Positions 1 to 64,000 of a DNA stretch of 64,000 nt are shown here, piece after piece. How positions within the stretch are numbered: position 1 is the first letter of the stretch; each line of letters opens with the position of its first letter. The translations under genes were made by a program, and so were the position numbers. Origin of the DNA: a virus. Lineage: Duplodnaviria; Heunggongvirae; Uroviricota; Caudoviricetes. Location: IMG/VR virus record IMGVR_UViG_3300023082_000008, positions 1-64,000 of that record. The stretch is one strand, 5' to 3'. The notes under the pieces were generated by a model that was not told the origin of the DNA, did no database searches, and saw only the letters and a program-made list of their open reading frames with translations.

Positions 1-147
1 ACCACGTCTGAGGTTGTGGCTAGGCTAGTAATGCTTGAGCGTGAAGTTCAAGCATTACTAGCCACCATTCAAACTATTCGTACCGATCTTCTAGGAAACG
101 GTGTCATTATGGATGCCGACGACCTAGAACATAACCAGAAAGATTGA
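1..147 (+). CDS. hypothetical protein, 3' end (gene starts upstream of window)
   Basis: Open frame from base 1 to TGA at 145-147; the next genes follow immediately on the same strand. Confidence 0.4.
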   Translation, partial: TTSEVVARLVMLEREVQALLATIQTIRTDLLGNGVIMDADDLEHNQKD

Positions 148-151
148 AACT

Positions 152-400
152 ATGAGCCTTTATTCTGATAAGGGAGAGCGAGAGAGTTATTTCATTTTCA
201 ATACGTTTCTCGCCAGTCTTGTGTTTGTAATCATTCTATTAATTACCGTTTTTGGATTCCGCGCTGGTCATCAGACTGGTGACAATGTCAACAAGACTTC
301 GGTGGCCTGTGTAAAGGCGGGCGGTAGTTGGCTTTACAACGACAATTCCTCTAAGTGGGAGTGCAAGAACAACTATACCAAGACTGAGGTTGTTCAGTGA
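152..400 (+). CDS. small membrane protein with N-terminal TM helix and C-terminal Cys pair
   Basis: 82-aa ORF. Hydrophobic segment LASLVFVIILLITVFGF. The C-terminus CVKAGGSW...WEC is paralogous to the next ORF. Confidence 0.5.
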   Translation: MSLYSDKGERESYFIFNTFLASLVFVIILLITVFGFRAGHQTGDNVNKTSVACVKAGGSWLYNDNSSKWECKNNYTKTEVVQ

Positions 401-564
401 AAGATGTTGACTGGATTGAAATTGCCATTGCGATCTTTCTGGTCATTCTGATCTGCGGACCGCTCGTTTCCAATGCATTTGACGATTACCAAGAAGACAA
501 AAAGGAAACCGCCTGCATTCAAGAGCGCGGCACATGGTCCAAGGATAGGTGTGTATTCCCATGA
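397..564 (+). CDS. small membrane protein, paralogue of 152-400
   Basis: GTG start overlapping the preceding stop (GTGA). TM segment IAIAIFLVILICGPLV followed by C...GTW...C. Ends in ATGA overlap with the next gene. Confidence 0.35.
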   Translation: MKDVDWIEIAIAIFLVILICGPLVSNAFDDYQEDKKETACIQERGTWSKDRCVFP

Positions 565-923
565 AGAACTGGCTAGATCAGGATATTACTATTGGTACTA
601 TTGTTTATCGTCAAGCCGACCGGTACGGATCACGTATTGGCAAAGTCGTCGGGTTTAAGACATTCAGTCCCGGCTCTGCTAGTGAACAAGAAAAGTTGAC
701 TATTCAGTGGTGTCTTGGAGAAACTGGTATTACCCATGTTCGTATTGATGAATTGGTCATTCCAGATTTGACATGGGCATGGGTGGTAGATAAAATGGAA
801 GCCCAGCACAGGGCAGATGTGAAGCGGTATAAAGAAATTGTCGCTAAGCATCCCGACCAGGAAGATAACAAATATTTCTTGCCCCAAGAAACTTGGTGGA
901 GAGAAGAGTTGACAGCATCCTAA
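561..923 (+). CDS. hypothetical protein
   Basis: ORF with ATG at 561; AAGGATAGG upstream. The alternative GTG at 549 is not excluded. Confidence 0.5.
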   Translation: MKNWLDQDITIGTIVYRQADRYGSRIGKVVGFKTFSPGSASEQEKLTIQWCLGETGITHVRIDELVIPDLTWAWVVDKMEAQHRADVKRYKEIVAKHPDQEDNKYFLPQETWWREELTAS

Positions 924-964
924 AGGATGTGTTAGACTTGTACTACGTCCTCAGGATGACGAAA

Positions 965-1037
965 AAGCCTGCTTTGGTCGGTGGGTTGTTGGCATCCCAT
1001 CTTGGCTCTGAACTAAGGCCACGTAGGTTCGATTCCT
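965..1037 (+). tRNA. tRNA-Gln (anticodon CTG)
   Basis: Acceptor TGGTCGG pairs with CCGATCA. Anticodon arm CTTGG-CTCTGAA-CTAAG. T arm GTAGG-TTCGATT-CCTAC. Confidence 0.7.
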
Positions 1038-1064
1038 ACCCGATCAGCGTAGAGAAAGAGAATT

Positions 1065-1262
1065 ATGCCTAGATATGATTACAAATGTGATGCCGTTAAG
1101 CCTAGTTGTGACTACACTACGGAAATAACACACAATTTTGATTATGAACTTACTTTAGAAGAGAAGTTGTGCCCTTGCGGCGATGGATATCTAGTCAAGA
1201 AATTTACTGCAACACCTGTTACCTTCAAAGGTAACGGATTTTACAAGACTGACAACGCTTGA
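1065..1262 (+). CDS. FmdB-family zinc-ribbon protein
   Basis: MPRYDYKCDAVKPSC...CPCGDGYL: two Cys pairs in the layout typical of FmdB-type regulatory zinc ribbons. Confidence 0.55.
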   Translation: MPRYDYKCDAVKPSCDYTTEITHNFDYELTLEEKLCPCGDGYLVKKFTATPVTFKGNGFYKTDNA

Positions 1263-1287
1263 CAGGGCAAGTTCAGTCTGCTAGACT
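1259..1287 (+). promoter_or_regulatory. sigma-70/HrdB-type promoter TTGACA-17-TAGACT driving a tRNA cluster
   Basis: TTGACA 1259-1264, 17-nt spacer, TAGACT 1282-1287. Lies immediately upstream of tRNA-Trp. Confidence 0.6.
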
Positions 1288-1300
1288 AGTAACACAACAT

Positions 1301-1371
1301 AGGCCATAGCGCAGGATGAGTTACAAGGATTCCAAACCCTTCGTACGTCGGTTCGAATCCGACATGGTCTG
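1301..1371 (+). tRNA. tRNA-Trp (anticodon CCA); CCA encoded at 1372-1374
   Basis: Acceptor AGGCCAT pairs with ATGGTCT. Anticodon loop TTCCAAA. T arm GTCGG-TTCGAAT-CCGAC. Discriminator G then CCA. Confidence 0.7.
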
Positions 1372-1402
1372 CCATTCAGGAGTGAATTAAACTACTCAAC
1401 AT

Positions 1403-1478
1403 GCTTGCTGGGACTGCTCGGAGTGGTCACTACCCTGTCACGGTAGATAGCAGGCGGGTTCAAATCCCGTAGCAGGCG
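1403..1478 (+). tRNA. tRNA-Asp (anticodon GTC)
   Basis: Acceptor GCTTGCT pairs with AGCAGGC. Anticodon arm CTACC-CTGTCAC-GGTAG. T loop TTCAAAT. Confidence 0.75.
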
Positions 1479-1479
1479 C

Positions 1480-1508
1480 TTGACACGGTCATACTGATCG
1501 TGTACACT
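1480..1508 (+). promoter_or_regulatory. promoter TTGACA-17-TACACT
   Basis: TTGACA 1480-1485, TACACT 1503-1508. Lies between tRNA-Asp and tRNA-Pro. Confidence 0.5.
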
Positions 1509-1530
1509 AGTAACAACAGCAACACAACCA

Positions 1531-1602
1531 CTGGATATAGGAAAATGGTAATCCGCACGGTTTGGGACCGTGAGACTGAGAGTTCGAGTCTCTCTATCCG
1601 GA
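1531..1602 (+). tRNA. tRNA-Pro (anticodon TGG)
   Basis: Acceptor CTGGATA pairs with TATCCGG. Anticodon arm CACGG-TTTGGGA-CCGTG. T arm GAGAG-TTCGAGT-CTCTC. Confidence 0.8.
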
Positions 1603-1655
1603 CCAGTCGTAAGGTGTAAAAGCCTTGCGATTGACCACTTACAATTAAATAGCAT

Positions 1656-1729
1656 GCCCCGTTAGAGTAGCGGTCCATCTCCCCTGTTTTTCAGGCAGGT
1701 AATCGTCGGTTCGAATCCGACACGGGGTA
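1656..1729 (+). tRNA. tRNA-Glu (anticodon TTC)
   Basis: Acceptor GCCCCGT pairs with ACGGGGT. Anticodon loop TTTTCAG. T arm GTCGG-TTCGAAT-CCGAC. Confidence 0.7.
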
Positions 1730-1989
1730 CTCTGGATTAGTGTAGATTGCACTCCGGTGTTAACCGGGAGCGTTGGGAGAATGGCCCAGCATCTTGAACC
1801 ACTTACCCGGCTTCGTCGAAATACACGGGGCCGGGTACCAAAACTTTCGTTAGCATAAAGCAATGCGGCCCCTTCGGTGGGGTAGATCGAGATTAGCGCT
1901 CTTGACGAAGGACCAACACCTAGTAGTGTACGTTGCACTCTCGGGGCAAACCGAGGAGGCCGTGGTTAAACTCCCGGCTGGGTGGCCAT

Positions 1990-2061
1990 GGGACGGTAGT
2001 ACAATGGTAAGTGCAGTTCTCTGATACGGAACAAACCAAGGTTCAATTCCTTGTCGTCCTA
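1990..2061 (+). tRNA. tRNA-Ile (anticodon GAT)
   Basis: Acceptor GGGACGG pairs with TCGTCCT (two G-U pairs). Anticodon arm GTTCT-CTGATAC-GGAAC. T arm CAAGG-TTCAATT-CCTTG. Confidence 0.75.
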
Positions 2062-2098
2062 CGAGCAGGAGTCACGGGTTCGAATCCCGTACAGGCCG
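2062..2098 (+). other. orphan tRNA 3' half (T arm plus acceptor 3' strand) with no matching 5' half
   Basis: ACGGG-TTCGAAT-CCCGT then ACAGGCC-G, directly abutting tRNA-Ile. No GGCCTGT-like 5' strand lies within 400 nt upstream. Confidence 0.5.
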
Positions 2099-2168
2099 CG
2101 AGAGCGACCGGTTAGTTTAGCGGCAAAATACCTGCGTGTTCTTTTCAACCAACAGAAAGGTCCAGCCA

Positions 2169-2846
2169 ATGACAAACGAGTCGGAGGCTGGGCCTTCTTT
2201 CGTAATAATGGTACATCACAACGATGTCAAGGACTTGACTGAGTACCGCCTGAGCATGACGCACGGTGATCTTGATTTTGAGTTCAAGATGAAGTACTCG
2301 ATCACCACCGAAGCGCTGGTCAAAATGCCAAACGCATTCCTCGCTACTGAAATCATCAGTTACTTTGTCGAAGGAATCACCGAAAAGGCTCCGTGGTACA
2401 ACCCAAACTGGATTCAGAATAAGTTGATGAAGTTTGACACTCTCAACAATAAGCCCATGCTTAGCAATCCTTGCCAAGCGATACCCGCCAGCAGTTTTGC
2501 CTCGGGCGGTACCGTCAAGAGTGCTGGTGAATTCTCTGCTGACTGGGTAGATGCAAAGCCGGTGGACGTTCAGTTGAATGAACTATCAGACCTACTGCCC
2601 GGAATGCAGACCGAGGTAGAGTATCCTTGCGAGTGCCTAGGTCATTTCTTTAAGTCGGAAGACGGTGAGTACATTCCTGCAAAGAAATTGCAGCCTGATC
2701 CGCTTAAGGCTGTGATCATGCACATGAACGACGCTCACTCGAAAGACTGGTCGGATGACCGTATCTGCGAGTGGCTAGATGACCTCCACGACAACGGTGT
2801 CGTGGACCTGAGTATCGAAATTCCCGATAAGGAGATTCAAGTATGA
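2169..2846 (+). CDS. hypothetical protein
   Basis: ORF with ATG at 2169 and a GAAAGG ribosome-binding site 9 nt upstream. The GTG at 2136 would extend it but overlaps the tRNA-like region. Confidence 0.6.
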   Translation: MTNESEAGPSFVIMVHHNDVKDLTEYRLSMTHGDLDFEFKMKYSITTEALVKMPNAFLATEIISYFVEGITEKAPWYNPNWIQNKLMKFDTLNNKPMLSNPCQAIPASSFASGGTVKSAGEFSADWVDAKPVDVQLNELSDLLPGMQTEVEYPCECLGHFFKSEDGEYIPAKKLQPDPLKAVIMHMNDAHSKDWSDDRICEWLDDLHDNGVVDLSIEIPDKEIQV

Positions 2847-3055
2847 ACGTAATTGAGCGCAACACAGAAAAGGTCGCAGAGACGATCAGCACGGAAGACC
2901 TTGAGAAGATGACGCGTCCACTGCGTCTTACCGACCTGCTCCGTGAGGGGCGCGAGGCCGGTATCGAAAAGGCTGTTGGTAGTTGGTCTGACGAGAGCAA
3001 GATGTGCTTCCTCGCCACGGCTGCTACCACGGCAAAGGCTCGCGGTATCTTTTGA
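2843..3055 (+). CDS. hypothetical protein
   Basis: 70-aa ORF with ATGA overlap to the upstream gene. Confidence 0.5.
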   Translation: MNVIERNTEKVAETISTEDLEKMTRPLRLTDLLREGREAGIEKAVGSWSDESKMCFLATAATTAKARGIF

Positions 3056-3056
3056 T

Positions 3057-3479
3057 ATGGAAGAAATAAGAAGTTTTACGGGAGAACATTTCTTCCTCTC
3101 TAACTTCTACCGTGAAAATGGTTCGACGGTAGAACACCGCTTCCAAGCAGCCAAGACCGATCGAATCCATGAAAAGGAACAGATCATGGCTGCTCCAACA
3201 CCAGCCAAGGCAAAGTATTGGGGTAGACGCTGCACCATGAGACCTGACTGGGAGACCGAGAAGGTCAACGTCATGTATCACCTAGTCAAGAACAAGTTTA
3301 GTCACCCCGATTTGGGCCGACGTTTGCTTGAGACGGGCGACGCTTATTTGGTTGAGGGAAACACATGGGGAGATAAATTCTGGGGCGTAGAGACCGATTC
3401 TGGTGAGGGCGAGAACCATCTGGGTATGATTCTGATGCGTGTTCGTGAGGAGTTGACACGGCACCAGCCCCTCGTGTAG
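3057..3479 (+). CDS. NADAR-domain protein (YbiA/DUF1768 family; ADP-ribose or NAD-derivative N-glycosidase type)
   Basis: FFLSNFY...VEHRFQAAK...EQIMAAPTPAKAKYWGRRC...GNTWGDKFWG are NADAR family hallmarks. ATG at 3057 follows the TGA at 3053-3055. Confidence 0.7.
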   Translation: MEEIRSFTGEHFFLSNFYRENGSTVEHRFQAAKTDRIHEKEQIMAAPTPAKAKYWGRRCTMRPDWETEKVNVMYHLVKNKFSHPDLGRRLLETGDAYLVEGNTWGDKFWGVETDSGEGENHLGMILMRVREELTRHQPLV

Positions 3480-3516
3480 TCTGTACGAATCGCCCGCATA
3501 GAGAAAGGCACCATTC

Positions 3517-4665
3517 ATGATCTTTATTGTTATCCTTATGGTCTCAATGATTGCGAGTGGTGCTTTTTTCGTTGCTAGTAAAGATATCAAGATTGGGCCG
3601 TTGAAGAGAAAGACCAAGACAGAAGCCTTTGAGCCCTATGTAGTAGGAATCAACAAGTTTCTCATTCCTCATTCTGAGTGGAGAAAGAACCTTGAATACG
3701 AATTGTCTAAGATGCGAACAATGCACGACAGTATTACATACCCCGAAGACTGGGTGTTGCTTGAGCCACTAGTTGATCCTAAGCCCAATCCATTTAGTGG
3801 CGCGTTTAAAACGCATGATACGAATGACACATATTCAGATCACAAGAACACATACGCCTATCGCTACAAGAAAATGCTTGAGCGTGAGAAGCGTGCGCTG
3901 GAAGACCTCAAGCGCAAGGAAGACGCGAACCACGCCAAAAATAGATACTATCCAAGGGTCGCTAAGAATGTCAGGGTTGGCTACCAGTCTGACAATAACC
4001 TTATGCTCATTGGCTCTATTCCCCATCGGGATAAGAATATGATGGAGCAGGTCTATAAAGATGCTCGCACTAATGAACTCAGGACCGTGTGGACCGCCTT
4101 GCCCTCAACTCAGACACCTATGGTTATTACTACCGGCTCGTCTACGGCTGATACGATCTATGCGGGCACTCGTGTCTGGCCCAAGGAGATTCCTGTCGGA
4201 CCCGAGATGAGTCACGACAACCTGATGAAGTTCAAAAAGGCAGAACTCGTTTCAATGGCCGAGCACTATGGCATTGACGTGAAGTCTAGTTGGACAAAGA
4301 CCGATCTTGTGCAGCACATTCAGGATTTGTCTGACGAGCGTAAAAAGCAAATCGACATTGGTACTTTCCAAGATTACATGTGGAGAAAGTACAATGGTCC
4401 GAAAACTCAGGGTAAAGGACGCAAGTCCCTTGATCACAATTTCAAGAAGTACGACCGTGAGCCCGAGCCGGTAGCCGAAGAGCCCATCGAGTGGACAAAG
4501 GCCATGGAGCCCCTAACAGGTGAAATTCAAATGTCAATGTCTATTCCACCGCCAGTGCTGACGCCTAATGAGTCTCGTGTTGCTCTGCACAAGCACAAGG
4601 ATCGTGTGACAGGCGAGTGGAAAAATCACTTCGCCTATGGCTATTGCGACAAGTGCAATATGTAG
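3517..4665 (+). CDS. hypothetical protein with N-terminal TM anchor
   Basis: 382-aa ORF with an N-terminal hydrophobic segment. An 8-bp hairpin at 4684-4716 follows. Confidence 0.65.
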   Translation: MIFIVILMVSMIASGAFFVASKDIKIGPLKRKTKTEAFEPYVVGINKFLIPHSEWRKNLEYELSKMRTMHDSITYPEDWVLLEPLVDPKPNPFSGAFKTHDTNDTYSDHKNTYAYRYKKMLEREKRALEDLKRKEDANHAKNRYYPRVAKNVRVGYQSDNNLMLIGSIPHRDKNMMEQVYKDARTNELRTVWTALPSTQTPMVITTGSSTADTIYAGTRVWPKEIPVGPEMSHDNLMKFKKAELVSMAEHYGIDVKSSWTKTDLVQHIQDLSDERKKQIDIGTFQDYMWRKYNGPKTQGKGRKSLDHNFKKYDREPEPVAEEPIEWTKAMEPLTGEIQMSMSIPPPVLTPNESRVALHKHKDRVTGEWKNHFAYGYCDKCNM

Positions 4666-4726
4666 TGTAGAATGGTGTGGGTACCGTCCGTGGTTGAACA
4701 TCTACCGTACGGACGGGCGGTATTCA

Positions 4727-4800
4727 TGCGCCATGGACCGAACGGTTTGACGGTGGCTGTCTTATATGCAGTTGGAGCAGGTTCAATTCCTGCATGGCGT
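4727..4800 (+). tRNA. tRNA-Ile (anticodon TAT)
   Basis: Acceptor GCGCCAT pairs with ATGGCGT. D stem ACCG/CGGT. Anticodon arm GCTGT-CTTATAT-GCAGT. T arm GCAGG-TTCAATT-CCTGC. Confidence 0.65.
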
Positions 4801-4803
4801 ACC

Positions 4804-4832
4804 CTTGACAGGGTCGGTAAAGTTAGGTAGAG
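4804..4832 (+). promoter_or_regulatory. promoter TTGACA-17-TAGAGT
   Basis: TTGACA 4804-4809, TAGAGT 4827-4832. Upstream of the 4869 gene. Confidence 0.5.
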
Positions 4833-4868
4833 TACTCTTGTATTGACTCGAAAAGATAGGAATGCTTA

Positions 4869-5204
4869 ATGAAGCGTTGCGGTTTTTGTGGAGAGAACAA
4901 GTCACTGGACCAGTACCGAATGAGGAAGACCCCTCCTATTCAACATTATGCTTACTGTAACTCTTGTGTGTATCATGCTTCAAAGAACAAGGCTAGTTAT
5001 AGCGAAGATGTGCGAGTGATGAGAGAGAAGGCTATTTCTATGCGTGCCTTTACTCCTGATCAAGATAAAGAAATTTACATTCGGGTCCTTTCTGGTACTC
5101 CTAGAACTGTCATTGCTTCCGAACATGGGGTGTCAAATTCATGTGTAGGCAAAGCCTTTAAGCGGGGTCGCTCAATGGAAATCAAAGAGCAAATGAAAAG
5201 TTGA
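4869..5204 (+). CDS. hypothetical Cys-rich protein
   Basis: 111-aa ORF starting MKRCGFCGE...CNSC, with zinc-finger-like Cys pairs. Confidence 0.55.
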   Translation: MKRCGFCGENKSLDQYRMRKTPPIQHYAYCNSCVYHASKNKASYSEDVRVMREKAISMRAFTPDQDKEIYIRVLSGTPRTVIASEHGVSNSCVGKAFKRGRSMEIKEQMKS

Positions 5205-5228
5205 CATTGCCGAATGTATCATGTAGAC
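5200..5228 (+). promoter_or_regulatory. promoter TTGACA-17-TAGACT driving the two Gly tRNAs
   Basis: TTGACA 5200-5205, TAGACT 5223-5228. Confidence 0.6.
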
Positions 5229-5239
5229 TAGAACTACAT

Positions 5240-5312
5240 GCGTGTGAGGCCCATTTGGACGGGCAGGTGATTTCCAATCATCAGGCAGCGAGTTCGAGGC
5301 TCGTCACACGCT
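5240..5312 (+). tRNA. tRNA-Gly (anticodon TCC)
   Basis: Acceptor GCGTGTG pairs with CACACGC. D stem GCCC/GGGC. Anticodon arm GGTGA-TTTCCAA-TCATC. T arm GCGAG-TTCGAGG-CTCGT. Confidence 0.8.
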
Positions 5313-5381
5313 CCATCAGCGGGGTAACGATTAGATGCAGCCACCGTTACTCAAATGAGACTGGGTACGCCCGCTGACTAT

Positions 5382-5452
5382 GTGGTATAAGTGTTCTGGT
5401 TGCACATAACCTTGCCAAGGTTAGGGAGCGAGTTCGATTCTCGTATACCGCA
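5382..5452 (+). tRNA. tRNA-Gly (anticodon GCC)
   Basis: Acceptor GTGGTAT pairs with ATACCGC. Anticodon arm TAACC-TTGCCAA-GGTTA. T arm GCGAG-TTCGATT-CTCGT. Confidence 0.75.
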
Positions 5453-5526
5453 CGACACCAAAAGGTGCTATCGAGGAATGATCCACCCGCGTATGCAAAC
5501 GGATTACAATATGCTAGAATAGATAC

Positions 5527-5682
5527 ATGACAGAGACATTCAAATATCGTGTAGTTTTGGAAGTAGAAGTTGAAGCGTTTGATGCAGATGACGCTTTTGA
5601 CAAATTGCAAGATGCAATCGGAGCGGGAGAAAACCTCGGTGTTCTTATTTCTGATTGTGAATACAAGCCAAAGAAAAGATAA
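5527..5682 (+). CDS. small acidic hypothetical protein (51 aa)
   Basis: ORF MTETFKYRVVLEVEVEAFDADDAFDKLQDAIGAGENLG... Lies between the tRNA-Gly genes and the next ORF. Confidence 0.35.
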   Translation: MTETFKYRVVLEVEVEAFDADDAFDKLQDAIGAGENLGVLISDCEYKPKKR

Positions 5683-5688
5683 ATAGAT

Positions 5689-5877
5689 ATGGACATTGCT
5701 CGTTGGTGTGAAGAGTGTAACTCAGAAGAGGCACTTGTTAGAGTTGTAGAAGATTTGGGTGGTAATCAATGGACTCACAACTGGTGCATCGAATGTGCAA
5801 AAAACAAGGTATTGACAGACGGTGAGTGGACTGCTACAATGGACTTACCACCAGATTTCAAGCCACCAATTGAATAG
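5689..5877 (+). CDS. zinc-ribbon hypothetical protein
   Basis: 62-aa ORF with WCEECN...WCIECA. Confidence 0.5.
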   Translation: MDIARWCEECNSEEALVRVVEDLGGNQWTHNWCIECAKNKVLTDGEWTATMDLPPDFKPPIE

Positions 5878-5883
5878 CAACAT

Positions 5884-5955
5884 GGGGATATAGTAGTAAT
5901 GGTAACACGACAGTTTTGCATACTGTAATCCGGGGTTCGAATCCCCGTATCTCCA
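5884..5955 (+). tRNA. tRNA-Ala (anticodon TGC)
   Basis: Acceptor GGGGATA pairs with TATCTCC. Anticodon arm ACAGT-TTTGCAT-ACTGT. T arm CGGGG-TTCGAAT-CCCCG. Confidence 0.75.
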
Positions 5956-6027
5956 CGCGACCAGTCGTTGAAACTGGTGGGTATCTAGAACCCTTACTTC
6001 TGATACTAGGAACAGATGCTAGAACAT

Positions 6028-6100
6028 GGGTTGTGAGCAGGTTAGGACTTGCGCTAAGTTGAAGCCTTAGAGACACTCGGTTCGAACCCGAGACTTCCCA
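6028..6100 (+). tRNA. tRNA-Phe (anticodon GAA) with two U-U mismatches in the acceptor stem
   Basis: D stem GCAG/CTTG. Perfect anticodon arm CTAAG-TTGAAGC-CTTAG. T arm CTCGG-TTCGAAC-CCGAG. Acceptor GGGTTGT pairs with ACTTCCC at 5 of 7 positions. Confidence 0.55.
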
Positions 6101-6164
6101 CACTGGCAGTCATGCCACGAGATTAAATAGGTCACATAGCCTTAGGGTTCTCAAAAATGACAAT

Positions 6165-6236
6165 GGGTCATTAGTGTTAATGGGAGCACGCTAGTTTTGC
6201 ACTCTAGTAGAGTGGGTTCGAGTCCCACATGTATCC
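6165..6236 (+). tRNA. tRNA, anticodon TGC (Ala-like), with acceptor mismatches; possible pseudogene
   Basis: Anticodon arm CTAGT-TTTGCAC-TCTAG. T arm GTGGG-TTCGAGT-CCCAC. Acceptor GGGTCAT pairs with ATGTATC at 5 of 7 positions. Confidence 0.45.
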
Positions 6237-6357
6237 ACTTTGGGTAGTTTTAATAGAAAACATGCTTTACATATGGCCGGTACCAGCCAGTAAAGCAGAT
6301 GTGGGTATCGAGGCCCACCCTGATTCCACCTAGAACCGTCAACAGAAAGAGGCTATC

Positions 6358-6585
6358 ATGGCTGTAGCAAAGCGTAACGAGAAGCAAAAGGCCATTGGTC
6401 AGGCGTCGTACGCCCGTGCCAAGGCACGCAAGGCCAAGAACATCGAGGAACAAGACCTCAAGACCCGCACGAATGACGTGTTCCGTGCCAAGGGCGAGCG
6501 CACTCCGTATCAGGAGCGTAAGCGCGAGAAGTACCTCGCCCGTCTGGCGAAGAAGTACGGCTCGGAGAGTGTTGACAAGGACTAA
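6358..6585 (+). CDS. small basic hypothetical protein
   Basis: 75-aa Lys/Arg-rich ORF. Its 3' end contains the promoter for the next gene. Confidence 0.5.
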   Translation: MAVAKRNEKQKAIGQASYARAKARKAKNIEEQDLKTRTNDVFRAKGERTPYQERKREKYLARLAKKYGSESVDKD

Positions 6586-6600
6586 GGTCCCTGCTAGACT
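6572..6600 (+). promoter_or_regulatory. promoter TTGACA-17-TAGACT
   Basis: TTGACA 6572-6577, TAGACT 6595-6600. Upstream of the LPXTG-protein gene. Confidence 0.55.
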
Positions 6601-6628
6601 GGTGCTCCGACCTATAGAGGGAGTCTAT

Positions 6629-7828
6629 ATGAAGAAGATTATCCTGCTGGTCATCGCAATGGTTGTGATGACACTCAGCATGGCTACCGGGGCATCGGCC
6701 ACAGAGCAGTCCACTGCTCTTCCTGCCAACGGTGTCACGAGCATTACCCAGAATGGTGACAACTTCACCATCAACCTTGCCAGCGCAGACGCCAGCGAGG
6801 TAAAGTACATCAAGCCCGGTAACACGGTTTTGTGTTCCGAGCATGAGGGCAAGCCAAAGAATGGTCACCCGCTGTGCGACAAGACCAGTTACACGATTAC
6901 GTCCAATGCGGACTGTGTCATGTTTCAGGTTGACTGGACGGACAACAAGCACAACAGTTCCGATCCTGTCAAGTGTCGTGACAAGACTGAGCCGCCAGCA
7001 GAGCCTCCCTTCAAGGATTATGAAGTTCAGGCATGCTGGAAGGTAGATAACTGGAAGGTGGGCGACGACGACTGGCCACAGACTCGTGTCGATTGCCCTA
7101 TCCCCGACAAGGCAACTACTTGTGAGGATGAGCGTTACCAGTTCGACAAGTACTGGATTCGTGACAAGGCAGATGAGGACAAGTTCAATAACCTCAAGAC
7201 GCTAGAGAATTCCGGTTCTGACGGGTCACTAGAGCCGCACGACTACTACGTCAAGACGGTACCCGGAGATAAGACCAAGTGCGCGCCGGTAGACGAAGAG
7301 ATTCCTGTACCCGCGATGCCACAGATTCTTGATCCTTGTGGTCCCGGTAATGCAAGTTGGGTCGTTCCTGCCGACACCGATAAGATCAATTGGGAAATTA
7401 CTAATGGTCCTCTTGGAGAAAAGAGCCTAACCGCTACTGCCAAGGACGGTTACACATTCCCCAACAAGGAAAAGGTTAAGGGATTCGGTAATGCACCGGA
7501 AACTAATCTTGATGCCTGCCCGGTGGTAGAGCCTCCTGTTGTAGTACCGCCGGTTGTTGAGCCTCCTGTGCCCACGCCTCCGGTAGTTACACCGCCCCCA
7601 GTATTGCCGCCAGTGACGGACAACCCGCCAATTGTGGACGAGCCTGAGGGAGAGATTGGTACGCCAATCAGCGAGCGTCGTGACAGCACGCCAGCCTCGC
7701 CGGTATATGACGAGCCAGTCTACAAGGCACTGCCTAATACAGGTGGCCCACAGGCTTGGTACGTCCTCGCAGGACTAGCCCTAGTTGCAGCCGGTACCAC
7801 GGTTGTGCTAAGATTGAGCAAGAAGTAA
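6629..7828 (+). CDS. secreted LPXTG cell-wall-anchored protein with a Pro-rich PPVV repeat stalk
   Basis: N-terminal signal peptide MKKIILLVIAMVVMTLSMATGASA. C-terminal LPNTGG, then a hydrophobic segment, then RLSKK, which is a sortase sorting signal. AGAGGGA ribosome-binding site before the ATG at 6629. Confidence 0.75.
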   Translation: MKKIILLVIAMVVMTLSMATGASATEQSTALPANGVTSITQNGDNFTINLASADASEVKYIKPGNTVLCSEHEGKPKNGHPLCDKTSYTITSNADCVMFQVDWTDNKHNSSDPVKCRDKTEPPAEPPFKDYEVQACWKVDNWKVGDDDWPQTRVDCPIPDKATTCEDERYQFDKYWIRDKADEDKFNNLKTLENSGSDGSLEPHDYYVKTVPGDKTKCAPVDEEIPVPAMPQILDPCGPGNASWVVPADTDKINWEITNGPLGEKSLTATAKDGYTFPNKEKVKGFGNAPETNLDACPVVEPPVVVPPVVEPPVPTPPVVTPPPVLPPVTDNPPIVDEPEGEIGTPISERRDSTPASPVYDEPVYKALPNTGGPQAWYVLAGLALVAAGTTVVLRLSKK

Positions 7829-7945
7829 TCATGGCGAGCCGCCCCGCAGCATTGCGGGGCGGTAGTCAGGGAAAGAGGAAATATGACAGGATTTAACACG
7901 GGCTGATTTCTTTCTAGACTAACGTTTAGAAAGGAGGTAAGCAAA

Positions 7946-8161
7946 TTGCCCGGACCTCAATCCGTCCCAAATGGGGACACAACAATCGTGCGCGGACATG
8001 TGAATGAAGTATTCATGTGTGACCTGCACAATAAAGAGTACGATCACAAGGACCACACAGAAACATATCGCAAGGAAGATGGACTTCTTCTCTGCCGTAT
8101 GGTATCCTTGAGGGAGTACCTAGGCAAGCGTAACAGGCTTGTGACAGGAAAGACAAAGTAA
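7946..8161 (+). CDS. hypothetical Cys/His-rich protein
   Basis: 71-aa ORF containing CDLHNKEYDHKDHTETY...LLC. Confidence 0.45.
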   Translation: MPGPQSVPNGDTTIVRGHVNEVFMCDLHNKEYDHKDHTETYRKEDGLLLCRMVSLREYLGKRNRLVTGKTK

Positions 8162-8169
8162 TCTAGTGA

Positions 8170-8230
8170 CTGATCCCGATAACACGGTACGCACATGAAA
8201 ATGGAGACGTATCCCGGTAGTACGGTCAGC
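8170..8230 (+). repeat. about 61-bp dispersed repeat, copy 1 (partner at 28982-29042)
   Basis: CTGATCCCGATAACACGGTACGCACATGAAAATGGAGACGTATCCCGGTAGTACGGTCAGC matches the second copy at about 80% identity. Confidence 0.6.
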
Positions 8231-8452
8231 ATGGATAATTTAAGATGACTGCCGGTCTATGCTCCACGTAGGGTGCACCTACAAAGTCCTTGAGGCTTGA
8301 TACGGAATGGGGAAGCGCGGTAGTTGTCAACTATAACTGAATAGGTCGGGTGCTATCAACAGCACGGTGGGAATTATCCCTAGGGGAAACCTTATACTCT
8401 GTGTTTGCAAAATGGACGATCTGGTACACAAGTCAGGTCACCCGACCAACAT

Positions 8453-8522
8453 GCCCCACGTGCCGGATGCACAATTGAGCCTTCTAATCTCTATTTGCCG
8501 AGTTCGACTCTCGGGTGGGGTA
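8453..8522 (+). tRNA. tRNA with atypical anticodon arm (possibly TCT, Arg); CCA encoded at 8523-8525
   Basis: Acceptor GCCCCAC pairs with GTGGGGT. T arm CCGAG-TTCGACT-CTCGG. Discriminator A then CCA. Only 70 nt long; the anticodon stem is ambiguous. Confidence 0.5.
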
Positions 8523-8602
8523 CCAGAAATCACAGAGTTAATGACTTTGGTCAAATAGCCTAATTAACTATTTGATTAGCGTATGTGAGATTTCGTTAAT
8601 TT

Positions 8603-8674
8603 GCGCTTGTAGTTCAGAGGCAGAACATTGGTTTCCTAAACCAACGGTCGCGGGTTCGAATCCCGCCAAGCGCA
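8603..8674 (+). tRNA. tRNA-Arg (anticodon CCT)
   Basis: Acceptor GCGCTTG pairs with CAAGCGC. D stem GTTC/GAAC. Anticodon arm TTGGT-TTCCTAA-ACCAA. T arm GCGGG-TTCGAAT-CCCGC. Confidence 0.85.
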
Positions 8675-8938
8675 CGGCGGAAGGTCCGGTGCCAACTCCG
8701 GTACCCTGCATCGAATAGTCTAAAATTGTGAGTACGCGTAGCGGAAAGCATCAACTGACGAAAGAGCAGGCGAAGTTCTCAGTAGAACACCGCATTTATT
8801 TGTACCGTGAGGACCGAAGCGTCTGGCCATAACAAATTCCAGTGGTCGGGTAGCGGGGTGAGGTCTGATACTGTCGAAGGGAATCTCCCAAGAGTAATGG
8901 ATTGTGAGGGAGAGCGGTATAATTTACTTAGAGTCGAC

Positions 8939-8968
8939 TTGACTTTATCATTCACAGTCTGCTAGACT
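8939..8968 (+). promoter_or_regulatory. promoter TTGACT-18-TAGACT upstream of the prs-nadV operon
   Basis: TTGACT 8939-8944, TAGACT 8963-8968. About 80-nt structured leader before prs. Confidence 0.55.
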
Positions 8969-9049
8969 GTACCTAGGAAGTTTTCAGAAGCGTTCGAACA
9001 AGCGGCTTCGCTTCCTCAAGGCCCTTCGTGGCCCAGAAAGGATAAAACA

Positions 9050-9931
9050 ATGTTCACTGATGAAATTCAGGTTGCATATACCACAAAGTTTGTGCATCCT
9101 TCAAATATGCTACCGACTCGTAACGATTTGGTAAAATTCAACGCTGATCTAGGATCATACCCAGACGGTATGCCCTTTATCAAGCAAGACGCTGTTCGTG
9201 ATCTGCACAAGGCAGACCTTACAGTCGTTATTCGCCAGAAGAGCCTAGAGTCGTTCGTTACCGGCCTGTTTATGGTGGATGCCCTACGCGAACGAGGCAA
9301 CTTTGTTCGCAAGTTGGTGCTGCCATTCATTCCCGCAGCACGACAGGATCGGATCAACCCCGAGGGAGATTATCTCTTTACCCTCAAGTCCGTTGCGAAG
9401 ATGATCAATGATCGCAACTTTGATGAGGTTGTTGTCCTTGATCCTCACAGCACAGTGGCCACGGCTCTTATTGACCGTGTCCGCGTTTTCCCAATCGCAG
9501 ATATGCTGCACAAGTTCTGGGTTGGATATGACGCTGTCATCGCTCCCGATAAGGGCGCGGTAGGACGTGCACAGGAAGCAGCCGATGCCCTAAACATCAT
9601 TAACGGAACCAACATGCCCGTTATCCACGCAGACAAGACACGTGACGTTGCTACTGGCAAGTTGACCGGGTTCGATGTTAGCGTAGAGGCAGGCAAGCAC
9701 TACCTTGTCTTTGACGATATTTGCGACGGTGGTGGTACCTTTATTGGTCTTGGAGACAAGATCGTACAGCAAGGTGCTTCGGCTGGACTCTTCGTCACCC
9801 ATGGTGTATTCTCCAAGGGCACAGGAGTGCTAAGCAACATTTACGGTGCAATTACAACAACAGACTCCACACTATTCGACAAGCACGACGTTCGGGTCAT
9901 CCCGGTCGTTGAAAGGATGATCATTTCATGA
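9050..9931 (+). CDS. prs: ribose-phosphate pyrophosphokinase (PRPP synthetase)-like
   Basis: VVLDPHS and LVFDDICDGGGT (PRPP-binding loop) motifs. Classic phage pairing directly upstream of nadV with ATGA overlap. Confidence 0.75.
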   Translation: MFTDEIQVAYTTKFVHPSNMLPTRNDLVKFNADLGSYPDGMPFIKQDAVRDLHKADLTVVIRQKSLESFVTGLFMVDALRERGNFVRKLVLPFIPAARQDRINPEGDYLFTLKSVAKMINDRNFDEVVVLDPHSTVATALIDRVRVFPIADMLHKFWVGYDAVIAPDKGAVGRAQEAADALNIINGTNMPVIHADKTRDVATGKLTGFDVSVEAGKHYLVFDDICDGGGTFIGLGDKIVQQGASAGLFVTHGVFSKGTGVLSNIYGAITTTDSTLFDKHDVRVIPVVERMIIS

Positions 9932-11388
9932 GCGCAGCAGACGCACTATTTTACACAGACGGTTACAAGTTGGGTCACATTCACATGTACCCCGAGAAGA
10001 CAGAGTTTGTTCTGTCCAACTTCACTCCCCGTACCAGCCGCATCAAGGATATCGACAATGTCGTGTTCTTCGGTCTACAGCACTGGCTGGCTGAGACGCT
10101 GGGTGAAACGTGGGGTCGCTTCTTCGCTGGTGACATTGAAGAGATTGTCGCTGAGTACGAGGACTTCCTGTCCAACTACCTCGGACCCAACACGGTTGGT
10201 TCGCAGCAGTGGCGCGACCTGCACGCTCTGGGCTACCTGCCACTAGAATTCCGCGCGGTACCTGAGGGTTCCAGCGTTCCCCTGCGAGTTCCTATGTTTA
10301 CCGTAGAGAACACGCACAAGGACTTCTACTGGCTGGTGAACTACCTTGAGACCAGCATGTCCAACGCTCTGTGGATGCCTTGCACGTCGGCAACCATTGC
10401 CAAGCGTATGCGCACAATGCTGAATGAAAAGGCACTCAAGACCGGCAAGACGGTAGATGACGTGGCATTTGGTGGTCATGATTTCTCCATGCGCGGTATG
10501 AGCGGACTTGATGCCTGCCAGACCAGCGGAGCAGCACACCTTGTTTCCTTTACGGGAAGTGACAGCCTGCCTGCCATTCGATTTGTTAAGAAGTTCTACC
10601 CAACCGATTCGTTCATTGGTGGTGGCGTTCCTGCAACTGAGCATGCCGTGATGTGCGCGGGCGGTAAGGAATCCGAGATTGAGACATTCCGTCGTCTTCT
10701 TCGTGACAACCCCACAGGTATCCTAAGTGTTGTTTCTGACACATGGGACCTATGGCGAGTACTCACGGTCTACCTGCCAGAACTCAAGGATGAGATTATG
10801 GCTCGTGAGGGCACGCTGGTTATTAGACCAGACTCCGGTAACCCTTCGAATATCCTGATGGGTGATCCGGACGCTGAGGCAGGCTCGCCAGCATCCAAGG
10901 GTGTTGTCAACCTGCTCGCAGAGGTCTTCGGAACCACGACCAACGAGGCAGGATTCAAGAGCCTTGACAGCCATGTCGGTGCTATTTACGGTGATTCGAT
11001 TAACTTCGAGCGTGCCGACGATATCACCAACCGTCTGATTGAGCAGGGCTACGTTGCTACGCAGGTTGTTCTGGGAATGGGTAGTTACGGCTACCAGATG
11101 AACACTCGTGACACGTTCGGCTTCGCTATCAAGGCGACGAATGTCGTTATTGATGACGTCGAGACGCCCATCTTCAAGGACCCGATCACGGACGACGGCA
11201 CGAAGAAGTCTCTCAAGGGACGTATCGCGGTGTTCGAAAACTCTAGTGGTGAGTTGGCGGTTGCAGACAATCAGGCTCCGGGCAGTGCAATGCTGGATAA
11301 CAGCCTGCTCAAGCCGGTATGGAGAAACGGAAAGTTCATCAAGGAATACACCTTTGATGAGGTCCGTGAAAATGCCCTCCGAGCATAG
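9928..11388 (+). CDS. nadV: nicotinamide phosphoribosyltransferase (NAMPT/NadV)
   Basis: Full-length similarity to NAMPT: DGYK at the N-terminus, FGLQ, AVPEG, FTVENT, DFSMRG, AHLVSF and IRPDSGNP blocks. Confidence 0.9.
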   Translation: MSAADALFYTDGYKLGHIHMYPEKTEFVLSNFTPRTSRIKDIDNVVFFGLQHWLAETLGETWGRFFAGDIEEIVAEYEDFLSNYLGPNTVGSQQWRDLHALGYLPLEFRAVPEGSSVPLRVPMFTVENTHKDFYWLVNYLETSMSNALWMPCTSATIAKRMRTMLNEKALKTGKTVDDVAFGGHDFSMRGMSGLDACQTSGAAHLVSFTGSDSLPAIRFVKKFYPTDSFIGGGVPATEHAVMCAGGKESEIETFRRLLRDNPTGILSVVSDTWDLWRVLTVYLPELKDEIMAREGTLVIRPDSGNPSNILMGDPDAEAGSPASKGVVNLLAEVFGTTTNEAGFKSLDSHVGAIYGDSINFERADDITNRLIEQGYVATQVVLGMGSYGYQMNTRDTFGFAIKATNVVIDDVETPIFKDPITDDGTKKSLKGRIAVFENSSGELAVADNQAPGSAMLDNSLLKPVWRNGKFIKEYTFDEVRENALRA

Positions 11389-11473
11389 GTACAAGTACAC
11401 AGTGATCTTCCGGGACGGTACGTTTTATCAGGGGGATGTGCCGCCACCGGAGAAAACTGCTTGGGATTATCCC

Positions 11474-11502
11474 TTGACACACCTGTTCCTGTCGTATAAA
11501 AT
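11474..11502 (+). promoter_or_regulatory. promoter TTGACA-17-TAAAAT
   Basis: TTGACA 11474-11479, TAAAAT 11497-11502. Upstream of a small membrane-peptide gene. Confidence 0.4.
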
Positions 11503-11564
11503 GACTGGTACACGAATTGTTCAAGCCTACAAAGACTTGGCAATCACAACCATTAGGAGTCAAC

Positions 11565-11675
11565 ATGCTTGGATTCGCTCTCATTGTCATCGCTGGTCTG
11601 GTCACCAAGGTCGTTAAGGACGTTACCAACCTGCCCAACCCTGTTACTCCTGAGAATCAGGGCGCGATCCTTTAG
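11565..11675 (+). CDS. small membrane peptide (36 aa)
   Basis: MLGFALIVIAGLVTKVV... with an AGGAGT ribosome-binding site 5 nt upstream. Confidence 0.45.
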   Translation: MLGFALIVIAGLVTKVVKDVTNLPNPVTPENQGAIL

Positions 11676-11715
11676 TTGACACACACATGGAGCCTGTGTT
11701 AAACTGGTTCTACAA

Positions 11716-11787
11716 GCCCGAATGGTCCAATGGACATGACGCGACGCTACGGACGTTGAGATGGAGGTTCGATTCCTCTTTCGGGTA
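11716..11787 (+). tRNA. tRNA-Arg (anticodon ACG)
   Basis: Acceptor GCCCGAA pairs with TTCGGGT. Anticodon arm CGACG-CTACGGA-CGTTG. T arm GGAGG-TTCGATT-CCTCT. Confidence 0.75.
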
Positions 11788-11789
11788 CT

Positions 11790-11861
11790 GTGTACGTGGC
11801 AGATAGGTAATGCCCTCGGTTGTGATCCGAGACCATGCGGGTTCAAATCCCGTCGTACACC
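11790..11861 (+). tRNA. tRNA-His (anticodon GTG)
   Basis: Acceptor GTGTACG pairs with CGTACAC. Anticodon arm CTCGG-TTGTGAT-CCGAG. T arm GCGGG-TTCAAAT-CCCGT. Confidence 0.8.
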
Positions 11862-11895
11862 CCATTTGAACCGTCACCTAGAGTAAGGCTATGTT

Positions 11896-12102
11896 ATGAA
11901 AATTAGGCCACTCAGCCGCAGGATGGAAAATTTTCTGTTTATTTCAATCGTGTTAATTGTTGTACTAGTAATTCCAACAATTATAGTTGCTTACACATAT
12001 GAAGAAAAGCCAAGTTCTCACCAACAGTGCCGAGTCGCTAACGGCCAGTGGGTTGACGGACCTGCAACGCGCCCGTACTGCATCTACCCTAGGGGATATT
12101 AA
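11896..12102 (+). CDS. small membrane/secreted hypothetical protein
   Basis: 68-aa ORF with TM segment FLFISIVLIVVLVIPTIIVAY and Cys residues in the C-terminal part. Confidence 0.5.
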   Translation: MKIRPLSRRMENFLFISIVLIVVLVIPTIIVAYTYEEKPSSHQQCRVANGQWVDGPATRPYCIYPRGY

Positions 12103-12542
12103 TGAAGGTTACAGAAATTCAGGGTGATCTATTTGCAGACCTTAAGGTAGGTGATGCAGTAGCGCATGGAGCGAACTGCCGTGGAATCATGGGAGCCGGT
12201 GTGGCAAAAGCAATCAAGGCCAAATTCCCCCAGAACTTTAATTACTACAATCAGTTTTGCAATCGAGATATGTTTAAGCCCGGAGACATTATCCCTTTTC
12301 AGGAAAATGGCTTTGTAATCTACAACCTTGGCACTCAGTATGAACTCGGTGCTGATGCCAAGGTTGAAAACGTCAGGGTCTCTGTCCGTTCCATGGTTTC
12401 TCACGCAGCGACATACACGGACCTTAAGCAGATCAAGACCGTGCGTCTGGGCTGTGGAATCGGTGGTCTGGACTGGGACGAAGTGAAGCCGGTACTTGAA
12501 GAGATTCCCTCGGAACTAGAATTAATCGTTTATTACTTCTAA
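12102..12542 (+). CDS. macro-domain protein (ADP-ribose binding or hydrolase)
   Basis: GDLF...AHGANCRGIMGAGVA is the macro-domain nucleotide-binding loop. 146 aa, typical length for a stand-alone macro domain. Confidence 0.7.
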   Translation: MKVTEIQGDLFADLKVGDAVAHGANCRGIMGAGVAKAIKAKFPQNFNYYNQFCNRDMFKPGDIIPFQENGFVIYNLGTQYELGADAKVENVRVSVRSMVSHAATYTDLKQIKTVRLGCGIGGLDWDEVKPVLEEIPSELELIVYYF

Positions 12543-12579
12543 AGGTTGCTATTAAGCATTCACGTGGTATGATTGAGAC

Positions 12580-13041
12580 ATGCTAAGCACAGTTCAGCGC
12601 TATCTCAACCGCCTTGTATGGAAAACTCCTCGACAGCGGTTTACCACATTTCTTCAAATTGGAATTATTCACACATTAATTTTTGGCCTGGCATTTACAC
12701 TTTTTTCAGGCACACATATTGTAGATGAATTACAGTTGTTTCAATTTACATCAGAATATTTGCCAAACATACCTGGAAATTTGTGGGGAGCCTTACTATT
12801 ATTGGTAGTTTTTGGACATATTTGCGAAATGATATTCAGAGGTAAAGGAATCGGTTCTGTTACGGCCATGATAGGATTCATGTTGTGGTTGTACGCGGCA
12901 TTGTCTTATATCTCTTTAGGATTGTACGCGTCAGTATTTTTAGTTTGTTTTTGGCCTGTTTGTTTTTGGATTTGGTATTATGCTTCGGCAATTATCTACA
13001 AGAAACAACTTGACAGGGGCCTCATCAAGCCTGTAGACTAG
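12580..13041 (+). CDS. polytopic membrane protein, family paralogue 1 (related to 36703 and 37128)
   Basis: Four predicted TM helices. Shares the C-terminal FWxW...Y motif with the two tandem paralogues. Confidence 0.6.
   Translation: MLSTVQRYLNRLVWKTPRQRFTTFLQIGIIHTLIFGLAFTLFSGTHIVDELQLFQFTSEYLPNIPGNLWGALLLLVVFGHICEMIFRGKGIGSVTAMIGFMLWLYAALSYISLGLYASVFLVCFWPVCFWIWYYASAIIYKKQLDRGLIKPVD
13010..13039 (+). promoter_or_regulatory. promoter TTGACA-18-TAGACT
   Basis: TTGACA 13010-13015, TAGACT 13034-13039. Drives the tRNA-Cys cluster. Confidence 0.55.
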
Positions 13042-13045
13042 AAGT

Positions 13046-13144
13046 GTCAGTCCGAGGGTGGGCGATGATAAGGCAGAACTGGACCTGTTAGTTGCGAGAC
13101 TAGCCGTTTACGACCATTAGGGGACGAGTTCGTGTAGGACTGAC
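13046..13144 (+). other. tRNA-sized imperfect stem-loop without a canonical T loop
   Basis: GTCAGTCC at 13046-13053 pairs with GGACTGAC at 13137-13144, enclosing internal helices. No TTCGA-type loop is present. Confidence 0.3.
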
Positions 13145-13150
13145 ATTCAT

Positions 13151-13222
13151 GGCGCTGTGACCGAGTGGCATAGGTAGTGGATTGCAACTCCACTTACGTC
13201 GGTTCAATTCCGACCTGCGTCT
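13151..13222 (+). tRNA. tRNA-Cys (anticodon GCA); CCA encoded at 13223-13225
   Basis: Anticodon arm GTGGA-TTGCAAC-TCCAC. T arm GTCGG-TTCAATT-CCGAC. Acceptor GGCGCTG pairs with CTGCGTC with one mismatch. Discriminator T then CCA. Confidence 0.7.
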
Positions 13223-13422
13223 CCATCAATCTTGAGAGGGCGGTAGGTGAAAAAGGGATTATAGTAGCCAGTCAACCAAACCAGAATCCCCGAAAGACAC
13301 AGGTTGAATGTCGTGAGACAACAATGCTAACTGTTAGGGTTGACACCAACTTTTCAACATGCTACACTTGACTTGTCAGGGAATCAGAGGATTGGCATTA
13401 ACCTCTATAAACATTGCCTCAT

Positions 13423-13495
13423 GCCGATTTAACTCAGTGGTTAGAGTGTCTCGTTTACACCGAGAGGGTCGGGGGTTCGAATCCCTCAATCGGTA
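13423..13495 (+). tRNA. tRNA-Val (anticodon TAC)
   Basis: Acceptor GCCGATT pairs with AATCGGT. D stem ACTC/GAGT. Anticodon arm TCTCG-TTTACAC-CGAGA. T arm GGGGG-TTCGAAT-CCCTC. Confidence 0.8.
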
Positions 13496-13695
13496 CAAAA
13501 GCGGTAAAGTACACATCGCTTAGCAGGGTAATATCCAGTTACGCCGGAAGTCCCGGCCTCTGTCTGGTTCCTGTGTCATGGTCCTGGGGCCGGTGCCCTA
13601 TTATCTTTTACACGGATTTGAGTCGGGATCAACACCCGGTGGGACTACGTACAGCCAGACCAAGGCTAAAGCCGGTATTAATCGGAAGGTCACAT

Positions 13696-13763
13696 GCCAG
13701 TAGTAGGCTTACGAAAGATCACTCATAACGATCTTGCATGGAGTTCAAATCTCCTTACTGGTA
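13696..13763 (+). tRNA. tRNA-Met (anticodon CAT), short D arm
   Basis: Acceptor GCCAGTA pairs with TACTGGT. Anticodon loop CTCATAA. T loop TTCAAAT. 68 nt. Confidence 0.55.
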
Positions 13764-13765
13764 CT

Positions 13766-13834
13766 GCGGAGTAGTGAAATGGTATCACGCGGGGCTCATA
13801 ATCCCGAATTCCTGTTCGAGTCAGGCTACCGCCT
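13766..13834 (+). tRNA. tRNA with CAT anticodon and initiator-like GGG/CCC anticodon stem; CCA follows at 13835-13837; acceptor pairing poor
   Basis: Anticodon arm CGGGG-CTCATAA-TCCCG. T loop TTCGAGT. The 5' strand GCGGAGT pairs with the 3' end only with a bulge. The three G-C pairs next to the loop resemble initiator tRNA. Confidence 0.45.
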
Positions 13835-13886
13835 CCATTTGCCCACCTGTGCATCAAAATATGGACATGCACAGTTGGGTTTTGTT

Positions 13887-13940
13887 CCCCACCGTTTCTA
13901 GAAAAATATTTCTAGGAATTGGTGGGGATTTTTATATTTT
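13887..13940 (+). terminator. rho-independent terminator closing the tRNA cluster
   Basis: CCCCACC...GGTGGGG stem containing the inner palindrome TTCTAGAAAAATATTTCTAGGA, followed by ATTTTTATATTTT. Confidence 0.6.
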
Positions 13941-13958
13941 CAATGTTACAATTGAAGT

Positions 13959-14513
13959 ATGAAGAGATTACTTGTTGCCCTTGCCATTTTCTTTGCCTTT
14001 TTTATTCCCGTGCCGGCTCAGGCTGATACGTGTGTGGACGACTTGATCAACCTAGGAACTGGTCTTTGTCTTTATGGTGGACCACAATTGCCCCGTATTT
14101 TACCTCTTGATCCTCCGCTGATTAGCAGACCAACGCCTGCGCCTACCACACCAGCACCGCAGGCCACACAGTCTCCACGTGCCTCTCAGCCAACGCAGCA
14201 GCCTGCTCAACCGGCTCCAAAAAAGACCACTGCGCCTCGACCACAGCCAAAATCAGGCAGTGTCACACAGGCTCCCAAGACCTCTGGTCCTGCAACTCCG
14301 CGTCCTTCCGCGACACCATCACGTGCTACGGTTACGCCAAGCGCGGCGGCACCAACCAAGACAGCGACACCTAAGATAGAAGAGAAACGAATTATTGTTG
14401 TACAGAAAGAGCCCAACACAATCACGGTTGGATACACTCTTGCCACGGTGCTAGGAATCGTTGCGATTGCAGTGTGTGCATCATTCCTGATCTTTTATCG
14501 CCGCCGCTCTTGA
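13959..14513 (+). CDS. secreted Pro/Thr-rich protein with C-terminal membrane anchor
   Basis: Signal peptide MKRLLVALAIFFAFFIPVPAQA. P/T/A-rich linker. C-terminal TM segment followed by RRRS. Confidence 0.65.
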   Translation: MKRLLVALAIFFAFFIPVPAQADTCVDDLINLGTGLCLYGGPQLPRILPLDPPLISRPTPAPTTPAPQATQSPRASQPTQQPAQPAPKKTTAPRPQPKSGSVTQAPKTSGPATPRPSATPSRATVTPSAAAPTKTATPKIEEKRIIVVQKEPNTITVGYTLATVLGIVAIAVCASFLIFYRRRS

Positions 14514-14538
14514 CACCCTGACGTTCATGCACTAGAGT
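14510..14538 (+). promoter_or_regulatory. promoter TTGACA-17-TAGAGT
   Basis: TTGACA 14510-14515, TAGAGT 14533-14538. Confidence 0.5.
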
Positions 14539-14577
14539 GGTACTCACAACAACTTGACCACCAACGTTAGGAAACAC

Positions 14578-15102
14578 ATGACTGACTTCGTAAAGGGCCA
14601 GACCGCTACATTCAGTGCTCGCACTAGTGTTCCTCTGTATGTCAACTCGCACAACTTCAAGACTTTCCAGAAGGGCACCACGGGAGTCATCACGGTTGTT
14701 CGAAAGAACACCATTGGTGTCACGCTTCCCTACGACGAGAAGACCAATTACGTTTTCTCTGTTCCTCGCTCGGTGCTTGAGACCCCCAACGGTGAGGTCT
14801 GGACACCCGTTGTGAAGCCAGCCACACGCAAGATTGGTGATAAGCCAGAGGGTGATCATTTGGACAAGGATGATCCCCGTATCCAGTGGATTTTCGAGGA
14901 TGCTGCACGTGTTGCCAAGAATTCGGGACATTGCTGGGAGTACGACAACCTTTGTGATCGTCTCGGTATTCCGGGTCGTCTTCGTGACATTGAGGTCAAG
15001 ACCACGATCAATGGCCTGTCCATTGTCTCGACAGTCAAGGCACGTTCCAAGGACGAGGCAGAGAAGATCGTCAAGGAAAAGATTACCGCTGCAAAGGCTT
15101 GA
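14578..15102 (+). CDS. hypothetical protein
   Basis: ORF with ATG at 14578 after an AGGAAACA ribosome-binding site. The track's TTG at 14554 would extend it. Confidence 0.6.
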   Translation: MTDFVKGQTATFSARTSVPLYVNSHNFKTFQKGTTGVITVVRKNTIGVTLPYDEKTNYVFSVPRSVLETPNGEVWTPVVKPATRKIGDKPEGDHLDKDDPRIQWIFEDAARVAKNSGHCWEYDNLCDRLGIPGRLRDIEVKTTINGLSIVSTVKARSKDEAEKIVKEKITAAKA

Positions 15103-15127
15103 CTCAGGTCGAGCGATAGTGTAGAGT
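15099..15127 (+). promoter_or_regulatory. promoter TTGACT-17-TAGAGT
   Basis: TTGACT 15099-15104, TAGAGT 15122-15127. Confidence 0.5.
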
Positions 15128-15512
15128 AGAACTTGTACCGCGCAGACCCTGACGATATGAGTCGATCACGGAAGCGCAAGCAATGTAGGCGCGGTACAAC
15201 CACGGGGATGATTTGGTATTCGACTCCGTCAATTAAATATAGATACGCAGCCAGTGTTACGGCGTTTACCAGACACTTAAAAGAGGTACGCCAAAAAATA
15301 AATGACGACTATGATGTTGTCGCAGGGGCAGAGGCTATCCTAGCCAACGCTTCGCTCGTTACAGTTTGATCCTTAGGGATTAAAGGCGGTAACGATAAGG
15401 TGGCTACCACCTTACTAACCAAAACGTAGCACCAACAGTTTATCCGTATCTGCTAAACGGATTGGTGGAATCGTTGACCGGCTTAAGCAACCGTTCAGCC
15501 CCAGTAATACCG

Positions 15513-15588
15513 GGAGCGGTACTCAATGGCTGTAATTCGTACTACAGGAAAATGACGGAACACCGGGGTTCGACTCCCCGCATCTCCA
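15513..15588 (+). pseudogene. tRNA-like element with canonical T arm but no foldable anticodon arm (probable pseudo-tRNA)
   Basis: CGGGG-TTCGACT-CCCCG then CATCTCC-A. The best 5' partner, GGAGCGG, has two mismatches. No X5-L7-X5' anticodon arm was found. Confidence 0.35.
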
Positions 15589-15605
15589 CAACAGACAGGA
15601 AACTC

Positions 15606-15920
15606 ATGGACGTTTATGAGCGTGCAGCCCAGTATCTTTTAGATAATGGCTGGGCTAAGGGCCAAATGGGTGGTAGTGGAAATCCATCTTGTTTACTAGG
15701 TGCTATTCAAGAAGTTTCTAGTTATCAGGAATTGCATATTCTTTCACGCCTACCCCGCGCGGTAGCACTAGACCTTTACCCAGAACGTGCCAATGCAAAC
15801 CTTTCAGAAGAGTATGCTACTATGAGGGGCAACCTGGTGAAGTTTAACGATCATCCGGACACAGTTCTGGCAGATATTCTAATGATTCTACGGGAATCTT
15901 CGAACAGGAGTAATTTATGA
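15606..15920 (+). CDS. hypothetical protein
   Basis: In-frame ATG (MDVYERAAQYLL...) with a CAGGAAAC ribosome-binding site, placed after the tRNA-like element. The longer track ORF would overlap that element. Confidence 0.5.
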   Translation: MDVYERAAQYLLDNGWAKGQMGGSGNPSCLLGAIQEVSSYQELHILSRLPRAVALDLYPERANANLSEEYATMRGNLVKFNDHPDTVLADILMILRESSNRSNL

Positions 15921-16462
15921 ATGCGCTAAATGAAGCAGCACGTGGTGTTAATAATGCATGGTGTAAGGGAGACCTCCGTAAAGAGGCAGAGTCGAAGGAT
16001 TCCGGCGATCAGTACTGTTCTGTGAGTCATCTAGCCCTTTCTTTGGCCAAGGCTCAGGGTCTAGAACTTTCCATTGATGGAGAGCATGTCGGTTTTTCTG
16101 AAATGATTGATAAGTATAATAAATGGTTCCTCGATGATTTCGACGGTAATGCTCCAGAAGGACTTGATGATGATACACTTGAGGGTTCTTATACTTTCAT
16201 CGACAACACTACTGAGGGCAAGTTGCTGGCCGATACCATCAAGGCAAATTTTTCCGACCGCCTTAAGGATATTCACGTAGACAATGTTTCGGATTCTTAT
16301 ATCATCTGGAATTTCAACGATCACGGCGATACTACTCGCGAAGAGGTTATTTCTATGATGGAAAAGGCAGCGGCATCCGTTGATGAACAGAGTGCATTTG
16401 AGGAAAAGACTTCTGATGACCTTGTTGCAGAGATGGATGAACTTCTCAATGAGAAGGTTTGA
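15917..16462 (+). CDS. acidic hypothetical protein
   Basis: 181-aa ORF with ATGA overlap to the upstream gene. A terminator hairpin follows. Confidence 0.6.
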   Translation: MNALNEAARGVNNAWCKGDLRKEAESKDSGDQYCSVSHLALSLAKAQGLELSIDGEHVGFSEMIDKYNKWFLDDFDGNAPEGLDDDTLEGSYTFIDNTTEGKLLADTIKANFSDRLKDIHVDNVSDSYIIWNFNDHGDTTREEVISMMEKAAASVDEQSAFEEKTSDDLVAEMDELLNEKV

Positions 16463-16488
16463 CAGTCACAGCAAGACTATGCTAGACT
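16459..16488 (+). promoter_or_regulatory. promoter TTGACA-18-TAGACT
   Basis: TTGACA 16459-16464, TAGACT 16483-16488. A GC-rich hairpin at 16499-16528 lies between the promoter and tRNA-Asn. Confidence 0.55.
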
Positions 16489-16533
16489 AGTAACACAAGC
16501 GGGGCCGGTACGAAAGTACCGTCCCCGCACCAT

Positions 16534-16605
16534 TGCTCAGTAACTCAGCGGCAGAGTAGGGTGCTGTTAACACCAAAGTCGTAGGTTCGATCCCTACCTG
16601 AGCAG
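16534..16605 (+). tRNA. tRNA-Asn (anticodon GTT); CCA encoded at 16606-16608
   Basis: Acceptor TGCTCAG pairs with CTGAGCA. Anticodon loop CTGTTAA. T arm GTAGG-TTCGATC-CCTAC. Discriminator G then CCA. Confidence 0.75.
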
Positions 16606-16651
16606 CCATTCGGGCGCGAATCTAAACACGTAAAACATTAAAGGGGTTAAA

Positions 16652-16966
16652 ATGGTAGACGAATTAATCGGTACTCGCAAGGGTACAATCAAGGTAACAC
16701 AGGTTGCTTGCATTGAAGTGGACCTTGATAAAACCATTTCAAACGTTTTCCCTTTGGCAGGAATTAACGAGCCTGTGTCATCTCTGGAAGACTTGCTGGT
16801 TATTTTTAAAAAGAATGCCCAAGCGGCAATTGATTGGAATCCAGGATCAAAGTTTGAAACTGTTGATGTAACTATTCTTGCACCAGAAGTGCAAGAGCAA
16901 GTAGATTTGCTTCGCAAAAAAGCACAAGATGCCCTAGACGAAGCAAACCAACTTATCAAAGGCTAA
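16652..16966 (+). CDS. hypothetical protein
   Basis: 104-aa ORF. Confidence 0.55.
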   Translation: MVDELIGTRKGTIKVTQVACIEVDLDKTISNVFPLAGINEPVSSLEDLLVIFKKNAQAAIDWNPGSKFETVDVTILAPEVQEQVDLLRKKAQDALDEANQLIKG

Positions 16967-16972
16967 ATTCAT

Positions 16973-17057
16973 TGAGGTATAGACCGTAATTGGCAGCGGG
17001 CTCCCCTGTTAAGGGAGTGTTTAACAGACCTTGTAGGTTCGAGTCCTACTTCCTCAG
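16973..17057 (+). tRNA. tRNA-like, GTT anticodon loop, 85 nt with an unpaired 15-nt variable region (atypical)
   Basis: Acceptor TGAGGTA pairs with TTCCTCA at 6 of 7 positions. Anticodon arm CTCCC-CTGTTAA-GGGAG. T arm GTAGG-TTCGAGT-CCTAC. Confidence 0.4.
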
Positions 17058-17082
17058 CGCAAAAGAAAGTCAAGAGAAAGAC

Positions 17083-17111
17083 TTGACACCCACTGGTCAG
17101 TAAGATAGACT
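17083..17111 (+). promoter_or_regulatory. promoter TTGACA-17-TAGACT driving an ~850-nt non-coding transcript and tRNA-Lys
   Basis: TTGACA 17083-17088, TAGACT 17106-17111. Confidence 0.6.
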
Positions 17112-17950
17112 GGTGGAACACCAAGCGGGCCGAATGTTGGCCGATACCATAGGATTCGTCCTCGGAGTCGTAGCACCGGCGCTTGGTTCATAATTTAAAA
17201 CAGGCATGGCTGATAAGTGCGGGTGACCGTACAGAAAGGCTAGATGACTTCTAGTCGCCAGTGACGCAAGTCGCGGGTAAACCATGCAATCTGCAACTAC
17301 CAAGAGTCTTGAAAGAGGTTCTAACCCGGTGAGCAGGGAACGGCCAGCGCCTAGCGGTGAGGTCAACGGTGTACCCAAGCCAAGGTTTCCATACGCAAAT
17401 CGGCAAAGTAGGACAGAAGGATATGCTAGTCCAAGGCTGCAACCGAGGGCGGTATCCATGTTCAGGAGAAAGTGGACTGCGGAGTTCATGAGTACTCGTT
17501 ACGATTGTCAGTAGCCGCAAGCGAACGCATATTGATGGTGTGAGACATTCTTTAGCCCAAAAGGCTACGGACTCTCAGGGAAACCACATCGTCTGTCGGA
17601 ACCCTTTGGGGCCGGGCTAGCGCCCCATCCAACCATTTGAAGGTTATCAAATATAAAAGCAAAAGTGTTTCCCCGCTGTAAGCGTAAGTGTCCAAATGCT
17701 AGACCGCAAGGAATCTAGCCTGTACCGCGCCGCAAGCAACGTACAGTCTGTATGAAAGTAGTTCAACCTAGAGGCTTGCTACCTTTGGGCCAAACCAAAT
17801 CAGCAGAGTAGGTTACAGCGTAAAAGAATGGTAGACTCAAACTACCGGGCATGGTAACTAGTGCGGGAACGTACTGGAAAAGTTGGGAAACAATAATCCA
17901 ACGAAAGGTTACCAGCCGGGGAGAGTATTCTCATCTCCCCGGTACAACAT
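17112..17950 (+). ncRNA. candidate large structured non-coding RNA (no convincing ORF)
   Basis: No ORF has a ribosome-binding site or is operon-consistent. Many hairpins, e.g. CCGGGGAGAGTATTCTCATCTCCCCGG, GGGGCCGGGCTAGCGCCCC and CCAAGCG...CGCTTGG. It is promoter-driven and ends at tRNA-Lys. Confidence 0.4.
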
Positions 17951-18022
17951 GGCTCTCAGACCATCCGGTTTGGTACCTCGCTCTTAACGAGAATGTATAG
18001 GGTTCGATTCCCTAGGGAGCCA
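17951..18022 (+). tRNA. tRNA-Lys (anticodon CTT)
   Basis: Acceptor GGCTCTC pairs with GGGAGCC. D stem ACCA/TGGT. Anticodon loop CTCTTAA. T arm TAGGG-TTCGATT-CCCTA. Confidence 0.75.
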
Positions 18023-18157
18023 CCGAGCAAGTCTTTACGACTATAAGCCTCAGGTGACGTGTGATAAGTGATCATAAGCGCACGGTGTACTAAGGTGAAT
18101 CATCCCAGTGATGCGAACTGCTCGACCAACTTGAACCGTCAACAGTTAGGTACACAC

Positions 18158-18484
18158 ATGAGTTACATGAGAAATGCAACCAATGACAATGTGTACCGGG
18201 CCACTATTGTGGTTGAGCAGAGGCTCCTGAAAGACGACAGCGTTGTCCAGACATGGACCGCACACTCCCGCGCATACAACACCACGTCTGCTGGTGCTAC
18301 CATGTGGCTCAACGAGCAGGTACGGGATCTTGGAGACGTTGAGAAAAGAGTCCGGGACGAATACCGCACCGACATTTATCGGACCGGTAAATCGAAGCAC
18401 AAGACGTATGAGACGCTGGTAGAAGGTACCGGAGTATTTGTCGCTACCGGTTGGACTCCCAAGCCAAAGAAAGGTAGAAAGTAA
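18158..18484 (+). CDS. hypothetical protein
   Basis: ORF from the ATG at 18158. Confidence 0.5.
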   Translation: MSYMRNATNDNVYRATIVVEQRLLKDDSVVQTWTAHSRAYNTTSAGATMWLNEQVRDLGDVEKRVRDEYRTDIYRTGKSKHKTYETLVEGTGVFVATGWTPKPKKGRK

Positions 18485-18687
18485 TGTACGCATTCACACC
18501 TAATCAGTTGCGAGCACTGGCAGATTCTATCGAGGCTCTGAATGACGGTCTTGTGGGAGATTCTTTGACAGAACTGGCCTATGACGATGTTCCAATTACC
18601 AACATGAACAACGATCTAATTGGTAAGATCAGTTACGATGAAAACGGAGCCTATGGCTTCATGGTCAAAAAGAAGTGGGGATACTAA
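18484..18687 (+). CDS. hypothetical protein
   Basis: 67-aa ORF with overlapping stop-start. Confidence 0.5.
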   Translation: MYAFTPNQLRALADSIEALNDGLVGDSLTELAYDDVPITNMNNDLIGKISYDENGAYGFMVKKKWGY

Positions 18688-19049
18688 TGGCTCGAACATT
18701 TGCTGACGATGAGGTTATCTACCGGGCGGTAGTCAAGACCGAATACCGTCACCTACAGAGCAACAAGCCTTTCATCCTTAATGAGGGAACTGAGCATGCC
18801 ACTACCGGCTATTACCGAATTAACGGGCCTTACAGTAGTACGGCAGCAGCCAAGCGTCAGTTGAAAAGCCTCTTACGCGATCCTCATAGCAAAGAAGACG
18901 TTGAGGCACAGAACAAAAGACGCGTTGAGCAGAATGCCCGCCTCGCGCAAATGGGACGCAACCCGTATCCAATGCGCGAGTATTATGAGATAGTAACTGA
19001 CTTTGGTATTGACAAAGTTGAACCATCAGACTGGAGGAGGGTTGTATGA
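18675..19049 (+). CDS. hypothetical protein
   Basis: 124-aa ORF. Confidence 0.55.
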   Translation: MGILMARTFADDEVIYRAVVKTEYRHLQSNKPFILNEGTEHATTGYYRINGPYSSTAAAKRQLKSLLRDPHSKEDVEAQNKRRVEQNARLAQMGRNPYPMREYYEIVTDFGIDKVEPSDWRRVV

Positions 19050-19369
19050 GCGTTCAAAAATTTGATTGGGGCGACAAATACTATACAGCAGCCTTCAAAT
19101 TCGTTCATACTACCGACCCTACAGTTTCTTTTATTAGATACTATGGTGTCTGGAAGACTACAAGAAATCCTAATCAGTATATCAAAACAACACTTAACTG
19201 GCAGCATAGATTTCAAAAGGCTCGTGCCGAGGGTGTGACTAAGTACATTCGATCGCCCAACGATGCGTGCTATCCTGTTCAGCACGCATCCTACAAAATT
19301 ACACATGCATGGATTTCTGTCATCGACGCCGGTACGGAAACAGTTGACAACTCCATGATCACAGTGTAG
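19046..19369 (+). CDS. hypothetical protein
   Basis: 107-aa ORF with ATGA overlap. Confidence 0.55.
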   Translation: MSVQKFDWGDKYYTAAFKFVHTTDPTVSFIRYYGVWKTTRNPNQYIKTTLNWQHRFQKARAEGVTKYIRSPNDACYPVQHASYKITHAWISVIDAGTETVDNSMITV

Positions 19370-19372
19370 ACT
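19344..19372 (+). promoter_or_regulatory. promoter TTGACA-17-TAGACT
   Basis: TTGACA 19344-19349, TAGACT 19367-19372. The -10 overlaps the stop codon of the upstream gene. Drives two tRNAs. Confidence 0.55.
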
Positions 19373-19424
19373 AGAAGTATCACGACTGGTAGTCGTTCTG
19401 TGCAGGAAGGCTACCAGTTCTCAT

Positions 19425-19497
19425 GTACACGTATTCCAATGGTAGAGAAACATCGTTGAGGACGATGCCAGTGAGGGTTCGATTCCCTTCGTGTGCA
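19425..19497 (+). tRNA. tRNA with anticodon GAG (Leu-type) but class I length; CCA encoded at 19498-19500
   Basis: Acceptor GTACACG pairs with CGTGTGC. Anticodon arm CATCG-TTGAGGA-CGATG. T arm GAGGG-TTCGATT-CCCTT. Discriminator A then CCA. No long variable arm. Confidence 0.6.
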
Positions 19498-19501
19498 CCA
19501 T

Positions 19502-19575
19502 GGCGCTCAGGTTATACGGCATTTAACATCTGACTTTTAATCAGAGGGCAGTGGGTTCGATTCCCACGGGCGCCA
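19502..19575 (+). tRNA. tRNA-Lys (anticodon TTT); CCA encoded at 19576-19578
   Basis: Acceptor GGCGCTC pairs with GGGCGCC. Anticodon arm TCTGA-CTTTTAA-TCAGA. T arm GTGGG-TTCGATT-CCCAC. Then A and CCA. Confidence 0.85.
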
Positions 19576-19653
19576 CCAAAATTTTCATGTTGACCAGTCG
19601 GTCCACATGTGCTATGCTTCTAGCACATTCCCACCAAGGAAAGGCAATCATTT

Positions 19654-21558
19654 ATGATTCCACAGAAGACCAATGCCACTGTCGAGGGTTCGCTCGGGGG
19701 TCGAACCGCTGCTGCTACTGTCCGTCCTGAGGACATGGCACATATCATGCAGGTTCTTACTGACTTGTATTCAGACAATGCTCTGGCCGTACTTAGAGAG
19801 TACAGCACCAACGCTCGCGACGTGCACATCAAGTACAAGATTGCACGTCCTATTGAGGTCACGCTACCTTCGCGCCTATCCAACACCCTGACGATCAAGG
19901 ATTTTGGTCCCGGCATGGACGGTGATGACATGGAAATCACTTATACCCATTACGGACGCTCCAACAAGCGTGAGTCTGCCGATGAAAATGGCTTTTTGGG
20001 TCTGGGCTCCAAGTCGGCCCTGACTTATACAACCACTTTCACGGTTGTTTCCGTCAAGGATGGAATTAAGACTCAGGCTGTCGTCTTTCGCGATGAGGAG
20101 GGACTGCTCCACATTAACATTGTGGCAGAATCTCCCACGACCGATCTTTCAGGAACGATTGTCACCATTCCAACAAAGTTGGGTGACAACTTTACCGATA
20201 AGGCCAGAGAGTTTTACAAGGTTTGGGACAAGGGCACGGTTCTGGTCAACGGCGAGCAGCCAAAGCACATCAGTGAAGAGGATGGTTGGACTGTCCTCGG
20301 TGATCACTACATTCGTATAAACCAGAATGGCTACCGCTCCGAGTCTCGCATGAACGTTGTCATGGGCAACGTCACCTACAAGGTTGAAATGCCGACTCCA
20401 TCATCGTTCCGTGTTGGAATTGAGACATTTACTTTCGTTCCCAACGGCTCGGTGAAGTTCGTTCCCTCTCGTGAGGCTCTGGACCTCAAGCCGTCCACAA
20501 AGGCTGTTGTAGACAATGCGTGGGATGACATGGCTACTCGCTACCTCGCTTATTTCAAGGACGGTCTGGCCAAGGCTCAGACGATTGAGGATGCCGTCAA
20601 GGTCTTCCTTCCTATGATGAGCGTGCTCGGTCACCAGCAGGGACTTGAGTGGCGCGGTATCAAGTTGCAGGAAACGAATCGCTACAATGGACGAGAGTGG
20701 TCCAAGGGCTGGCAGAACAACGGTATTGGTGCAACTCAGATGCGTGACAATGTATCTTTGTCTACCGCATATGCCAGCGACACGGCATTTATCACCAACC
20801 GTACCTCCAAGTCTTCGCTGAGTTCTGGTGAAAAGGCACGTTTGGCTCAATACTTGACCGCAAATGGCGGCGGTATTACGCGGGTTTACTTCAATGGAGA
20901 TGAACTCGATGTATTCAAGGGTGCGAAGAAGATTGATTGGCAGGTCGTTCTGACCTCGACTCAGTCTCCGACCACTCCCAAGACCACGCGTCCCAAGGAT
21001 CAATGGGAGTATTACACGACGGACGGTACCTCTCGTACCCGTCAGTTCGGCTCGGTACCGGCAGGCAAGACAGTCCTGTACGGCTCCAACACCGAACTCC
21101 GTCTAGATACTTGGAATCCCATTGACCTTGATTTTCTTAATCACATGGGTCCGCAGTACGTTTGGTTCAATGTGGCGCTGAATCGTCAGGAGAAGTTCAA
21201 GCGGGACAATCCCGGAGCGGAGCATTTCCGTACGCATCTTGACAAGTTTGTCGAGAAGGTCCGACACAGTCTGACAGAGGAAGAGAAGTTGGCTTACAAG
21301 GCTTACGATCTAGGGGATTCTCTTCTCTATGACAGTCTTCTCGGCAAGACTGATGACCCGCTTATTGACCTGATTCATGGTACAATGGGAGTAGCAAAGG
21401 TAAAGGGAGAGAAGGTAAATCGCATCCTGCGACTGGTTCGCAAGGGTTCGTTCTCAGTGCCCGGTGAAGATTACATTGCAGAGAATTACCCTCTTGCAAC
21501 ACGTGATCATATCGACCACAGCATTCTCTACATCAACTACATCAAGAATGGAAAGTGA
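19654..21558 (+). CDS. rIIA: rIIA-like protein with N-terminal GHKL (histidine-kinase-like) ATPase fold
   Basis: Bergerat-fold motifs EYSTNARD (N box), DFGPGM (G1) and GFLGLGSKS (G2). The 634-aa size and the rIIB-like gene directly downstream fit the T4 rIIA/rIIB arrangement. Confidence 0.55.
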   Translation: MIPQKTNATVEGSLGGRTAAATVRPEDMAHIMQVLTDLYSDNALAVLREYSTNARDVHIKYKIARPIEVTLPSRLSNTLTIKDFGPGMDGDDMEITYTHYGRSNKRESADENGFLGLGSKSALTYTTTFTVVSVKDGIKTQAVVFRDEEGLLHINIVAESPTTDLSGTIVTIPTKLGDNFTDKAREFYKVWDKGTVLVNGEQPKHISEEDGWTVLGDHYIRINQNGYRSESRMNVVMGNVTYKVEMPTPSSFRVGIETFTFVPNGSVKFVPSREALDLKPSTKAVVDNAWDDMATRYLAYFKDGLAKAQTIEDAVKVFLPMMSVLGHQQGLEWRGIKLQETNRYNGREWSKGWQNNGIGATQMRDNVSLSTAYASDTAFITNRTSKSSLSSGEKARLAQYLTANGGGITRVYFNGDELDVFKGAKKIDWQVVLTSTQSPTTPKTTRPKDQWEYYTTDGTSRTRQFGSVPAGKTVLYGSNTELRLDTWNPIDLDFLNHMGPQYVWFNVALNRQEKFKRDNPGAEHFRTHLDKFVEKVRHSLTEEEKLAYKAYDLGDSLLYDSLLGKTDDPLIDLIHGTMGVAKVKGEKVNRILRLVRKGSFSVPGEDYIAENYPLATRDHIDHSILYINYIKNGK

Positions 21559-22445
21559 ATCAATTGACTCAATACAATCACACAATTCACACTACCGAAG
21601 ATAGTACATTTGCTATCCTCACGGTAGATGGTGAAATTAAGGTTGCCACAGACGACAACCCGCAGATCAACGAAATTGTTGAACTGCTTCGCTCAGCCGA
21701 GACTGCAAAGTCTCGCAAGAAGAATTCGTCTGATTTTTATGCCAAGGCTCTGAGCCTGTTCGACGTTCGTGCTGCTGTTGTCAGTGCCTACGAAACCCTC
21801 TCAGACCGCATCAAGGTGGGCAATGACGACCGCGTTTATTTCGACGGGGACCGTCTGCCCGAGGTTATCGAGAACATCATCATTCGTTCTCTGCATGAGA
21901 AGAACGGTGGACATGTGTCCGTTGTCAACTTCATCGAGAAGGTTTACAGCAACGTGTCAGCACACGTGCGCGAGCACCTGTTCAACTGGCTCTTGCAGGA
22001 AGATTTCACCATCACAACAAATGGTGATATTGTAGCCTATAAGGGTCTGAACCGTGATCTTGGCTCGATTACTCGCGGTCCTGCTGTTGTGGACGGCGTG
22101 CCTGTCAACGGCTCGGTTCCAAACCTTCCCGGCTCGGTTATTGAGATTCGTCGTAGCGATGTTGTTGACAATCCTCGTGTTGGCTGTGCATTCGGTCTTC
22201 ACGCTGGAACATACGGCTATGCTTCGGACTTTGCTCGCGGTGCACTGGTAGAGGTTCACATCAACCCTCGCGATGTTGTGTCGGTTCCTACCGATTGCAG
22301 CAGCCAGAAGATGCGTGTATCTCGATACCGCGTTGTTCAGGAAGTCACGGGCAAGTACAGTCAGAGCATTGTAGCGTCACACGCTGACGACGATGTAGAC
22401 GATGACTTCTCGGTCGAGTACGACGAGTCAATTCCAGTTTACTGA
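21555..22445 (+). CDS. rIIB: rIIB-like protein (assigned by position and size)
   Basis: 296-aa ORF overlapping the rIIA-like stop (ATGA), followed by a terminator hairpin. No motif was recognised by eye. Confidence 0.4.
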   Translation: MNQLTQYNHTIHTTEDSTFAILTVDGEIKVATDDNPQINEIVELLRSAETAKSRKKNSSDFYAKALSLFDVRAAVVSAYETLSDRIKVGNDDRVYFDGDRLPEVIENIIIRSLHEKNGGHVSVVNFIEKVYSNVSAHVREHLFNWLLQEDFTITTNGDIVAYKGLNRDLGSITRGPAVVDGVPVNGSVPNLPGSVIEIRRSDVVDNPRVGCAFGLHAGTYGYASDFARGALVEVHINPRDVVSVPTDCSSQKMRVSRYRVVQEVTGKYSQSIVASHADDDVDDDFSVEYDESIPVY

Positions 22446-22465
22446 GTTTTCTCTGGTGGGAAAGT

Positions 22466-22503
22466 GGGGACCAGCGCTGTAGAGTTGCGCTGGTCCCTTT
22501 CCT
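22466..22503 (+). terminator. terminator hairpin after the rII pair
   Basis: GGGGACCAGCGC...GCGCTGGTCCC stem followed by TTTCC. Confidence 0.55.
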
Positions 22504-22504
22504 A

Positions 22505-22533
22505 TTGACAAGGCTCGGGCGGTAGGCTAGGAT
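22505..22533 (+). promoter_or_regulatory. promoter TTGACA-17-TAGGAT
   Basis: TTGACA 22505-22510, TAGGAT 22528-22533. Confidence 0.45.
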
Positions 22534-22563
22534 GGTCACACAAGCCCACGAAAAGGAACCACT

Positions 22564-22716
22564 ATGGATGAAGAAATGAAGGAAGCAGTTATTCGTAAAT
22601 TGAATAAACTGCACTACATCACCGACGATATTCTTTATGTCAACCATTCTCCCGAGAGCCTTAAGGAAGAGTTGGATTCTATCGACGCACTTATTTCTAA
22701 GTTGGAGAATGCATGA
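22564..22716 (+). CDS. small hypothetical protein (50 aa)
   Basis: First of three small ORFs with 4-nt overlaps leading into the HAD phosphatase gene. Confidence 0.35.
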   Translation: MDEEMKEAVIRKLNKLHYITDDILYVNHSPESLKEELDSIDALISKLENA

Positions 22717-22895
22717 GATTCAACTTCCTGCATCGTCGCTCTAAGACCGCACCCGGCACTGAGAAGCACGCTGTGGCCTTTGGAGCCAAGTTTGGTTATT
22801 GGCCCTGCCACCGGGGTCCATTCATTACCATCGAGGCCGGTACGCACAGAATCGACATGTGGTACGGTACCCCTAGCATTGAGAGGCAGTCATGA
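22713..22895 (+). CDS. small hypothetical protein
   Basis: 60-aa ORF with ATGA overlaps on both sides. Confidence 0.4.
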   Translation: MRFNFLHRRSKTAPGTEKHAVAFGAKFGYWPCHRGPFITIEAGTHRIDMWYGTPSIERQS

Positions 22896-23044
22896 GCCTA
22901 GACGAGTTTCGAGCCCTGTCGTCGTCAGAGATGGAAGAGCACTTGCTTTCCGTCACTGCCCTGTGCTACGATGGTGCACCCAAGTCCCTTGCTCGCAAGG
23001 TTGAACTTTACATCCAGCGAATTAGAAATGAGCGAAGCCGATGA
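22892..23044 (+). CDS. small hypothetical protein (50 aa)
   Basis: Operon-consistent with ATGA overlaps. Confidence 0.35.
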   Translation: MSLDEFRALSSSEMEEHLLSVTALCYDGAPKSLARKVELYIQRIRNERSR

Positions 23045-23490
23045 AGAAGATGAGAGACGCTGTCATTTTTGACATGGACGGCACACTGGCTGACGTGTCG
23101 AGCATCCGTCACCACGTAACCGCTGGTCAGACCGACTTTCACGCGTTCCACATGGCCTCGGTCGACGTGCCTGCGCATCAGGACATCGTTGAGGAACTGT
23201 ACCGTCATCAGGCTGACAACAAGGCAATTGTGATTGTCACGGCTCGGAACGAGCGGTACATGAACGTGACCGTGTGGTGGTGCCTGTTCGCCGGTATCAC
23301 GTACGATCAAATGTACTTCCGCCCTAGGGACGATCAGCGTCCTGACGTGGAGGTCAAGCGCGACATTCTGGCTCAACTGCGCAAGGATGGATTCAACCCT
23401 GTCCACGCCTACGATGACAACCCGAGCATCGTGAACCTGTGGGCTGAGGAAAACATTCCTTGCACCGTCGTTCCGGGGTGGATCGAGTGA
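23041..23490 (+). CDS. HAD-superfamily phosphatase (Pnk 3'-phosphatase-like)
   Basis: VIFDMDGTLAD (DxDGT motif I), IVIVTAR (motif II) and YDDNPS (motif IV). 149 aa. Lies two genes upstream of the CCA-adding enzyme. Confidence 0.65.
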   Translation: MKKMRDAVIFDMDGTLADVSSIRHHVTAGQTDFHAFHMASVDVPAHQDIVEELYRHQADNKAIVIVTARNERYMNVTVWWCLFAGITYDQMYFRPRDDQRPDVEVKRDILAQLRKDGFNPVHAYDDNPSIVNLWAEENIPCTVVPGWIE

Positions 23491-23726
23491 CTCTCGTAGA
23501 TAAGAAAATTTCCGACATGCACTTCGAGTGTTCGCTACAAACGCACAATTTCAAGCGGGGCGGTACGGCAATGAGCGATTGTTGCCGCCGTCCCGCTACA
23601 GCAGCCGTCATTATGCCTAATGGTGATAAGATGTGGCGCTGTGGTGCACATTACAATGTTCGATCCATTATGCCTTTGGCTATGGGACCATGGGTCTTCA
23701 AGATTAAGGTGCCTAATGATCTTTAG
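23487..23726 (+). CDS. Cys-rich hypothetical protein
   Basis: GTGA overlap start. Contains CCRRP and CGAHY. An ATG at 23517 is an alternative start. Confidence 0.4.
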   Translation: MTLVDKKISDMHFECSLQTHNFKRGGTAMSDCCRRPATAAVIMPNGDKMWRCGAHYNVRSIMPLAMGPWVFKIKVPNDL

Positions 23727-23916
23727 TGATAAATGGGGTGAGCACCAGCACGAAGTTTCAGTGCCGGGAAGACCTTATGATCCATCTAGGCCGATCACTT
23801 GCGCTTCCTGCATCAATAGGCTAGACTCTTCCATGAACGCATGGTTAGACAAACTGACCAAGCGCGAGAATCTCCCTCCCAAATTCTGGGACGGATACAA
23901 GTTTTCTTGGAGTTAA
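23717..23916 (+). CDS. small Cys-containing hypothetical protein
   Basis: 66-aa ORF containing CASCINRL. Confidence 0.4.
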
Positions 23917-23917
23917 T

Positions 23918-24673
23918 ATGCAGATGTACGAAGTGGGCGGTTGCGTCCGAGACGAACTGATGGGCCACAAGTCCAGCGATATTGACTTTACCGTTGAGTT
24001 GTCTGGAAATGAAGATGCTTGGCACACGCCTCTCGGTACCGACCCCTTCCTTGTGATGGTGGCAGAACTTGAGCGTCGTGGATTTCAGATTTTTGCCACT
24101 ACGCCTCACTTTTTTGTGGCCAAGGGCAAGTTCCCCAAGACTCCTGAGTTTGCTCATTACGGTGGGCTCGTGGCTGACTTCGTGCTGGCCCGCAAAGAAT
24201 CCACTTACAGTGACGGTCGTCGTCCCGACGTAGTTGCCGTTGGCAATTTGTACGATGACCTCGCCCGTCGTGACTTCACGATGAATGCCATTGCCAAGGC
24301 AGAGGACGGCACGCTGATCGACCCGTTTGGTGGCCAGGCAGCGATTGAGGGCCGGTTTATTCAGACCGTGGGTGACCCTCACCTTCGTTTTCAGGAGGAC
24401 GCTCTGCGGGCCGTGAGGGCTCTTAGGTTCAGCGTGACAAAGGGCTTCCGCATCGCGGACGGTACGAAGTTTGCCATGGAGTCCATGGCTGTGCTTCACG
24501 CTATCAACACGAACATCTCTGACGAGCGCATCATGGCAGAACTATCTAAGATGTTCCGATTCGATACCATTGATTCGCTTGCTGCACTCAACAAGTTTCC
24601 GCAGTTGACTCGCGCCATGTTTTCTGGTAAGGTCAACCTTGACGCAACGATGAAGACCAAGAACAGGGGTTGA
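23918..24673 (+). CDS. cca: tRNA nucleotidyltransferase (CCA-adding enzyme), head domain, class II Pol-beta type
   Basis: N-terminal YEVGGCVRDELMGHKSSDIDFTV matches the GGxVRD...DxD signature of class II CCA-adding and poly(A) polymerases. RRD and ERI motifs are also present. Confidence 0.75.
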   Translation: MQMYEVGGCVRDELMGHKSSDIDFTVELSGNEDAWHTPLGTDPFLVMVAELERRGFQIFATTPHFFVAKGKFPKTPEFAHYGGLVADFVLARKESTYSDGRRPDVVAVGNLYDDLARRDFTMNAIAKAEDGTLIDPFGGQAAIEGRFIQTVGDPHLRFQEDALRAVRALRFSVTKGFRIADGTKFAMESMAVLHAINTNISDERIMAELSKMFRFDTIDSLAALNKFPQLTRAMFSGKVNLDATMKTKNRG

Positions 24674-24918
24674 TTATGGTAGCGACACTGGGCGATCTAC
24701 AGAGCATGTACGAGCGCGGCAACACTGGCGAATTCAGTCACATGATTATCAAGATGGACGTAATGGATTACTCCGATTATCCTGTTTACGTTGCCAAGGG
24801 TGAAAACCCACGTGAGGTTTCCCAGAACGAGGGCGGTAGGACCATGGAGTGCTACAGTTACGCTCTCGGCTGGGAGATTCAGTCCAAGGAAATTCGAGCC
24901 AATCACTGGGAGATGTAA
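24670..24918 (+). CDS. hypothetical protein
   Basis: 82-aa ORF with ATGA overlap. Confidence 0.5.
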   Translation: MIMVATLGDLQSMYERGNTGEFSHMIIKMDVMDYSDYPVYVAKGENPREVSQNEGGRTMECYSYALGWEIQSKEIRANHWEM

Positions 24919-25238
24919 TGGGAAACCGAACAACCATGTCTCTGAGCGAGATTTACGTCAAGCGTCAGCGGGCCATGGATGAACTGTCTGACCTTGAAAA
25001 GGCTGAGGCTGAAATCAAGGCTCAGTACAAGGACTTGGCCATGGCCATGCACAACACCTTGTGTTCCCAGAATCATACCGACGTCTGTGGCTGGGACTAC
25101 GAGGGAAACGACTGGACCAGTTACGCGCATGCCAAGTGGCTCAAGCGTGCTCAGGCATTCATGGCTGAATGTAGCGAATCCACTGAGGATGAACTCGTGG
25201 CTCTGATGGGTGCTCTCAAGCGAAGCAAGTCAGTCTGA
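24918..25238 (+). CDS. hypothetical protein
   Basis: In-frame ATG overlapping the upstream TAA (TAATG). Confidence 0.5.
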   Translation: MGNRTTMSLSEIYVKRQRAMDELSDLEKAEAEIKAQYKDLAMAMHNTLCSQNHTDVCGWDYEGNDWTSYAHAKWLKRAQAFMAECSESTEDELVALMGALKRSKSV

Positions 25239-25606
25239 TGGGGCACCGTCACGAGTATGGTACGGTGCTGTTTACGGTATTTGAGGCTTGGGTTCCAAAC
25301 GGGGCCGGTACAATGAAATGCGTCGGTCAGTGGTCTGCGACTAAGGATGCCTATATTAGCGCTCGGTCTGATCCCGATAAGTACTCTGTACCGGCTGACG
25401 GAGAAATCCGTGAAATTATCTACACCTCTTGCGGTGTGACTCATATACAGTGCAACTATGTTTGCGTGCTTAAGCAGCGCGTTTACAACGGCAACCAGTC
25501 TTACTGGAAGCCGGGTGAGAATGGTTGGTCACTCAAGCACGACCCTCGCAAGGATGACCCGGAATACCAGCAGTATCTTGCTCTCAAAAAGAAGTTCGAA
25601 AAATGA
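25238..25606 (+). CDS. hypothetical protein
   Basis: 122-aa ORF with ATGA overlap. Confidence 0.5.
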   Translation: MGHRHEYGTVLFTVFEAWVPNGAGTMKCVGQWSATKDAYISARSDPDKYSVPADGEIREIIYTSCGVTHIQCNYVCVLKQRVYNGNQSYWKPGENGWSLKHDPRKDDPEYQQYLALKKKFEK

Positions 25607-25795
25607 GGCACAAAATTGTATCCAACGTTAGCCTGTGGGCTACAAATCCTTGGAGAGGTCTTGCCAAGGCCGACACATCTGTGCTACTCTATGATTCCTC
25701 CCACAGCATGCCGGACACTTTTCGGCTAGGGTTCGGGATTATTTTCCTCGGACTTGACATCATTTTTTTCAAGAAAAACTAGCAAAGGACTGAAT

Positions 25796-26056
25796 ATGTC
25801 GAACTGGACTCAGAAGCCTCATAACATCACCAACAAGGCGCACGTCCTTGACTACGTTACCAAGGCTGGTGCCAAGGGCGTGACCGTTGTTGAGGTTCGC
25901 CGCGATACCGGTTTCCATCACGGGCAGGCCTCTGGCTCGCTCTCAATGCTTGACCTTGACGACAAGGTTTCTCGCTTGTATGAGAAGCGTGACGGTTACT
26001 CGATTTACGTTGTCGCTGGCTCCGAGGCTGGTCGCACGGTTATTGCGCGCTCATGA
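25796..26056 (+). CDS. hypothetical protein (possible winged-helix DNA-binding)
   Basis: ATG at 25796 with an AAAGGAC ribosome-binding site. 86 aa. Confidence 0.5.
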   Translation: MSNWTQKPHNITNKAHVLDYVTKAGAKGVTVVEVRRDTGFHHGQASGSLSMLDLDDKVSRLYEKRDGYSIYVVAGSEAGRTVIARS

Positions 26057-26316
26057 AGTACCTCAAGCCGGTACATTTCATTGTAGGGTTTTTGCGGGCC
26101 TTTATTCTTCCTTACAACTATCGCTCTTTGTTCATGGGAAAAATCAAGGTCGCGGTGTACCTGCACGGTGGTACGATTTTGTATATCAAGTGTTCAAAGT
26201 ACACTATTACCCTTGGTGATGAAACCGCTAAGTACAATTTCTCTGACTTTCAAGAACAGTTCAAGATCAAGCCTACGCACATCGAGGCCATTCGTGTAGT
26301 TGACTGGTTCCGGTAG
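26053..26316 (+). CDS. hypothetical protein
   Basis: 87-aa ORF with ATGA overlap. Confidence 0.5.
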   Translation: MKYLKPVHFIVGFLRAFILPYNYRSLFMGKIKVAVYLHGGTILYIKCSKYTITLGDETAKYNFSDFQEQFKIKPTHIEAIRVVDWFR

Positions 26317-26345
26317 TTGACAGACTAATTTCAGTCTGATACACT
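26317..26345 (+). promoter_or_regulatory. promoter TTGACA-17-TACACT
   Basis: TTGACA 26317-26322, TACACT 26340-26345. Drives a tRNA cluster. Confidence 0.5.
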
Positions 26346-26428
26346 TGAGAGAACAAATACAGGGGACTAGTAATCTAACAGATCACTGGCTGGTTAAAGG
26401 CAGCCGTTACTAGGAACCGGATATTTAT

Positions 26429-26501
26429 GGGTTATTAGCACAGTGGTTACTGCATTCGGTTCTTACCCGAAGGAACCTCGGTTCGAATCCGAGATAACCC
26501 A
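26429..26501 (+). tRNA. tRNA-Lys (anticodon CTT), second copy
   Basis: Acceptor GGGTTAT pairs with ATAACCC. Anticodon arm TTCGG-TTCTTAC-CCGAA. T arm CTCGG-TTCGAAT-CCGAG. Confidence 0.75.
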
Positions 26502-26623
26502 CAAAGACAGAAGTCGACGTCTGTCTAGTAAGTGGCACGACGGTGCTGGTTCTTCGGAACTATTGAATATGCTGGACAACACATAGAAACCGAGTATTCA
26601 TCCTTACGTGAAAATTGCAGTTT

Positions 26624-26695
26624 GTTACATTCGACGAATTGGTTAAGTCACATGAGTAATATCTAGAGATGCAGGTTCGAGTCCTGCATGTGACG
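26624..26695 (+). pseudogene. tRNA-shaped gene with perfect acceptor, D and T arms but no foldable anticodon arm (pseudo-tRNA or atypical)
   Basis: Acceptor GTTACAT pairs with ATGTGAC 7 of 7. T arm GCAGG-TTCGAGT-CCTGC. The anticodon region CATGAGTAATATCTAGAGAT does not fold. Confidence 0.4.
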
Positions 26696-26709
26696 GCTGC
26701 AACAATCAT

Positions 26710-26782
26710 GTCCCATTAGAGTAGCGGTTATCTCGTTTGATTCTCAGTCAAAAGATCGTCGGTTCGAATCCGACATGGGATG
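26710..26782 (+). tRNA. tRNA-Glu (anticodon CTC)
   Basis: Acceptor GTCCCAT pairs with ATGGGAT. Anticodon arm TTTGA-TTCTCAG-TCAAA. T arm GTCGG-TTCGAAT-CCGAC. Same scaffold as tRNA-Glu(TTC). Confidence 0.8.
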
Positions 26783-26813
26783 CATTTTACCATCTACAGA
26801 AAGAACCGTCATT

Positions 26814-27029
26814 ATGGAAAATGTTCGTCACGCCTCTGGTGAAAACACCGAGGTTTATTGCATTGAGGTTCCTACAGAGAATCCCGACTATGCCGCCGTG
26901 CTTTTCGAGAAGTTGGCCAAGTTGGTTGCCAAGAGCCACCCTGAGGGTCGATATGTTTCCGCTCTCAATGGTCCCTACTTCGTTGACTATGACTCGCACT
27001 ACGTCATTGACGTACACTTCTCTGTCTGA
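26814..27029 (+). CDS. hypothetical protein
   Basis: ATG at 26814 after an AGAAAGAACC ribosome-binding site, immediately downstream of tRNA-Glu. Confidence 0.5.
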   Translation: MENVRHASGENTEVYCIEVPTENPDYAAVLFEKLAKLVAKSHPEGRYVSALNGPYFVDYDSHYVIDVHFSV

Positions 27030-27067
27030 TAGACTCTGTCTACACCCTCTAAAGAAAGAGTTCTACT

Positions 27068-27478
27068 ATGAGTGATATCTTCGGTTCCCCTCGTCCACGA
27101 CCTCCCCGTCCCGGCTACCGTTACCGTCGTAGCAGTGATCATGGGTTCCTTATCCTGCTCGTGGTGCTTGCTATCTTCGCTGCAATTGTCGTTGGTTTTG
27201 TAGTCAAGGCGTATTACGGCGAGGACCAGCACACGGCCTGTGTTGTCTCTGATAAGGATCGTGTATCCAAGAGCGAGGGCGGTAGCGAGATGCGAGTCTA
27301 CACTGACAACTGCGGAACCTTCGTAGTATCAGATGGAGTCATCAAGACAGACTTCAATTCGGCTGATCGGTATGCTAAGATTAAGGTTGGAAAGACCTAC
27401 GACATTACTTCATATGGTTTTCGCTTCGGTTTGACAAGTTCTTTCCCCAAGATCATTGACGCCACCGAAGTCAAGTGA
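27068..27478 (+). CDS. membrane-anchored hypothetical protein
   Basis: Basic N-terminus followed by TM helix FLILLVVLAIFAAIVVGFVV. 136 aa. Confidence 0.55.
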   Translation: MSDIFGSPRPRPPRPGYRYRRSSDHGFLILLVVLAIFAAIVVGFVVKAYYGEDQHTACVVSDKDRVSKSEGGSEMRVYTDNCGTFVVSDGVIKTDFNSADRYAKIKVGKTYDITSYGFRFGLTSSFPKIIDATEVK

Positions 27479-27534
27479 TAGACTCCTACTCGTAGCAGCA
27501 ATACTTTCCCGTCCGTTAAACAGTTAGGAAATAC

Positions 27535-28437
27535 ATGTTTTCAATTTTTGTCATGGCAGCCTTCATTGCCATTGCGGCTTTTCTCCTCATCAAGGGTCGT
27601 ATCACTTGGACCAAGCAATCTGGCTACAGCGATGTAAGTGAACACTCACATTCACTCCGACCATACGCTGCTATTCCAATTGTTCTTCTGCTGCTCGTTG
27701 CTTTCTTCTCGTTTACAACGCGCGTTGAGGCCAAGCAGGTTGGTGTTCTTAGCACATTTGGCAAGCCTTCTGACAAGACATACGGTTCCGGTCTGGCATT
27801 CCACATGCCTTGGCAGGAGATGACCCAGATCGACGCCACAACTCAGACCAATGAGTATCACGGTGGCAACGCTCTCAAGGTCATTCTGGCTGACAAGAAC
27901 ACGGCTGACATTTCAGTTACTATCCGATGGGCTGTCAACCCGAAGAACGCGAACGACGTGTATGCTGACTTCCGTTCGAATGATCCCACCGAATCGTTGC
28001 GCAAGGCTGTTGTTTCAACACAGTTGAAGGCTGCACTGAACACGGTATTCAATGGTTACGACGCCACGGCTGAAAAGCCCGCAACGCCTGATGACCTTTC
28101 CAAGCAGGTTGAGAGCATCCTCAAGACCCGCACGGACGAACTGGTCAACATCAAGTCGATTACGATTTCTTACATCAAGCCTGACGCGACCGTTCAGAAG
28201 AAGATTGATCAGTTGCAGAGCCAAAAGGCCCAGACCAAGGTGGCAGCCGAGAAGGTTCTTACCGCTGATCAGGAAGCACAGGCCAACCGTAAGTTGTCCG
28301 AATCAGTTAGCAATGATCCGAACGTGCTTGTTTCCAAGTGCCTCGACCTCATTGCCGATGGTGACCTTAACCCTCCCGCTGGTTTCTCTTGCTGGCCGGG
28401 ACAGGGCGGTAGCGTAGTAATTCCCTCAACTAAGTAG
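27535..28437 (+). CDS. SPFH/band-7 (prohibitin/HflK-like) membrane protein
   Basis: Two N-terminal TM segments then an SPFH-like core (VEAKQVGVLSTFGKPSDKTYGSGLAFHMPW...) and a coiled-coil tail. Confidence 0.6.
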   Translation: MFSIFVMAAFIAIAAFLLIKGRITWTKQSGYSDVSEHSHSLRPYAAIPIVLLLLVAFFSFTTRVEAKQVGVLSTFGKPSDKTYGSGLAFHMPWQEMTQIDATTQTNEYHGGNALKVILADKNTADISVTIRWAVNPKNANDVYADFRSNDPTESLRKAVVSTQLKAALNTVFNGYDATAEKPATPDDLSKQVESILKTRTDELVNIKSITISYIKPDATVQKKIDQLQSQKAQTKVAAEKVLTADQEAQANRKLSESVSNDPNVLVSKCLDLIADGDLNPPAGFSCWPGQGGSVVIPSTK

Positions 28438-28467
28438 TTGACAGCACTCGAAAGAGTGTGATAGACT
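28438..28467 (+). promoter_or_regulatory. promoter TTGACA-18-TAGACT (spacer contains the hairpin CACTCGAAAGAGTG)
   Basis: TTGACA 28438-28443, TAGACT 28462-28467. Drives the Tyr/Ser tRNA cluster. Confidence 0.5.
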
Positions 28468-28515
28468 ACTAGAAGTTGATTGGTGGGAGTCACCAAGTAA
28501 AACTAAAACTCACTT

Positions 28516-28586
28516 GGCGTACAGCGTAGGCTGTGTCGGCGTGGCTGTAAACCACCTCCGTTCCGGTTCGAATCCGGGGTACGCCA
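28516..28586 (+). tRNA. tRNA with GTA anticodon loop (Tyr-like) but class I length, weak D arm; possible pseudogene
   Basis: Acceptor GGCGTAC pairs with GTACGCC 7 of 7. Anticodon arm GTGG-CTGTAAA-CCAC. T arm TCCGG-TTCGAAT-CCGGG. Confidence 0.5.
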
Positions 28587-28597
28587 CAGAGCAGTTA

Positions 28598-28620
28598 CAA
28601 GGTGCAACCTTGATTTTTTG
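28598..28620 (+). terminator. rho-independent terminator inside the tRNA cluster
   Basis: CAAGGT-GCA-ACCTTG hairpin followed by ATTTTTTG. Confidence 0.55.
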
Positions 28621-28691
28621 GAGTCGCGTCTAGAAATTAGCGGGGCTGGGTCTCAGTACCCAGTTACACGTGCAACTGCCGACAAATTCAT

Positions 28692-28774
28692 GCATCATTA
28701 TTCCGTAGGGGTAGCGGGACTGGCTGTAAACCAGTTGTCATTAGACTCGGGTGGTTCGACTCCATCATGGTGTA
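28692..28774 (+). tRNA. tRNA-Tyr (anticodon GTA), class II
   Basis: Acceptor GCATCAT pairs with ATGGTGT. Anticodon arm ACTGG-CTGTAAA-CCAGT. Variable-arm hairpin GTC-ATTA-GAC. T arm GGTGG-TTCGACT-CCATC. Confidence 0.75.
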
Positions 28775-28881
28775 CAAACGGTGTCCCCTCGCACAGAGGG
28801 AAATCACAGTGAGGTAATAGCCCGTATGAGTCCTCACAACCTTACCCAGCAATGATTCTGTGCGGATCAGGTAAGGACATT

Positions 28882-28972
28882 GGAGAGTTATCCGGACAGG
28901 CGACGCCGGTGCTGCCTTGAAAACAGTTAGGTCCGTTAGTAGCGGGCTGGGGTTCAAATCCTCAACTCTCCG
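28882..28972 (+). tRNA. tRNA-Ser (anticodon TGA), class II; CCA encoded at 28973-28975
   Basis: Acceptor GGAGAGT pairs with ACTCTCC. Anticodon loop CTTGAAA. Long variable arm GTCCG...CGGGC. T arm TGGGG-TTCAAAT-CCTCA. Then G and CCA. Confidence 0.7.
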
Positions 28973-28981
28973 CCACACTGA

Positions 28982-29042
28982 CTGATCCCGAACGTACGGT
29001 ACGCAAATGTAAGAATCGACGTATCCCGGTTACACGGTCAGC
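28982..29042 (+). repeat. about 61-bp dispersed repeat, copy 2 (partner at 8170-8230)
   Basis: CTGATCCCGAACGTACGGTACGCAAATGTAAGAATCGACGTATCCCGGTTACACGGTCAGC. Confidence 0.6.
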
Positions 29043-29085
29043 GGTGTTTATACATTAGTAAGAACCGTCAATAGAAAGTAATCCT

Positions 29086-29949
29086 TTGAATATTATTGCA
29101 ATGGATCAAGAGAGAAAGGGTCTTGACGTTATCGTCAATGGCGCTGATCCTATCTATGTAACTGATCCGCATTCTTTGATCCTACCGTCCGGTGGCGGGG
29201 TCATTGTTGCTGATGGAAATGTTTGGGGACTACCCAACGGACTTTCTGTTTCCCAGTTTGTCTGGACTGACAAAGAGGACCGCAACGATTTCATAGAGTC
29301 GGCGGTAGCACAGGGCTACGCTTGCAGATCAGTCAATACCAAGTATGCTGAGGGTCTGTACAAGATTCGTAAAATGGAACCAGAAGATGCTGTTATTGCC
29401 TTGTATGATAAGGTCAAGGCCAGTTATGATGAAAAGGGTCGTTACGATTCCGCTAAGGCGGTACGTGACTCTCGCGGAGATATCTCTTTTGGTCAGCAGC
29501 AGATCGTTGTTGGTGATTTTCTAAGAATTCAAAATCTTGATAACTATGATTCTGACTTCATGCGCAATGGCATTCAGATTGCATGGGATGCTCTGGACAA
29601 GCCCGGAAGAGAGATGTTTGGTATGACCAAGACGCTTCCCAAGATGGGCGCTAATAAAACCCCCAATCGAATCGCCGCAGTACTGGCTTGCACACACGAT
29701 CCTGCCACTGGCGAGCGCAGGGAATTCAATGGTCTGCCATGGGGCAAGCAGTTTATTATCAGGCGCGTGATCGGCCTTTCTGGCATGATGAGAGGTACTG
29801 GGCCAACCGCACCGGGCAACCCAATGCGCGCGGTACTCAGAATCCTTGGCCGTAGAAGCACCAATAGCATTAATGTAGAAGAGAGAAAGCAGATGGACAA
29901 ATACGTTGCCCAACTGATTGACGCTTTTCAACAGCATCCAACAATTTAG
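29086..29949 (+). CDS. hypothetical protein
   Basis: 287-aa ORF. Confidence 0.6.
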   Translation: MNIIAMDQERKGLDVIVNGADPIYVTDPHSLILPSGGGVIVADGNVWGLPNGLSVSQFVWTDKEDRNDFIESAVAQGYACRSVNTKYAEGLYKIRKMEPEDAVIALYDKVKASYDEKGRYDSAKAVRDSRGDISFGQQQIVVGDFLRIQNLDNYDSDFMRNGIQIAWDALDKPGREMFGMTKTLPKMGANKTPNRIAAVLACTHDPATGERREFNGLPWGKQFIIRRVIGLSGMMRGTGPTAPGNPMRAVLRILGRRSTNSINVEERKQMDKYVAQLIDAFQQHPTI

Positions 29950-30139
29950 ACTTGTGAGGGTCGAGACTAACCCCGTTGGTATGGTTGGCATGCAGAAATG
30001 TTATGACCAACCCCGGAGACATGGCCAGCAGGCCCTCACAAACCATTTTACCGACCAACCCCGACGACATGGCTGGCACATAGAAATATGGTGATCAACC
30101 CCGGACGTATGGCTGGCGGTAATTCAATTTAGGAGAATA

Positions 30140-30325
30140 ATGAGCACGTGGAATGATAGAATTACTACCGCCCAGTGCTACTGTGGTTCTCGTCATTTCA
30201 CCATCTGGATTTCTTTCGATGAGGATGGTACACTAGCAACACATAGTCTAGATATGAACTGTCTAGAATGTGGGGCTAAATTCAATATTCCAACAGCACT
30301 TGACCCTGCTGCTGATTTACGCTAG
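30140..30325 (+). CDS. small zinc-ribbon-like hypothetical protein
   Basis: 61-aa ORF containing CYCGSRH and CLECGAKF. Confidence 0.45.
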   Translation: MSTWNDRITTAQCYCGSRHFTIWISFDEDGTLATHSLDMNCLECGAKFNIPTALDPAADLR

Positions 30326-30334
30326 GATGGTTTC

Positions 30335-30703
30335 ATGAGCAAATGGGATGAATACGGAACAAAAGACCCCGACGCGCCATGGAATCGTGAGTACCCTCGT
30401 GCTTTCAACCGACGCAAAAAGACCAACAAATGGTGTAAGGGCAAGGTTGGAGTGAAGCACGAGTACGCTCTCAAGGATCGCTGGGATTGTTTCTGGGAAG
30501 TAAAAACCAACACATATGTTGGACGATACCCCAACTGGAAGCGCGGCATCCGTGCAATTTGGCGCTGCGGTTGTCAGTTGCGTTGCGTAGGATGCAATAA
30601 GCACAGTTGGACTTCATCTTTTTATGGAGATTGTTTGCACCTTGATGATAAGGTTCGAACCCGTCCAAAGGCTGATGAGTACGAAATGTATCACTGGCGC
30701 TGA
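30335..30703 (+). CDS. Cys-rich hypothetical protein
   Basis: 122-aa ORF with several Cys, including CKGKVG and CGCQLRCVGC. Confidence 0.5.
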   Translation: MSKWDEYGTKDPDAPWNREYPRAFNRRKKTNKWCKGKVGVKHEYALKDRWDCFWEVKTNTYVGRYPNWKRGIRAIWRCGCQLRCVGCNKHSWTSSFYGDCLHLDDKVRTRPKADEYEMYHWR

Positions 30704-30704
30704 C

Positions 30705-30733
30705 TTGACGGGCCGGTAGCAAGATGCTACACT
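30705..30733 (+). promoter_or_regulatory. promoter TTGACG-17-TACACT
   Basis: TTGACG 30705-30710, TACACT 30728-30733. Confidence 0.5.
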
Positions 30734-30760
30734 TGTTACGCACAGCAAGGAAGTGATTGA

Positions 30761-30820
30761 ATGTATATCGGACTAGGCACTCTTGTGGTAGTAGTTGTAC
30801 TGCTCATCATCTTTCTATAA
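30761..30820 (+). CDS. tiny hydrophobic peptide (19 aa)
   Basis: MYIGLGTLVVVVVLLIIFL with a strong AAGGAAG ribosome-binding site 7 nt upstream. Confidence 0.35.
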   Translation: MYIGLGTLVVVVVLLIIFL

Positions 30821-31085
30821 CTAAATATTTTGATCAATACGGACTATCGCGCACACGAGTAACACAACATGTCGTGTGGGAGGAACCTCCGGACTGCTAC
30901 GACAGAGCCGTGTAGTTTTGCTTTGACAAGCGCTACTAAGCCCAATTTAAAAAACAGGGTGCAGGCATATGGCAGCAATCTCAAGCAGTATGAGCGACTG
31001 TCGTCGTGATGAAATACGGGTAGAGAGCAAAGGTGGATGATAGTCTTAAATGACAGAATCCGGGGTATGTGATTGGTCAATTCAT

Positions 31086-31168
31086 GCTAGCGTGGTGGAA
31101 TGGTATGCACAGTCGTCTCAAAAGCGACCGGTCGAAAGATCATGCGGGTTCGACTCCCGTCGCTAGTA
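31086..31168 (+). tRNA. tRNA-Leu (anticodon CAA), class II
   Basis: Acceptor GCTAGCG pairs with CGCTAGT. Anticodon arm GTCGT-CTCAAAA-GCGAC. Variable-arm hairpin. T arm GCGGG-TTCGACT-CCCGT. Confidence 0.75.
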
Positions 31169-31590
31169 CAAACTGTAAAAGAACTGCCAGCACAGGCCCG
31201 GTAATGCGCCGGTATACAGTGAAAACGTGTTACAGGTTATAGGGCTTACGCGTCCGGTACCGTGCCTCTTGGCCTTGGCTATGTAACTACTGGAAACCGC
31301 AACAGGATAAGGGAGTAACGGCCCAAGCGGACAAGGAAAGTCAGCCCGGTGGGCTCCGGGAACATCTTGCTAAGATGATTGGTCCTGAAAGGGACTGGGG
31401 ATCGTGCCCTCGGCTTTCCGCTGAAATTGCTACTACCCCCGGCACTTCGGTGCGTCTGTCATAATAATGTAGTTTAAACAGGGGCCATGGTTGACTCCCT
31501 TGGGCAATTTCAACATCTTGGGGATGGTCGCAACAGCGCATCTTAAATGAGGGTTTTGTCCCCGCCCAAGTCCAATGAAATGGAGGCGTC

Positions 31591-31797
31591 ATGAGACAGG
31601 AACCGGCCCCGTGTCCGTTCATTGAGGCATGGAAAGGCGTCTGCGGAAAGCCTACCAGACTAGGATATTGCCCTGAGCACCTAGGCATCTCTTGTTTTCG
31701 TTGTGACATACAAGCCAATAGAAATTGCGCACACACCGGCTATGGTGTGTGCTTAACCCCAATGTGTGACGACCATCGCCACCATTCAGATGGATAG
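31591..31797 (+). CDS. Cys/His-rich small protein
   Basis: 68-aa ORF with at least 8 Cys. Confidence 0.45.
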   Translation: MRQEPAPCPFIEAWKGVCGKPTRLGYCPEHLGISCFRCDIQANRNCAHTGYGVCLTPMCDDHRHHSDG

Positions 31798-31803
31798 GAT
31801 AGT

Positions 31804-32073
31804 ATGAAGTATATTAAGACGAACGTACCCGAGCCTGCACCGGTACCGCCTCTAACGCACACGATTGAAATCACTCAAGAAGAACTTGATTTTATCGTGT
31901 CAGCGTCGCACGCTTTTGGCAAACAGGGTTTTAATCTAATTGGTGCTGGCGATTTTTTCAATGGACAAGAGCACGAAGTAATAAGCGAGTATAAAGAAGT
32001 AGCGTTTCGTTTGGCAGATGAATTGTTAACTGTCCGTACCCATAGCCCTGTTTTCAGAAAGATCGGTAAATAA
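31804..32073 (+). CDS. hypothetical protein
   Basis: 89-aa ORF. Confidence 0.5.
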   Translation: MKYIKTNVPEPAPVPPLTHTIEITQEELDFIVSASHAFGKQGFNLIGAGDFFNGQEHEVISEYKEVAFRLADELLTVRTHSPVFRKIGK

Positions 32074-32289
32074 ATGCTAGACGAAAAGCGTGAGTACGTC
32101 TTGTACTCTTCGTACACAGGTGATACACTAGGCAAGTTCGACAGCCGCAAGGAAGCCAATGTCGAGCGTAACATTTCAGAGCGTGACGGAGACTATTCCA
32201 CACGTATTCGTACTATCGTCACACAGGTAGAAAGATTTCCTGTGAAGCCGGTATCGACAGAAAGTAATCACAATGAGCCTTCTTCGTAA
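32074..32289 (+). CDS. hypothetical protein
   Basis: 71-aa ORF. Confidence 0.45.
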   Translation: MLDEKREYVLYSSYTGDTLGKFDSRKEANVERNISERDGDYSTRIRTIVTQVERFPVKPVSTESNHNEPSS

Positions 32290-33256
32290 TAAGTCCGACG
32301 AGGTCGTCAAGAAGGGCGTCCTTGATCGTGGAGAGTTTAACCCTCCTGCCGATTCGTTCCATCTCAAGATGTATAAGTACTGGGAGCGGAATACCGGCGC
32401 TAGGATTCCCAAGACAGAGAACTTTTGCCATTACTGGCGCGTTGTTGCGCTGTGGAGTCCTCTTACTTTCATTCGTGAGAAGTTCCTCGATGCAATTGTT
32501 GTCAGCACTACGTGGCTGATTCTGACAGCCCTGTATGTTCTTGGTGCTATTGCGCTGGGCGTGTTCTCATCGTTCTGGTTCCCGGTTATTATGCTGGGTG
32601 TCCCTTACATTCTCGCTGGTATTGTTTCAGGCGGTGTCTCCTATACAACAGGAGAAGGATTCGGAAATCTTGATGAAGATGATACGGTGGACAAGCGTGC
32701 ATTCAAGTTAGCCACATTTATTACCGCTCCCATTAGCCTAGCACTGTACGGTATTCTCAACTTCTTCGAATTTGTTGGGGACAAGGCTGACGATATGTCT
32801 AATAAGACCAAGAAGCGTCTTGACGATGTTTTCAAAATTTTTATTGGCCTAATTATTGTAGGTTTAATTTCTATTCTTGCAATTGCTGGTGTTTCTGATT
32901 TTGGATGGATTTTCTTCGCTTACGCAGCCGGTGCTATTGTTGCCCTTCTAGCATTCGTTGTTGGTGCGTCATTCCTGATTGCCAAGATCGAGGCTATTGG
33001 CAACGCAAAGCGTGAGGCCAAGAGAGAGCGCCGCGAGAAGTACATTAATGGTGAAATTACTGCCGAGGAGTACTTTGGAAATTCGTGGGAGCCGGGTAAG
33101 ATTTACAATTTCTTCGACCGATTCCTATTTACGCCCGCTGCTAAGGTTCTGACGCCTGTGGGAGACTTCCTTGTGCTGGCATGGAACGTGGTGCGAGTCA
33201 AGAAGTGGAAGATTTGCCCCATTGTGAACATTCCTGCGGAGCGCGTTTCCGAGTAG
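32273..33256 (+). CDS. polytopic membrane protein
   Basis: 327-aa ORF with at least 6 hydrophobic helices and a KREAKRERREK charged segment. Confidence 0.6.
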   Translation: MSLLRNKSDEVVKKGVLDRGEFNPPADSFHLKMYKYWERNTGARIPKTENFCHYWRVVALWSPLTFIREKFLDAIVVSTTWLILTALYVLGAIALGVFSSFWFPVIMLGVPYILAGIVSGGVSYTTGEGFGNLDEDDTVDKRAFKLATFITAPISLALYGILNFFEFVGDKADDMSNKTKKRLDDVFKIFIGLIIVGLISILAIAGVSDFGWIFFAYAAGAIVALLAFVVGASFLIAKIEAIGNAKREAKRERREKYINGEITAEEYFGNSWEPGKIYNFFDRFLFTPAAKVLTPVGDFLVLAWNVVRVKKWKICPIVNIPAERVSE

Positions 33257-33292
33257 AGTGCGGTAGGAACGGTACAGACTTATACTTAATGC

Positions 33293-33541
33293 ATGAGAAT
33301 GTACCGTTCCTACCAGACCTTTATCACATGGTATAGACACCCTGCTCAGCAGCGTGTACTATACAAGTACCGCAAATGGTTCTGGGTGTTACTATTGGCA
33401 GCATCCATTCCAACAGGGTGGATTCTTTCAACAGCGTTCATCTCGGCGTTGTCTATTATCGCTTTGTTCATTGGTGACAGCAGCGCTGAAATGGCAGCAG
33501 AAGGAACACTTGAGCAGAAAAAGTTGACAGAGTCAGACTGA
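33293..33541 (+). CDS. small membrane protein
   Basis: 82-aa ORF with two TM helices. Confidence 0.5.
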   Translation: MRMYRSYQTFITWYRHPAQQRVLYKYRKWFWVLLLAASIPTGWILSTAFISALSIIALFIGDSSAEMAAEGTLEQKKLTESD

Positions 33542-33612
33542 GCATGTTAGACTTGACGTAGTCAATGACAGCCGCCAATTGTAAGGGGCGGGGTAAAAAT
33601 ACCAAACACCAT

Positions 33613-33685
33613 GGTTGCGTATTCCAACGGCAGAGAAACACGGCTTAGACCCGTGACAGTGTGGGTTCGAATCCCACCGCAACTA
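33613..33685 (+). tRNA. tRNA with anticodon TAG (Leu-type) but class I length
   Basis: Acceptor GGTTGCG pairs with CGCAACT. Anticodon arm CACGG-CTTAGAC-CCGTG. T arm GTGGG-TTCGAAT-CCCAC. A canonical class II tRNA-Leu(TAG) follows at 33958. Confidence 0.55.
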
Positions 33686-33690
33686 CAATG

Positions 33691-33954
33691 TACGATGCCA
33701 AGAAAGCAGATAAGATTCGTGCTGACGAGAAACGTCAGGCATTGAGGGCATATCTTCTAGAAAAGGGTTGTACAGATTGTGGCTATAATGTCCATTATGC
33801 TGCTTTAGAATTCGATCACCTACCCGAGTTTGAAAAGTTGCAGAACGTTATGGCTTTGTGTTACGCTTCATGGGAAAGAATCTGGGCCGAAGTTGCCAAG
33901 TGCGAAGTTGTTTGTAGCAACTGTCACAGTATTCGGACTCATGAGCGCAAGTAA
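33691..33954 (+). CDS. HNH endonuclease
   Basis: CTDCGYNVHYAALEFDHLPEF...CSNCH is the HNH motif with flanking Cys pairs. Start placed at the ATG directly after the tRNA. Confidence 0.65.
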   Translation, partial: YDAKKADKIRADEKRQALRAYLLEKGCTDCGYNVHYAALEFDHLPEFEKLQNVMALCYASWERIWAEVAKCEVVCSNCHSIRTHERK

Positions 33955-33957
33955 TAT

Positions 33958-34042
33958 GGGGATATGGTGGAATTGGTAGTCACGTGGGCTTTAGGTGCCC
34001 ATGCGTTAGTAGCGCGTGCAGGTTCGAGTCCTGTTATCCTCA
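33958..34042 (+). tRNA. tRNA-Leu (anticodon TAG), class II
   Basis: Acceptor GGGGATA pairs with TATCCTC. Anticodon arm TGGGC-TTTAGGT-GCCCA. Long variable arm. T arm GCAGG-TTCGAGT-CCTGT. Confidence 0.75.
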
Positions 34043-34044
34043 CT

Positions 34045-34123
34045 TAGCGAGTGGTGGAAAGGTATACACTCCCTTGATCAGGGAACCGAAAGGTGTTTGT
34101 AGGTTCGAATCCTACCTCGCTGA
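34045..34123 (+). tRNA. tRNA with 14-nt variable hairpin and apparent GAT anticodon (identity uncertain)
   Basis: Acceptor TAGCGAG pairs with CTCGCTG. D stem GTG/CAC. Anticodon arm TCCC-TTGATCA-GGGA. Variable arm ACC-GAAA-GGT. T arm GTAGG-TTCGAAT-CCTAC. Confidence 0.5.
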
Positions 34124-34160
34124 TTTTTATAGCAAGAACCGTCAATAGATTGGAAATAAT

Positions 34161-34358
34161 ATGACCGAGCAGCCCAACTCTTTTCTTGAGGGAATCCAGA
34201 ACGTCATCAAGTGGGCAGAGTTTAATCACGAACTTAAGGCCGCTGTTGATTCGGGCGAGGGTATCGTGCTTGACAGTCAGCAGGTTAAGGCTGTAGCATT
34301 TGGTATCAGCACTTTGGCCCAGGTGGCTAAGGAGTCTGGACTTCTAGACCGCCCGTGA
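34161..34358 (+). CDS. hypothetical protein
   Basis: 65-aa ORF. Confidence 0.45.
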   Translation: MTEQPNSFLEGIQNVIKWAEFNHELKAAVDSGEGIVLDSQQVKAVAFGISTLAQVAKESGLLDRP

Positions 34359-34394
34359 CATCAAATTATTTTCCCCTAACAGTTAGGAAAAGTT

Positions 34395-34565
34395 ATGGAT
34401 AACATCATGCAGGCTCTTAAGTTAATCGAGGATTTTGCGGCTCTTACAGCACGTTTGCAGGAGGCGGAGGATGCCAAGACCGGCATCGAGTTGTCGCTCT
34501 CTGAAATTGGTACGCTGGGTGACGTACTAGAGACATATAATTTTATGTTGAAGAGCCAGGGATGA
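34395..34565 (+). CDS. small hypothetical protein
   Basis: 56-aa ORF with ATGA overlap to the next gene. Confidence 0.35.
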   Translation: MDNIMQALKLIEDFAALTARLQEAEDAKTGIELSLSEIGTLGDVLETYNFMLKSQG

Positions 34566-34720
34566 GTCTCTTCCTGTGGCTGCTGATTTATGCGGCAGTA
34601 GTCACACCCTTCGCCATTTTGATGGTGCCCAAGGTTCACGTATGGACAGCACCGCTGTATTTTGTGCTGATCTTTGCCTCATGTTATGCAGTGTCTTTTG
34701 TGCCCGGTGTGTCTGGTTGA
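34562..34720 (+). CDS. small membrane protein
   Basis: 52-aa ORF with two hydrophobic segments. Confidence 0.35.
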   Translation: MSLFLWLLIYAAVVTPFAILMVPKVHVWTAPLYFVLIFASCYAVSFVPGVSG

Positions 34721-34746
34721 CATACTGCTAGCAGAGATGCTACACT
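34717..34746 (+). promoter_or_regulatory. promoter TTGACA-18-TACACT driving the Thr/Gln tRNA array
   Basis: TTGACA 34717-34722, TACACT 34741-34746. An 11-bp stem hairpin at 34751-34802 forms the leader. Confidence 0.5.
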
Positions 34747-34802
34747 GTACTTACCGGCCCGCAATGATTTGGGCAACCTCTCTACGCGGGTCGGTATTCA
34801 GT

Positions 34803-34873
34803 GCCTCTTTCGCTTAATGGTAAAGCCCGTACCTTGTAAGTACGAGCCGTCAGTTCGATTCTGACAAGAGGCC
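34803..34873 (+). tRNA. tRNA-Thr (anticodon TGT)
   Basis: Acceptor GCCTCTT pairs with AAGAGGC. Anticodon arm CGTAC-CTTGTAA-GTACG. T arm GTCAG-TTCGATT-CTGAC. Confidence 0.8.
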
Positions 34874-34911
34874 CGTAGTCGGAAACAAAGGTTCAATTCC
34901 TTTACACTACT
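34874..34911 (+). other. T-arm/acceptor minihelix (tRNA 3'-half-like) abutting tRNA-Thr, copy 1
   Basis: CGTAGTCGGAAACA-AAGG-TTCAATT-CCTT-TACACTAC. GTAGT pairs with ACTAC. A second copy of the same motif lies at 35341. Confidence 0.45.
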
Positions 34912-35137
34912 GCTCCAAGTGGTCGTGTTAGTTTAATGGCAAAACACCGGCGTTAATTTTGGTAGTAATGTCAGCGCGGTACTTAATGATAGGCCGTGGC
35001 GGTTACTACCGAATAACAAGGACGAATGTCTGAAAGCAACAATAGCCCAATTAGAGGCAGCCTGACAATGGAGTGTCCCACCAATAAGCGTTTAAAGCGG
35101 TGGGTAGTGGTGGTGAAAACCCATCTTGTTGCCAAAT

Positions 35138-35209
35138 GGTTCCTTAGTATCAACGGTAGAACGATTGTTTCGTAATCAATTAGTGTCAGTTCGACTCTGA
35201 CAGGAACCT
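35138..35209 (+). tRNA. tRNA-Thr (anticodon CGT)
   Basis: Acceptor GGTTCCT pairs with AGGAACC. Anticodon arm ATTGT-TTCGTAA-TCAAT. T arm GTCAG-TTCGACT-CTGAC. Confidence 0.65.
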
Positions 35210-35268
35210 CTGGGACTTAATCAGTCTCGCGGGTAAGGTTGGTTGATTACCTTCCAAATCCCGTACCT

Positions 35269-35340
35269 GCCTCAATGGCGCAGTGGTAGCGCACATCCTT
35301 GGTAAGGATGAGGTCATGGGTTCAATCCCCATTTGAGGCT
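35269..35340 (+). tRNA. tRNA-Thr (anticodon GGT)
   Basis: Acceptor GCCTCAA pairs with TTGAGGC. D stem GCGC/GCGC. Anticodon arm CATCC-TTGGTAA-GGATG. T arm ATGGG-TTCAATC-CCCAT. Confidence 0.85.
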
Positions 35341-35379
35341 CGTAGTCGGAAATATAAGGTTCGATTCCTTATGAATGCC
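35341..35379 (+). other. T-arm minihelix, copy 2, followed by a duplicated tRNA 5'-half-like fragment
   Basis: CGTAGTCGGAAATAT-AAGG-TTCGATT-CCTT-ATGAATGC. The downstream TAGTTTAATGGTAAAACACCGGCGTTA matches 34931-34955. Confidence 0.4.
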
Positions 35380-35423
35380 TCATATAAAGGCCTAGTTTAA
35401 TGGTAAAACACCGGCGTTACCAA

Positions 35424-35494
35424 TGGGGGCTGTGCTGGCGCGCAACTCGGACTTTGAATTCGAGCCATGGTAGGATCGAAACCTACGCCCCCAG
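35424..35494 (+). tRNA. tRNA-Gln (anticodon TTG) with A54 T-loop variant; CCA encoded at 35495-35497
   Basis: Acceptor TGGGGGC pairs with GCCCCCA 7 of 7. Anticodon arm TCGGA-CTTTGAA-TTCGA. T arm GTAGG-ATCGAAA-CCTAC. Then G and CCA. Confidence 0.6.
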
Positions 35495-35499
35495 CCATT

Positions 35500-35534
35500 G
35501 GCCTTGATCCTCGCGGGTCAGGGCCATTTCTTTT
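35500..35534 (+). terminator. rho-independent terminator closing the tRNA array
   Basis: GGCCTTGA-TCCTCGCGGG-TCAGGGCC stem followed by ATTTCTTTT. Confidence 0.65.
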
Positions 35535-35549
35535 ACACATAGGAGATAA

Positions 35550-36209
35550 ATGAGCGACTTTACAGATGAAGAACTACGCCGTCTAGGCGAGGAATATCTC
35601 AAAGAGCATCCTGACCTAGTTGAGCGATACTTGGCTGAAAAGGCCAAGGAACGAGCAGATCAGACTGAGACCACAGAAGTACAGGATGCGGCTCTGGTGG
35701 CTTCGGAAAATGAAGAGGTCCAGCCGGTAGCAGAAGATAATCCTGAGCCCGAGAAGACCGGTCTAGAGGCTTACAAGGCCAAGTCAGACGAACTGATCGC
35801 CATTGTCTACCCCGTCTCATGGCCAAGTCCAACAGAGGACGTTCCGAATCCTCACAGCACCTTGATCTTCCTCGGGCCGGTAGAAGATGCTACCTTTACC
35901 AAGGATGACCTTAAGGCTGTACTAAAGGTATTCATTTGGGAGCCTTTCGACGCAGCCCTTGGTGAGGTTAAGATGTTCACAGACGATGACGGTAACGACA
36001 CAATTCCTGTTGTTACCCTGCTGGGTGAGCAGTTGTATGTAAACCGTCAGACGCTTGAGGAAGAACTTGGAAAGCATGGTATCAAGGATGCTTCTGAACA
36101 TGAGTACAGTCCTCACATTACCGTCGATCCCGTGTCCATGCAGTCCGTTCCTCTCATGAGCGTTCGTCTGGGCAAGCCTCAAATCTGGTGGGGCACTGAT
36201 CGTGGCTGA
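35550..36209 (+). CDS. 2H phosphoesterase (LigT / cyclic phosphodiesterase-like) with acidic N-terminal extension
   Basis: Two H-x-T/S-x motifs (PHSTLIFLG and SPHITVDP) with the spacing typical of 2',3'-cyclic phosphodiesterase / 2'-5' RNA ligase family. 219 aa. Confidence 0.55.
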   Translation: MSDFTDEELRRLGEEYLKEHPDLVERYLAEKAKERADQTETTEVQDAALVASENEEVQPVAEDNPEPEKTGLEAYKAKSDELIAIVYPVSWPSPTEDVPNPHSTLIFLGPVEDATFTKDDLKAVLKVFIWEPFDAALGEVKMFTDDDGNDTIPVVTLLGEQLYVNRQTLEEELGKHGIKDASEHEYSPHITVDPVSMQSVPLMSVRLGKPQIWWGTDRG

Positions 36210-36651
36210 TCCAAAATTTTTGGTTCCTTGGTTTACAGAATTTTTTAGTTCCAAGCGTTGGTATGATGGTTCATTCCATCAAAGGGTAAATCGTACATTG
36301 CCAAATCAAGGCCGTCTCTTAAATGGTGGACTGGACGAAGAGGGTAATAAGTGTTGGGCGGTACGCTTGGACTTTGAGGTTGATATGGATATTAATGGGC
36401 TCGGTCCGTCCAATCAGGAGGCTCGTCGTCAAATGATTGAGGTTATGGCTAAAGACATGGCAGACCTCGTGGTTAATGGAAATCGTTCCGGTACCGACCC
36501 GCATCTTAAGATGTATGATGGTGAAAAGCGCACCGGGCTGCAATTAGTAGATTTTGAATCTAACCATGTTGTGTACTACAAGGTTCCCAAGCCCAAGAAG
36601 CACACTATTGAATATAACGCTTGGACGATCATCAAGCCCGTCTTCAAGTGA
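36202..36651 (+). CDS. hypothetical protein
   Basis: 149-aa ORF whose start overlaps the upstream stop. Confidence 0.55.
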   Translation: MADPKFLVPWFTEFFSSKRWYDGSFHQRVNRTLPNQGRLLNGGLDEEGNKCWAVRLDFEVDMDINGLGPSNQEARRQMIEVMAKDMADLVVNGNRSGTDPHLKMYDGEKRTGLQLVDFESNHVVYYKVPKPKKHTIEYNAWTIIKPVFK

Positions 36652-36702
36652 CTAAAGTCCCTTTGTTTGCAATCTAAAAATACCCAATGGTATAATTAAA
36701 GA

Positions 36703-37128
36703 ATGAAGATTAAATGGGATAATTTTGCAAAGGGTAGCGGCGATGCGCCAATTAACCCATTTATGTATGTTTTTACGTACATAACCGCCGTGTTCGGCAT
36801 CTGTTTTACATTCTTTCCTCACGTTTCAGGAGCATATCAGACATTCCTTTACGAACTGACAACCCTCCAAACGCAAGAGTTTACTACAAGTATTTGGGGA
36901 CTTTGTGCTATTGTAGCCGTTGTTATTGGTCTGGTGGCTCTCAACTACCGCAAGCGCTGGATGGGTAATGCCGCGTCCATGTTTGGTTTCTTGGTATGGT
37001 TGTTTGCTGCTGTGACATATGCTGTGGGAGGATTTTGGTTTGGCTTTCTTGTGGCAGCCCTGCCAAACGTTTACTTCTGGGCATGGATGTATTTCAAAAC
37101 GGAGCAGTATCATCGTAGATACGGCTAA
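36703..37128 (+). CDS. polytopic membrane protein, family paralogue 2
   Basis: Four TM helices. C-terminal YFWAWMYF...YHRRYG matches the family motif. Confidence 0.6.
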   Translation: MKIKWDNFAKGSGDAPINPFMYVFTYITAVFGICFTFFPHVSGAYQTFLYELTTLQTQEFTTSIWGLCAIVAVVIGLVALNYRKRWMGNAASMFGFLVWLFAAVTYAVGGFWFGFLVAALPNVYFWAWMYFKTEQYHRRYG

Positions 37129-37607
37129 TGACTATTAAGCGCGCTTGGCACAGACTTAGATATTTACACGGCAAGCAAACAGTCAATCCGCTTTTATACA
37201 TTTTTGTGTACTTTTCATTCATTACCGGCTTGGCTTTTACATATCTGACGTTGGCCGGTACGGAGCACGGTTTAACCATGTACCAAGTCATGCTAGACTC
37301 GGCAGGATACGGCGGAACGCTCATGTGGGGTGTTCTGATGACTCTGGCAGCCATTGGAATTGTCGCCTCGCTAATCCTTCGCACACGTATTATTGCGGAG
37401 AGCACGGCGTTTCTTGGATTCGGTCTATGGTTCTGCCTTGGCTGGGTCTATGGACTTGATGGCTACCTAGATGGTATACTCATCACAGTTGTGCCTAACA
37501 TTGCTTTTTGGGTCTGGTTTAGTTTGAGGATTGAGTGGTACCGTCGCGTGGTTGTGCCGGTAAGAAAGCAGCAGCGAAGTGTTGACATGTACAACGATGG
37601 CTGCTAG
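37128..37607 (+). CDS. polytopic membrane protein, family paralogue 3 (tandem)
   Basis: Same topology, with AFWVWFSLRIEWYRR at the C-terminus. ATGA-type overlap with paralogue 2. Confidence 0.6.
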   Translation: MTIKRAWHRLRYLHGKQTVNPLLYIFVYFSFITGLAFTYLTLAGTEHGLTMYQVMLDSAGYGGTLMWGVLMTLAAIGIVASLILRTRIIAESTAFLGFGLWFCLGWVYGLDGYLDGILITVVPNIAFWVWFSLRIEWYRRVVVPVRKQQRSVDMYNDGC

Positions 37608-37620
37608 ACTGGTGGTTCAA
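37592..37620 (+). promoter_or_regulatory. promoter TTGACA-17-TAGACT
   Basis: TTGACA 37592-37597, TAGACT 37615-37620. Drives tRNA-Leu(TAA). Confidence 0.55.
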
Positions 37621-37658
37621 GGGCTGGGTAACCCTTGTAAAAATTTAACTGCCCGCTT

Positions 37659-37742
37659 GCCTGAGTGGTGGAATGGTATACACCGTCGCCTTAAAAGCGA
37701 CCGAGATTTAATCTCATGCGGGTTCGACCCCCGTCTTAGGCA
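37659..37742 (+). tRNA. tRNA-Leu (anticodon TAA), class II
   Basis: Acceptor GCCTGAG pairs with CTTAGGC. Anticodon arm GTCGC-CTTAAAA-GCGAC. Variable arm GAGAT-TTA-ATCTC. T arm GCGGG-TTCGACC-CCCGT. Confidence 0.8.
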
Positions 37743-37766
37743 CTTCTACAACAGTTAGGAACCGTC

Positions 37767-38228
37767 ATGTTTTTCATCAATCCTGTTCACAAGTTCATGA
37801 CCTACGCGTCCATGCTTGTCGGCGCTGTTGCGATGATGTTCTCGCTTACGGCCTGTTCTGACTATGAGAATGTGAGTGAGACTTATCCGCTCCGTGAGAT
37901 TGTTCTAGGCAACCAGAAAGATATGAATGGCAGTTACTTCCTGATTGCGGGCGGTGTAGGAAAGCACACGAACGCCTATTACCAGTTCTATGTAGAATCT
38001 CCTGATGGTACAATTGCTCTGCATAAGAACAAGGCAGAGGACGTGACGTTGCGTCTGCGCAAGGAAGGTACCAAGCCTTTTATCAAGTGCTCCGGTGATC
38101 GTATTGATATTCAGCCCGGAGAGCGCTACGATTTTAATGGATCATACACCAAGTACCACTGCGTGTTCAATGTGCCTGAGTCTGCTATCGGTACGACTGT
38201 TGATATCGACATTACAAAGGTAAAGTGA
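37767..38228 (+). CDS. lipoprotein
   Basis: Signal peptide with lipobox: MLVGAVAMMFSLTAC. 153 aa. Confidence 0.6.
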   Translation: MFFINPVHKFMTYASMLVGAVAMMFSLTACSDYENVSETYPLREIVLGNQKDMNGSYFLIAGGVGKHTNAYYQFYVESPDGTIALHKNKAEDVTLRLRKEGTKPFIKCSGDRIDIQPGERYDFNGSYTKYHCVFNVPESAIGTTVDIDITKVK

Positions 38229-38393
38229 TGAATCCCCTACTTAAGAATGACCTCAAGGCTCTTGTCAAGGAGTACACCGATCAGCGTGGCGAAGAAAACG
38301 GTACCCAGTGGGGCTATGCCCGTGGTACATCGTTCGATGACTTTTGCGATTGGCTCAATGGTAAGCCCACGAACAACAACAGGAGTTATTGAT
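38229..38393 (+). CDS. small hypothetical protein (54 aa)
   Basis: Operon-consistent small ORF. The overlapping - strand track ORF is rejected. Confidence 0.35.
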
Positions 38394-38494
38394 GAGCGAA
38401 TGCTCTTGCAATGGACATAGCCCACGTCCTGTAGTAAAGTGGACCATGTATGGGCCACCTATTCCCCGAGTTGAATGGTATTGTGAGGATTTTT

Positions 38495-38725
38495 ATGTTT
38501 GAGCCGCTGGTTGAAGATATTCAGGTGCAGATTGACATTGTCGAAGGCTTTATTGCCGTGGCCAAGGCTAAGGGTAAGACGCTGCAAATGTTCGGCCTAC
38601 AGGACGTGCGCCTTGAACTTATGCGAGCGCGTGACAACGTCAAGGAAGCCGGTAGGAAGGTAGAAGACGTGCACGCCCTAGACAAGAAACTGAATAAGAC
38701 CAAGGTCTTGACTTCAACCTCCTGA
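38495..38725 (+). CDS. hypothetical protein
   Basis: ATG at 38495 after a TGAGGA ribosome-binding site. 76 aa. Confidence 0.45.
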   Translation: MFEPLVEDIQVQIDIVEGFIAVAKAKGKTLQMFGLQDVRLELMRARDNVKEAGRKVEDVHALDKKLNKTKVLTSTS

Positions 38726-38736
38726 CCTGCTAATAT
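38708..38736 (+). promoter_or_regulatory. promoter TTGACT-17-TAATAT
   Basis: TTGACT 38708-38713, TAATAT 38731-38736. Confidence 0.45.
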
Positions 38737-38742
38737 AGACAC

Positions 38743-38922
38743 ATGAGAAACATTAAGGGTAATTCCCTCTTCGCTAATGCGTACGTGCGAGACGGTGAGC
38801 ACACGTACTACAAGGACGCAATGCTCATTGCAGTTCTTTCACACACTCACGGTGACAGCCGTGAAGGTGCGCAGGGCAAGATTCTGCGCAAGATGCTAGA
38901 CGACGTTAACCTAGATGGTTGA
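38743..38922 (+). CDS. small hypothetical protein (59 aa)
   Basis: ORF MRNIKGNSLFANAYVRDGEHTYY... with stop overlapping the next start. Confidence 0.4.
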   Translation: MRNIKGNSLFANAYVRDGEHTYYKDAMLIAVLSHTHGDSREGAQGKILRKMLDDVNLDG

Positions 38923-39862
38923 CGCATACGGGCATGAACTAGACTTCAATGGCTGGACTGATGAGGTTTGGGCCATTCATGTCAAGCAACAGAAAAATTT
39001 GGCATTGCTTATAGGCATGCCATTCGAAGAGCCTGAGAGGCCGGTACAAGAGGTGACAAATCCCGAGGTAATGATCATTGGTGACACCCATGGCGATCTA
39101 AATGAGTACATGAAGTTGCTCAAAATCGCCAAGAGCGAGGGTGTCACGAAGATTTTTCAGGCTGGCGACTGCGGTCTATTTCCTGCATTCCCCGGCTACG
39201 CCCAGTGGCTTGATGCTATTCAGGAGGAAAGTTCTTCACTTGGTATCAAGAATTACTGGATTCGTGGAAACCATGATGACCCTGACGAGTGGCAGCACGT
39301 GATTGATCGTCATGCCACCACCAATGGCTGGGGCACGCTACGCTCCACTATCTTCCTCGCACCCCGCGTACACTACTTCAAGCACAATGGCGTAAGATTC
39401 CTGGGAGTGGGCGGCGCGGTAAGCATTGACAAGGTGAGTCGTCTGGCCCGTGAGCGCAAGCCCGGTACTGAGTGGTGGCCTAACGAAATCATCACGGTTG
39501 AGGACGTAGCCGCCGTTGAGCGCCGTCACATCGACGTTCTTATTACTCACGAGTGTAGCAACTACACCCATTTCCATGGCCGTGTGAAAAACGATTCTGA
39601 CAGTGAGAGCAACCGTCGTCGTCTTGACGAGGTGCTTAAGCGCAGCACACCGGACTGGCATTTCCACGGTCACATGCACACTAAGTACGATTGGGACAAC
39701 TACATGGTTCACGAGATGAATCATAACACCCGCACAATCGGACTTGAGTGCAATCAGGACGCTATGTGGCACAACGGTCCGAGCACCGGCAATAACTGGG
39801 GTATCTTTGATACCAACACGTTGACGTGGCGCTGGCAGGGTAAGTTCAACGATCCAAAGTAA
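38915..39862 (+). CDS. calcineurin-like metallophosphoesterase
   Basis: Phosphoesterase motifs GDTHGD, GDCG and GNHD in canonical order. 315 aa. Confidence 0.75.
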   Translation: MVDAYGHELDFNGWTDEVWAIHVKQQKNLALLIGMPFEEPERPVQEVTNPEVMIIGDTHGDLNEYMKLLKIAKSEGVTKIFQAGDCGLFPAFPGYAQWLDAIQEESSSLGIKNYWIRGNHDDPDEWQHVIDRHATTNGWGTLRSTIFLAPRVHYFKHNGVRFLGVGGAVSIDKVSRLARERKPGTEWWPNEIITVEDVAAVERRHIDVLITHECSNYTHFHGRVKNDSDSESNRRRLDEVLKRSTPDWHFHGHMHTKYDWDNYMVHEMNHNTRTIGLECNQDAMWHNGPSTGNNWGIFDTNTLTWRWQGKFNDPK

Positions 39863-39941
39863 GGTAATAGTTAGACACAATGGTACCGGCTGGAAGATGG
39901 TCGGTACCATTGTGCATTCCAAAGAAAGAAAAGGGAAAATA

Positions 39942-40157
39942 ATGCGCGTTACATGGGATGAGTCCGATAAGTTCGTCGCAGAGCAGCAGGCCAAGGGAAA
40001 TGATTTCCATTGGGACGGGTACGAGATTGTACATTTCGATCCGCACCCGGCTGGCTTCTACAAGGGCGTGTACCGTAATGGCGAGTACGGTTTTGAAAAG
40101 CGCTTTGAAGTCAACGCCAAGGGTGATTATCACATCACTAGGAGATTAACCACATGA
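39942..40157 (+). CDS. hypothetical protein
   Basis: ATG at 39942 with an AAAGGGAAAATA ribosome-binding site. Confidence 0.45.
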   Translation: MRVTWDESDKFVAEQQAKGNDFHWDGYEIVHFDPHPAGFYKGVYRNGEYGFEKRFEVNAKGDYHITRRLTT

Positions 40158-40291
40158 AGCACAAGAAAGACATAGTAAAAGTAGAAAGACAGGCATTGCT
40201 TGATATTTTTCGCTTTGCCAGAGATGAAGGTCCAAATGACATCACATTCCAAATGTCATTGCTGGACGTTGCGGAGGCGCTGTCCAAGTGA
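40154..40291 (+). CDS. small hypothetical protein (45 aa)
   Basis: ATGA overlap. Operon-consistent. Confidence 0.3.
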   Translation: MKHKKDIVKVERQALLDIFRFARDEGPNDITFQMSLLDVAEALSK

Positions 40292-40560
40292 GTTGGAGAG
40301 ATTTCGCACTATGTCAGTCAGGAGTTCCCGTCGAACACTTCTTCGATACGTACAAGGATGATGAGGCAGTAGCCAAGGCAGTTGATGCAATGTGCATCTC
40401 CTGCCCGGTCTTCCAGCAGTGCAATGAAGAGGCGATGCAGAACAAGGAATACGGCGTATGGGCCGGTATCTTTCGAAAGAATGGTATGCCATATAAAAAA
40501 AGAAACATGCACAAGACGCCAGAGGTATGGGCAGCAATTAAGGAACGTATTGAAGAATGA
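40288..40560 (+). CDS. whiB: WhiB-like (Wbl) Fe-S transcription factor
   Basis: Four Cys in the Wbl spacing (C...C-x2-C-x5-C: ALCQSG...CISCPVFQQC), followed by the G-[VI]-W-[AG]-G turn (GVWAGI). This family is restricted to Actinobacteria and their phages. GTG start. Confidence 0.65.
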   Translation: MSWRDFALCQSGVPVEHFFDTYKDDEAVAKAVDAMCISCPVFQQCNEEAMQNKEYGVWAGIFRKNGMPYKKRNMHKTPEVWAAIKERIEE

Positions 40561-40793
40561 TTTTTCATAGTACATTTGTTCAAAACGAATTAGATATTTT
40601 GATTAAAGACGTACCAGAGTTAGTTATTGGTATGAGGGAAGAAAATGAAACTTTTATTCTTATTCTACCCAACAGTTTCGATAATCTTCCAACACTGGCC
40701 CGTGTTAGTGCATTCCATAAAATAAACGGAATGATGCAGAGGCTAACAGCAGCCGGTATTCGTGTATCCATGGAACGTACAAACATGGTATAA
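40557..40793 (+). CDS. hypothetical protein
   Basis: 78-aa ORF with ATGA overlap. Confidence 0.45.
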   Translation: MIFHSTFVQNELDILIKDVPELVIGMREENETFILILPNSFDNLPTLARVSAFHKINGMMQRLTAAGIRVSMERTNMV

Positions 40794-40830
40794 TTGACAT
40801 TCACCCAAAATCATAGCAAGTAGGAGTTAA

Positions 40831-41067
40831 ATGAGCAACGTCAAGTGCACATCGTGTGGAGAGCAGCGCTTCGAACTCAAGAATGTTCAGTCAAAACTGC
40901 TTCCCTCAATGAAGTTTCTGATGTGCACACAGTGCATCACCAAGGGATGGGAGCCAAGATGGGCGATCATCATGGCAGGACAGCAGTTCGGCAACGACTT
41001 GATTAAGTCGTATATCTCTAAAGGTAAGTATCATGGAGAAAAGATTTTACTAGAAGAAGTTCTTTAG
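40831..41067 (+). CDS. zinc-ribbon hypothetical protein
   Basis: CTSCG...CTQC pair of CxxC. Confidence 0.5.
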   Translation: MSNVKCTSCGEQRFELKNVQSKLLPSMKFLMCTQCITKGWEPRWAIIMAGQQFGNDLIKSYISKGKYHGEKILLEEVL

Positions 41068-41140
41068 TTCATTTTGAAGTAGGACCAGCAGCATGTTAAA
41101 ATTAAGGCATGAACACCGCCGAGATTCTCCCTAACCCACA

Positions 41141-41491
41141 ATGTCAACTGCCCTAATTGTGCTTGTTGGCACTCTATTCGGCGGGGCGGGGCTGAAACTA
41201 CTAGAGTTGCTCTGGTCCAGATTTCAAGAGGGCCGACTTGAGCGTAAAGCCGCTAATCAGCGGTTTGAATTACGTGCTCAAGAACTACAAGACAAGCAAT
41301 TGGAAGGTCTTGCAGAAACATTAAAAACAGCGCAAGATAATTTACGAGCAGCAGAAGCAGAAATTGATAAATGGCGCGAAGAATATTTCGATGTTCGTAC
41401 CGAACAACTCAAGCAACTGGCTGACCTACAGGCAGCACTTCTCAAGATTAAGGAGTTGGAGAATGAAATTAACCGACTCAAGAGTATTTAG
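41141..41491 (+). CDS. membrane-anchored coiled-coil protein
   Basis: N-terminal TM helix ALIVLVGTLFGGAGL followed by a long heptad-rich helix. Confidence 0.55.
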   Translation: MSTALIVLVGTLFGGAGLKLLELLWSRFQEGRLERKAANQRFELRAQELQDKQLEGLAETLKTAQDNLRAAEAEIDKWREEYFDVRTEQLKQLADLQAALLKIKELENEINRLKSI

Positions 41492-41690
41492 CAGAAACGA
41501 AGATCGCTGTGACCGCTGCGGAGCCGAGGCTATGTATGCAGCGGTTCACAGCGACTCTGAATTGGAATTGCTGTTTTGTGTCCATCACTTCACATCCAAC
41601 AGCAGCGCATTGATTCAGCAAGGATTCCTGTTCATCAAGAATCCCAAGGCAATCGCCCACACACAGGGCTTGACCGGCGTCACATCGTAG
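41463..41690 (+). CDS. hypothetical Cys-containing protein
   Basis: In-frame ATG (MKLTDSRV...) overlapping the upstream gene end. Confidence 0.4.
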   Translation: MKLTDSRVFSRNEDRCDRCGAEAMYAAVHSDSELELLFCVHHFTSNSSALIQQGFLFIKNPKAIAHTQGLTGVTS

Positions 41691-41697
41691 TGTAGAG
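41669..41697 (+). promoter_or_regulatory. promoter TTGACC-17-TAGAGT
   Basis: TTGACC 41669-41674, TAGAGT 41692-41697. Confidence 0.4.
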
Positions 41698-41705
41698 TCA
41701 TCTGC

Positions 41706-42215
41706 ATGATGACAACAGACCAGCGCAAGGCGCTATTTGACACCTACCGCGATCCTGATGCCACACAGGCAGCCAAGGACGAGGCTAAGCGTGCTCTCCT
41801 ACAGGATGCCGAAGAGCAGAGGAATGCTCAGGTGGAGGCCAATAAGCGTTTTCTAGAGACGTATGAGCCCCGAGACGAATTCGAGCGACGCACCTTTGAG
41901 CGTGCCAAGAAAACCAATACTCACATTATGAATGCATCCGTGCCTCGTGGCTGGAACAAGCGCGTCGATGGTCTGGTCGATGAGATTCTCTACCTTGACC
42001 CGAACGCAACCTTCTCTCAGTTCAAGAGTAAATTCGGTGTACTGCGAGTCTACGGCACATTTAACGAGGCCGCTCAGAACGCTGTCAGGCAGGCTGAGGC
42101 CGACTGTGAGTCGCTGTGCTTCTGGTGTGGTGACCACGCCGAGGACCGTTGGAACTCCGAGCCTGCTTGTGCCAACCACAAGAAGGGTGTGTTTGATCCT
42201 CATGACGAATACTAA
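41706..42215 (+). CDS. hypothetical protein
   Basis: 169-aa ORF. Confidence 0.55.
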   Translation: MMTTDQRKALFDTYRDPDATQAAKDEAKRALLQDAEEQRNAQVEANKRFLETYEPRDEFERRTFERAKKTNTHIMNASVPRGWNKRVDGLVDEILYLDPNATFSQFKSKFGVLRVYGTFNEAAQNAVRQAEADCESLCFWCGDHAEDRWNSEPACANHKKGVFDPHDEY

Positions 42216-42454
42216 GACCATCATGCTACCGCCCGTCGCGCCGGTATTGACAGACCTCAAACAGTACGAGGATAATCTTTACCAACGCATCCGACAGGCC
42301 ATTGAAAATGCTAGGAGACTACGATGACACCAAGCCAGCAGGCACAGATTGACAAGTGGCAGAAGGAACTGCTAGAGTCTCAGAACAGCGGAGAGTACAC
42401 GGCCATGTCTATTCTGCTCATTCGACTGGACACACTACAGAAGTTGGGATTGCT

Positions 42455-42625
42455 ATGAACGCTCGTACGGTTGGTAGGTTAGAGGATATCCGGTCTTCTA
42501 TGTTTGTTGCCGCGAACGAATACCCCGACATGCCCACGGATGAGTGGAGTGCTTTGGCTCGAATGATTGGAACGCTTGACTCAATGATCAACAAGTATTG
42601 GATGGACTATAATGCTGGCCTATGA
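42455..42625 (+). CDS. small hypothetical protein
   Basis: ATG at 42455. Two smaller ORFs at 42206-42340 and 42324-42458 precede it. Confidence 0.35.
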   Translation: MNARTVGRLEDIRSSMFVAANEYPDMPTDEWSALARMIGTLDSMINKYWMDYNAGL

Positions 42626-42818
42626 AGTAAGCAATGGTGCAAGGATCAAGTGGAACGGCTTCGCCCATCATGTCATCTCTGTACCGCCTCCCAATCTAGA
42701 AAATGCAAAGACCAAGACGCCCATGATGTGTAAGTTCATGCTTGCTACACGCCTGGGACACCACGGTACCGTCATTGAGATTGCCGTACCCTTCGATGAA
42801 GAAATGGAAGTACTATGA
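42612..42818 (+). CDS. hypothetical protein
   Basis: 68-aa ORF. Confidence 0.45.
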   Translation: MLAYEVSNGARIKWNGFAHHVISVPPPNLENAKTKTPMMCKFMLATRLGHHGTVIEIAVPFDEEMEVL

Positions 42819-43183
42819 GAAAGACACTTACTTATGATGACGCCGTTGCACTGCTAGATCGTGCTGTAGCCGAAAAGGGTGCCGACTATGTGTATCCCGA
42901 GGAAGAGAAGCGTGAGGGCGGGGAATTTGGCAGTATGATGTGTCAGTACCGCACCGATAGTGGTGGACCCTCATGCATCATCGGATTCGTCGGCAACTAC
43001 CTCGGCGTGCTGGACCAATTCACCGAAGCCAAGCCCGGTGTAGAAAACCTCAAGAATGCAGGGTACGATTTTGATAATCGCACATATGCTCTGCTTGATG
43101 AGTCCCAGTCAGATCAGGACTGGGGTATTACTTGGGGAGAATCTGTCGAGCGGGCAAAGAACCACGTATCGAACGGGCTATGA
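42815..43183 (+). CDS. hypothetical protein
   Basis: 122-aa ORF with ATGA overlap. Confidence 0.5.
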   Translation: MRKTLTYDDAVALLDRAVAEKGADYVYPEEEKREGGEFGSMMCQYRTDSGGPSCIIGFVGNYLGVLDQFTEAKPGVENLKNAGYDFDNRTYALLDESQSDQDWGITWGESVERAKNHVSNGL

Positions 43184-43243
43184 TAACATGAAAGATCGTG
43201 CTATGGGTAAACTCGGTATGTGTCTGCTCAAGGTGTTGAGAGA

Positions 43244-43474
43244 ATGACTTCGCTATGGATTGAAGGATATGCGGCTACCGGCGACGGTGGTCCAGCACAA
43301 TACCTTGGAGAATATGAGGGTGAATACTTCGAGGCGGTAGCCAAATGGGCTATTGAGAAGAACTCAAGGCAGGAATGGGGCACACTGCGTTATGACACAG
43401 ACACAAAGGTCTGGTCAGCGTGGGGCTGTCGCATCTTCGACAATGAGTCAGAGGCTAGGAGCGCATTCGGGTGA
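43244..43474 (+). CDS. hypothetical protein
   Basis: ATG at 43244 after AAGGTG. The track GTG at 43220 is an alternative. Confidence 0.45.
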   Translation: MTSLWIEGYAATGDGGPAQYLGEYEGEYFEAVAKWAIEKNSRQEWGTLRYDTDTKVWSAWGCRIFDNESEARSAFG

Positions 43475-43848
43475 TCGCATGGATAATCCTTGCTCATCTT
43501 GTAGGGGACTACCTTTTACAAACTGACTGGATGGCTCAGGAAAAAACTAAACGTTGGCTACCGGCCATTCTGCACGGTCTGGCGTACACTCTACCGTTCT
43601 TGTTGATCACAACCTCGCCATGGGCGTTGCTGGTCATTGGTGGCACACACATTGTAATCGACCGGTACAGACTGGCCAAGCATGTGGTATGGTTCAAGAA
43701 CCAGTTGCAGCCCAAGCGTTATCGTCCAGGCCACACTCCGACCGGTATGCTAGAAGAGACACCTGACTGGTTGGCCTACTGGCTACTCTTTATCCAAGAT
43801 AACATTATCCATATTCTAATCAACGTATTGGCGGTAGTATACCTATGA
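43471..43848 (+). CDS. DUF3307-like membrane protein
   Basis: AHLVGDYLLQTDWMA followed by TM helices. 125 aa. Confidence 0.45.
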   Translation: MIAWIILAHLVGDYLLQTDWMAQEKTKRWLPAILHGLAYTLPFLLITTSPWALLVIGGTHIVIDRYRLAKHVVWFKNQLQPKRYRPGHTPTGMLEETPDWLAYWLLFIQDNIIHILINVLAVVYL

Positions 43849-43984
43849 CAAATATTGAATTTAGATTCCCCGGTGGGCGTTGGGAGCCCGTGCCACCCCA
43901 GTACACAGTCACCCAAGCATTTATTATGTACGCTAACTATGATCTTCGTGTAGAGGGAGAAATCTACTTAGCACAGGGAGAAGA

Positions 43985-44656
43985 ATGACAAACAACCCAT
44001 TCAGCGATATTTTTGGGGAAGAGCCCAAAAATACAGGGCCAATCGTGAAGAATGCACCCGCAAACTTCATGGTTTTGAACCAACTCAACCCTTTCTTGGC
44101 AGGGACAAAGGGATTTGTGGCTGGTGGAGTGTTCAAAAACATCTTTACGCAGACACCTTTTAGAGATGTCGACGTATTCTTTCGCTCGGAGGCTGACTTC
44201 AACGAGGCTGACCGTGATTTTGAGGACATTCAAAACCTAGAATTGATTTATGAGAACGACAAGGTACGTGCATTCCGTAAGAACGGTGTGCGTGTTGAGT
44301 TGATTCGTCACACATTTGGTGAGCCACAGGACTTGCTGACCAACTTTGACTTCACAATTACGAAGTTTGCGTATGGTTTTGCTCTTCCTGACCCCAATTC
44401 CACTGAAAAAGTGCAGATTACACCTCGTTTTGTATGGCATCACGAAGATTTCTTCGAGCACTTGGCCATGAAGCGCCTTGTGATTGATGATAGACTGGTT
44501 TTGCCTGTCAATTCTTGGGAAAGATCGTACAAGTATGCTCGTCAAGGCTACAATCTGTGCAAGGACAGCAAGATTACCCTGCTCAGTGAGATTATTCGAC
44601 GCGGACCGGTAGAGGAAAGCGATCTACAGGCTGGCCTATACGCAGGGATTGACTAA
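43985..44656 (+). CDS. Pol-beta-superfamily nucleotidyltransferase (second NTase, distinct from the CCA enzyme)
   Basis: GFVAGGVFKNIFTQTPFRDVDVFF fits the hG[GS]-x(9-13)-Dh[DE]h NTase signature. 223 aa. Confidence 0.55.
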   Translation: MTNNPFSDIFGEEPKNTGPIVKNAPANFMVLNQLNPFLAGTKGFVAGGVFKNIFTQTPFRDVDVFFRSEADFNEADRDFEDIQNLELIYENDKVRAFRKNGVRVELIRHTFGEPQDLLTNFDFTITKFAYGFALPDPNSTEKVQITPRFVWHHEDFFEHLAMKRLVIDDRLVLPVNSWERSYKYARQGYNLCKDSKITLLSEIIRRGPVEESDLQAGLYAGID

Positions 44657-44814
44657 ATGATCACTAACAATGAGTTCTATCGCTGGAAGACCATGTATTT
44701 GGCTAATCGCTACCGCTTTGTGGCCAGGCGTGGTCATCTTATGTCTGCTGATTACAGGCAAGGAATGTTGGATGCGCTAAAACATCTCGAAAATAACATG
44801 AGAATTGAGGGATC

Positions 44815-45099
44815 GTGAATAAAGTAGTGGCCGGTAGTTTAAATGGCTCACATCTAGGACGCCTTTTGTCTAAAGACGAAATTGCTAAGACAACGGGACT
44901 GCTCCCTCTTCAAGGACACTTTTGGTATGGAATTATCACAAATATTCAGCATACCAAGGATGGTTCGGTGACAGTTCTGTTAAGCATTCCTCCAAAGATG
45001 CAGGATTTGAAGAAAATCGTCTCTAATCGTAATCCTTATACAAGACAGCATCACATGTACTTGTCTCAGGATCAGGAAATTGAGTTAGTGGCATCGTGA
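44815..45099 (+). CDS. hypothetical protein
   Basis: 94-aa ORF. Confidence 0.45.
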   Translation: MNKVVAGSLNGSHLGRLLSKDEIAKTTGLLPLQGHFWYGIITNIQHTKDGSVTVLLSIPPKMQDLKKIVSNRNPYTRQHHMYLSQDQEIELVAS

Positions 45100-45512
45100 A
45101 ACGTTTACTAATTACCGGCTCGCGTAATTTTACAGACGCGAATGCAATGACAATCTATCTTCGTGGTGCGTATCGCAAACTCAAACGAGATATCAAAATT
45201 CTTGAGGGAGTTGTTGCACCGATCACTCTGGTGTCAGGGAACGCACCCGGTGCCGATCTAATGGCTGAGGATATTTGGAGCCGGTATGTCAGCACCGAAT
45301 TAATCGAACGCTGGCCAGCCAAGGATTTTTCTCACCCGCTTAAGCGCAACGATCACATGGTAGGTCTCGGTGCTGATATGTGTGTGGCCTTTCCAACGTG
45401 GTGCGTGCAACTCAAGTGCAAAGGCAGACCGAAGCACTACAGCCATGGCACAGACTACACGATCAAAAAAGCACAGACCGCAGGTATTGACACACGCGTT
45501 CTCATGCCCTAG
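45096..45512 (+). CDS. SLOG/DUF2493-like Rossmann-fold protein
   Basis: LLITGSRNF...VSGNAPGADLMA resembles the YspA/DprA-like SLOG nucleotide-binding core. Confidence 0.45.
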   Translation: MKRLLITGSRNFTDANAMTIYLRGAYRKLKRDIKILEGVVAPITLVSGNAPGADLMAEDIWSRYVSTELIERWPAKDFSHPLKRNDHMVGLGADMCVAFPTWCVQLKCKGRPKHYSHGTDYTIKKAQTAGIDTRVLMP

Positions 45513-45514
45513 AC
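45486..45514 (+). promoter_or_regulatory. promoter TTGACA-17-TAGACT
   Basis: TTGACA 45486-45491, TAGACT 45509-45514. Confidence 0.5.
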
Positions 45515-45544
45515 TGGTGGCACACCAACGAACTAGGAGTGACT

Positions 45545-45775
45545 ATGATTAAGGTCCAGTACGTCATGAGATACCTGAACGGTCTGTACGTGCAGCGTGA
45601 TGACTCTACCGGCCCCATGTCCACCGGAGGCTACCCGACCCCCGTTCCCGACATCGAGGACGCGACGGTATGGGACGATCTTGAGTCTGCCATGAAGTAC
45701 CAGCAGATGTTTATTCGATCTACTCCATTCGAAATCTTTCAGGTCACTGTTACCTACAGCGTGGAGGCTATCTGA
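45545..45775 (+). CDS. hypothetical protein
   Basis: ATG at 45545 after AGGAGTG. Confidence 0.5.
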   Translation: MIKVQYVMRYLNGLYVQRDDSTGPMSTGGYPTPVPDIEDATVWDDLESAMKYQQMFIRSTPFEIFQVTVTYSVEAI

Positions 45776-45935
45776 TGGACACTTGGCATTACCAACTCGG
45801 TAGCCCAGCCACGACGACCCAGACCCAAGGCACCGTTCAGGCGGTAGACTGGTACGGTGCGCTTAACGAAGTGACCAGGGTCATCAAGGACTCGGGTCTT
45901 GAGCCCAACGAGGTTTACGTTTGGAGTGATGACGC

Positions 45936-46202
45936 GTGAGTAATTCAGCCAAGGACGTTTCAGGAATGCTCTGGGACGATATTCGCAAGACCTTGCGTGA
46001 CGCCGAGAAAGGGGTATTCACCAGGGATGATTACTGGAACCTGGTTCATCTGATTAACGATTATGGATTTGCCATGCAGGTCGCCGGTATCCGTGGAGAA
46101 GTCCATTCAGAAGCCAGAGAGCGCGTGTTCTCCAACATTATGGGTGCAACTCCCGGTGTTGATGCTCGTGAAGATAGGGAGAAGTACAACTATGGCGGTT
46201 GA
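45936..46202 (+). CDS. hypothetical protein
   Basis: 88-aa ORF. Confidence 0.45.
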   Translation: MSNSAKDVSGMLWDDIRKTLRDAEKGVFTRDDYWNLVHLINDYGFAMQVAGIRGEVHSEARERVFSNIMGATPGVDAREDREKYNYGG

Positions 46203-46206
46203 GCGT

Positions 46207-46491
46207 ATGATCTGTTGTGGCGAACTGACCCACGTGTACGGTGACGCTGGTAATCGCCCACACGCAAAGAACTGCAAGAATTACAACCCTCGCAAGATGG
46301 ACATTGAGACGTTCCTGACCGAGTACCCTGAGCGCCTGCGCCGTCAACTCAAGTCGCTAGAGGTCAAGGCGCAGGAATATGAGCGTTCCTATGGTGGAGG
46401 TGGCTACGATCCGTCAGAACTGACCCGCATTGCCGGTAAGATCGAGGGAATCAATATTGCCCTGTCCAACTGGTCGGAGATGTGCCAGTAG
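46207..46491 (+). CDS. hypothetical protein
   Basis: ATG at 46207 (MICCGELTHVY...). Confidence 0.45.
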   Translation: MICCGELTHVYGDAGNRPHAKNCKNYNPRKMDIETFLTEYPERLRRQLKSLEVKAQEYERSYGGGGYDPSELTRIAGKIEGINIALSNWSEMCQ

Positions 46492-46645
46492 TGGCTAGGT
46501 CAGGATGGTGCATCGAGAACACCAAGCACACCGAAGAACTAGAGGCGTGCAAGTGGGATAAGTGTGATTGCAAATGCCATAACGCCAACGGTACCGGCAT
46601 CAACCCAACAAAGCGCAAGCCCACCAAGAGAAAAGGTAAGTACTA

Positions 46646-46825
46646 ATGTTCGTTCTGTTCATCATTGCAGCAGTTATCGCTGGTCTTCAAGGCATTGTTC
46701 GTATCTTCAATATGATTGTTGCAATTGAGGAAGACCTTGAGGATGAGTTTACTTCGGCCTTCTTTGGGTTCGTCTGGGCAGTGTTCTTTGTCGTTATGTT
46801 CATTCTGGCAGCGATACATGTTTAA
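46646..46825 (+). CDS. small membrane protein (59 aa)
   Basis: Two hydrophobic helices and an AAAAGGTAAG ribosome-binding site. Confidence 0.4.
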   Translation: MFVLFIIAAVIAGLQGIVRIFNMIVAIEEDLEDEFTSAFFGFVWAVFFVVMFILAAIHV

Positions 46826-46996
46826 GCGTTATCAAACATTGGGGCTGATTACACTACCTGAGCCACCAGACACTACCATCCGTCGTGCTCACTTGACAAT
46901 CTATGGTGGTCTATGGCATCGTAGAAGTATGATCCGACTGTACCGCCAGCGGTACGGGAGGCATCATGTCATTGTACACAAATCTAGGAGAAAATC

Positions 46997-47254
46997 ATGA
47001 CAGAGTTTCGAGCGAAGCACGGCAAGGTGCTCATTAACCTTACCGATGTACCTTCTCCACCTGACAATGTATACTCAGAACTCCTAAAGGAAGAGGCTAG
47101 CCGATACCGCCCCACATGGGACGCGTCTACTTTTTGGAATATTGTCAATTCTCTGGTTGATTTTGGGTACATTGAAATTGTCAATGATGTTGAATTGAAA
47201 CTGACCAACGATGGAAAGTTTCGCAGAGAATTCTTCATCAAAGAACAGGATTGA
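46997..47254 (+). CDS. hypothetical protein
   Basis: 85-aa ORF. Confidence 0.45.
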   Translation: MTEFRAKHGKVLINLTDVPSPPDNVYSELLKEEASRYRPTWDASTFWNIVNSLVDFGYIEIVNDVELKLTNDGKFRREFFIKEQD

Positions 47255-47269
47255 TGTTACAATAGTTCT

Positions 47270-47485
47270 ATGAGCCTTTTTAGAACACAGGAAGAACTAG
47301 TGGGACACGTCTCACAGATAATGGAAGCAAATGGTTGGCATAAGGAATGGGTAAACATTTCCACCGCTGGCACATGCCTCATTAGATGGTCCAAGGCAGG
47401 TTACGATTTCACCATGTCGTTGGAAGACATGCTTGGACTTGATGGTACACCCCTTCCAGATGTTTCAGACTTACTCGTAGACTAA
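47270..47485 (+). CDS. hypothetical protein
   Basis: 71-aa ORF. Confidence 0.45.
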   Translation: MSLFRTQEELVGHVSQIMEANGWHKEWVNISTAGTCLIRWSKAGYDFTMSLEDMLGLDGTPLPDVSDLLVD

Positions 47486-47494
47486 GGATCAATC

Positions 47495-47749
47495 ATGGAA
47501 TTCAAGGATGGCGACCGCGTACATGGCCAATACGGTAACGTGTGGGAACGCCGCAGCGGACGATGGGTCAATGTAGAGACAGCGTCTCCGTTGACTTCAT
47601 GTTCAGACTCAACAATGGAATACCTGTTGGGTCTTAAAGTCGACTACCCAAAGCCTACCGAAACCAAAGGTCCGAAGAAACTCTCCAAAAGCGCGCCGGT
47701 AGAAGTTCCTATTTACGTTTACAAGTTCACTCTTAAGCAGGGAGAGTAA
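47495..47749 (+). CDS. hypothetical protein
   Basis: 84-aa ORF. Confidence 0.45.
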   Translation: MEFKDGDRVHGQYGNVWERRSGRWVNVETASPLTSCSDSTMEYLLGLKVDYPKPTETKGPKKLSKSAPVEVPIYVYKFTLKQGE

Positions 47750-47979
47750 TGTCAACTTCAACACTGGAAATGATTGAAACCAACAAGAATGCAGAAATCA
47801 ATGATATTGCTCATTTGTACTGCGGAGAATGCTACCCTTACGACCCAGACTGCACACACGCCATGTGTGGTCATGAGTTTGAATCAGAATGGGCCGATGA
47901 CAGCGCGATAGAAGACGATGAATGCGTTGTTTGTGTAGATTTGTTTGAAACGCATTGTTATAGGGAGCACGGGGAATGA
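47749..47979 (+). CDS. Cys-rich hypothetical protein
   Basis: 76-aa ORF with several Cys pairs. Confidence 0.45.
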   Translation: MSTSTLEMIETNKNAEINDIAHLYCGECYPYDPDCTHAMCGHEFESEWADDSAIEDDECVVCVDLFETHCYREHGE

Positions 47980-48266
47980 TCGTGCATATTGGTCGTTCGT
48001 GGGAGCCAGACCAGCATCTAGAGATTGCTTGCCCTTGTCCAAAGGCCCCTTGCGGACTCGTATTAATGTCGGGGACTAATGATCCAGACATTATTTACTG
48101 TGAGCAGCACGACCCTGCTGAGGCCCGCACAATGCGCCAGATTCATAATGACACTCACTGTCCTTCCATGGATCATGCAATTTCTGAGGAAGCCGCAGCC
48201 CAATGGAGAGAATGGGCGGTAGAGCAAGGTGCAGAGGTTGTTGACACGTCCGATCTGTTCCGCTAG
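47976..48266 (+). CDS. Cys-rich hypothetical protein
   Basis: 96-aa ORF with CPCPKAPCG. Confidence 0.45.
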   Translation: MIVHIGRSWEPDQHLEIACPCPKAPCGLVLMSGTNDPDIIYCEQHDPAEARTMRQIHNDTHCPSMDHAISEEAAAQWREWAVEQGAEVVDTSDLFR

Positions 48267-48269
48267 ACT
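48241..48269 (+). promoter_or_regulatory. promoter TTGACA-17-TAGACT
   Basis: TTGACA 48241-48246, TAGACT 48264-48269. Confidence 0.5.
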
Positions 48270-48296
48270 GTAGTCACACAGACCTTAGGAGAAATT

Positions 48297-48680
48297 ATGG
48301 ATGTTAAGTCATTCGAGCAGGTTCAAGAGCCTAGCAGCGAGAATGTGCAGATGGTTCATGCCTTCACCCTTGGTCGTCAGGACCGCACGCTCGTCTATGG
48401 CTATACCCTTGAGCGTGAGACGTTTCACGTGTATGTGCGCGGTGGAGAGATTCATGTGCACATCTACAATCACAGGGGAGAGACGCTCAGCCACATTCAT
48501 GGTGATGAGTTGCCTGCTGAGGCTTTACGTCCATCCAAGCGTGCATACCCGGCTCTTACTGAGTATGCTTTTGCTCAGTATATGAAGAGCATTGGTTTTC
48601 CGTTAACGTTTACTACATTCAACCAGAATCAGTACGACAAGAACCTTTTCGCTACTTACTATGGAAAGTTGGCCCCATGA
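48297..48680 (+). CDS. hypothetical protein
   Basis: 127-aa ORF. Confidence 0.5.
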   Translation: MDVKSFEQVQEPSSENVQMVHAFTLGRQDRTLVYGYTLERETFHVYVRGGEIHVHIYNHRGETLSHIHGDELPAEALRPSKRAYPALTEYAFAQYMKSIGFPLTFTTFNQNQYDKNLFATYYGKLAP

Positions 48681-48847
48681 GCGATTCATCTATTTTTGCT
48701 GTTGCACGGTCCATTCAAGATATGGCTCAGCAGAAGCGCGTCGAAAACATTCTTGAACTGGCCAGCATGTATAATGCCAAGGGTAATCGAAGACTGGCTG
48801 AGTCCTACATGACCAGGGCAGGCGAAGAACTTGGACTGAACACATGA
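48677..48847 (+). CDS. small hypothetical protein
   Basis: 56-aa ORF with ATGA overlaps on both sides. Confidence 0.35.
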   Translation: MSDSSIFAVARSIQDMAQQKRVENILELASMYNAKGNRRLAESYMTRAGEELGLNT

Positions 48848-49047
48848 GGACCGAGGAGTTGACCAAGCGCTTGCATGATCTGCGCATGGCTCAGGAGATT
48901 TTCATTCGACAGGGTGATATCAAGTCTGCTATGATCATGACGGTTGCGATTGGCGAGGCCAGTCGTGAGTCAAGCAATTCGAATCGTCGTGCGCGGTACC
49001 TAGAGTATCAGAACAGGAAGCGTCACTATGAGCCTGCGAGGCATTGA
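48844..49047 (+). CDS. hypothetical protein
   Basis: 67-aa ORF. Confidence 0.4.
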   Translation: MRTEELTKRLHDLRMAQEIFIRQGDIKSAMIMTVAIGEASRESSNSNRRARYLEYQNRKRHYEPARH

Positions 49048-49228
49048 AAGTCAACTTAGACGCATTGCTAACGCTTTAGAGGTAATGGCCGGTACAGAAA
49101 GTACCGCTCAAATAAGAGTGCGCCGTCAGAGACAAACAGAGCGAGAAATCTACGGCAATCCTGACATAGCATGCGGCAAGCAAATTTGTGGCCTAGGAGA
49201 TGGTCACCTAGGAAAGTGCAGGTATTAG
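49028..49228 (+). CDS. hypothetical protein
   Basis: 66-aa ORF. Confidence 0.35.
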   Translation: MSLRGIESQLRRIANALEVMAGTESTAQIRVRRQRQTEREIYGNPDIACGKQICGLGDGHLGKCRY

Positions 49229-49510
49229 ATGGCGATCATGGATACTGACTTCGATTTTTTCACTTTTGAAGATTTGGATGTGGAGTGTGAAGCGCTTCAT
49301 CACGAAAAGTATGGGAATGGACCTGCTATTGCATTGGTTACTAAAATTCATCCTTGTTGCGGATACAAGAATAATTACTACTTTTGTGCAGGATGCGTTT
49401 TCGATATTACCACTTCAACAAAGCAAATTATTCATAGCCTAGGCCCTCGGCCTTGTGGTGGACGTTACACGCCCAAAAAGATTGCTGTCAAGAAAGTAGA
49501 GTACTTATGA
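49229..49510 (+). CDS. Cys-rich hypothetical protein
   Basis: 93-aa ORF with HPCCGYKNNYYFCAGC. Confidence 0.45.
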   Translation: MAIMDTDFDFFTFEDLDVECEALHHEKYGNGPAIALVTKIHPCCGYKNNYYFCAGCVFDITTSTKQIIHSLGPRPCGGRYTPKKIAVKKVEYL

Positions 49511-49698
49511 ATAAATATGAACTGTGGACGGAGCAGGACGGTATTGAGTGCAAGAGTCTAGTTAATGACCTAATGCCCGAAGAACTAGAGACGCTTGAGA
49601 GCGCCCAGAATATTGCTAACGAAATGAACGCCGTCGCGGTAGAGAAGAGAGACCCCGACGATCGCATGTTCTATTTCGTCAAGGAAATCCTAGAGTGA
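49507..49698 (+). CDS. hypothetical protein
   Basis: ATG at 49507 with ATGA overlap. Confidence 0.4.
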   Translation: MNKYELWTEQDGIECKSLVNDLMPEELETLESAQNIANEMNAVAVEKRDPDDRMFYFVKEILE

Positions 49699-49958
49699 TG
49701 AATGAGAAGTTGGAAGAGTACTGGCTTGTCACCTACCGCACGCTAGAGCGTGTAAAGACTGAGATGAGCCACATGGGTGATCACTGGGACGCTGTTAATT
49801 TAGGTGAGTGGGAGACGCTACCTCATAATTTTGAAGCCCGTCAATCCGCTGCTGCGGCCTTCTGGGCGTACGTTGATCAAGGATACGACTGTCGATTCAA
49901 GCACGTTCTGGTGAGAAAGGAAATCACCAACGAGCCTGCTCCACAGAGGCCCAAGTGA
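49695..49958 (+). CDS. hypothetical protein
   Basis: 87-aa ORF. Confidence 0.45.
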   Translation: MMNEKLEEYWLVTYRTLERVKTEMSHMGDHWDAVNLGEWETLPHNFEARQSAAAAFWAYVDQGYDCRFKHVLVRKEITNEPAPQRPK

Positions 49959-50164
49959 ACGAGGAATACCTTCTTCGTATTCGATTTTGTCAGGCGGCAC
50001 GCACAACACGTCATGCCATTGCTGACGAACTGGGATATAACCCACCAAAGGCGGGCGGTAGCGATTTCGGTTGGGACGGAGAAGTTTTAAGACTCATAAA
50101 AGAAAACAATCAGATGGACCGCCTTAAACGAATACTAATTAAGAGAGGGATTCTACGTGACTGA
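49955..50164 (+). CDS. hypothetical protein
   Basis: 69-aa ORF. Confidence 0.4.
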   Translation: MNEEYLLRIRFCQAARTTRHAIADELGYNPPKAGGSDFGWDGEVLRLIKENNQMDRLKRILIKRGILRD

Positions 50165-50319
50165 CGAAAAGTGGGCCGGTAGAATTTGTATTATGTGTAA
50201 CGGTACGGGCATCCATCACATTCTTGATCCCGACACACCTCCCATGACAACAACGCGCCGTGACATAGCGACCAATCTTAATTGCCCAACATGCAATGGA
50301 CATGGAAGGGAACCAGCGG

Positions 50320-50523
50320 ATGACTGATTTTGAGTATGAGATGTTTGAGATGCGTAAGGCCAAGACATACGCTATTGAAAATCAGGTGTCAGTCATGTTC
50401 ACTCACAAAACCAAAGGCGCTCAGAGGTGCCACTGCGGGCGGTACAAAGGCAGGCAAGGGCCCTGCTCCTTAGAGTTCAAAGTATACAGAGACGGATCAT
50501 TCATGGGATGGGAACACTATTGA
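50320..50523 (+). CDS. hypothetical protein
   Basis: ATG at 50320. Confidence 0.4.
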   Translation: MTDFEYEMFEMRKAKTYAIENQVSVMFTHKTKGAQRCHCGRYKGRQGPCSLEFKVYRDGSFMGWEHY

Positions 50524-50620
50524 TGAAGAGACTCATTAACCGCATACGCAATCACTGGCGAAAGCATTGGGCCATGGAACCAGAAGAGATTCATGATGCT
50601 TCCAGATGGGGTGATAGGTA

Positions 50621-50950
50621 ATGCCTAGCACAACCAAGCATGTGTGTATTAAGCACAGAACCGTCAACAAGCCATGCTGTGATGAACCCAAGGCCAGCAC
50701 GCATCACTCGTGGAGACCTCCAAAGAAGAACGACGACAGGGCATGGAAGCGCATTGAAAATGGTGACTGGCTCTGGGATCACCGTATTATTGACAGTCGT
50801 CAGGAGGGCGGTAGAATGAGACTAGACCCAGATCGTTGGACCGAGGGCGGATTTAATGGCTACAATCATTGGGCAGAATGGATGAGAGAGTCAGCACCCT
50901 ACATGTCGCGGGAAATGAAAGCAGCATGGTACAGGAGTCTCAATGATTGA
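50621..50950 (+). CDS. hypothetical protein
   Basis: 109-aa ORF, Trp-rich. Confidence 0.45.
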   Translation: MPSTTKHVCIKHRTVNKPCCDEPKASTHHSWRPPKKNDDRAWKRIENGDWLWDHRIIDSRQEGGRMRLDPDRWTEGGFNGYNHWAEWMRESAPYMSREMKAAWYRSLND

Positions 50951-51137
50951 TAATTTTCATAATTGTTACGAAGGGCACTGCCCTGACTACCCGTTGATTA
51001 AGGTTATTAACGACGCTATAGAGAAGAGAAAAGACATGTCCAAGGCGTGGGTGGAAGGATACCGTGCTGCTATCAATGACACTGGTGCCATGTACGTTTA
51101 TGAGGTAACTCCAAATCCCTATGAAGATAATGACTGA
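50943..51137 (+). CDS. hypothetical protein
   Basis: 64-aa ORF. Confidence 0.4.
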   Translation: MIDNFHNCYEGHCPDYPLIKVINDAIEKRKDMSKAWVEGYRAAINDTGAMYVYEVTPNPYEDND

Positions 51138-51525
51138 TTTCAAGAACAACAAATACCTGAGTGCCATGTTAGCATGGGGACTTTTGTGCTGGGCATTTCT
51201 GGCCTACAAATTTTGGGGATGGATTTTTCGGTTTGCAATTTTTGAGTTTGAAAATTTCGGTTCTGAATTTTCGGTCACGAAAAACCGGTCAGGAAATTTC
51301 GGTCAGCACAAACCGAGCATGATGGACTGGGAAGCACCAGACGGTGTGCTAGAATTCAGTCATGAAGAAACGGAAGCCCACGTGGCCAAACTCCTAGAAG
51401 AACAGGTGCCCAAGGACGGGCTGGTACAGATGCTACACTCTGGATACAAACCCCAACACTACGACACAACAGACATTCGTATGGTGGTAAGGAAGAACAG
51501 ACGCGGAAAAGGGAGAACATGGTAG
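51121..51525 (+). CDS. membrane-anchored hypothetical protein
   Basis: 134-aa ORF with TM helix LSAMLAWGLLCWAFLAY. Confidence 0.5.
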   Translation: MKIMTDFKNNKYLSAMLAWGLLCWAFLAYKFWGWIFRFAIFEFENFGSEFSVTKNRSGNFGQHKPSMMDWEAPDGVLEFSHEETEAHVAKLLEEQVPKDGLVQMLHSGYKPQHYDTTDIRMVVRKNRRGKGRTW

Positions 51526-51725
51526 TAACGATTGTGGGAGTGGTGCTGCTTGTGATAGCATTCCTGTGCCCACTCATTCATGACATGTTTTTCAATCCAA
51601 AGATCATTGCAGCGAGGCACGAGCGCCAAGAGTGCAGGGCTAGAGCCTTTGATCAGGTGTGGGATGAGAACTGGAAGGGCTCCGATGAAGACAGCCCTGA
51701 TGGATTCAATAACGCCTTGAAGTAG
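51519..51725 (+). CDS. small membrane protein
   Basis: 68-aa ORF with an N-terminal TM helix. Confidence 0.45.
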   Translation: MVVTIVGVVLLVIAFLCPLIHDMFFNPKIIAARHERQECRARAFDQVWDENWKGSDEDSPDGFNNALK

Positions 51726-52192
51726 AGCCGGGCGGTATGAATAGACCAACTGATACATAGAAGAACTAAGAGATGCTATAGAGCATATGCCTGTTTGATA
51801 ACTTAACACAGACTGTCACAACCTCCCACATGTGTTAAGACCTGTGGCTGTGTGCATGACAGTGAAAAGATGCTACTTGTGATCAATGCTTCGCTGTTCT
51901 ACGGACATTGGATACCTAAAAAGAGTCCAATCCAAGTGTAGTTTGTCCAGTATGTGAGATATGATCTATCGAATAACGATAGATAGATATTTAGGTGTAA
52001 TAGATCAATAACATAAAAAGGCTCTTTTTTCCCTCCAATTGCAGTGTTTTTTGGCCATAGCGTTCAAAAGTTGGCCAAAACTGCCACAATTTGTACTAAA
52101 AGTGTAACATTTTGAACATTTTCCACAATTGCGACAAATATAGCCAATTTAGAGGCCAATTAGAGAAATTGTAGCGGCGCCCAGCAGTTTTT

Positions 52193-52270
52193 CAAAATCC
52201 CCAGAAATTCAAAAGACCCTTGTAATATGTACAAAATCCCCAGAAATTTGAAAAGTCCCTGTAATATGTA
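52193..52270 (+). repeat. tandem 39-bp direct repeat (2 copies) in an AT-rich non-coding region
   Basis: CAAAATCCCCAGAAATT(C/T)GAAAAG(A/T)CCCT(T)GTAATATGTA occurs twice in tandem. Confidence 0.7.
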
Positions 52271-52457
52271 ACTCATATGTGAGATACGGGTCAGGATTTT
52301 CCCCGGGGTCAGATCAACCAAAACAGGCCAAATCTACAATCCTACCCGATCCGTGAGATATTTTCAACCCATTTGCCACATTTTGAGACAAAATCTTTCC
52401 TGTCCACACTCTGAGACAGGACTATACAGGCCGATACAGAGTGTGTATGTTTGACCT

Positions 52458-52721
52458 ATGAGCACACAAACAGTTTACGCAAACATCTCTACCGGCCGCC
52501 TTGCAGCAAGGGTCGCCACCGACGACGCCTCGCTTGTGTCCGTATGGATTCCCAACGGTCCGGTGCTGGGGTTCTACAAGTTGAGCCGATTCGGTGGAGC
52601 GCTTTCCTCTAAGAGGCTTGCCAGACTTTTCGAGGCCAAGTGTGCGGGATGCTTTCACGCTACGGGTGGACGCTACAAGGGATGCCCGACAAGACAGAAT
52701 GGCACGCCGAACTACAACTAG
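52458..52721 (+). CDS. hypothetical protein
   Basis: 87-aa ORF downstream of the palindrome sites at 52376-52418. Confidence 0.45.
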   Translation: MSTQTVYANISTGRLAARVATDDASLVSVWIPNGPVLGFYKLSRFGGALSSKRLARLFEAKCAGCFHATGGRYKGCPTRQNGTPNYN

Positions 52722-52857
52722 ACAACCATCCATCCATAGGCTAAGATCGAACCATGATGCAAAACATCCTCGCAGTTCTTCCCTACATGGTAGGTTTGGC
52801 ATTCGTCGCCGCTACCGTCGCTCTCGCAGCGCACATGATTGAAAAGGATATGAGAAA

Positions 52858-53088
52858 ATGAGTTACACTCTCGGTTTCTTCGAACTGTCCGACGATCTAG
52901 CGCATGATCCGGACCCGGTGGAACTCTCCCACGGTGAGAATGTTACGCTACTCATGCGCGAGGCCATGGAAAAGTACAGTGTGCATACGTGGCGATTCGA
53001 CGGCGATTGCTGGGAGTCGGATAACACAACCCGATTCAATCACTCCCGTTGTGCAGGACGTTTTTACGTCATGGACAATTTCGACTAG
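52858..53088 (+). CDS. hypothetical protein
   Basis: 76-aa ORF. A strong hairpin at 53105-53147 follows. Confidence 0.45.
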   Translation: MSYTLGFFELSDDLAHDPDPVELSHGENVTLLMREAMEKYSVHTWRFDGDCWESDNTTRFNHSRCAGRFYVMDNFD

Positions 53089-53364
53089 TCCACCCTCTAG
53101 GGTTGAGAGGGAAGGGAAAATTTGTGGTGGATTTTCCCTTCCCCTCCCCGCACATGTGTGCTAGGATCAAGTCATGAAAACTTACCTGGTGGCAGTGCTC
53201 GGATATGACTATGACAGTGACGAAAGGGTCACCCTGTCATTCTTTGTCGAGGCCGGTAGCCATGAAAAGGCTAAAGACATAGTAGGATCATACAATCGTG
53301 TACGTACCCTTGAAAGGGTTACATTCATGGAAGCAAAACAACTCTAATCCTTTAAGGGGAATTC

Positions 53365-53580
53365 ATGTTTAAGACAATTGATACCGTACCGGCCCATACG
53401 TTGGAAGCGGGTGACGTATTCGATTCGGACAGTGACGGTATTGTTACTGTCGTGTCAGTTGATGATGAAGGTGACAATCTGACCGTTACTGCAACGGATT
53501 CTTTCGATGATACAATCGAATTCACCTTGAATCCCATTCGGGATATTCCTATTCTTCAAGAAGTAGATGACGAAGAATAA
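53365..53580 (+). CDS. acidic hypothetical protein
   Basis: 71-aa ORF. A 57-aa ORF at 53174-53347 precedes it. Confidence 0.45.
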   Translation: MFKTIDTVPAHTLEAGDVFDSDSDGIVTVVSVDDEGDNLTVTATDSFDDTIEFTLNPIRDIPILQEVDDEE

Positions 53581-53583
53581 TTG

Positions 53584-53632
53584 TCCACATTCTGAGACAG
53601 ACCTTGACAGGCTTAGACAGAGAGCATAGTCT
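53584..53632 (+). promoter_or_regulatory. palindrome site TCCACATTCTGAGACA plus promoter TTGACA-17-TAGTCT
   Basis: Inverted repeat at 53584-53599. TTGACA 53604-53609, TAGTCT 53627-53632. ATG of the downstream gene at 53639. Confidence 0.55.
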
Positions 53633-53638
53633 TTAGTC

Positions 53639-54193
53639 ATGAACACAGACACCGCAGTCAGGAACATCATCGCTACCGCCCGCAAGGCTACTGCCGCAGA
53701 GATTGAAGCGGGTGCCGAATGGTACGGCGTGGCACATGACGCTGCCAAGGATATGTCGTCTCTCGAAATGGGTGCGGGTGTGATTGCAGCACTGTCACCT
53801 ATGATGGGATGGGATCGAAACGTCATGCTTGCATACCGCGCATTCGCAGACGGAACAGCGTCCGGTGCTATGGGTGCCAGCGTCCGTAAGGCTAATGCAA
53901 TCATGACCGGAAACGACCCCCTGGACATTCTCGGCGGTGCTAAGGTACGATCGTTCTATGCAAACATCGTCAACCCTATGGGCGCGGACGTGACCATTGA
54001 TCGGCACGCGTTCGATATCGTTTACGGTCGTGCTACCGACGACAAGACTCGTGGCATTCTGTCCCGCAAGGGCATGTATGAGTTGCACGCCGACGCGTAC
54101 AGGCAGGCCGGTATGATGCTGGGTGGACTCACTGGCGCACAAATGCAGGCCATTACCTGGGTTGCGTGGCGCCGCATTAAGGGGATCAAGTGA
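53639..54193 (+). CDS. hypothetical protein
   Basis: 184-aa ORF. Confidence 0.6.
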   Translation: MNTDTAVRNIIATARKATAAEIEAGAEWYGVAHDAAKDMSSLEMGAGVIAALSPMMGWDRNVMLAYRAFADGTASGAMGASVRKANAIMTGNDPLDILGGAKVRSFYANIVNPMGADVTIDRHAFDIVYGRATDDKTRGILSRKGMYELHADAYRQAGMMLGGLTGAQMQAITWVAWRRIKGIK

Positions 54194-54288
54194 GATATGC
54201 GCAATATTGTTGCGTTTGTGGATGCTTGCATGAACATGACTTGCATAGGCCTAAGTCACCCAAACCTACATACCCACCAAGATTCTAA

Positions 54289-54338
54289 TCTCACATACTG
54301 AGACACCACTATACAAACCTCACACGATAGGCTACACT
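54289..54338 (+). promoter_or_regulatory. palindrome TCTCA-CATAC-TGAGA plus weak-minus-35 promoter TATACA-17-TACACT
   Basis: Inverted repeat 54289-54305. TATACA 54310-54315, TACACT 54333-54338. A small basic ORF at 54346-54492 follows. Confidence 0.5.
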
Positions 54339-54491
54339 AGAACCATGAAGAACAACCGTCGCCCCCAGACCCCCAAGTCCACCCCGCGCGCATTCGCTGG
54401 CAAGTACCGCGAATCGGACGACTTCAACACACCTACCGCGCGGTACGATCGTTCCGACGATCGTCGCGCTCGACAGAACGGATACAAGTAA

Positions 54492-54866
54492 ATGACAAAT
54501 ACGTATGCTCTAGGCATTAACGAAACAAATGCAGATACACACCTATGGATTAAGGTGGACGGTCCAGACAATGAGATTGTCTTTACCTCATTCGCCGAAG
54601 CCCTTAAGTCGAATGTTGAGGGATCGTTTGCAGTAGCAGACGTCATTGCAAACCTTAAGGCCGATCACCTTAAGATTCTGGCTATCTATGTCGATAGCGT
54701 TCCTACCGTCGATCATACTCCGCATCTTTTCAGTGAGGCAGACCTCAGCGTTACCCTATTCGATAAGGAATCGGGTGACTACCTAGTCACTCGTGGCATT
54801 GAGTCGTGGGCCGGTATCTATGGCGTACGTGTCACGGTCCCTGACCATGGTATCAGTGTCCACTAG
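54492..54866 (+). CDS. hypothetical protein
   Basis: 124-aa ORF. A rho-independent terminator at 54886-54920 follows. Confidence 0.55.
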   Translation: MTNTYALGINETNADTHLWIKVDGPDNEIVFTSFAEALKSNVEGSFAVADVIANLKADHLKILAIYVDSVPTVDHTPHLFSEADLSVTLFDKESGDYLVTRGIESWAGIYGVRVTVPDHGISVH

Positions 54867-54885
54867 TCCTAGCACATAAGTCTAT

Positions 54886-54920
54886 CCCCTGTCTATACCG
54901 GCAGGGGATTTTCTTTTCTC
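54886..54920 (+). terminator. rho-independent terminator
   Basis: CCCCTG-TCTATACCGG-CAGGGG followed by ATTTTCTTTTCTC. Confidence 0.65.
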
Positions 54921-54929
54921 AAATTTCTA

Positions 54930-54979
54930 TCTCAACATGTGAGATAGAGGTAGACAGGGCATGATATCCCTAGTATTGT
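54930..54979 (+). promoter_or_regulatory. palindrome TCTCA-ACATG-TGAGA plus TAGACA promoter
   Basis: Inverted repeat 54930-54944. TAGACA 54951-54956. A -10 candidate TATTGT 54974-54979. Confidence 0.45.
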
Positions 54980-55019
54980 TCTATTTGTAAGGAAAACACA
55001 CACTCACAAAGGGAAAATC

Positions 55020-55274
55020 ATGCGTATCACTCGCAAGATGGTCGATGCTCGGATCGAATCGGTCAACGTTCTTTTGGGCCACGGTGAGAATCCGGCCTAT
55101 AGCACGGTGGGCGCGGTTACTCTCGGTTCCGCCTACGGTGGATACAGGGTGGAACGATACTGCAATGATGCCGGGGCGGTCTCGACTCTCACCAATGGAT
55201 ATGGTACTCTGCGAGAGGCCTATGGTTTCTTGCAGGGCATGCTTTCCGGTCTGAGAATCTCGAAGGAGATTTAA
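55020..55274 (+). CDS. hypothetical protein
   Basis: 84-aa ORF. Confidence 0.5.
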   Translation: MRITRKMVDARIESVNVLLGHGENPAYSTVGAVTLGSAYGGYRVERYCNDAGAVSTLTNGYGTLREAYGFLQGMLSGLRISKEI

Positions 55275-55324
55275 TCTCACATTCTGAGATTCCACTAGAC
55301 AAGCCAATCAGGATAGGCTAGATT
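55275..55324 (+). promoter_or_regulatory. palindrome TCTCA-CATTC-TGAGA plus promoter TAGACA-17-TAGATT
   Basis: Inverted repeat 55275-55289. TAGACA 55296-55301, TAGATT 55319-55324. ATG at 55331. Confidence 0.55.
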
Positions 55325-55330
55325 AGAGAC

Positions 55331-55675
55331 ATGAAAACAAACACCGCAAGAGAATACCTCGTCGGAAAGGGCCTCGCAAAGGCCGGACGGGGAAAGTTCT
55401 CCAACGCTGCAAAAGAGCACCTGTCGGAAGCAATCGCCGCCGGTATGGTATTCTCTGATTACTCTGAAAAGGGTTCATCTGCTAAGGTGAACATGACAGA
55501 AGAATCGTACGAAATTGCTCCCATGACGTGGCCCAATGGGTCCGCCCGATTTGTCGAAAACGGCAAAAAAATTTCCATGAAAAGTGCTTGCAATTCATGC
55601 GGATACAGTCTAGGCTGGTGTGAGTGCGCAACGCCTCGTGTCTACAGTAAGGTCGTGGTCATATCAGCAAACTAA
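55331..55675 (+). CDS. hypothetical protein with C-terminal Cys cluster
   Basis: 114-aa ORF with CNSCGYSLGWCEC. Confidence 0.5.
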   Translation: MKTNTAREYLVGKGLAKAGRGKFSNAAKEHLSEAIAAGMVFSDYSEKGSSAKVNMTEESYEIAPMTWPNGSARFVENGKKISMKSACNSCGYSLGWCECATPRVYSKVVVISAN

Positions 55676-55868
55676 GCAAGGCCGCAAATGTGGGAATTTA
55701 CGGTGCCGCGTCAACTGTTGCACTGGCACTGATTATTCCCGCTGCGATTCTGTTCGGATTGTTCGCAGTCTTTTTGAAGGCACTTGTCTAAAAGACTTGA
55801 TTCGAACGCGAAACACTGATACACTCAAAACACACCGCAAAACACACACTCATAGAAAAGAGAATCAC

Positions 55869-56189
55869 ATGTCGAACAACACCAACGCCCCCGTCCTGGT
55901 CTCCGCTTCCTACGTCCGCGATTGGGCCGTCCGTACCGGTCTCCGGTCCGCTGAGGCCAAGGTCATCGGAAAGTTGACCAACGCCGAGGTTTCGGCTTTC
56001 AACAGCAAGCACAAGAGCAAGGCGTACAAGCCCGGCCAGGCTCCGGCGAGTACCATCGCCGTCAAGGTCGGTCGAAAGGTTGTCCACGTCGAGAGTGCCA
56101 CGCTGCGGTCCGCGATCGGTGCCGGTAAGCGTGGAAAGGTCAACGCGAGCAAGGCCGCTGAGTACGTCATCGGTGCCGGTCTGGTCTGA
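55869..56189 (+). CDS. possible Lsr2-like DNA-binding protein
   Basis: SYVRDWAVRTGLRSAEAKVIGKLTNAEV resembles the Lsr2 DNA-binding helix region [23 protein letters not shown]. Basic, 106 aa. Confidence 0.3.
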   Translation: MSNNTNAPVLVSASYVRDWAVRTGLRSAEAKVIGKLTNAEVSAFNSKHKSKAYKPGQAPASTIAVKVGRKVVHVESATLRSAIGAGKRGKVNASKAAEYVIGAGLV

Positions 56190-56207
56190 TACGGGCCAAA
56201 AAGTTTT

Positions 56208-56250
56208 GAGAAAAATTCTCCCTAGAACTTCCCTAGGGAGAATTTTTCTG
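56208..56250 (+). terminator. bidirectional terminator palindrome
   Basis: GAGAAAAATTCTCCCTAG...CTAGGGAGAATTTTTCT: a perfect 18-bp inverted repeat flanked by A- and T-runs. Confidence 0.65.
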
Positions 56251-56293
56251 TTATGCTAGTTTTACAAGCCAATCACGAACAGAGGAAAATGAA

Positions 56294-56503
56294 ATGAAGT
56301 CCACTATTGCTACCATCGTTGTCGCCCTGTCTTTTGTTGTCGTTTCCCCGGCCTCGTCTGCGGATGCGCACGAAAGCGGTAAGCGGACCGAAACCGTGTA
56401 CGGAAAGATCAAGATGAACAAGACAAGCAAGTTCATCTGCAAGGGCAACACGTTCGATTCTGCTCCTTCGGGTCGCCTCTGCAAGACCAACAAGTGGCAG
56501 TAA
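56294..56503 (+). CDS. small secreted protein
   Basis: Signal peptide MKSTIATIVVALSFVVVSPASSADA. 69 aa with two Cys. Confidence 0.5.
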   Translation: MKSTIATIVVALSFVVVSPASSADAHESGKRTETVYGKIKMNKTSKFICKGNTFDSAPSGRLCKTNKWQ

Positions 56504-56719
56504 AAAAGTGGCCGGTAGGACTAGACACCTACCGGCCACTAGGCTAGACTCTAGATATGAACACAAACACAAGCGGACAGACCGACTACTGCGACTACTG
56601 CGAAACTACGGTTACGATCGTAGACGACTCCATCGAATCTGACGACATGGGTTTTGAGTATCATGTTTACATGTTTTCTTGTGGCCACGATTCCGCCCTG
56701 AAATTGTTCTAAAAAGATT

Positions 56720-56749
56720 CCCCAATCTGCGGATTGGGGCTTTCTTTTG
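56720..56749 (+). terminator. rho-independent terminator
   Basis: CCCCAATC-TGCG-GATTGGGG followed by CTTTCTTTTG. Confidence 0.65.
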
Positions 56750-56791
56750 CTCCGATTCTGTACTAGGATGGGTTTGGTGCCTGAAAATAAA

Positions 56792-56843
56792 TCTCACTAT
56801 GTGAGATGGCCCTATACAGGGTGGCCGGTATGTGCATAGAAAA
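56792..56843 (+). promoter_or_regulatory. palindrome TCTCA-CTATG-TGAGA plus TATACA promoter
   Basis: Inverted repeat 56792-56806. TATACA 56813-56818. Upstream of the 56940 gene. Confidence 0.45.
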
Positions 56844-56939
56844 TTCAAAGATATTCAAAATAGGGCTTGCATAGACTATCCCCATACCCTAGACTGTAGA
56901 TACAAGGTAACAACAACCCACACACACATAGGACATACC

Positions 56940-57287
56940 ATGCTCAACCTTGATACCTACTACTACGGCACCGGATACAAGGGCACCAATGCGGTGGCCT
57001 ATGAGACGGGTACGGGTGTGCAGGCGGTAGCAGTAGGGGATACTATGGCCGATGCAGTGCACAAGATGACTATGTGTGCTAGTGATGATGAAACAAACAT
57101 CATTGACTATGTGTGGATGGATGCAGCACAACATGTCTCATATGTCTCTCTCATGAACGCATATGATGGATGCCGCGTCGCTTGCGACTCATGCAACGAC
57201 CCGGTGACGCTTGAAGTTGTCGACTGGATCGACGCGCGGGGCACGTGCGAGTCTTGCGGTAGTGAGGTGACTTACTACGACTTCTAA
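56940..57287 (+). CDS. Cys-rich hypothetical protein
   Basis: 115-aa ORF with several Cys pairs in the C-terminal half. Last + strand gene before the strand switch. Confidence 0.5.
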   Translation: MLNLDTYYYGTGYKGTNAVAYETGTGVQAVAVGDTMADAVHKMTMCASDDETNIIDYVWMDAAQHVSYVSLMNAYDGCRVACDSCNDPVTLEVVDWIDARGTCESCGSEVTYYDF

Positions 57288-57294
57288 GGCATGT

Positions 57295-57326
57295 GGGAGG
57301 CCCGCTAAGGGCCTCCCATTCCTTTT
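57295..57326. terminator. bidirectional terminator between convergent gene blocks
   Basis: GGGAGGCCC-GCTAA-GGGCCTCCC followed by ATTCCTTTTAGG. Lies between the + strand gene ending at 57287 and the - strand gene ending at 57438. Confidence 0.65.
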
Positions 57327-57437
57327 AGGTTCGTCAGTATATCGGCGCACTAAAGGGTCTCAGATCGCAATATTTGCGGCCTGTATCATCCAAGAATATC
57401 CAGATGTTAACCCTAGCAATATTTAGAAAGTTAACAA

Positions 57438-58085
57438 TTACTTTGTATCGACGCCGCGCATGTCAACGCCATTTCTTAACTTGCTGACAATGACTTTTGA
57501 GACTCCGTACTTTTCTGCCATAGACTTTCCAGAACCACGACTGTATGGTTTTGTGAGGATATCTGCTACAGCCTCAGGAGAGAGTTTGCTACGATACTGT
57601 TGGCGAGGTATGTTTCGATTCTCTCCACCGGTATAGAATTCAAAAGACCGACCGGTAAGGATTCTTCTAACCAGTTCTTCTGAGACATTGTACTGCTGTG
57701 CCAAGTCAACGACCATTGTCTTAGTAATGGGAGAATTGTAAATGTTCTTCACGTCTTTGATCGGAAGAAGATTGTGTCCTCTTTCCTTTGACAATTTATC
57801 GTCACTGTTGACCTTGGCTGTGCCTAGAAAAAGATGTTCGGGACGAACACATTTTCGATTGTCACACTTGTGGCACACCTGAAATCCTGTAGGATCACCA
57901 TTGAAAACCTCGTATGTTATCCTGTGAGCGCCAATGGTTTTTTGTCTACCCGTGAAGTCGCGCAGATTTCCGTATCCCGTGCGAGTGTTCTTGGTCCACT
58001 CCCAGCAGTGCCCCAGTTCCGGTCGCACGATGGTACCAGTTTTGTCAACGTTATCCCAGAACCAGTCTGGTATTAAAATAGTCAT
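57438..58085 (-). CDS. HNH homing endonuclease (HNH_3 type)
   Basis: [15 protein letters not shown]...[11 protein letters not shown]...[18 protein letters not shown] core with a C-terminal DNA-binding region. Confidence 0.7.
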
Positions 58086-58112
58086 GGTCTAATGATACCA
58101 CACAAAAGTTAA

Positions 58113-58337
58113 CTATAGTCGCAATCTGTAAAACCATTTTACATGCTGCGTGGTTTGAGGCTCCCATCCAAGAGTGGCAAGTGCCGCGCCAAAAGCAGTT
58201 CTTCGAACAGGAAGCCATTCTCCAGTCTTGAACATGATATGTTTGGGTTCTTTCCAAAATTTGATGAATCGCCCTACGACCAAAATGATACTGAGAGTTG
58301 TTAGACCCCAGACACCAAATTGTAAGAAAAGAATCAT
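58113..58337 (-). CDS. small membrane protein
   Basis: 74-aa ORF with two hydrophobic helices. Confidence 0.45.
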   Translation of the reverse strand: MILFLQFGVWGLTTLSIILVVGRFIKFWKEPKHIMFKTGEWLPVRRTAFGAALATLGWEPQTTQHVKWFYRLRL

Positions 58338-58504
58338 CCCATAAAATTTCTGAACTTGTAAATGAAGTACGCCAGCGAGCCCAGCACGCCAACAACCACA
58401 CCGGCGATGGTGCTCAAAATTACTGCGATCATATGTCCTCTTTCATGCAGGGAATTTACTAGGGTTTCTAAGAGAGTTAAAAATGAGGGAATCTATGAGG
58501 GTTA

Positions 58505-58729
58505 CTACAACCGACCAATAAGTAGACCTTCGGCCACTTCCCAATTCAGTTCACCCTTGTCGAGAGCGACAGAGTAGGCACATTTCCGAAGGTCGATGCC
58601 CGTGTTGACGCATTCGTGCGAGTGCATGATATAAATAGTACCAGCCTTGAATAACAGAAGATGATAGTCTTCATGGCGTGGTACGCCGAAAATCTTTTCA
58701 ATCTTCTTTGGGTCCACGAGTTCAGTCAT
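58505..58729 (-). CDS. hypothetical protein
   Basis: 74-aa ORF. Confidence 0.45.
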   Translation of the reverse strand: MTELVDPKKIEKIFGVPRHEDYHLLLFKAGTIYIMHSHECVNTGIDLRKCAYSVALDKGELNWEVAEGLLIGRL

Positions 58730-59060
58730 TACTCAAAACCCATTTATGACTAAAGTCTCCCAGCGTCATACGCTTATAGTCTGCGGCGAGTATTACGTCA
58801 TCCATGCTAAATCCGAATTCATCGCACATGGTGCGCATAACCTCGTACACGTCGCCCAGTTCTAAAATCGTATCAGTCCACACCCCGGACTTTGGGCTTG
58901 TGCTGGCTACCTCTTCGGCTTCTTCGATCAACTTGGCCTTGAGCAGCGCGCGGTAATCGTTGTTTTCTATCTGGCTTCGCGCTGTGAACCCAACATTCTC
59001 AGGCTTGCTAGGCCAGTCATAAACTCTACGCCCTATAACGTTTCTAACTAATTTGCGCAT
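58722..59060 (-). CDS. MazG-like nucleotide pyrophosphohydrolase
   Basis: KLIEEAEEV...ELGDVYEVM matches the MazG/HisE-type EExxE...D helix motifs. 112 aa. Confidence 0.55.
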   Translation of the reverse strand: MRKLVRNVIGRRVYDWPSKPENVGFTARSQIENNDYRALLKAKLIEEAEEVASTSPKSGVWTDTILELGDVYEVMRTMCDEFGFSMDDVILAADYKRMTLGDFSHKWVLSND

Positions 59061-59422
59061 TAGTATTCTCCGTATCCTCTGCTAGGAATTGAGGGTGGGT
59101 TTTGCCTACCGCCGTACTGTACTAGTGATGTGTGAATCCATAAGTTCTCCACGTGGGGATTCCCAATGAGCAGCATGTCTCCCAAATTGGCGATGACAGC
59201 GTAGGTGCGGTCTTCGTATTCAACCGTGTGGGTTCTGTTAAGGCCGTTGAAATATGTGCTCATGGAATAATCTTTCTGTCTGAGGTCTCTACCTGTAGCC
59301 AACCATAGCCATAATTGTCTAGGTCTTTGTATACCTGGCGGCTGTACTGTACCGCGCGGGACTTTTTGAATTGGTCCCACCACTGGATCATTTTCCCGGC
59401 TGCTCTCCGTACGTTTCAGCAT
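59060..59422 (-). CDS. hypothetical protein
   Basis: 120-aa ORF. Confidence 0.5.
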   Translation of the reverse strand: MLKRTESSRENDPVVGPIQKVPRGTVQPPGIQRPRQLWLWLATGRDLRQKDYSMSTYFNGLNRTHTVEYEDRTYAVIANLGDMLLIGNPHVENLWIHTSLVQYGGRQNPPSIPSRGYGEY

Positions 59423-59702
59423 TGGTTGCTACTGCCGTATTGGTCGTTGTAATGTCAGCCCAAATCGCAGGCTTGATGCCTGGACTAATGTAAGGATTCG
59501 GTTGAGCCGGTACTTTGGGAGCAATATACGGAGTTGTGTTAAGTTTTGGCTTTTCATTCCTAGCCTCAATATCGTTGGCAATAGACCGTAGTAGTCCCGC
59601 AATAACCTCAGCAGGCAACTGTGACTCCAAAATATTAACGTACTGTACGTATTCTTGGTCTGGCGTATCTTGATTGTCCAAAATTTCAATTGAAATCTGC
59701 AT
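59388..59702 (-). CDS. hypothetical protein
   Basis: Start placed at the internal Met (MQISIEILDN...) to avoid overlap with the upstream gene. Confidence 0.4.
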   Translation of the reverse strand: MQISIEILDNQDTPDQEYVQYVNILESQLPAEVIAGLLRSIANDIEARNEKPKLNTTPYIAPKVPAQPNPYISPGIKPAIWADITTTNTAVATNAETYGEQPGK

Positions 59703-60088
59703 TAAATGTCTCCCCATTCTCTCCACACCTTGGTGTGCTCTCTTAAGTATCTATGACGAATGCTAAATTTTCCATTTTTGTCAGTCGGTACGTGATTCTC
59801 AACAAACAACTCAGCGTCATCGAGGGTATCGAATGGTCCATGCTGTTCTAATTTTCCGGCAATGCGCTCACTGCCGTAGTTAAACTCGTTCGTTTCAAAC
59901 GTGTCGGGCCACTTTTCTTCCACCAACCATTTTTCATCAATCAGCGGGAACGACTTAATCTTGTCGTGGCGTTTCTTTGCATCCAAACGCATTCTTTCCA
60001 TGAAACCGATTTGAGGATTAGGATTTTTAGGCTTCGCCATTAGGAAACCAAGTATGAAGACGTGTTTGCGACCCAACGGTTGCGCCAA
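59702..60088 (-). CDS. hypothetical protein
   Basis: 128-aa ORF. Confidence 0.5.
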   Translation of the reverse strand: MAQPLGRKHVFILGFLMAKPKNPNPQIGFMERMRLDAKKRHDKIKSFPLIDEKWLVEEKWPDTFETNEFNYGSERIAGKLEQHGPFDTLDDAELFVENHVPTDKNGKFSIRHRYLREHTKVWREWGDI

Positions 60089-60399
60089 GACCAGTCATCA
60101 AGGACATAATTAGCAAATTCTGTCTCGTCAAGGTCAACATGACTTTCAACTTCCCAGTCTAGACGCTTGAGCGCGGTATCGTAGGACTTGATAAACGACT
60201 CTGGCTTAGGAAGATCAGAAATAGGCATCTGAACACTATCAAAATTGCCCTCTAGGCTTTCTCCAAGCACTTCACGCAGACGAGCAACAACCTTTTCTTC
60301 CCACAGGGCGCGGGCGGCTCGGTACTCGGTCCAGTGCTTTTTGCGATTTGACTCCAAAGTCTCTCTAAGTCGTAATACTTCTACTGTGGTTGTGTTCAT
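60040..60399 (-). CDS. hypothetical protein
   Basis: 119-aa ORF. Confidence 0.5.
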   Translation of the reverse strand: MNTTTVEVLRLRETLESNRKKHWTEYRAARALWEEKVVARLREVLGESLEGNFDSVQMPISDLPKPESFIKSYDTALKRLDWEVESHVDLDETEFANYVLDDWSWRNRWVANTSSYLVS

Positions 60400-60425
60400 T
60401 TAACTCCTATATGTGATATTGGTCA

Positions 60426-60866
60426 CTAAATTACTTCGCCGCGCGACTTAATTCGCTGTAACGCCGCTGCTCGGTCGTCTACACTAAAAGAATATAGCCG
60501 ATCAAAGGCCTTGTTCTCTTCCAGTGACGCTTTTCTATAATCTCTTAGTGCTTTTTCAACGGCAATCTCGTGCGTTGCCTCACCAGACAGGCCGGTATAG
60601 GCTTCGGGAACCTCGACAGTCTCGAAACTCTTGACGCAAGCCGTAACAGTACCGGGCTCAACCTCGGTACGACCCTGATCTTGAAAGTATACACCATTGA
60701 GGGCATTCTCAACAATACGTGTAGGAGACTCCTGCAAAACGATTACCGCGCCGTGGTCAGTGTGACCATAGTGATCCAGCGCAACGTGCACAGCGTGTGC
60801 TGCCTGCTTACCTCGTGACATATTCTTGTTCACGAGAATGACCATGCGGCCCTCTGTTTCAGTCAT
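60426..60866 (-). CDS. PTH2-family peptidyl-tRNA hydrolase-like
   Basis: N-terminal MVILVNKNMSRGKQAAHAVHVAL parallels the PTH2 core (MVLVVRTDL-MGKGKIAAQCSHAA). Confidence 0.45.
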   Translation of the reverse strand: MTETEGRMVILVNKNMSRGKQAAHAVHVALDHYGHTDHGAVIVLQESPTRIVENALNGVYFQDQGRTEVEPGTVTACVKSFETVEVPEAYTGLSGEATHEIAVEKALRDYRKASLEENKAFDRLYSFSVDDRAAALQRIKSRGEVI

Positions 60867-60999
60867 AGTACCTTCTCAAAATAGCGTTCGATGATCTTGA
60901 CAACGATTCTGGCATCCTTAGGAGTGAGGCTGGTGTTTGAAGACCAGTCCGCATTCTTTTTGAGATTTTCTAGAATCTTGGCAACTTCCTCAATTGAGG

Positions 61000-61269
61000 T
61001 CATCCGGGGTATGCCTCGTCAATCTTCTTGTCGACGGCGTCGAGGCCCATTTGCTGCCAAAGTGCTACATCAGCAGCGTCTGGTCCAAAGATTGCACCGT
61101 ATGAAATATCTACCGGCTCGTTGAGGATGATTTCGCCTTCTTTTACACCGTAGATATTCCGCAAAGCAGTGACGACAATGGTTCCTTTTCGGTCGGTGTC
61201 GTCGTCATAGATGACCTCCAACTTCCAATCACCCTTGTCGATGGTGTTAATGTAAGCCATATCACTCAT
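61000..61269 (-). CDS. hypothetical protein
   Basis: Start at internal Met (MSDMAYINT...) to avoid a long overlap with the upstream gene. Confidence 0.4.
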   Translation of the reverse strand: MSDMAYINTIDKGDWKLEVIYDDDTDRKGTIVVTALRNIYGVKEGEIILNEPVDISYGAIFGPDAADVALWQQMGLDAVDKKIDEAYPG

Positions 61270-61558
61270 CAGGTGCTCCATAGCGCTCGCGGAGGCGATC
61301 CACAAGGGACTTTTCCTCCATGTTGTAGAAATTGGTAGCCGTGGTACGGTCGTCGCCGGTAACGTCACGCAGATTCCAGAGCAACTGAGTGAGTCTCATG
61401 TCTGGGTACATACGCCAAACACGCTTGACTTCGTCCAAAACGTCATCAATTCGCTCAATAGGACGAGTTGTGCGCTGGGTAATTTCACTACCGGGGACAA
61501 CAGACGCGCCGGTGCGTGTAATCTTGACCTTTGGGTCTTTTGGATCAGCCATTAGCAC
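61262..61558 (-). CDS. hypothetical protein
   Basis: 98-aa ORF. Confidence 0.45.
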   Translation of the reverse strand: MLMADPKDPKVKITRTGASVVPGSEITQRTTRPIERIDDVLDEVKRVWRMYPDMRLTQLLWNLRDVTGDDRTTATNFYNMEEKSLVDRLRERYGAPDE

Positions 61559-62049
61559 TCCGTGAAATAGTTGTAAATCTCACGCATGGCGCGAACATCG
61601 CCACCAGCGGTGTGATCGGGCGTTGAAATCTCAATACCCTGCTCTTCGAACCAGTTGAAGATGCCCTTCATGCCCATAGGAGCCCGCGTGTTATCAATCT
61701 GGGCCGTGGCCCACGACTCAATATCCAAGAGCCTGTAGTGAGCGGGAAATGAGCCCCAGCGTGCAAGCAACTTGTCCCGGTCAAAGGATGGGTTGGCTGC
61801 GATGATGGTTGTCTCGGGCGTGATCATGGAGAAGAGACGGTGTTCTTCCTTCGGTTCCCACACGAACGGGTTGGATGCGCCACGGTTGACGTAATCTGTC
61901 ATTTCAAGAGCCTTTTCACTGGCTCCTACAGTCGTGTGAGAAACAAAGAATGATCGAACCGGGCCGGTGAGTTCGGCGTAGCCAATCTCCCATACCTGAT
62001 GATGGGGCTCAAGACCCGTGGTCTCGGTGTCTAGAAACAGGAAACTCAT
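61552..62049 (-). CDS. DnaQ-like 3'-5' exonuclease (DEDDh)
   Basis: Exo I motif FLDTETTGL near the N-terminus, then Exo II/III-type HTAGGDV near the C-terminus. 165 aa. Confidence 0.7.
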   Translation of the reverse strand: MSFLFLDTETTGLEPHHQVWEIGYAELTGPVRSFFVSHTTVGASEKALEMTDYVNRGASNPFVWEPKEEHRLFSMITPETTIIAANPSFDRDKLLARWGSFPAHYRLLDIESWATAQIDNTRAPMGMKGIFNWFEEQGIEISTPDHTAGGDVRAMREIYNYFTEC

Positions 62050-62261
62050 TTGATTAATCCTTTAAGGTGATTGATTTGGGCGTTGCATTCTCTAACGTTG
62101 GCTTCAAGTACGTTGATTTTGCCGTCGATATATGCGATGGTCGTGTTTTTCTTCTTTGTGGCTCGCTTTTTCATCGGTGAGATGATAGCGTTTTGGCTCG
62201 CATATTTTAGTGCCTCTGAGTACGGAATGCAGTGACAAACCGTAATGACGTCAAGTCTCAT
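62046..62261 (-). CDS. hypothetical protein
   Basis: 71-aa ORF. Confidence 0.4.
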   Translation of the reverse strand: MRLDVITVCHCIPYSEALKYASQNAIISPMKKRATKKKNTTIAYIDGKINVLEANVRECNAQINHLKGLIK

Positions 62262-62399
62262 ACTCCCGGCCAGTTTCTGCGCGGAGAGTCAACGTCCATG
62301 CGTCCCTGAGGTAGGGCGGTAACGACGGACAGGATGATGAGAATGAACGAGGCGACGAACACGATCCAGAAGAATGTCATGGCAACAGCCTACAGGGTA

Positions 62400-62657
62400 T
62401 CAGTGGTCTTTGTCAAGGTCTTCTACAGGAATAGTTTTGACGGGCTCCATGATGCCGCAGGCGAAAATTTCTTCGCGTGGACCAATGGTATCAAGGTATT
62501 CACTGATGGTCATAAGTAGGACATGACTTTTACCGCTCGGCATGTGAGCGACAATGACTTGGCGATCTTCGCCGCCTATAAACATGGTCGAAGGCGTAAT
62601 TGCCTCAACCATGTCAGTATTGATGCGAGTTTTAGCCCGAGTCTTAAGGTATGTCAC
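62400..62657 (-). CDS. hypothetical protein
   Basis: 85-aa ORF. Confidence 0.45.
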   Translation of the reverse strand: MTYLKTRAKTRINTDMVEAITPSTMFIGGEDRQVIVAHMPSGKSHVLLMTISEYLDTIGPREEIFACGIMEPVKTIPVEDLDKDH

Positions 62658-62814
62658 AAGAGTTCTCCCTTGCCTGCCTTAATGTAGGCATCGACGTAGA
62701 AATCGGTCAACACCATGAGATGCCATGCACCACCCTTGCGCTGGTATGTCAAGGGAATACCGGCAGCCTTGATAACAACCTTGTCGCCGTCGCTGTAATT
62801 CATTTCAGTCATTC

Positions 62815-63033
62815 TTACTCCTGAGAAAGGATATTGATAGGATTGAAGTTGGGAATAGGAGCACCTAGACCTCCCTCACGATGGAGAGTTTCTAGGCGTT
62901 CTGCACCAGCGGGGTTATCCTCGCGGTACATTGCCATAAGTACATCATAGATGCGGAGCAGTGTCAAGGTCTGAGCATCCTGATCAGATGCGTCGGGACG
63001 CTCATCCTTTTGTTCAGAATTACCAAAGATCAT
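62815..63033 (-). CDS. hypothetical protein
   Basis: 72-aa ORF. Confidence 0.45.
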   Translation of the reverse strand: MIFGNSEQKDERPDASDQDAQTLTLLRIYDVLMAMYREDNPAGAERLETLHREGGLGAPIPNFNPINILSQE

Positions 63034-63212
63034 GCAAGCCTCAAACTAAAAACATCGTCCCATACAACAGCAACTTCGACACGACCAACGGCTACCTCAA
63101 TAGCGGTATCATCAATGTGTACAATAGGTCCGTTGGCAACAGCCTTGCGACCGGTACCAAACTTTGACTCGTATGCAAGGATAACCTTGTCGCCTACCTT
63201 AAATTCATCCAT
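63030..63212 (-). CDS. hypothetical protein
   Basis: Start at internal Met (MDEFKVGDKVIL...). The longer version would overlap the upstream gene by 89 nt. Confidence 0.4.
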   Translation of the reverse strand: MDEFKVGDKVILAYESKFGTGRKAVANGPIVHIDDTAIEVAVGRVEVAVVWDDVFSLRLA

Positions 63213-63411
63213 GTGGGGTTCCAATCTTGGAAGTGGGTTTGTCAATGGTTTTGCGAGTGTACTGTATGCGCTCGATGCTCTCAATCTCATCATAGCGAAA
63301 AAAAGAGTCTCCTAGCATGAAAGCAGCGTCCGTGGGGTCATTCCAGAAAAACTGGCCGACGTAAATTTCTCCCAATTCGTCGGTAATTTTGTACCAATTG
63401 CCTACTTGCAT
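63205..63411 (-). CDS. hypothetical protein
   Basis: 68-aa ORF. Confidence 0.45.
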   Translation of the reverse strand: MQVGNWYKITDELGEIYVGQFFWNDPTDAAFMLGDSFFRYDEIESIERIQYTRKTIDKPTSKIGTPHG

Positions 63412-63510
63412 TTTTCTCCTAGTTATTCATAGTCCATGTTCTGACAGTAATGAGAATCTCCCAAGAGCAGTACCCAGCACCAGCAGCGAGTACAAAAATA
63501 GCGAGGGTAG

Positions 63511-63936
63511 TTAGCCATTATCCTTGTTAGGATTAGACCAATTTACCGGCAACCATGTCCCTAAAGGGAGGTCGACCTGCAATTTCTTGACCTTCTCCAC
63601 ACGACAATGCAGAGACCTCTGTAGAATTTCGAGGATGGCGGACTCGGAATAGAAGATATTGTAATATCCATCGTCGTCCCAACCCACGTAGCGAGAGGTT
63701 TCCGCAACAACCTCGGTCCCGTTAACAACGGTACGAGCGGTGTAGATCAGTCGTTCATTGTCGGTCTTCTCGATCTTGGCACCAGAGTCATCGGTTTCAG
63801 TGAAAGTGCGGTATTCCTTCCTAACCTCCACCGGAGTGTCGATGTAATAGGTGGGCTCTGCCTCAATTGGCTCTCCCGTGTAAGGATGCTTGTCCTTCTT
63901 CTTGAACCAACTCATAGTTTGTTGTCCTTCTTCCAC
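63511..63936 (-). CDS. hypothetical protein
   Basis: 141-aa ORF. Confidence 0.55.
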   Translation of the reverse strand: MEEGQQTMSWFKKKDKHPYTGEPIEAEPTYYIDTPVEVRKEYRTFTETDDSGAKIEKTDNERLIYTARTVVNGTEVVAETSRYVGWDDDGYYNIFYSESAILEILQRSLHCRVEKVKKLQVDLPLGTWLPVNWSNPNKDNG

Positions 63937-64000
63937 TTCTTGTAGGCCTTGAACTCTTGGTAGTCTTCAATGCTAGCACGGTAGGCCTTGTTGGTCAAGG
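63930..64000 (-). CDS. hypothetical protein, 3' end (gene continues beyond the window)
   Basis: Open frame on the - strand running off the window edge. Stop overlaps the 63936 start. Confidence 0.3.

Follow-up and report, generated by a model that had tools for sequence, protein, structure and literature searches.

The ORF-free gap at positions 51726-52457 of the 64,000-nt window (the whole stretch of phage DNA that was analysed) is best explained as the junction where the unique right arm of a linear genome meets a direct terminal repeat (DTR) of about 5.4 kb, a reading in which we have slightly better than even confidence. The preliminary description had proposed a replication origin, a packaging site or a terminal-repeat boundary at this position. 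Comparison with relatives favours the boundary, which would also be the terminase cut site, and leaves the origin unsupported. Three observations argue for a boundary: the long DTRs of relatives start in the equivalent gap, the left-end motif of the BE phages (Boydwoodruffvirinae) occurs here, and a strongly conserved right-end motif is found 5.4 kb downstream, where the promoter-rich block ends. A long DTR in this lineage is expected biology and ordinary for the phage group.

The gap is bounded by a 68-aa ORF that stops at 51725 and by an ORF on the same strand with its ATG at 52458. It is the largest ORF-free stretch in the window, and on the dominant coding strand it contains 725 nt free of ORFs and RNA genes, versus 348 nt for the runner-up in the whole 64 kb. 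Its GC content is 39.9%, compared with 48.7% window-wide, which falls within the lowest 0.08% among all 732-nt windows. Tandem Repeats Finder (TRF) reported a repeat at 52193-52270 with a period of 39, 2.0 copies, 90% matches and a score of 126, the top-scoring tandem repeat of the window; in an ungapped comparison the two copies are 85% identical. Repeated 7-mers number 63 in the gap as opposed to 23.7 +/- 5.6 after dinucleotide shuffling (none of 300 shuffled sequences reached 63), and 45 versus 19.5 +/- 5.4 when the second tandem copy is removed. Three of the window's five + strand copies of ACATTTT fall in the gap, as do two of three copies of CCACAATT and two of five of GCCAATT. TGTAAT[AG] is enriched as well, with 3 of 11 window occurrences in the gap (P = 2e-4). 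Together these results bear out the AT-rich non-coding region (put at 730 bp), the tandem 39-bp repeats and the short reiterated motifs of the preliminary description.

Judged by its tRNAs, its tmRNA and its rIIA-like and Lsr2-like genes, the source phage is a distant relative of the Stanwilliamsviridae, a family of tRNA-rich actinophages with DTRs. The window encodes 36 tRNAs, one tmRNA and one GOLLD RNA, and its rIIA-like protein is 29-40% identical to homologues from Streptomyces and Rhodococcus phages (Stanwilliamsviridae, Trinavirus). Dozens of tRNAs, a tmRNA, an rIIA-like gene and an Lsr2-like gene in the terminal block are all found, with proteins only 28-40% identical. The earlier statement that relatives carry multi-kb DTRs is true for the BE cluster, where BE1 phages of the Stanwilliamsviridae have DTRs of ~11 kb that include an lsr2-like gene (PMC5764925), and the DTR of Coruscant is 12,244 bp. 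The DNA is that of a large soil phage and comes from a metagenome (run SRR7963841, assembly ERZ27228600). In the MEGAHIT contig the last 141 nt equal the first 141 nt, 141 being the assembler's k; the window sequence crosses the contig breakpoint and both contig ends map inside the window, which shows that the assembly is a closed circle of 126,079 bp. Circular closure is as expected of a collapsed terminal repeat, with which it is compatible without being proof.

Only one close relative of the region was recovered. Among 5.8 billion proteins, a 6.5-kb contig, designated L019, was the sole source of relatives of the flanking 87-aa, 134-aa and 68-aa proteins. A DNA search with 51000-53500 and 51500-53200 against 50,697 phage records, in near and distant modes, gave no match, and IMG/VR held no relative of the 134-aa protein and none of a 21-nt conserved block. 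DUF7178 matches in IMG/VR sit in unrelated 50-kb phages, and a metagenome DNA scan with the tandem-repeat core returned 95 matches, all attributable to chance by BLAST. Identity to L019 rises across the gap, from 56% at 51726-51900 and 69% at 51901-52020 to 74-86% across 52021-52457, exceeding 80% at 52021-52270. The flanking ORFs have 67% and 79% nucleotide identity, and the next downstream gene is wholly replaced. L019 retains both 39-bp copies together with their copy-specific differences (86% identity), and all seven of its TGTAAT[AG] occurrences lie in the gap (P = 2e-7). On the - strand, a 53-aa ORF (52160-52321) has its frame broken by three 1-nt indels relative to L019 in the tandem-repeat region, which rules out a coding role. 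The features of the gap and of the block that follows it are collected in Table 1.

Table 1. Features of the gap and the downstream block, with positions in the window.
Feature	Position	Strand	Remarks
Non-coding tail that closes the unique right arm before the predicted left cut	51726-52002	+	lower conservation than the rest of the gap
Conserved inverted repeat ATTGGA-N13-TCCAAT	51907-51931	+	in the right-arm tail
Conserved block TGTCCAGTATGTGAGA	51944-51959	+	perfectly conserved relative to L019
GTGTAATA, candidate left-end junction motif	51995-52002	+	inside a 13-nt block identical in L019
Conserved non-coding leader, predicted first 455 nt of the terminal repeat	52003-52457	+	
Short-motif cluster: TTGGCCA x2, CCACAATT x2, ACATTTT x2, GCCAATT(T)AGAG x2	52040-52165	+	
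Conserved blocks within the short-motif cluster	52074-52093, 52107-52118, 52143-52163		relative to L019
Putative leftward sigma-70-like promoter, TTGAAA-16 nt-TACAAT	52168-52195	-	10/12 consensus; predicted start near 52161
Tandem 39-bp repeats x2, each ending TGTAATATGTA, an extra TGTAATA core	52193-52270	+	TRF
Second putative leftward sigma-70-like promoter, TTGAAA-17 nt-TAGGAT, predicted start near 52332	52339-52367	-	
First downstream-type promoter with upstream palindromic element TGTCCACACTCTGAGACA	52401-52457	+	pattern scan
Small-gene block, own promoter and terminator per gene; predicted repeat body	52458-57287	+	
DUF7178 gene	53639-54193	+	within the small-gene block
Lsr2-like gene	55331-55675	+	phrog_6269, E = 1.5e-16
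Right-end site: GCGCACTA plus 34 nt ending ..CCTGTAT, then CATCC	57345-57386	+	
HNH endonuclease gene, first of the unique left arm	57438-58085	-	Pfam HNH_3

The predicted right physical end, between 57386 and 57387, is well supported by comparison. The records of all seven Stanwilliamsviridae that were checked have exactly 34 nt between GCGCACTA and their end, closing with ..AT, and CAT follows in the three whose next bases were read. The spacing from GCGCACTA to the right end is 32 nt in NiceHouse, and the record end of Trina lacks the right-end motif. In the window, GCGCACTA at 57345 is unique on both strands, and the site has the same ..TAT then CAT context as in the relatives. The signature common to relatives with experimentally determined ends is present at 57345-57389, within a 150-bp spacer between converging gene blocks, and L019 differs in this region by a single substitution. 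The HNH endonuclease shares 32% aa identity (E = 8e-25) with Coruscant gp025, which begins 46 nt past the left DTR copy; the window gene lies 52 nt past the predicted end. Synteny also matches the relatives, with the gap placed between a rightward tRNA and small-gene block and the block preceding the left-arm ThyX genes, and ThyX is found downstream on the - strand in the window.

For the left end we compared six Boydwoodruffvirinae (Coruscant, Samisti12, Mildred21, Warpy, Tomas and Daubenski). In all six the DTR begins directly after (G/A)TGTAAT(A/G) in the equivalent non-coding gap, and in the four for which the distance was computed it starts 154-433 nt after the last + strand gene. Coruscant, Samisti12, Mildred21 and Warpy have the 8-mer GTGTAATA immediately before the first base of the DTR; the Tomas junction was predicted blind from the motif and then confirmed, and Daubenski has the variant ATGTAATG before its junction. 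The only + strand copy of GTGTAAT[AG] in the window is at 51995-52002, 278 nt after the last gene. There, GTGTAATA followed by G (51995-52003) matches the BE junctions, with the proviso that the motif is short and about two GTGTAAT[AG] per strand are expected by chance in 64 kb. A position weight matrix (PWM) ranked this site between 1 and 8 of about 128,000 positions, depending on motif length. With the longer matrix three + strand sites outscore it (233, 50203 and 50652), the latter two inside annotated ORFs just upstream of the gap. The chance of the top match falling in the gap is ~0.01-0.09 by motif definition, and the definition was chosen post hoc. The motif is not universal on the left, since NiceHouse, Faust and Annadreamy have other junction sequences.

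Composition changes at the same position. Cumulative GC skew has a local maximum at 52003, followed by a plateau; the skew is +0.11 in 51726-52002, like that of the upstream gene block, and -0.14 in 52003-52457. Placing the left cut between 52002 and 52003, just after GTGTAATA, is suggestive only. Local alignments of the leader with the DTR leaders of BE phages were not significant (z <= 2.6), and short matches occur at similar offsets, such as CAAAATCCCCAGAA in comparison with CAAAATACCCAGAA.

Other candidate cuts were noted in the gap. One lies between 52163 and 52164, after GCCAATTAG as in Annadreamy, and two more are the TGTAATA cores of the tandem repeat, at 52227 and 52266; each has weaker support than 52003. 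A fourth candidate, likewise with weaker support, lies between 52449 and 52450 (GTGTGTATG; GTGTAATG in L019) and is better read as the -10 of the first promoter.

A module distinguished by its own type of promoter, a GC skew close to zero and an Lsr2-like gene occupies the same stretch as the predicted repeat, 52003-57386. The first promoter of this type consists of a -35 TATACA, a 17-nt spacer and a -10 TATGTT, followed after 6 nt by the ATG at 52458, a spacing that implies a leaderless mRNA. A pattern scan found this geometry six times at 52.4-56.6 kb and once elsewhere on the + strand, and L019 keeps the first promoter despite having a different gene behind it. The preliminary description had placed the start of a series of palindrome-promoters at 52272. 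The palindrome CTCATATGTGAG is indeed present but is not kept in L019, the only close relative, and not until 52423-52451 is there a complete promoter of the downstream type. Terminator-like sites number 16 versus 6.3 +/- 2.7 expected, and GC skew is 0.008 in the 52458-57287 block compared with 0.077 in the upstream 38000-51725. By tblastn, the Lsr2-like protein matches genes of the same kind located within the DTRs of Coruscant, Samisti12 and Tomas.

From these signatures we propose that terminase would cut concatemers at or near 52002/52003, after GTGTAATA, to give the left end of one genome, and between 57386 and 57387, 34 nt past GCGCACTA, to give the right end of the preceding one. Such cuts would place 52003-57386 at both ends of the virion DNA, as a predicted DTR of 5,384 bp, and the virion DNA would measure 126,079 + 5,384 = ~131.5 kb. 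The repeat would open with a leader of 455 nt, from the cut to the first gene, holding three TGTAATA cores (two of them in the 39-bp repeats) and other iterated motifs; most likely the packaging machinery, or some other protein that binds the ends, recognises these sites. Also in the leader would be the first of a series of host-type promoters, mostly giving leaderless mRNAs, that may drive the small genes of the repeat; these, the Lsr2-like gene included, are probably early genes. Where exactly the left cut falls, what the repeats do and whether the genes act early are matters of inference here.

The BE phages resemble the window phage in several respects. They have tRNA- and tmRNA-rich genomes of ~130 kb, and, as we predict here, their DTRs start after (G/A)TGTAAT(A/G) in a large gap that follows a long rightward block and end 34 nt past GCGCACTA. 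Their DTRs too hold numerous small genes, each with signals of its own and an Lsr2-like gene among them, and an endonuclease gene comes after the repeat. The differences are that BE DTRs are 10.7-12.2 kb long whereas we predict 5.4 kb, that their DTR genes lie on the opposite strand to those of the window, and that DnaA boxes immediately precede the left junction in four of the six but not in the window. We detected no DNA similarity between the two, and protein identity is only ~30%.

In layout and orientation the window is the same as NiceHouse (a Rhodococcus phage, Trinavirus), with a rightward block, a gap that in NiceHouse measures 1.9 kb, + strand small genes and then the right end. The NiceHouse DTR, at 5,291 bp, is close in length to the predicted 5,384 bp and begins within the gap, 270 nt downstream of the last gene. 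NiceHouse has a tandem repeat of 46 bp x 2.3 at +102 to +207 of the DTR; the window has 39 bp x 2 at +191 to +268. The left junction of NiceHouse, ..ACATTCATTA followed by GCG, is unlike that of the window, its leader is 1.6 kb compared with 0.45 kb, and no Lsr2-like match was found in its repeat.

A tentative alternative, which we regard as possible but clearly less probable, is that the DTR is short (<1 kb, starting at 56.3-57.0 kb with the right end still at ~57386). In that case no genome end would lie in the gap. As a purely internal control region, it would separate the long rightward block from the promoter-rich early module and contain promoters, operator-like repeats and sites for protein binding. 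The Loccivirinae provide the precedent. Faust, Annadreamy and Blueeyedbeauty share the window's layout: their non-coding gap, 1.5 kb long, lies 5-6 kb short of the right end, with + strand small genes in between in Faust and Annadreamy, the right-end motif and spacing are identical, and a - strand ThyX block comes after the end. Unlike the predicted window repeat, their DTR is only 772-789 bp (772 and 789 bp in Faust and Annadreamy) and starts ~6 kb beyond the gap. The N-terminal half of the window's rIIA-like protein is most similar to Loccivirinae, at ~40% identity. The promoter-like elements of the gap would also fit a control region: both leftward promoters have hexamers conserved in L019 and spacers that vary, and the one at 52168-52195, the best sigma-70 consensus match of a 7-kb scan, has identical hexamers and a spacer that differs in sequence and length. 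The Loccivirinae gap holds DnaA boxes and GTTGAA..TTCAAC palindromes that were not seen in the window gap. A short repeat is opposed by the distribution of junction motifs, since GTGTGTA[AT] and TGTAAT[AG] are absent from the + strand at 52.5-57.4 kb and every copy in the vicinity falls in the gap. Composition shifts at 52003 and not around 56.6 kb, and NiceHouse shows that the same layout can go with a 5.3-kb DTR starting in the gap.

That the gap is, or also is, a replication origin seems improbable to us. On this view an initiator would bind the iterated short motifs, AT-rich DNA next to them would unwind, and the leftward promoters would serve to activate or prime the origin. Low GC content, significant repeat richness, conservation and the conserved promoter-like sites on the - strand are all in keeping with an origin, and the homologous gaps of Faust and Samisti12 each hold three perfect DnaA boxes (TTATCCACA). 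The window gap, by contrast, has just two DnaA-box matches with one mismatch each (52119 and 52400), neither conserved in L019, and so no conserved cluster. Its cumulative GC skew shows a maximum and no minimum, which argues against an origin, though skew in this genome mainly follows gene orientation. The ten downstream genes gave no match to an initiator or helicase loader, the upstream genes have no precomputed Pfam match, and the search of phage records revealed no DNA similarity to any known origin.

We give a similarly low probability to the idea that the leader is a multifunctional terminal control region or a pause or stop signal in stepwise DNA entry. Concatemer junctions of T7 have been reported to couple transcription with end processing or replication initiation, and the repeat-rich non-coding region of the T5 terminal repeat has been proposed as a pause or stop signal in stepwise DNA entry. 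In a control region of this kind, transcription would be linked to end processing or replication initiation through the three TGTAATA cores, the other short repeats and the two conserved leftward promoters.

Very unlikely, finally, is a gap that encodes non-coding RNA, such as leftward antisense or regulatory transcripts from the two sigma-70-like promoters: the conserved promoter hexamers and the good conservation of a stretch with no ORF would suit it, but an Rfam search of the gap gave no family match even at E <= 10 apart from two chance-level ones, folding was no better than in shuffles on either strand (z = -0.7 to -0.9), and the - strand has no convincing terminator. A gap at least as conserved as its neighbouring genes and without an RNA fold points to DNA-level sites.

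A terminal-repeat junction at the gap would also have parallels outside this group. T5 with its long terminal repeats and SPO1 with its terminal redundancy, both also cited in PMC5764925, have multi-kb exact repeats with small, individually promoted early or host-takeover genes, and in T5 a repeat-rich non-coding stretch lies inside the repeat. The window shares no sequence or gene homology with either, and hosts and promoter types differ. Because metagenomic assembly collapses terminal repeats into circles, it usually leaves no record of where a genome really ends, how long its repeat is or which genes it carries twice. With the conserved cut-site signatures of relatives whose ends were determined experimentally, sequence by itself is enough to predict where the genome of an uncultured relative ends. 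In this phage, the predicted DTR delimits a 5.4-kb module of individually promoted small genes that is likely to be an early or host-takeover set.

The stretch from 51726 to 52457, here called the gap, most likely contains the left edge and the leader of a direct terminal repeat several kb long; the phage is a new, uncultured relative of the Stanwilliamsviridae. No other part of the 64-kb window stays free of dominant-strand ORFs and RNA genes for as long (725 nt, vs 348 nt for the runner-up), and the gap's GC content of 39.9%, vs 48.7% window-wide, falls in the lowest 0.08% of same-size windows, bearing out the preliminary description of a low-GC gap. The tandem repeat and reiterated short motifs described there were also recovered. 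Tandem Repeats Finder (TRF) places two 39-bp units at 52193-52270 (90% matches, score 126), the top tandem repeat of the window, and three of the five + strand copies of ACATTTT and two of the three copies of CCACAATT lie inside the gap. The excess of short repeats over dinucleotide shuffles is genuine, with 63 repeated 7-mers vs 23.7 ± 5.6, and 45 vs 19.5 ± 5.4 when one tandem copy is left out.

Coordinates of the gap and of the candidate sites associated with it (L019, a 6.5-kb contig, is the single close relative)
Feature	Position	Strand	Description
Gap	51726-52457	+	Flanked by two + strand ORFs, one of 68 aa (51519-51725) that stops just before it and one of 87 aa with its ATG at 52458
Candidate left-end motif	51995-52002	+	Sole + strand GTGTAAT[AG] of the window; in the gap, 278 nt past the last gene
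Right-end site	57345-57389	+	Sole GCGCACTA of the window, either strand, at 57345
Putative leftward sigma-70-like sites	52195-52168 and 52367-52339	-	Hexamers kept in L019, spacers vary

The window sequence is identical to ENA metagenome contig ERZ27228600 k141_1069415 (126,220 bp). Because the first and last 141 nt of that contig are the same, 141 being the assembler's k, and because the window spans the contig breakpoint without interruption (5269-5409), the assembly closes into a circle of 126,079 bp. For a lineage whose genomes are linear and have terminal repeats, a collapsed repeat takes this form. The window contains 36 tRNA genes, a tmRNA gene and a GOLLD RNA, and its rIIA-like protein shares 28-40% identity with the corresponding proteins in Stanwilliamsviridae Streptomyces phages and Rhodococcus Trinavirus phages; a DNA-level search for relatives among 50,697 phage records gave no match. 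The GOLLD RNA is full-length (17533-17937, + strand; RF02032, 187.7 bits vs a gathering score of 150) and is set among the tRNA genes, adjoining the tmRNA gene (coordinates listed with it: 15204-15591, 975-37743). A 223-aa ORF at 43985-44656 (+) has a precomputed Pfam match to PF26128 (Gad2), a family that takes its name from an anti-Gabija counter-defence protein.

Comparison with related genomes, as the preliminary description had proposed, found a large non-coding gap ending the long rightward block in every relative examined (1.0 kb in Coruscant, 1.3 kb in Samisti12, ~1.3 kb in Mildred21 and Tomas, 1.5 kb in Faust and Annadreamy, 1.9 kb in NiceHouse). In the BE-cluster phages (Boydwoodruffvirinae), a terminal repeat of 10.7-12.2 kb begins inside the equivalent gap (our analysis of the records; PMC5764925), starting 154-433 nt past the last gene in the four for which this was computed (Coruscant, Samisti12, Mildred21 and Warpy). 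The Rhodococcus phage NiceHouse, whose genes are oriented as in the window, has a 5,291-bp repeat that begins in the gap, 270 nt past the last gene; a tandem repeat with a 46-bp unit occupies +102 to +207. These lengths agree with the earlier statement that relatives of this lineage have multi-kb terminal repeats. Faust and Annadreamy (Loccivirinae) are the exception, where the gap is present but a repeat of 772-789 bp begins ~6 kb further, close ahead of the right end. For these two phages, the left ends as reported (Faust, L003 17896; Annadreamy, L120 9939) are 24 nt apart in homologous sequence, and Faust +21 to +33 (TTAGGCCGCAATT) aligns with the Annadreamy junction (TTAG/GCCGCATTT, the slash marking the end); either the cut site has shifted or one end call is displaced.

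Right ends were aligned from records with ends determined from reads. Seven Stanwilliamsviridae from two subfamilies (Coruscant, Samisti12, Tomas, Faust, Annadreamy, Blueeyedbeauty and Daubenski) end exactly 34 nt past the 8-mer GCGCACTA, terminating in AT, and CAT follows in all three that were read onward (Coruscant, Faust and Annadreamy). The spacing is 32 nt in NiceHouse, and the record end of the Rhodococcus phage Trina is unlike this rule. Elsewhere the 8-mer is nearly absent across ~150 kb of the relatives' genomes. The window copy sits in a 150-bp spacer between converging gene blocks, and 34 nt past it the sequence reads CCTGTAT/CATCC, vs CCTATAT/CATAC in Faust. An HNH endonuclease gene lies 52 nt beyond the predicted right end; its product shares 32% identity (E = 8e-25) with Coruscant gp025, whose gene begins 46 nt past the left repeat copy of Coruscant. 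On these sequence comparisons, the predicted right physical end at 57386/57387 is well supported.

For the left end, GTGTAAT(A/G) directly precedes the first repeat base in Coruscant, Samisti12, Mildred21 and Warpy and occurs only once on the + strand in each of these fetched loci. The Tomas junction was predicted from the motif and afterwards confirmed by its record start, and the Daubenski junction directly follows a one-mismatch variant, ATGTAATG; junctions in the other subfamilies are unlike it. The candidate motif of the window lies within a 13-nt block identical in L019, and cumulative GC skew has a local maximum at 52003; the maximum falls 20-38 nt beyond the junction in Coruscant, Mildred21 and Warpy, with no coincidence in the other relatives tested. 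Each 39-bp unit has a further copy of the 7-nt core TGTAAT[AG], and the gap is enriched for this core (3 of 11 window occurrences, P = 2e-4; 7 of 7 in L019, P = 2e-7). The motif is short, and a 14-nt matrix ranks three other + strand sites higher (233, 50203 and 50652, the latter two in annotated ORFs shortly upstream of the gap), the rank of 52003 ranging from 1 to 8 depending on motif length. Alignment of the window leader (52003-52457) to the BE leaders was not significant. It is possible that the repeat is short, as in the Loccivirinae, and the gap only an internal control region, but no junction-like motif occurs between 52.5 and 57.4 kb. The 14-mer GTAACATTTTGAAC (52103-52116) is identical to L004 791-804, ~20-33 nt beyond Faust's left terminal repeat copy, and a 13-nt core of it is kept in Annadreamy; it may be a common protein-binding site close to genome ends.

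The gap had been put forward as an origin, a packaging site or a repeat boundary. The boundary is most likely, given that the right end and synteny match the relatives, and an origin role additional to it is possible. An origin of replication as such is not supported, since the DnaA boxes clustered in the Faust and Samisti12 gaps are not conserved in the window gap and the skew maximum is the wrong kind of signature. Three perfect DnaA boxes (TTATCCACA) occur in each of those two gaps (Faust, L003 11606-11879; Samisti12, L115 6952-6996, 50-95 nt ahead of the first terminal-repeat base), and boxes resembling them can be seen in Mildred21, Warpy and Daubenski; in these relatives, the genome end or its vicinity could be a place where host DnaA is recruited.

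The gap is a real, conserved and functional non-coding region. L019, a JGI contig and the only close relative in the collections searched, is syntenic, with a gap of 697 nt at the equivalent position. Across the last 440 nt of the gap, identity is 74-86% (>80% at 52021-52270), with both 39-bp units kept, copy-specific differences included; identity is 67% and 79% for the two upstream ORFs, and the first downstream gene is altogether different. Three single-base indels rule out a coding role for the conserved stretch. Because the gap is conserved yet carries indels, folds no better than shuffled sequence on either strand (z = -0.7 to -0.9) and has no Rfam match, its conserved features are most likely DNA sites, and a non-coding RNA is not supported. 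Shortly upstream of the gap, the ORF at 51121-51525 encodes a 134-aa membrane-like protein and contains a 14-nt tandem repeat (51223-51306; ~3.7 copies, TRF scores 53-54) that is among the better-conserved parts of this gene in L019. After the conserved promoter, the first gene encodes 87 aa in the window (52458-52721, uncalled by the ENA gene caller) and an unrelated 71 aa in L019 (1565-1780), a swap of the gene cassette that opens the block, with the promoter, gap and most downstream genes kept.

Rightward genes continue to 57287, and a leftward block runs from 57438 to a ThyX gene at the window end. From the gap to this turn, 4.9 kb of sequence form a module distinct in promoter type, hairpins, GC skew and an Lsr2-like gene. 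GC skew of +0.077 (38000-51725) falls to about zero at the gap, while gene direction is unchanged until 57.3 kb. Six module genes share T[AT][GT]ACA, a 17-nt spacer, TANNNT, 6 nt and ATG, found elsewhere once on the + strand, a geometry that leaves no space for a leader or ribosome-binding site. A TCTCAC..GAGA palindrome lies immediately upstream of several module promoters, and terminator-like hairpins number 16 vs 6.3 ± 2.7 expected. A perfect 17-nt inverted repeat with a 7-nt spacer (56209-56249; AGAAAAATTCTCCCTAG / CTAGGGAGAATTTTTCT), after a gene ending at 56189, is probably a bidirectional terminator. The Lsr2-like gene (55331-55675; phrog_6269, E = 1.5e-16) matches those within the terminal repeats of Coruscant, Samisti12 and Tomas, and an lsr2-like gene is the sole recognisable gene of BE1 terminal repeats (PMC5764925). 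Homologues of the DUF7178 protein (53639-54193), at 33-39% identity, lie ~0.1-2.2 kb from one contig end in IMG/VR contigs (L006-L018, most ~50 kb), and this family may be generally end-associated.

We propose that the gap would join the unique right arm to a terminal repeat of ~5,384 bp (52003-57386), for a virion DNA of ~131.5 kb. Terminase would generate right ends by cutting 34 nt past GCGCACTA and left ends by cutting after GTGTAATA, a position we infer. The 455-nt leader would hold putative recognition repeats (iterated cut-site cores, the tandem repeat and other short motifs), together with the first of a series of host-type promoters driving the small genes of the repeat. The terminal repeats of T5 and SPO1 (cited in PMC5764925) provide a model for early genes in a repeat, and by this analogy the small genes may be expressed early. 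As a useful by-product, the two cut-site rules would make it possible to predict genome ends that collapsed assemblies hide.

What the first reader, a model, noticed from the sequence alone, without database searches (positions are those of the whole stretch)
52271..56843. Family of at least 7 promoters carrying a conserved palindrome TCTCA-N5-TGAGA immediately upstream of a weak -35 (TATACA/TAGACA): a likely activator- or repressor-controlled regulon
Seven instances lie within 4.6 kb: 52272-52283, 52376-52390, 52403-52418, 53584-53599, 54289-54305, 54930-54944, 55275-55289 and 56792-56806. Each is a 5-bp inverted repeat with a 4-5 nt spacer. It sits 10-15 nt upstream of a -35-like hexamer that deviates from TTGACA (TATACA, TAGACA) while the -10 stays TAG/TAC-like. 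Each copy precedes a small gene. The palindrome centres near -45 to -50, which is where class I/II activators or phage middle-gene regulators bind. The more than 25 other promoters in the window, with perfect TTGACA, lack the palindrome. That contrast suggests a dedicated temporal class dependent on a phage-encoded dimeric DNA-binding protein. Candidates include the WhiB-like (40288) or Lsr2-like (55869) proteins or an HTH protein elsewhere.
Basis: seen in the sequence. Interest (0 to 1): 0.75.

Follow-up and report, generated by a model that had tools for sequence, protein, structure and literature searches.

The report
Operator-like dyad on phage promoter cassettes
A 5-kb block of small genes in an uncultivated actinobacterial phage is driven by promoters that each carry the same 15-17-bp palindrome at a fixed position just upstream, most likely the docking site of an unidentified phage regulator; the motif is real and conserved, but it belongs to a familiar kind of phage gene control.

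Summary
The exact TCTCA-N5-TGAGA occurs 4 times (0.12 expected by chance). A matrix built from 26 sites in five related phages finds 8 sites in the window, all non-coding and all within 51945-56806, plus one stray weak hit. Six sit upstream of a promoter-like element. In 24 of 25 clade sites with a detectable promoter, TGAGA is followed by exactly 6 nt, a -35 hexamer, 17-18 nt (17 in all but one), then TAnnnT. About 20 of the 25 have ATG 6 nt after the -10, so the mRNAs would be leaderless. The dyad centre is then at about -49. The motif recurs at orthologous intergenic spots in four relatives, where it is better conserved than the -35. There is no RNA covariation and no T-run. The 28 perfect TTGACA promoters elsewhere in the window lack it. 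The dyad-bearing promoters usually have a damaged -35 (TAGACA, TATACA, TTCCCA). Sister lineages without the dyad keep TTG in the -35. Best reading: the binding site of a dimeric, probably phage-encoded regulator that contacts RNA polymerase, with activation favoured over repression. The regulator was not identified. No helix-turn-helix (HTH) protein was detected in about 79 kb, and about 47 kb of the genome was not seen. This is a new member of a known kind.

The parts
51945..51959 (+). Orphan dyad site GTCCAGTATGTGAGA (14.6 bits), with no promoter next to it, about 450 bp upstream of the first cassette.
   Evidence: Matrix scan. The same site is present in L015 at 7814, L017 at 1070 and L019 at 1992. 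It is an invariant block in alignment A3.
52374..52388 (+). Auxiliary site TGCCACATTTTGAGA (16.7 bits), 28 nt upstream of the site at 52402.
   Evidence: Orthologous copies lie 27-37 nt upstream of the first cassette in L015, L017 and L019.
52402..52460 (+). Cassette 1: dyad GTCCACACTCTGAGA (52402-52416), -35 TATACA (52423-52428), -10 TATGTT (52446-52451), leaderless ATG at 52458 (an 87-aa gene that differs between relatives).
53583..53641 (+). Cassette 2: dyad GTCCACATTCTGAGA (53583-53597), -35 TTGACA (53604-53609), -10 TAGTCT (53627-53632), leaderless ATG at 53639 (DUF7178 gene, 53639-54193).
   Evidence: Footprint A2 across 5 phages.
54289..54347 (+). Cassette 3: dyad TCTCACATACTGAGA (54289-54303), -35 TATACA (54310-54315), -10 TACACT (54333-54338), leaderless ATG at 54345 (48-aa basic protein, then a 124-aa protein at 54492-54866).
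54884..55022 (+). Cassette 4: intrinsic terminator 54884-54909, dyad TCTCAACATGTGAGA (54930-54944), -35 TAGACA (54951-54956), -10 TATTGT (54974-54979), a 40-nt leader, ATG at 55020 (84-aa protein).
   Evidence: The leader is conserved in L015, L017 and L019.
55275..55333 (+). Cassette 5: dyad TCTCACATTCTGAGA (55275-55289), starting right after the stop codon of the upstream gene; -35 TAGACA (55296-55301), -10 TAGATT (55319-55324), leaderless ATG at 55331. The gene encodes a 114-aa protein with an Lsr2-like N-terminal domain and a four-cysteine C-terminus.
   Evidence: Footprint A1. The orthologous sites in L015 and L017 are the two highest-scoring in the clade (28.9 and 27.1 bits).
56792..56841 (+). 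Cassette 6, probably decayed: dyad TCTCACTATGTGAGA (56792-56806), -35-like TATACA (56813-56818), only ATAGAA where the -10 should be. A separate TTGCAT-17-TAGACT promoter follows and serves the gene at 56940-57287.
   Evidence: In L015 the orthologous site drives a leaderless gene.
52719..52756 (+). Promoter of the same class without a dyad: TAGACA-17-TAAGAT, 6 nt, ATG at 52754.
   Evidence: Orthologues in L015 and L017.
56507..56559 (+). Promoter of the same class without a dyad: TAGACA-17-TAGACT, 6 nt, ATG at 56557. Its -35 lies in the loop of the hairpin at 56507-56540.
52458..57287 (+). The regulated module: about 15 small + strand genes. They include DUF7178 and two proteins with Lsr2-like DNA-binding domains. 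The module ends at the terminator 57293-57319, where it meets a block of - strand genes.
52271..52285 (+).
   Evidence: Below the matrix threshold. Two relatives read TGTGATA there and the third lacks the element.

Best explanation
The element is a 15-17-bp dyad with core TCTCA-N5-TGAGA, extended to (A/G)TCTCAC-N3-GTGAGA(T/C). It serves as the binding site of a sequence-specific dimeric regulator, most likely encoded by the phage. It is built into promoter cassettes for the host's principal sigma factor, and most of these cassettes produce leaderless mRNAs.

The site spans about -56 to -42, with its centre near -49. It never overlaps the -35 or the -10. I infer that the bound protein touches RNA polymerase (the alpha C-terminal domain or sigma region 4). 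This contact would switch on, as a group, promoters whose -35 is damaged (TAGACA, TATACA, TTCCCA). That would make the 52.4-57.3 kb small-gene module a separate temporal class from the 28 consensus TTGACA promoters elsewhere in the window.

Shown here: the motif, its fixed geometry, its conservation, its restriction to this module, and the absence of RNA covariation.

Inferred: that a protein binds, that it is a dimer, that the phage encodes it, and that the effect is activation.
For: Enrichment and clustering of the motif. All 8 window sites are non-coding and lie within 4.9 kb.

In 24 of 25 clade sites with a detectable promoter, a 6-nt gap separates TGAGA from the -35, and the spacer to TAnnnT is 17-18 nt (17 in all but L056). 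A random control gives 3% (the automatic count was 23, and L015 11697 was corrected by eye).

The motif sits at orthologous intergenic positions in L015, L017, L018 and L019. There the dyad and the -10 are conserved while the flanks and the -35 drift.

Either arm can be the degenerate one, as expected for a true dyad read by a dimer.

There is no compensatory change: 70.4% of cells are paired, equal to the shuffled value. The hairpins are weak and have no T-run.

Only 1 of 6 dyad-linked promoter-like elements in the window has TTGACA, against 28 dyad-less perfect TTGACA promoters.

In sister lineages that lack the dyad, all 10 leaderless promoters keep TTG in the -35, against 7 of 19 in the dyad clade (Fisher p = 0.001).

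Two independent cases outside the clade (L042 at 914, and the orthologous pair L054 at 3181 / L055 at 2490) carry the site 10-11 bp further upstream, on the same helical face.

The composite pattern gives only 3 hits in 596 Gb of prokaryote genomes, none from an actinobacterium. It gives 31 hits in viral contigs, which collapse to about four independent sites.
Against: No binding protein was identified. No HTH or RHH protein was detected in the roughly 79 kb of the genome that I could read; the PHROGs batch scans of the window listed only 25 of 43 and of 51 matched families. About 47 kb was not seen.

Two promoters of the same class (52719, 56522) have TAGACA but no dyad, so a weak -35 alone does not require the site.

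The auxiliary sites at 52374 and 51945 are not in helical phase with a promoter. The 52374 site and its orthologues lie 27-37 nt upstream of the cassette-1 site in the different phages.

In actinobacteria many promoters work with little or no -35, so 'weak' is an assumption.

A centre at -49 is not a classical position for class I or class II activators.

Transcription starts are predicted, not mapped.

The -35 comparison with the sister lineages was chosen after the fact.
Confidence: 0.45

Rival explanations
1. The same site acts as a repressor operator. A phage-encoded dimer binds at every junction of the module and shuts it off. It could do so by holding or excluding RNA polymerase from the upstream side. 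It could also block read-through from the upstream gene, as a shut-off of early genes or an immunity-like control.
For: The first cassette has several sites plus a distal one (51945, 52374, 52402), which recalls phage control regions. A conserved TGAGATA half-site lies in the spacer of a conserved - strand promoter-like element at 52367..52339. Dyad-less TAGACA promoters exist, so these promoters may be active on their own. The sites lie at gene junctions, where a bound protein would also act as a roadblock. The module's content of small genes and Lsr2-like proteins looks like an early or host-takeover set.
Against: In more than 25 cases the operator never overlaps the -35, the spacer, the -10 or +1, which is where steric repressors usually sit. 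The strict 6-nt register, and the +10/11 variants, point to a contact that depends on the helical face. The -35 is less conserved than the dyad. No integrase or repressor gene was seen in the readable part of the genome.
Confidence: 0.3
2. The dyad has no protein partner of its own. It is the conserved core of a mobile terminator/promoter cassette, like the PeSL cassettes of T4-type phages. On this view it is kept similar by recombination between cassettes, which shuffles small genes.
For: Gene content differs between relatives exactly at cassette borders. The first gene is different in every genome, and L019 has extra cassette-plus-gene units at 4915 and 5409. Sister lineages carry 6-10 copies of a conserved terminator hairpin plus promoter in the same module. 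Some window cassettes follow an intrinsic terminator. PeSL precedent: PMC2839356, PMC4122927.
Against: Homology outside the 15-17 bp and the promoter hexamers is low between cassettes, so the conserved part is too short to drive homologous recombination. The invariant TGAGA, the exact register with the -35, and conservation at orthologous sites while the flanks drift all indicate selection on the sequence itself. This reading can be true together with protein binding.
Confidence: 0.1
3. The palindrome acts as RNA: a hairpin at the 3' end of the upstream transcript that terminates, stabilises or marks it for processing.
For: It can fold, at -3.3 to -12.5 kcal/mol. It often starts right after a stop codon. 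In sister lineages real terminator hairpins occupy a similar place.
Against: No T-run follows it on the + strand. The stems are weak. 30% of cells are unpaired and covariation equals the shuffled value. The GTCCA variant breaks pairing without compensation. There is no Rfam match. Separate intrinsic terminators precede the cassettes at 54930 and 56792.
Confidence: 0.05
4. A host factor reads the site. Candidates are host DnaA, because the variant arm TTGTCCACA equals the actinobacterial DnaA box, or another conserved actinobacterial regulator. Another version has the phage WhiB-like protein bound to sigma region 4 reading the promoter-proximal TGAGAYA.
For: TTGTCCACA at 53581 and CTGTCCACA at 52400. 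The same composite occurs in phage contigs from 39% to 66% GC that share few genes with this one. WhiB is the only annotated transcription factor in the window. The proximal arm is invariant.
Against: DnaA-like 9-mers are not enriched (23 against 20 expected). The GTCCA arm interconverts with TCTCA at orthologous sites. The composite is nearly absent from 596 Gb of prokaryote genomes. Some sites keep only the distal arm, which argues against a reader of the proximal arm alone.
Confidence: 0.1

Closest known systems
Activator-dependent phage promoters with an upstream dyad (P2/P4 Ogr/Delta late promoters with a dyad near -55; Mu Mor middle promoter; phi29 p4; lambda CI at PRM). From my own knowledge.
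   Same: A dyad at a fixed position just upstream of a sub-optimal -35. Several promoters are switched together.
   Different: The sequence, the host clade (actinobacteria), the centre at about -49 and the leaderless transcripts all differ. The activator is unknown here and activation is not shown.
17-bp palindromic repeat 5'-TGTTCGGNNNCCGAACA of Cluster O mycobacteriophages (PMC4351075)
   Same: Actinobacteriophage. The geometry is the same 7-3-7, 17 bp in all. There are many copies, enriched in intergenic regions of a small-gene block.
   Different: The Cluster O repeat has more than 30 copies spread over the genome. A third of them lie inside genes and most are not near promoters, so the authors thought a transcriptional role unlikely. 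Here there are 8 copies in 5 kb, all non-coding, and 6 are locked to a promoter at one register. The sequences are unrelated.
PeSL (promoter-early stem-loop) cassettes of T4-type phages (PMC2839356, PMC4122927)
   Same: Short conserved composite motifs placed in front of small, variable genes of unknown function. Gene gain and loss occurs at the cassette borders.
   Different: In a PeSL the stem-loop is a terminator. Here the dyad is not a terminator and shows conservation of sequence, not of structure. The sister lineages L057, L061 and L064 are the closer PeSL analogue.
Stoperators of Cluster A mycobacteriophages (L5 gp71; PMC9283540, PMC6550527)
   Same: Many copies of one short site in short intergenic regions of an actinophage. 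One phage protein reads them and controls a whole gene block.
   Different: Stoperators are 13-14 bp, asymmetric and oriented with transcription. A monomeric repressor reads them, they occur across the whole genome, and they are not tied to promoters.
Lambdoid 17-bp operators (own knowledge) and the conserved inverted repeats of phiC31 (own knowledge)
   Same: 17-bp dyads with half-sites one helical turn apart, read by dimers.
   Different: Lambdoid operators overlap the promoters they repress. No site resembling this dyad exists in phiC31 (no matrix hit at 10 bits or more).

Membership tests
Promoters of the principal sigma factor (sigma-70/SigA type) | A -35 hexamer related to TTGACA, a 16-19 nt spacer, and a -10 of form TAnnnT | tested here: met
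   25 of 27 sites have TAnnnT 17-18 nt after a hexamer that averages 4.4 of 6 matches to TTGACA. This is prediction only; no transcription start was mapped.
Leaderless actinobacterial transcripts | The start codon coincides with the predicted +1, that is 6-7 nt after the -10, with no Shine-Dalgarno sequence | tested here: met
   ATG lies exactly 6 nt after the -10 in 4 of the 5 window cassettes that have a canonical -10, and in about 20 of 25 clade-wide. Not tested by experiment.
Operator or activator site of a dimeric DNA-binding protein | Dyad symmetry with half-sites about 10 bp apart; conservation of sequence rather than structure; a fixed place relative to the promoter | tested here: met
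Operator or activator site of a dimeric DNA-binding protein | A cognate binding protein is identified | tested here: not met
   No HTH, RHH or Cro/CI-like protein was detected in the roughly 79 kb read, and none appears among the 25 families listed in each PHROGs batch table.
Intrinsic terminator | A GC-rich stem followed by a T-run | tested here: not met
   The stems are 5-7 bp and AT-rich, and no T-run follows on the + strand.
Structured RNA element | Base pairs kept through compensatory changes | tested here: not met
   Covariation score 0.135 against 0.139 shuffled; 70.4% paired against 70.2% shuffled. No Rfam family matches.
PeSL-type terminator/promoter cassette | A terminator stem-loop and an early promoter in one conserved unit of about 70 bp that flanks variable ORFs | tested here: inconclusive
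   The promoter part and the variable flanking ORFs are present. The dyad itself is not a terminator. Only 2 of 6 window cassettes have a separate terminator just upstream.
Cluster A stoperator | A 13-14 bp asymmetric site, oriented with transcription and spread over the genome | tested here: not met
   The site here is symmetric and confined to 5 kb.
DnaA box cluster | Enrichment of TTGTCCACA-like 9-mers | tested here: not met
   23 matches with at most 1 mismatch against 20.3 expected.
phiC31 conserved inverted repeats | Sequence similarity to the repeats in the phiC31 genome | tested here: not met
   No matrix hit at 10 bits or more in NC_001978.

The most novel reading that the evidence does not exclude
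The dyad is the operator of a so far undescribed activator. That activator would define a temporal class of leaderless promoters in several lineages of uncultivated actinobacteriophages (39-66% GC). The operator-promoter units would double as mobile cassettes that shuffle host-takeover genes, making them an actinophage counterpart of PeSLs with a built-in switch.
Probability: 0.15. Interest if true: 0.65.

Novelty: new member of a known kind. Interest (0 to 1): 0.42.

Why it matters
The result gives a concrete, testable regulatory code for a group of large, tRNA-rich actinobacterial phages known only from metagenomes. It specifies a 17-bp probe, six promoters with exact predicted starts, and a defined regulated module that includes two proteins with Lsr2-like domains. 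If a binder is found, it would provide a portable operator/promoter pair for actinobacteria. It would also offer a way to time phage gene classes without transcriptomics. The contrast with sister lineages, which have a conserved terminator hairpin in place of the dyad and an intact -35, is a natural experiment on how phage promoter cassettes evolve.

Tried and rejected
- Megablast of the region against cultured phages found no match.
- A strict motif scan of viral contigs found nothing.
- Rfam gave only sub-threshold miRNA noise.
- Pfam, PHROGs and PDB sequence searches of the module proteins found no DNA-binding fold other than Lsr2-like domains.
- PHROGs scans of 122 other window proteins showed no regulator other than WhiB among the 25 families listed per scan.
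- The weak NikA-like RHH protein beside the DNA ligase in L015 and L019 has no counterpart in the readable part of this genome.
- The first gene after cassette 1 was considered as an autoregulated regulator. It is unrelated in every genome.
- phiC31 and the cultured relative Rhodococcus phage NiceHouse have no such site.
- DnaA boxes are not enriched.
- Some matrix hits proved to be coding-sequence coincidences multiplied by orthology: window 52925, L054 at 1224, and the tail-fibre hits of the L043 type.
- The hit at 23877 (TCCCA...TGGGA) is intergenic but lacks the invariant TGAGA and has no promoter, so I treat it as chance.
- Literature searches for phiC31 repeats or for this motif returned nothing usable.
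- No correlation between dyad score and -35 quality was visible by eye; I did not compute it.

Full report
**What the window is.** The window comes from a circularly permuted metagenome contig of 126,220 bp (ENA ERZ27228600, k141_1069415). It is about 48% GC. It has no close relative among cultured phages. Its rIIA-like protein is about 30% identical to those of large Streptomyces and Rhodococcus phages such as Coruscant, Tomas, Trina and NiceHouse. The window carries 36 tRNA genes, a WhiB-like gene at 40288 and proteins with Lsr2-like domains. It is therefore a large actinobacteriophage. Genes run on the + strand up to about 57.3 kb and on the - strand beyond that.

**Checking the observation.** The exact TCTCA-N5-TGAGA occurs four times, at 54289, 54930, 55275 and 56792, against 0.12 expected. 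No copy has a 4-nt spacer. Two further copies, at 52402 and 53583, have the left arm GTCCA.

I built a 21-nt position weight matrix from 26 sites in five related genomes. In the window it finds 13 hits at 14 bits or more when both strands are counted, which is 9 distinct loci, against 0.57 per shuffle. The loci are 51945, 52374, 52402, 53583, 54289, 54930, 55275 and 56792, plus an isolated hit at 23877. That last hit lacks the invariant TGAGA and has no promoter.

The eight clustered sites all lie in non-coding DNA, which makes up about 25% of the window. They span 4.9 kb. There are no hits in the 6.5 kb upstream of the window or the 8 kb downstream of it. In two of three relatives it reads TGTGATA rather than TGAGA, and it is absent from the third.

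**Anatomy.** For 27 clade sites I searched the 90 nt downstream for the best pair of -35 and -10 hexamers. 25 sites have a detectable promoter. In 24 of those the gap between TGAGA and the -35 hexamer is exactly 6 nt, and the spacer to TAnnnT is 17 nt in all but L056, where it is 18. The script scored 23; L015 11697 was mis-assigned by a tie and also has a 6-nt gap by eye. Random positions give this register 3% of the time.

About 20 of the 25 have ATG 6 nt after the -10. The predicted transcripts are therefore leaderless, a common arrangement in actinobacteria (my own knowledge). With +1 placed at that A, the dyad spans -56 to -42 and is centred at -49.

Window cassette 4 (54930) has a 40-nt leader instead. 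Cassette 6 (56792) has no proper -10 and looks decayed. Two promoters of the same style, at 52719 and 56522, have TAGACA but no dyad. Elsewhere on the + strand there are 29 TTGACA-N17/18-TAnnnT promoters. 28 of them have no dyad; their best upstream matrix score is -2.6 or lower. About half of these sit directly in front of tRNA genes.

**Relatives.** Homologues of the DUF7178 protein led to four related phage contigs at 65-77% protein identity. Each has the dyad at the orthologous intergenic positions with the same register. Alignments of orthologous intergenic regions show the dyad, the -10 and the ATG conserved, while the flanks, the 3' end of the upstream gene and much of the -35 vary.

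The left arm comes in two discrete forms, TCTCA(C) and GTCCA(C). The second is the first with one base deleted from TGTCTCAC. The two forms replace each other at orthologous sites. At the last site of the module, L015 and L017 keep the distal arm and have lost the proximal one. Both arms therefore matter, as expected for a dimer.

A 59%-GC relative, L056, has one copy with the same architecture. More distant relatives (35-41% identity for the 114-aa protein) lack the dyad. Instead they carry 6-10 copies per locus of a conserved GC-rich hairpin with T-runs (TTTTGCCCAMCAC...GTGKTGGGCATTTT), lying 13-25 nt upstream of leaderless promoters. This is a PeSL-like arrangement of terminator plus promoter (PMC2839356, PMC4122927).

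**Distribution beyond the clade.** The composite pattern (dyad, 6 nt, TWGACA) gives 31 loci in viral contigs. They collapse to about four independent sites. The first is an intergenic promoter of a family of phages with 39-40% GC and 105-120 kb genomes, with TAGACA-17-TATACA-like architecture (TAGACA-17-TATACT). The second is a coincidence inside a tail-fibre coding region. The third and fourth are L033 (66% GC) and L042 (53% GC, two sites). Three of the four have a proper -10 at the right distance.

L042 at 914, and the orthologous pair L054 at 3181 and L055 at 2490, have the site 10-11 bp further from the -10, which puts it on the same helical face. The same pattern has only 3 hits in 596 Gb of prokaryote genomes, and none is actinobacterial. 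The cultured relative NiceHouse and phage phiC31 have no such site.

**RNA or DNA.** The hairpins are weak, at -3.3 to -12.5 kcal/mol. They have no T-run. They show no covariation: 70.4% of cells are paired against 70.2% in shuffles, and the covariation score is 0.135 against 0.139. Rfam finds nothing. The conservation is therefore of sequence, which points to recognition as double-stranded DNA.

**Direction of control.** Several observations favour activation.
- The site never overlaps the core promoter in more than 25 cases.
- The register is fixed, and the only alternative registers seen are one helical turn away.
- The dyad is more conserved than the -35.
- Dyad promoters have a damaged -35: the TTG is kept in only 7 of 19 leaderless promoters. 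In the sister lineages without the dyad it is kept in 10 of 10 (p = 0.001). The same genome also has 28 perfect TTGACA promoters without the dyad.

Other observations favour repression, or at least weaken the case for activation.
- TAGACA promoters exist without a dyad.
- The first cassette has extra sites at 52374 and 51945 that are out of phase with the promoter.
- A conserved half-site lies in the spacer of a conserved leftward promoter-like element.
- The -35 is of limited importance in actinobacteria (my own knowledge).
- The -35 comparison was chosen after the fact.

I put activation at about 0.45 and repression at about 0.30.

**The reader protein.** It was not found. The precomputed Pfam annotation of about 79 kb of this genome shows no HTH or RHH protein. 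PHROGs scans of 122 window proteins show only WhiB among regulators, though only the top 25 matched families are listed per scan.

The module proteins have no DNA-binding hits other than Lsr2-like domains. The 114-aa protein matches phrog_6269 over residues 5-59. The L015 orthologue of the 106-aa protein carries PF23359. The best-scoring sites of the clade sit upstream of the 114-aa gene. Autoregulation by this protein is therefore a possibility, but Lsr2 domains bind the minor groove of AT-rich DNA (my own knowledge), which does not fit a GAGA-type dyad.

The first gene after cassette 1 is unrelated in every genome.

**Comparison with known systems.** The element works like the upstream dyads of activator-dependent phage promoters (P2 Ogr, Mu Mor, phi29 p4, lambda CI at PRM; my own knowledge). 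In form it resembles the 17-bp 7-3-7 palindrome of Cluster O mycobacteriophages. That repeat, however, is spread over the genome, is often inside genes and is mostly not near promoters (PMC4351075). It differs from stoperators, which are asymmetric, read by a monomer and found genome-wide (PMC9283540). It shares with PeSLs the role of a conserved cassette in front of variable small genes. Gene gain and loss among the relatives occurs at cassette borders.

**Verdict.** This is a real, conserved regulatory motif. Its geometry is now precisely defined and it belongs to a known kind of system. Novelty lies at the level of a new member of a known kind, and interest is moderate.

Noticed in passing
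window 51726-52457: A 730-bp non-coding region is conserved at 72% identity in four phages. It holds a 39-bp tandem repeat (52193-52270) and paired GGCCAATT motifs. It also has an invariant block that reads on the - strand as TTGAAA-17-TAGGAT, with a TGAGATA half-site in the spacer. It could be an origin of replication, a control hub or a small-RNA locus.
   Followed up: partly
window 975-37743: There are 36 tRNA genes. About half of the 28 consensus TTGACA-17/18-TAGACT promoters sit immediately upstream of tRNA genes, some starting right at the 3' end of the preceding tRNA.
   Followed up: partly
window 9050-11388, 12102-12542, 3186-3479: A ribose-phosphate pyrophosphokinase-like gene and a NAMPT/NAPRTase-like gene overlap by 4 bases (9050-9931 and 9928-11388), and Macro and NADAR domain genes lie nearby. 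The set resembles the phage NAD+ reconstitution and ADP-ribose counter-defence gene sets (my own knowledge).
   Followed up: no
window 43985-44656: A 223-aa protein has a Pfam Gad2 (PF26128) hit, which suggests an anti-Gabija counter-defence protein.
   Followed up: no
window 56507-56540: A 13-bp GC-rich hairpin carries the -35 hexamer (TAGACA) of the leaderless promoter at 56522 in its loop. It is a good terminator only for the - strand. It is conserved in L015 and L019.
   Followed up: partly
L057, L061, L064 (whole loci): Sister lineages have 6-10 copies per 8-14 kb of a conserved 27-30-bp hairpin, TTTTGCCCAMCAC-N-GTGKTGGGCATTTT, followed by TTGNNN-17-TAnnnT-6-ATG. These are PeSL-like terminator/promoter cassettes in actinophages. 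A second recurrent motif, ATTACGATA, also appears in them.
   Followed up: partly
window 53581-53589 and 52400-52408: The variant left arm of the dyad reads TTGTCCACA and CTGTCCACA, which matches the consensus DnaA box of high-GC Gram-positive bacteria (my own knowledge). Such 9-mers are not enriched overall.
   Followed up: yes
window 57438-58085 (- strand): An HNH homing-endonuclease-like gene with repeated HTH-like C-terminal motifs sits exactly at the convergence point of the + and - gene blocks. The same gene occupies the same place in L015.
   Followed up: no
window 52458-52721; L015 8325; L017 1583; L019 2496: The first gene downstream of the conserved control region is unrelated in every genome. 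It is a hypervariable slot behind a conserved promoter.
   Followed up: yes
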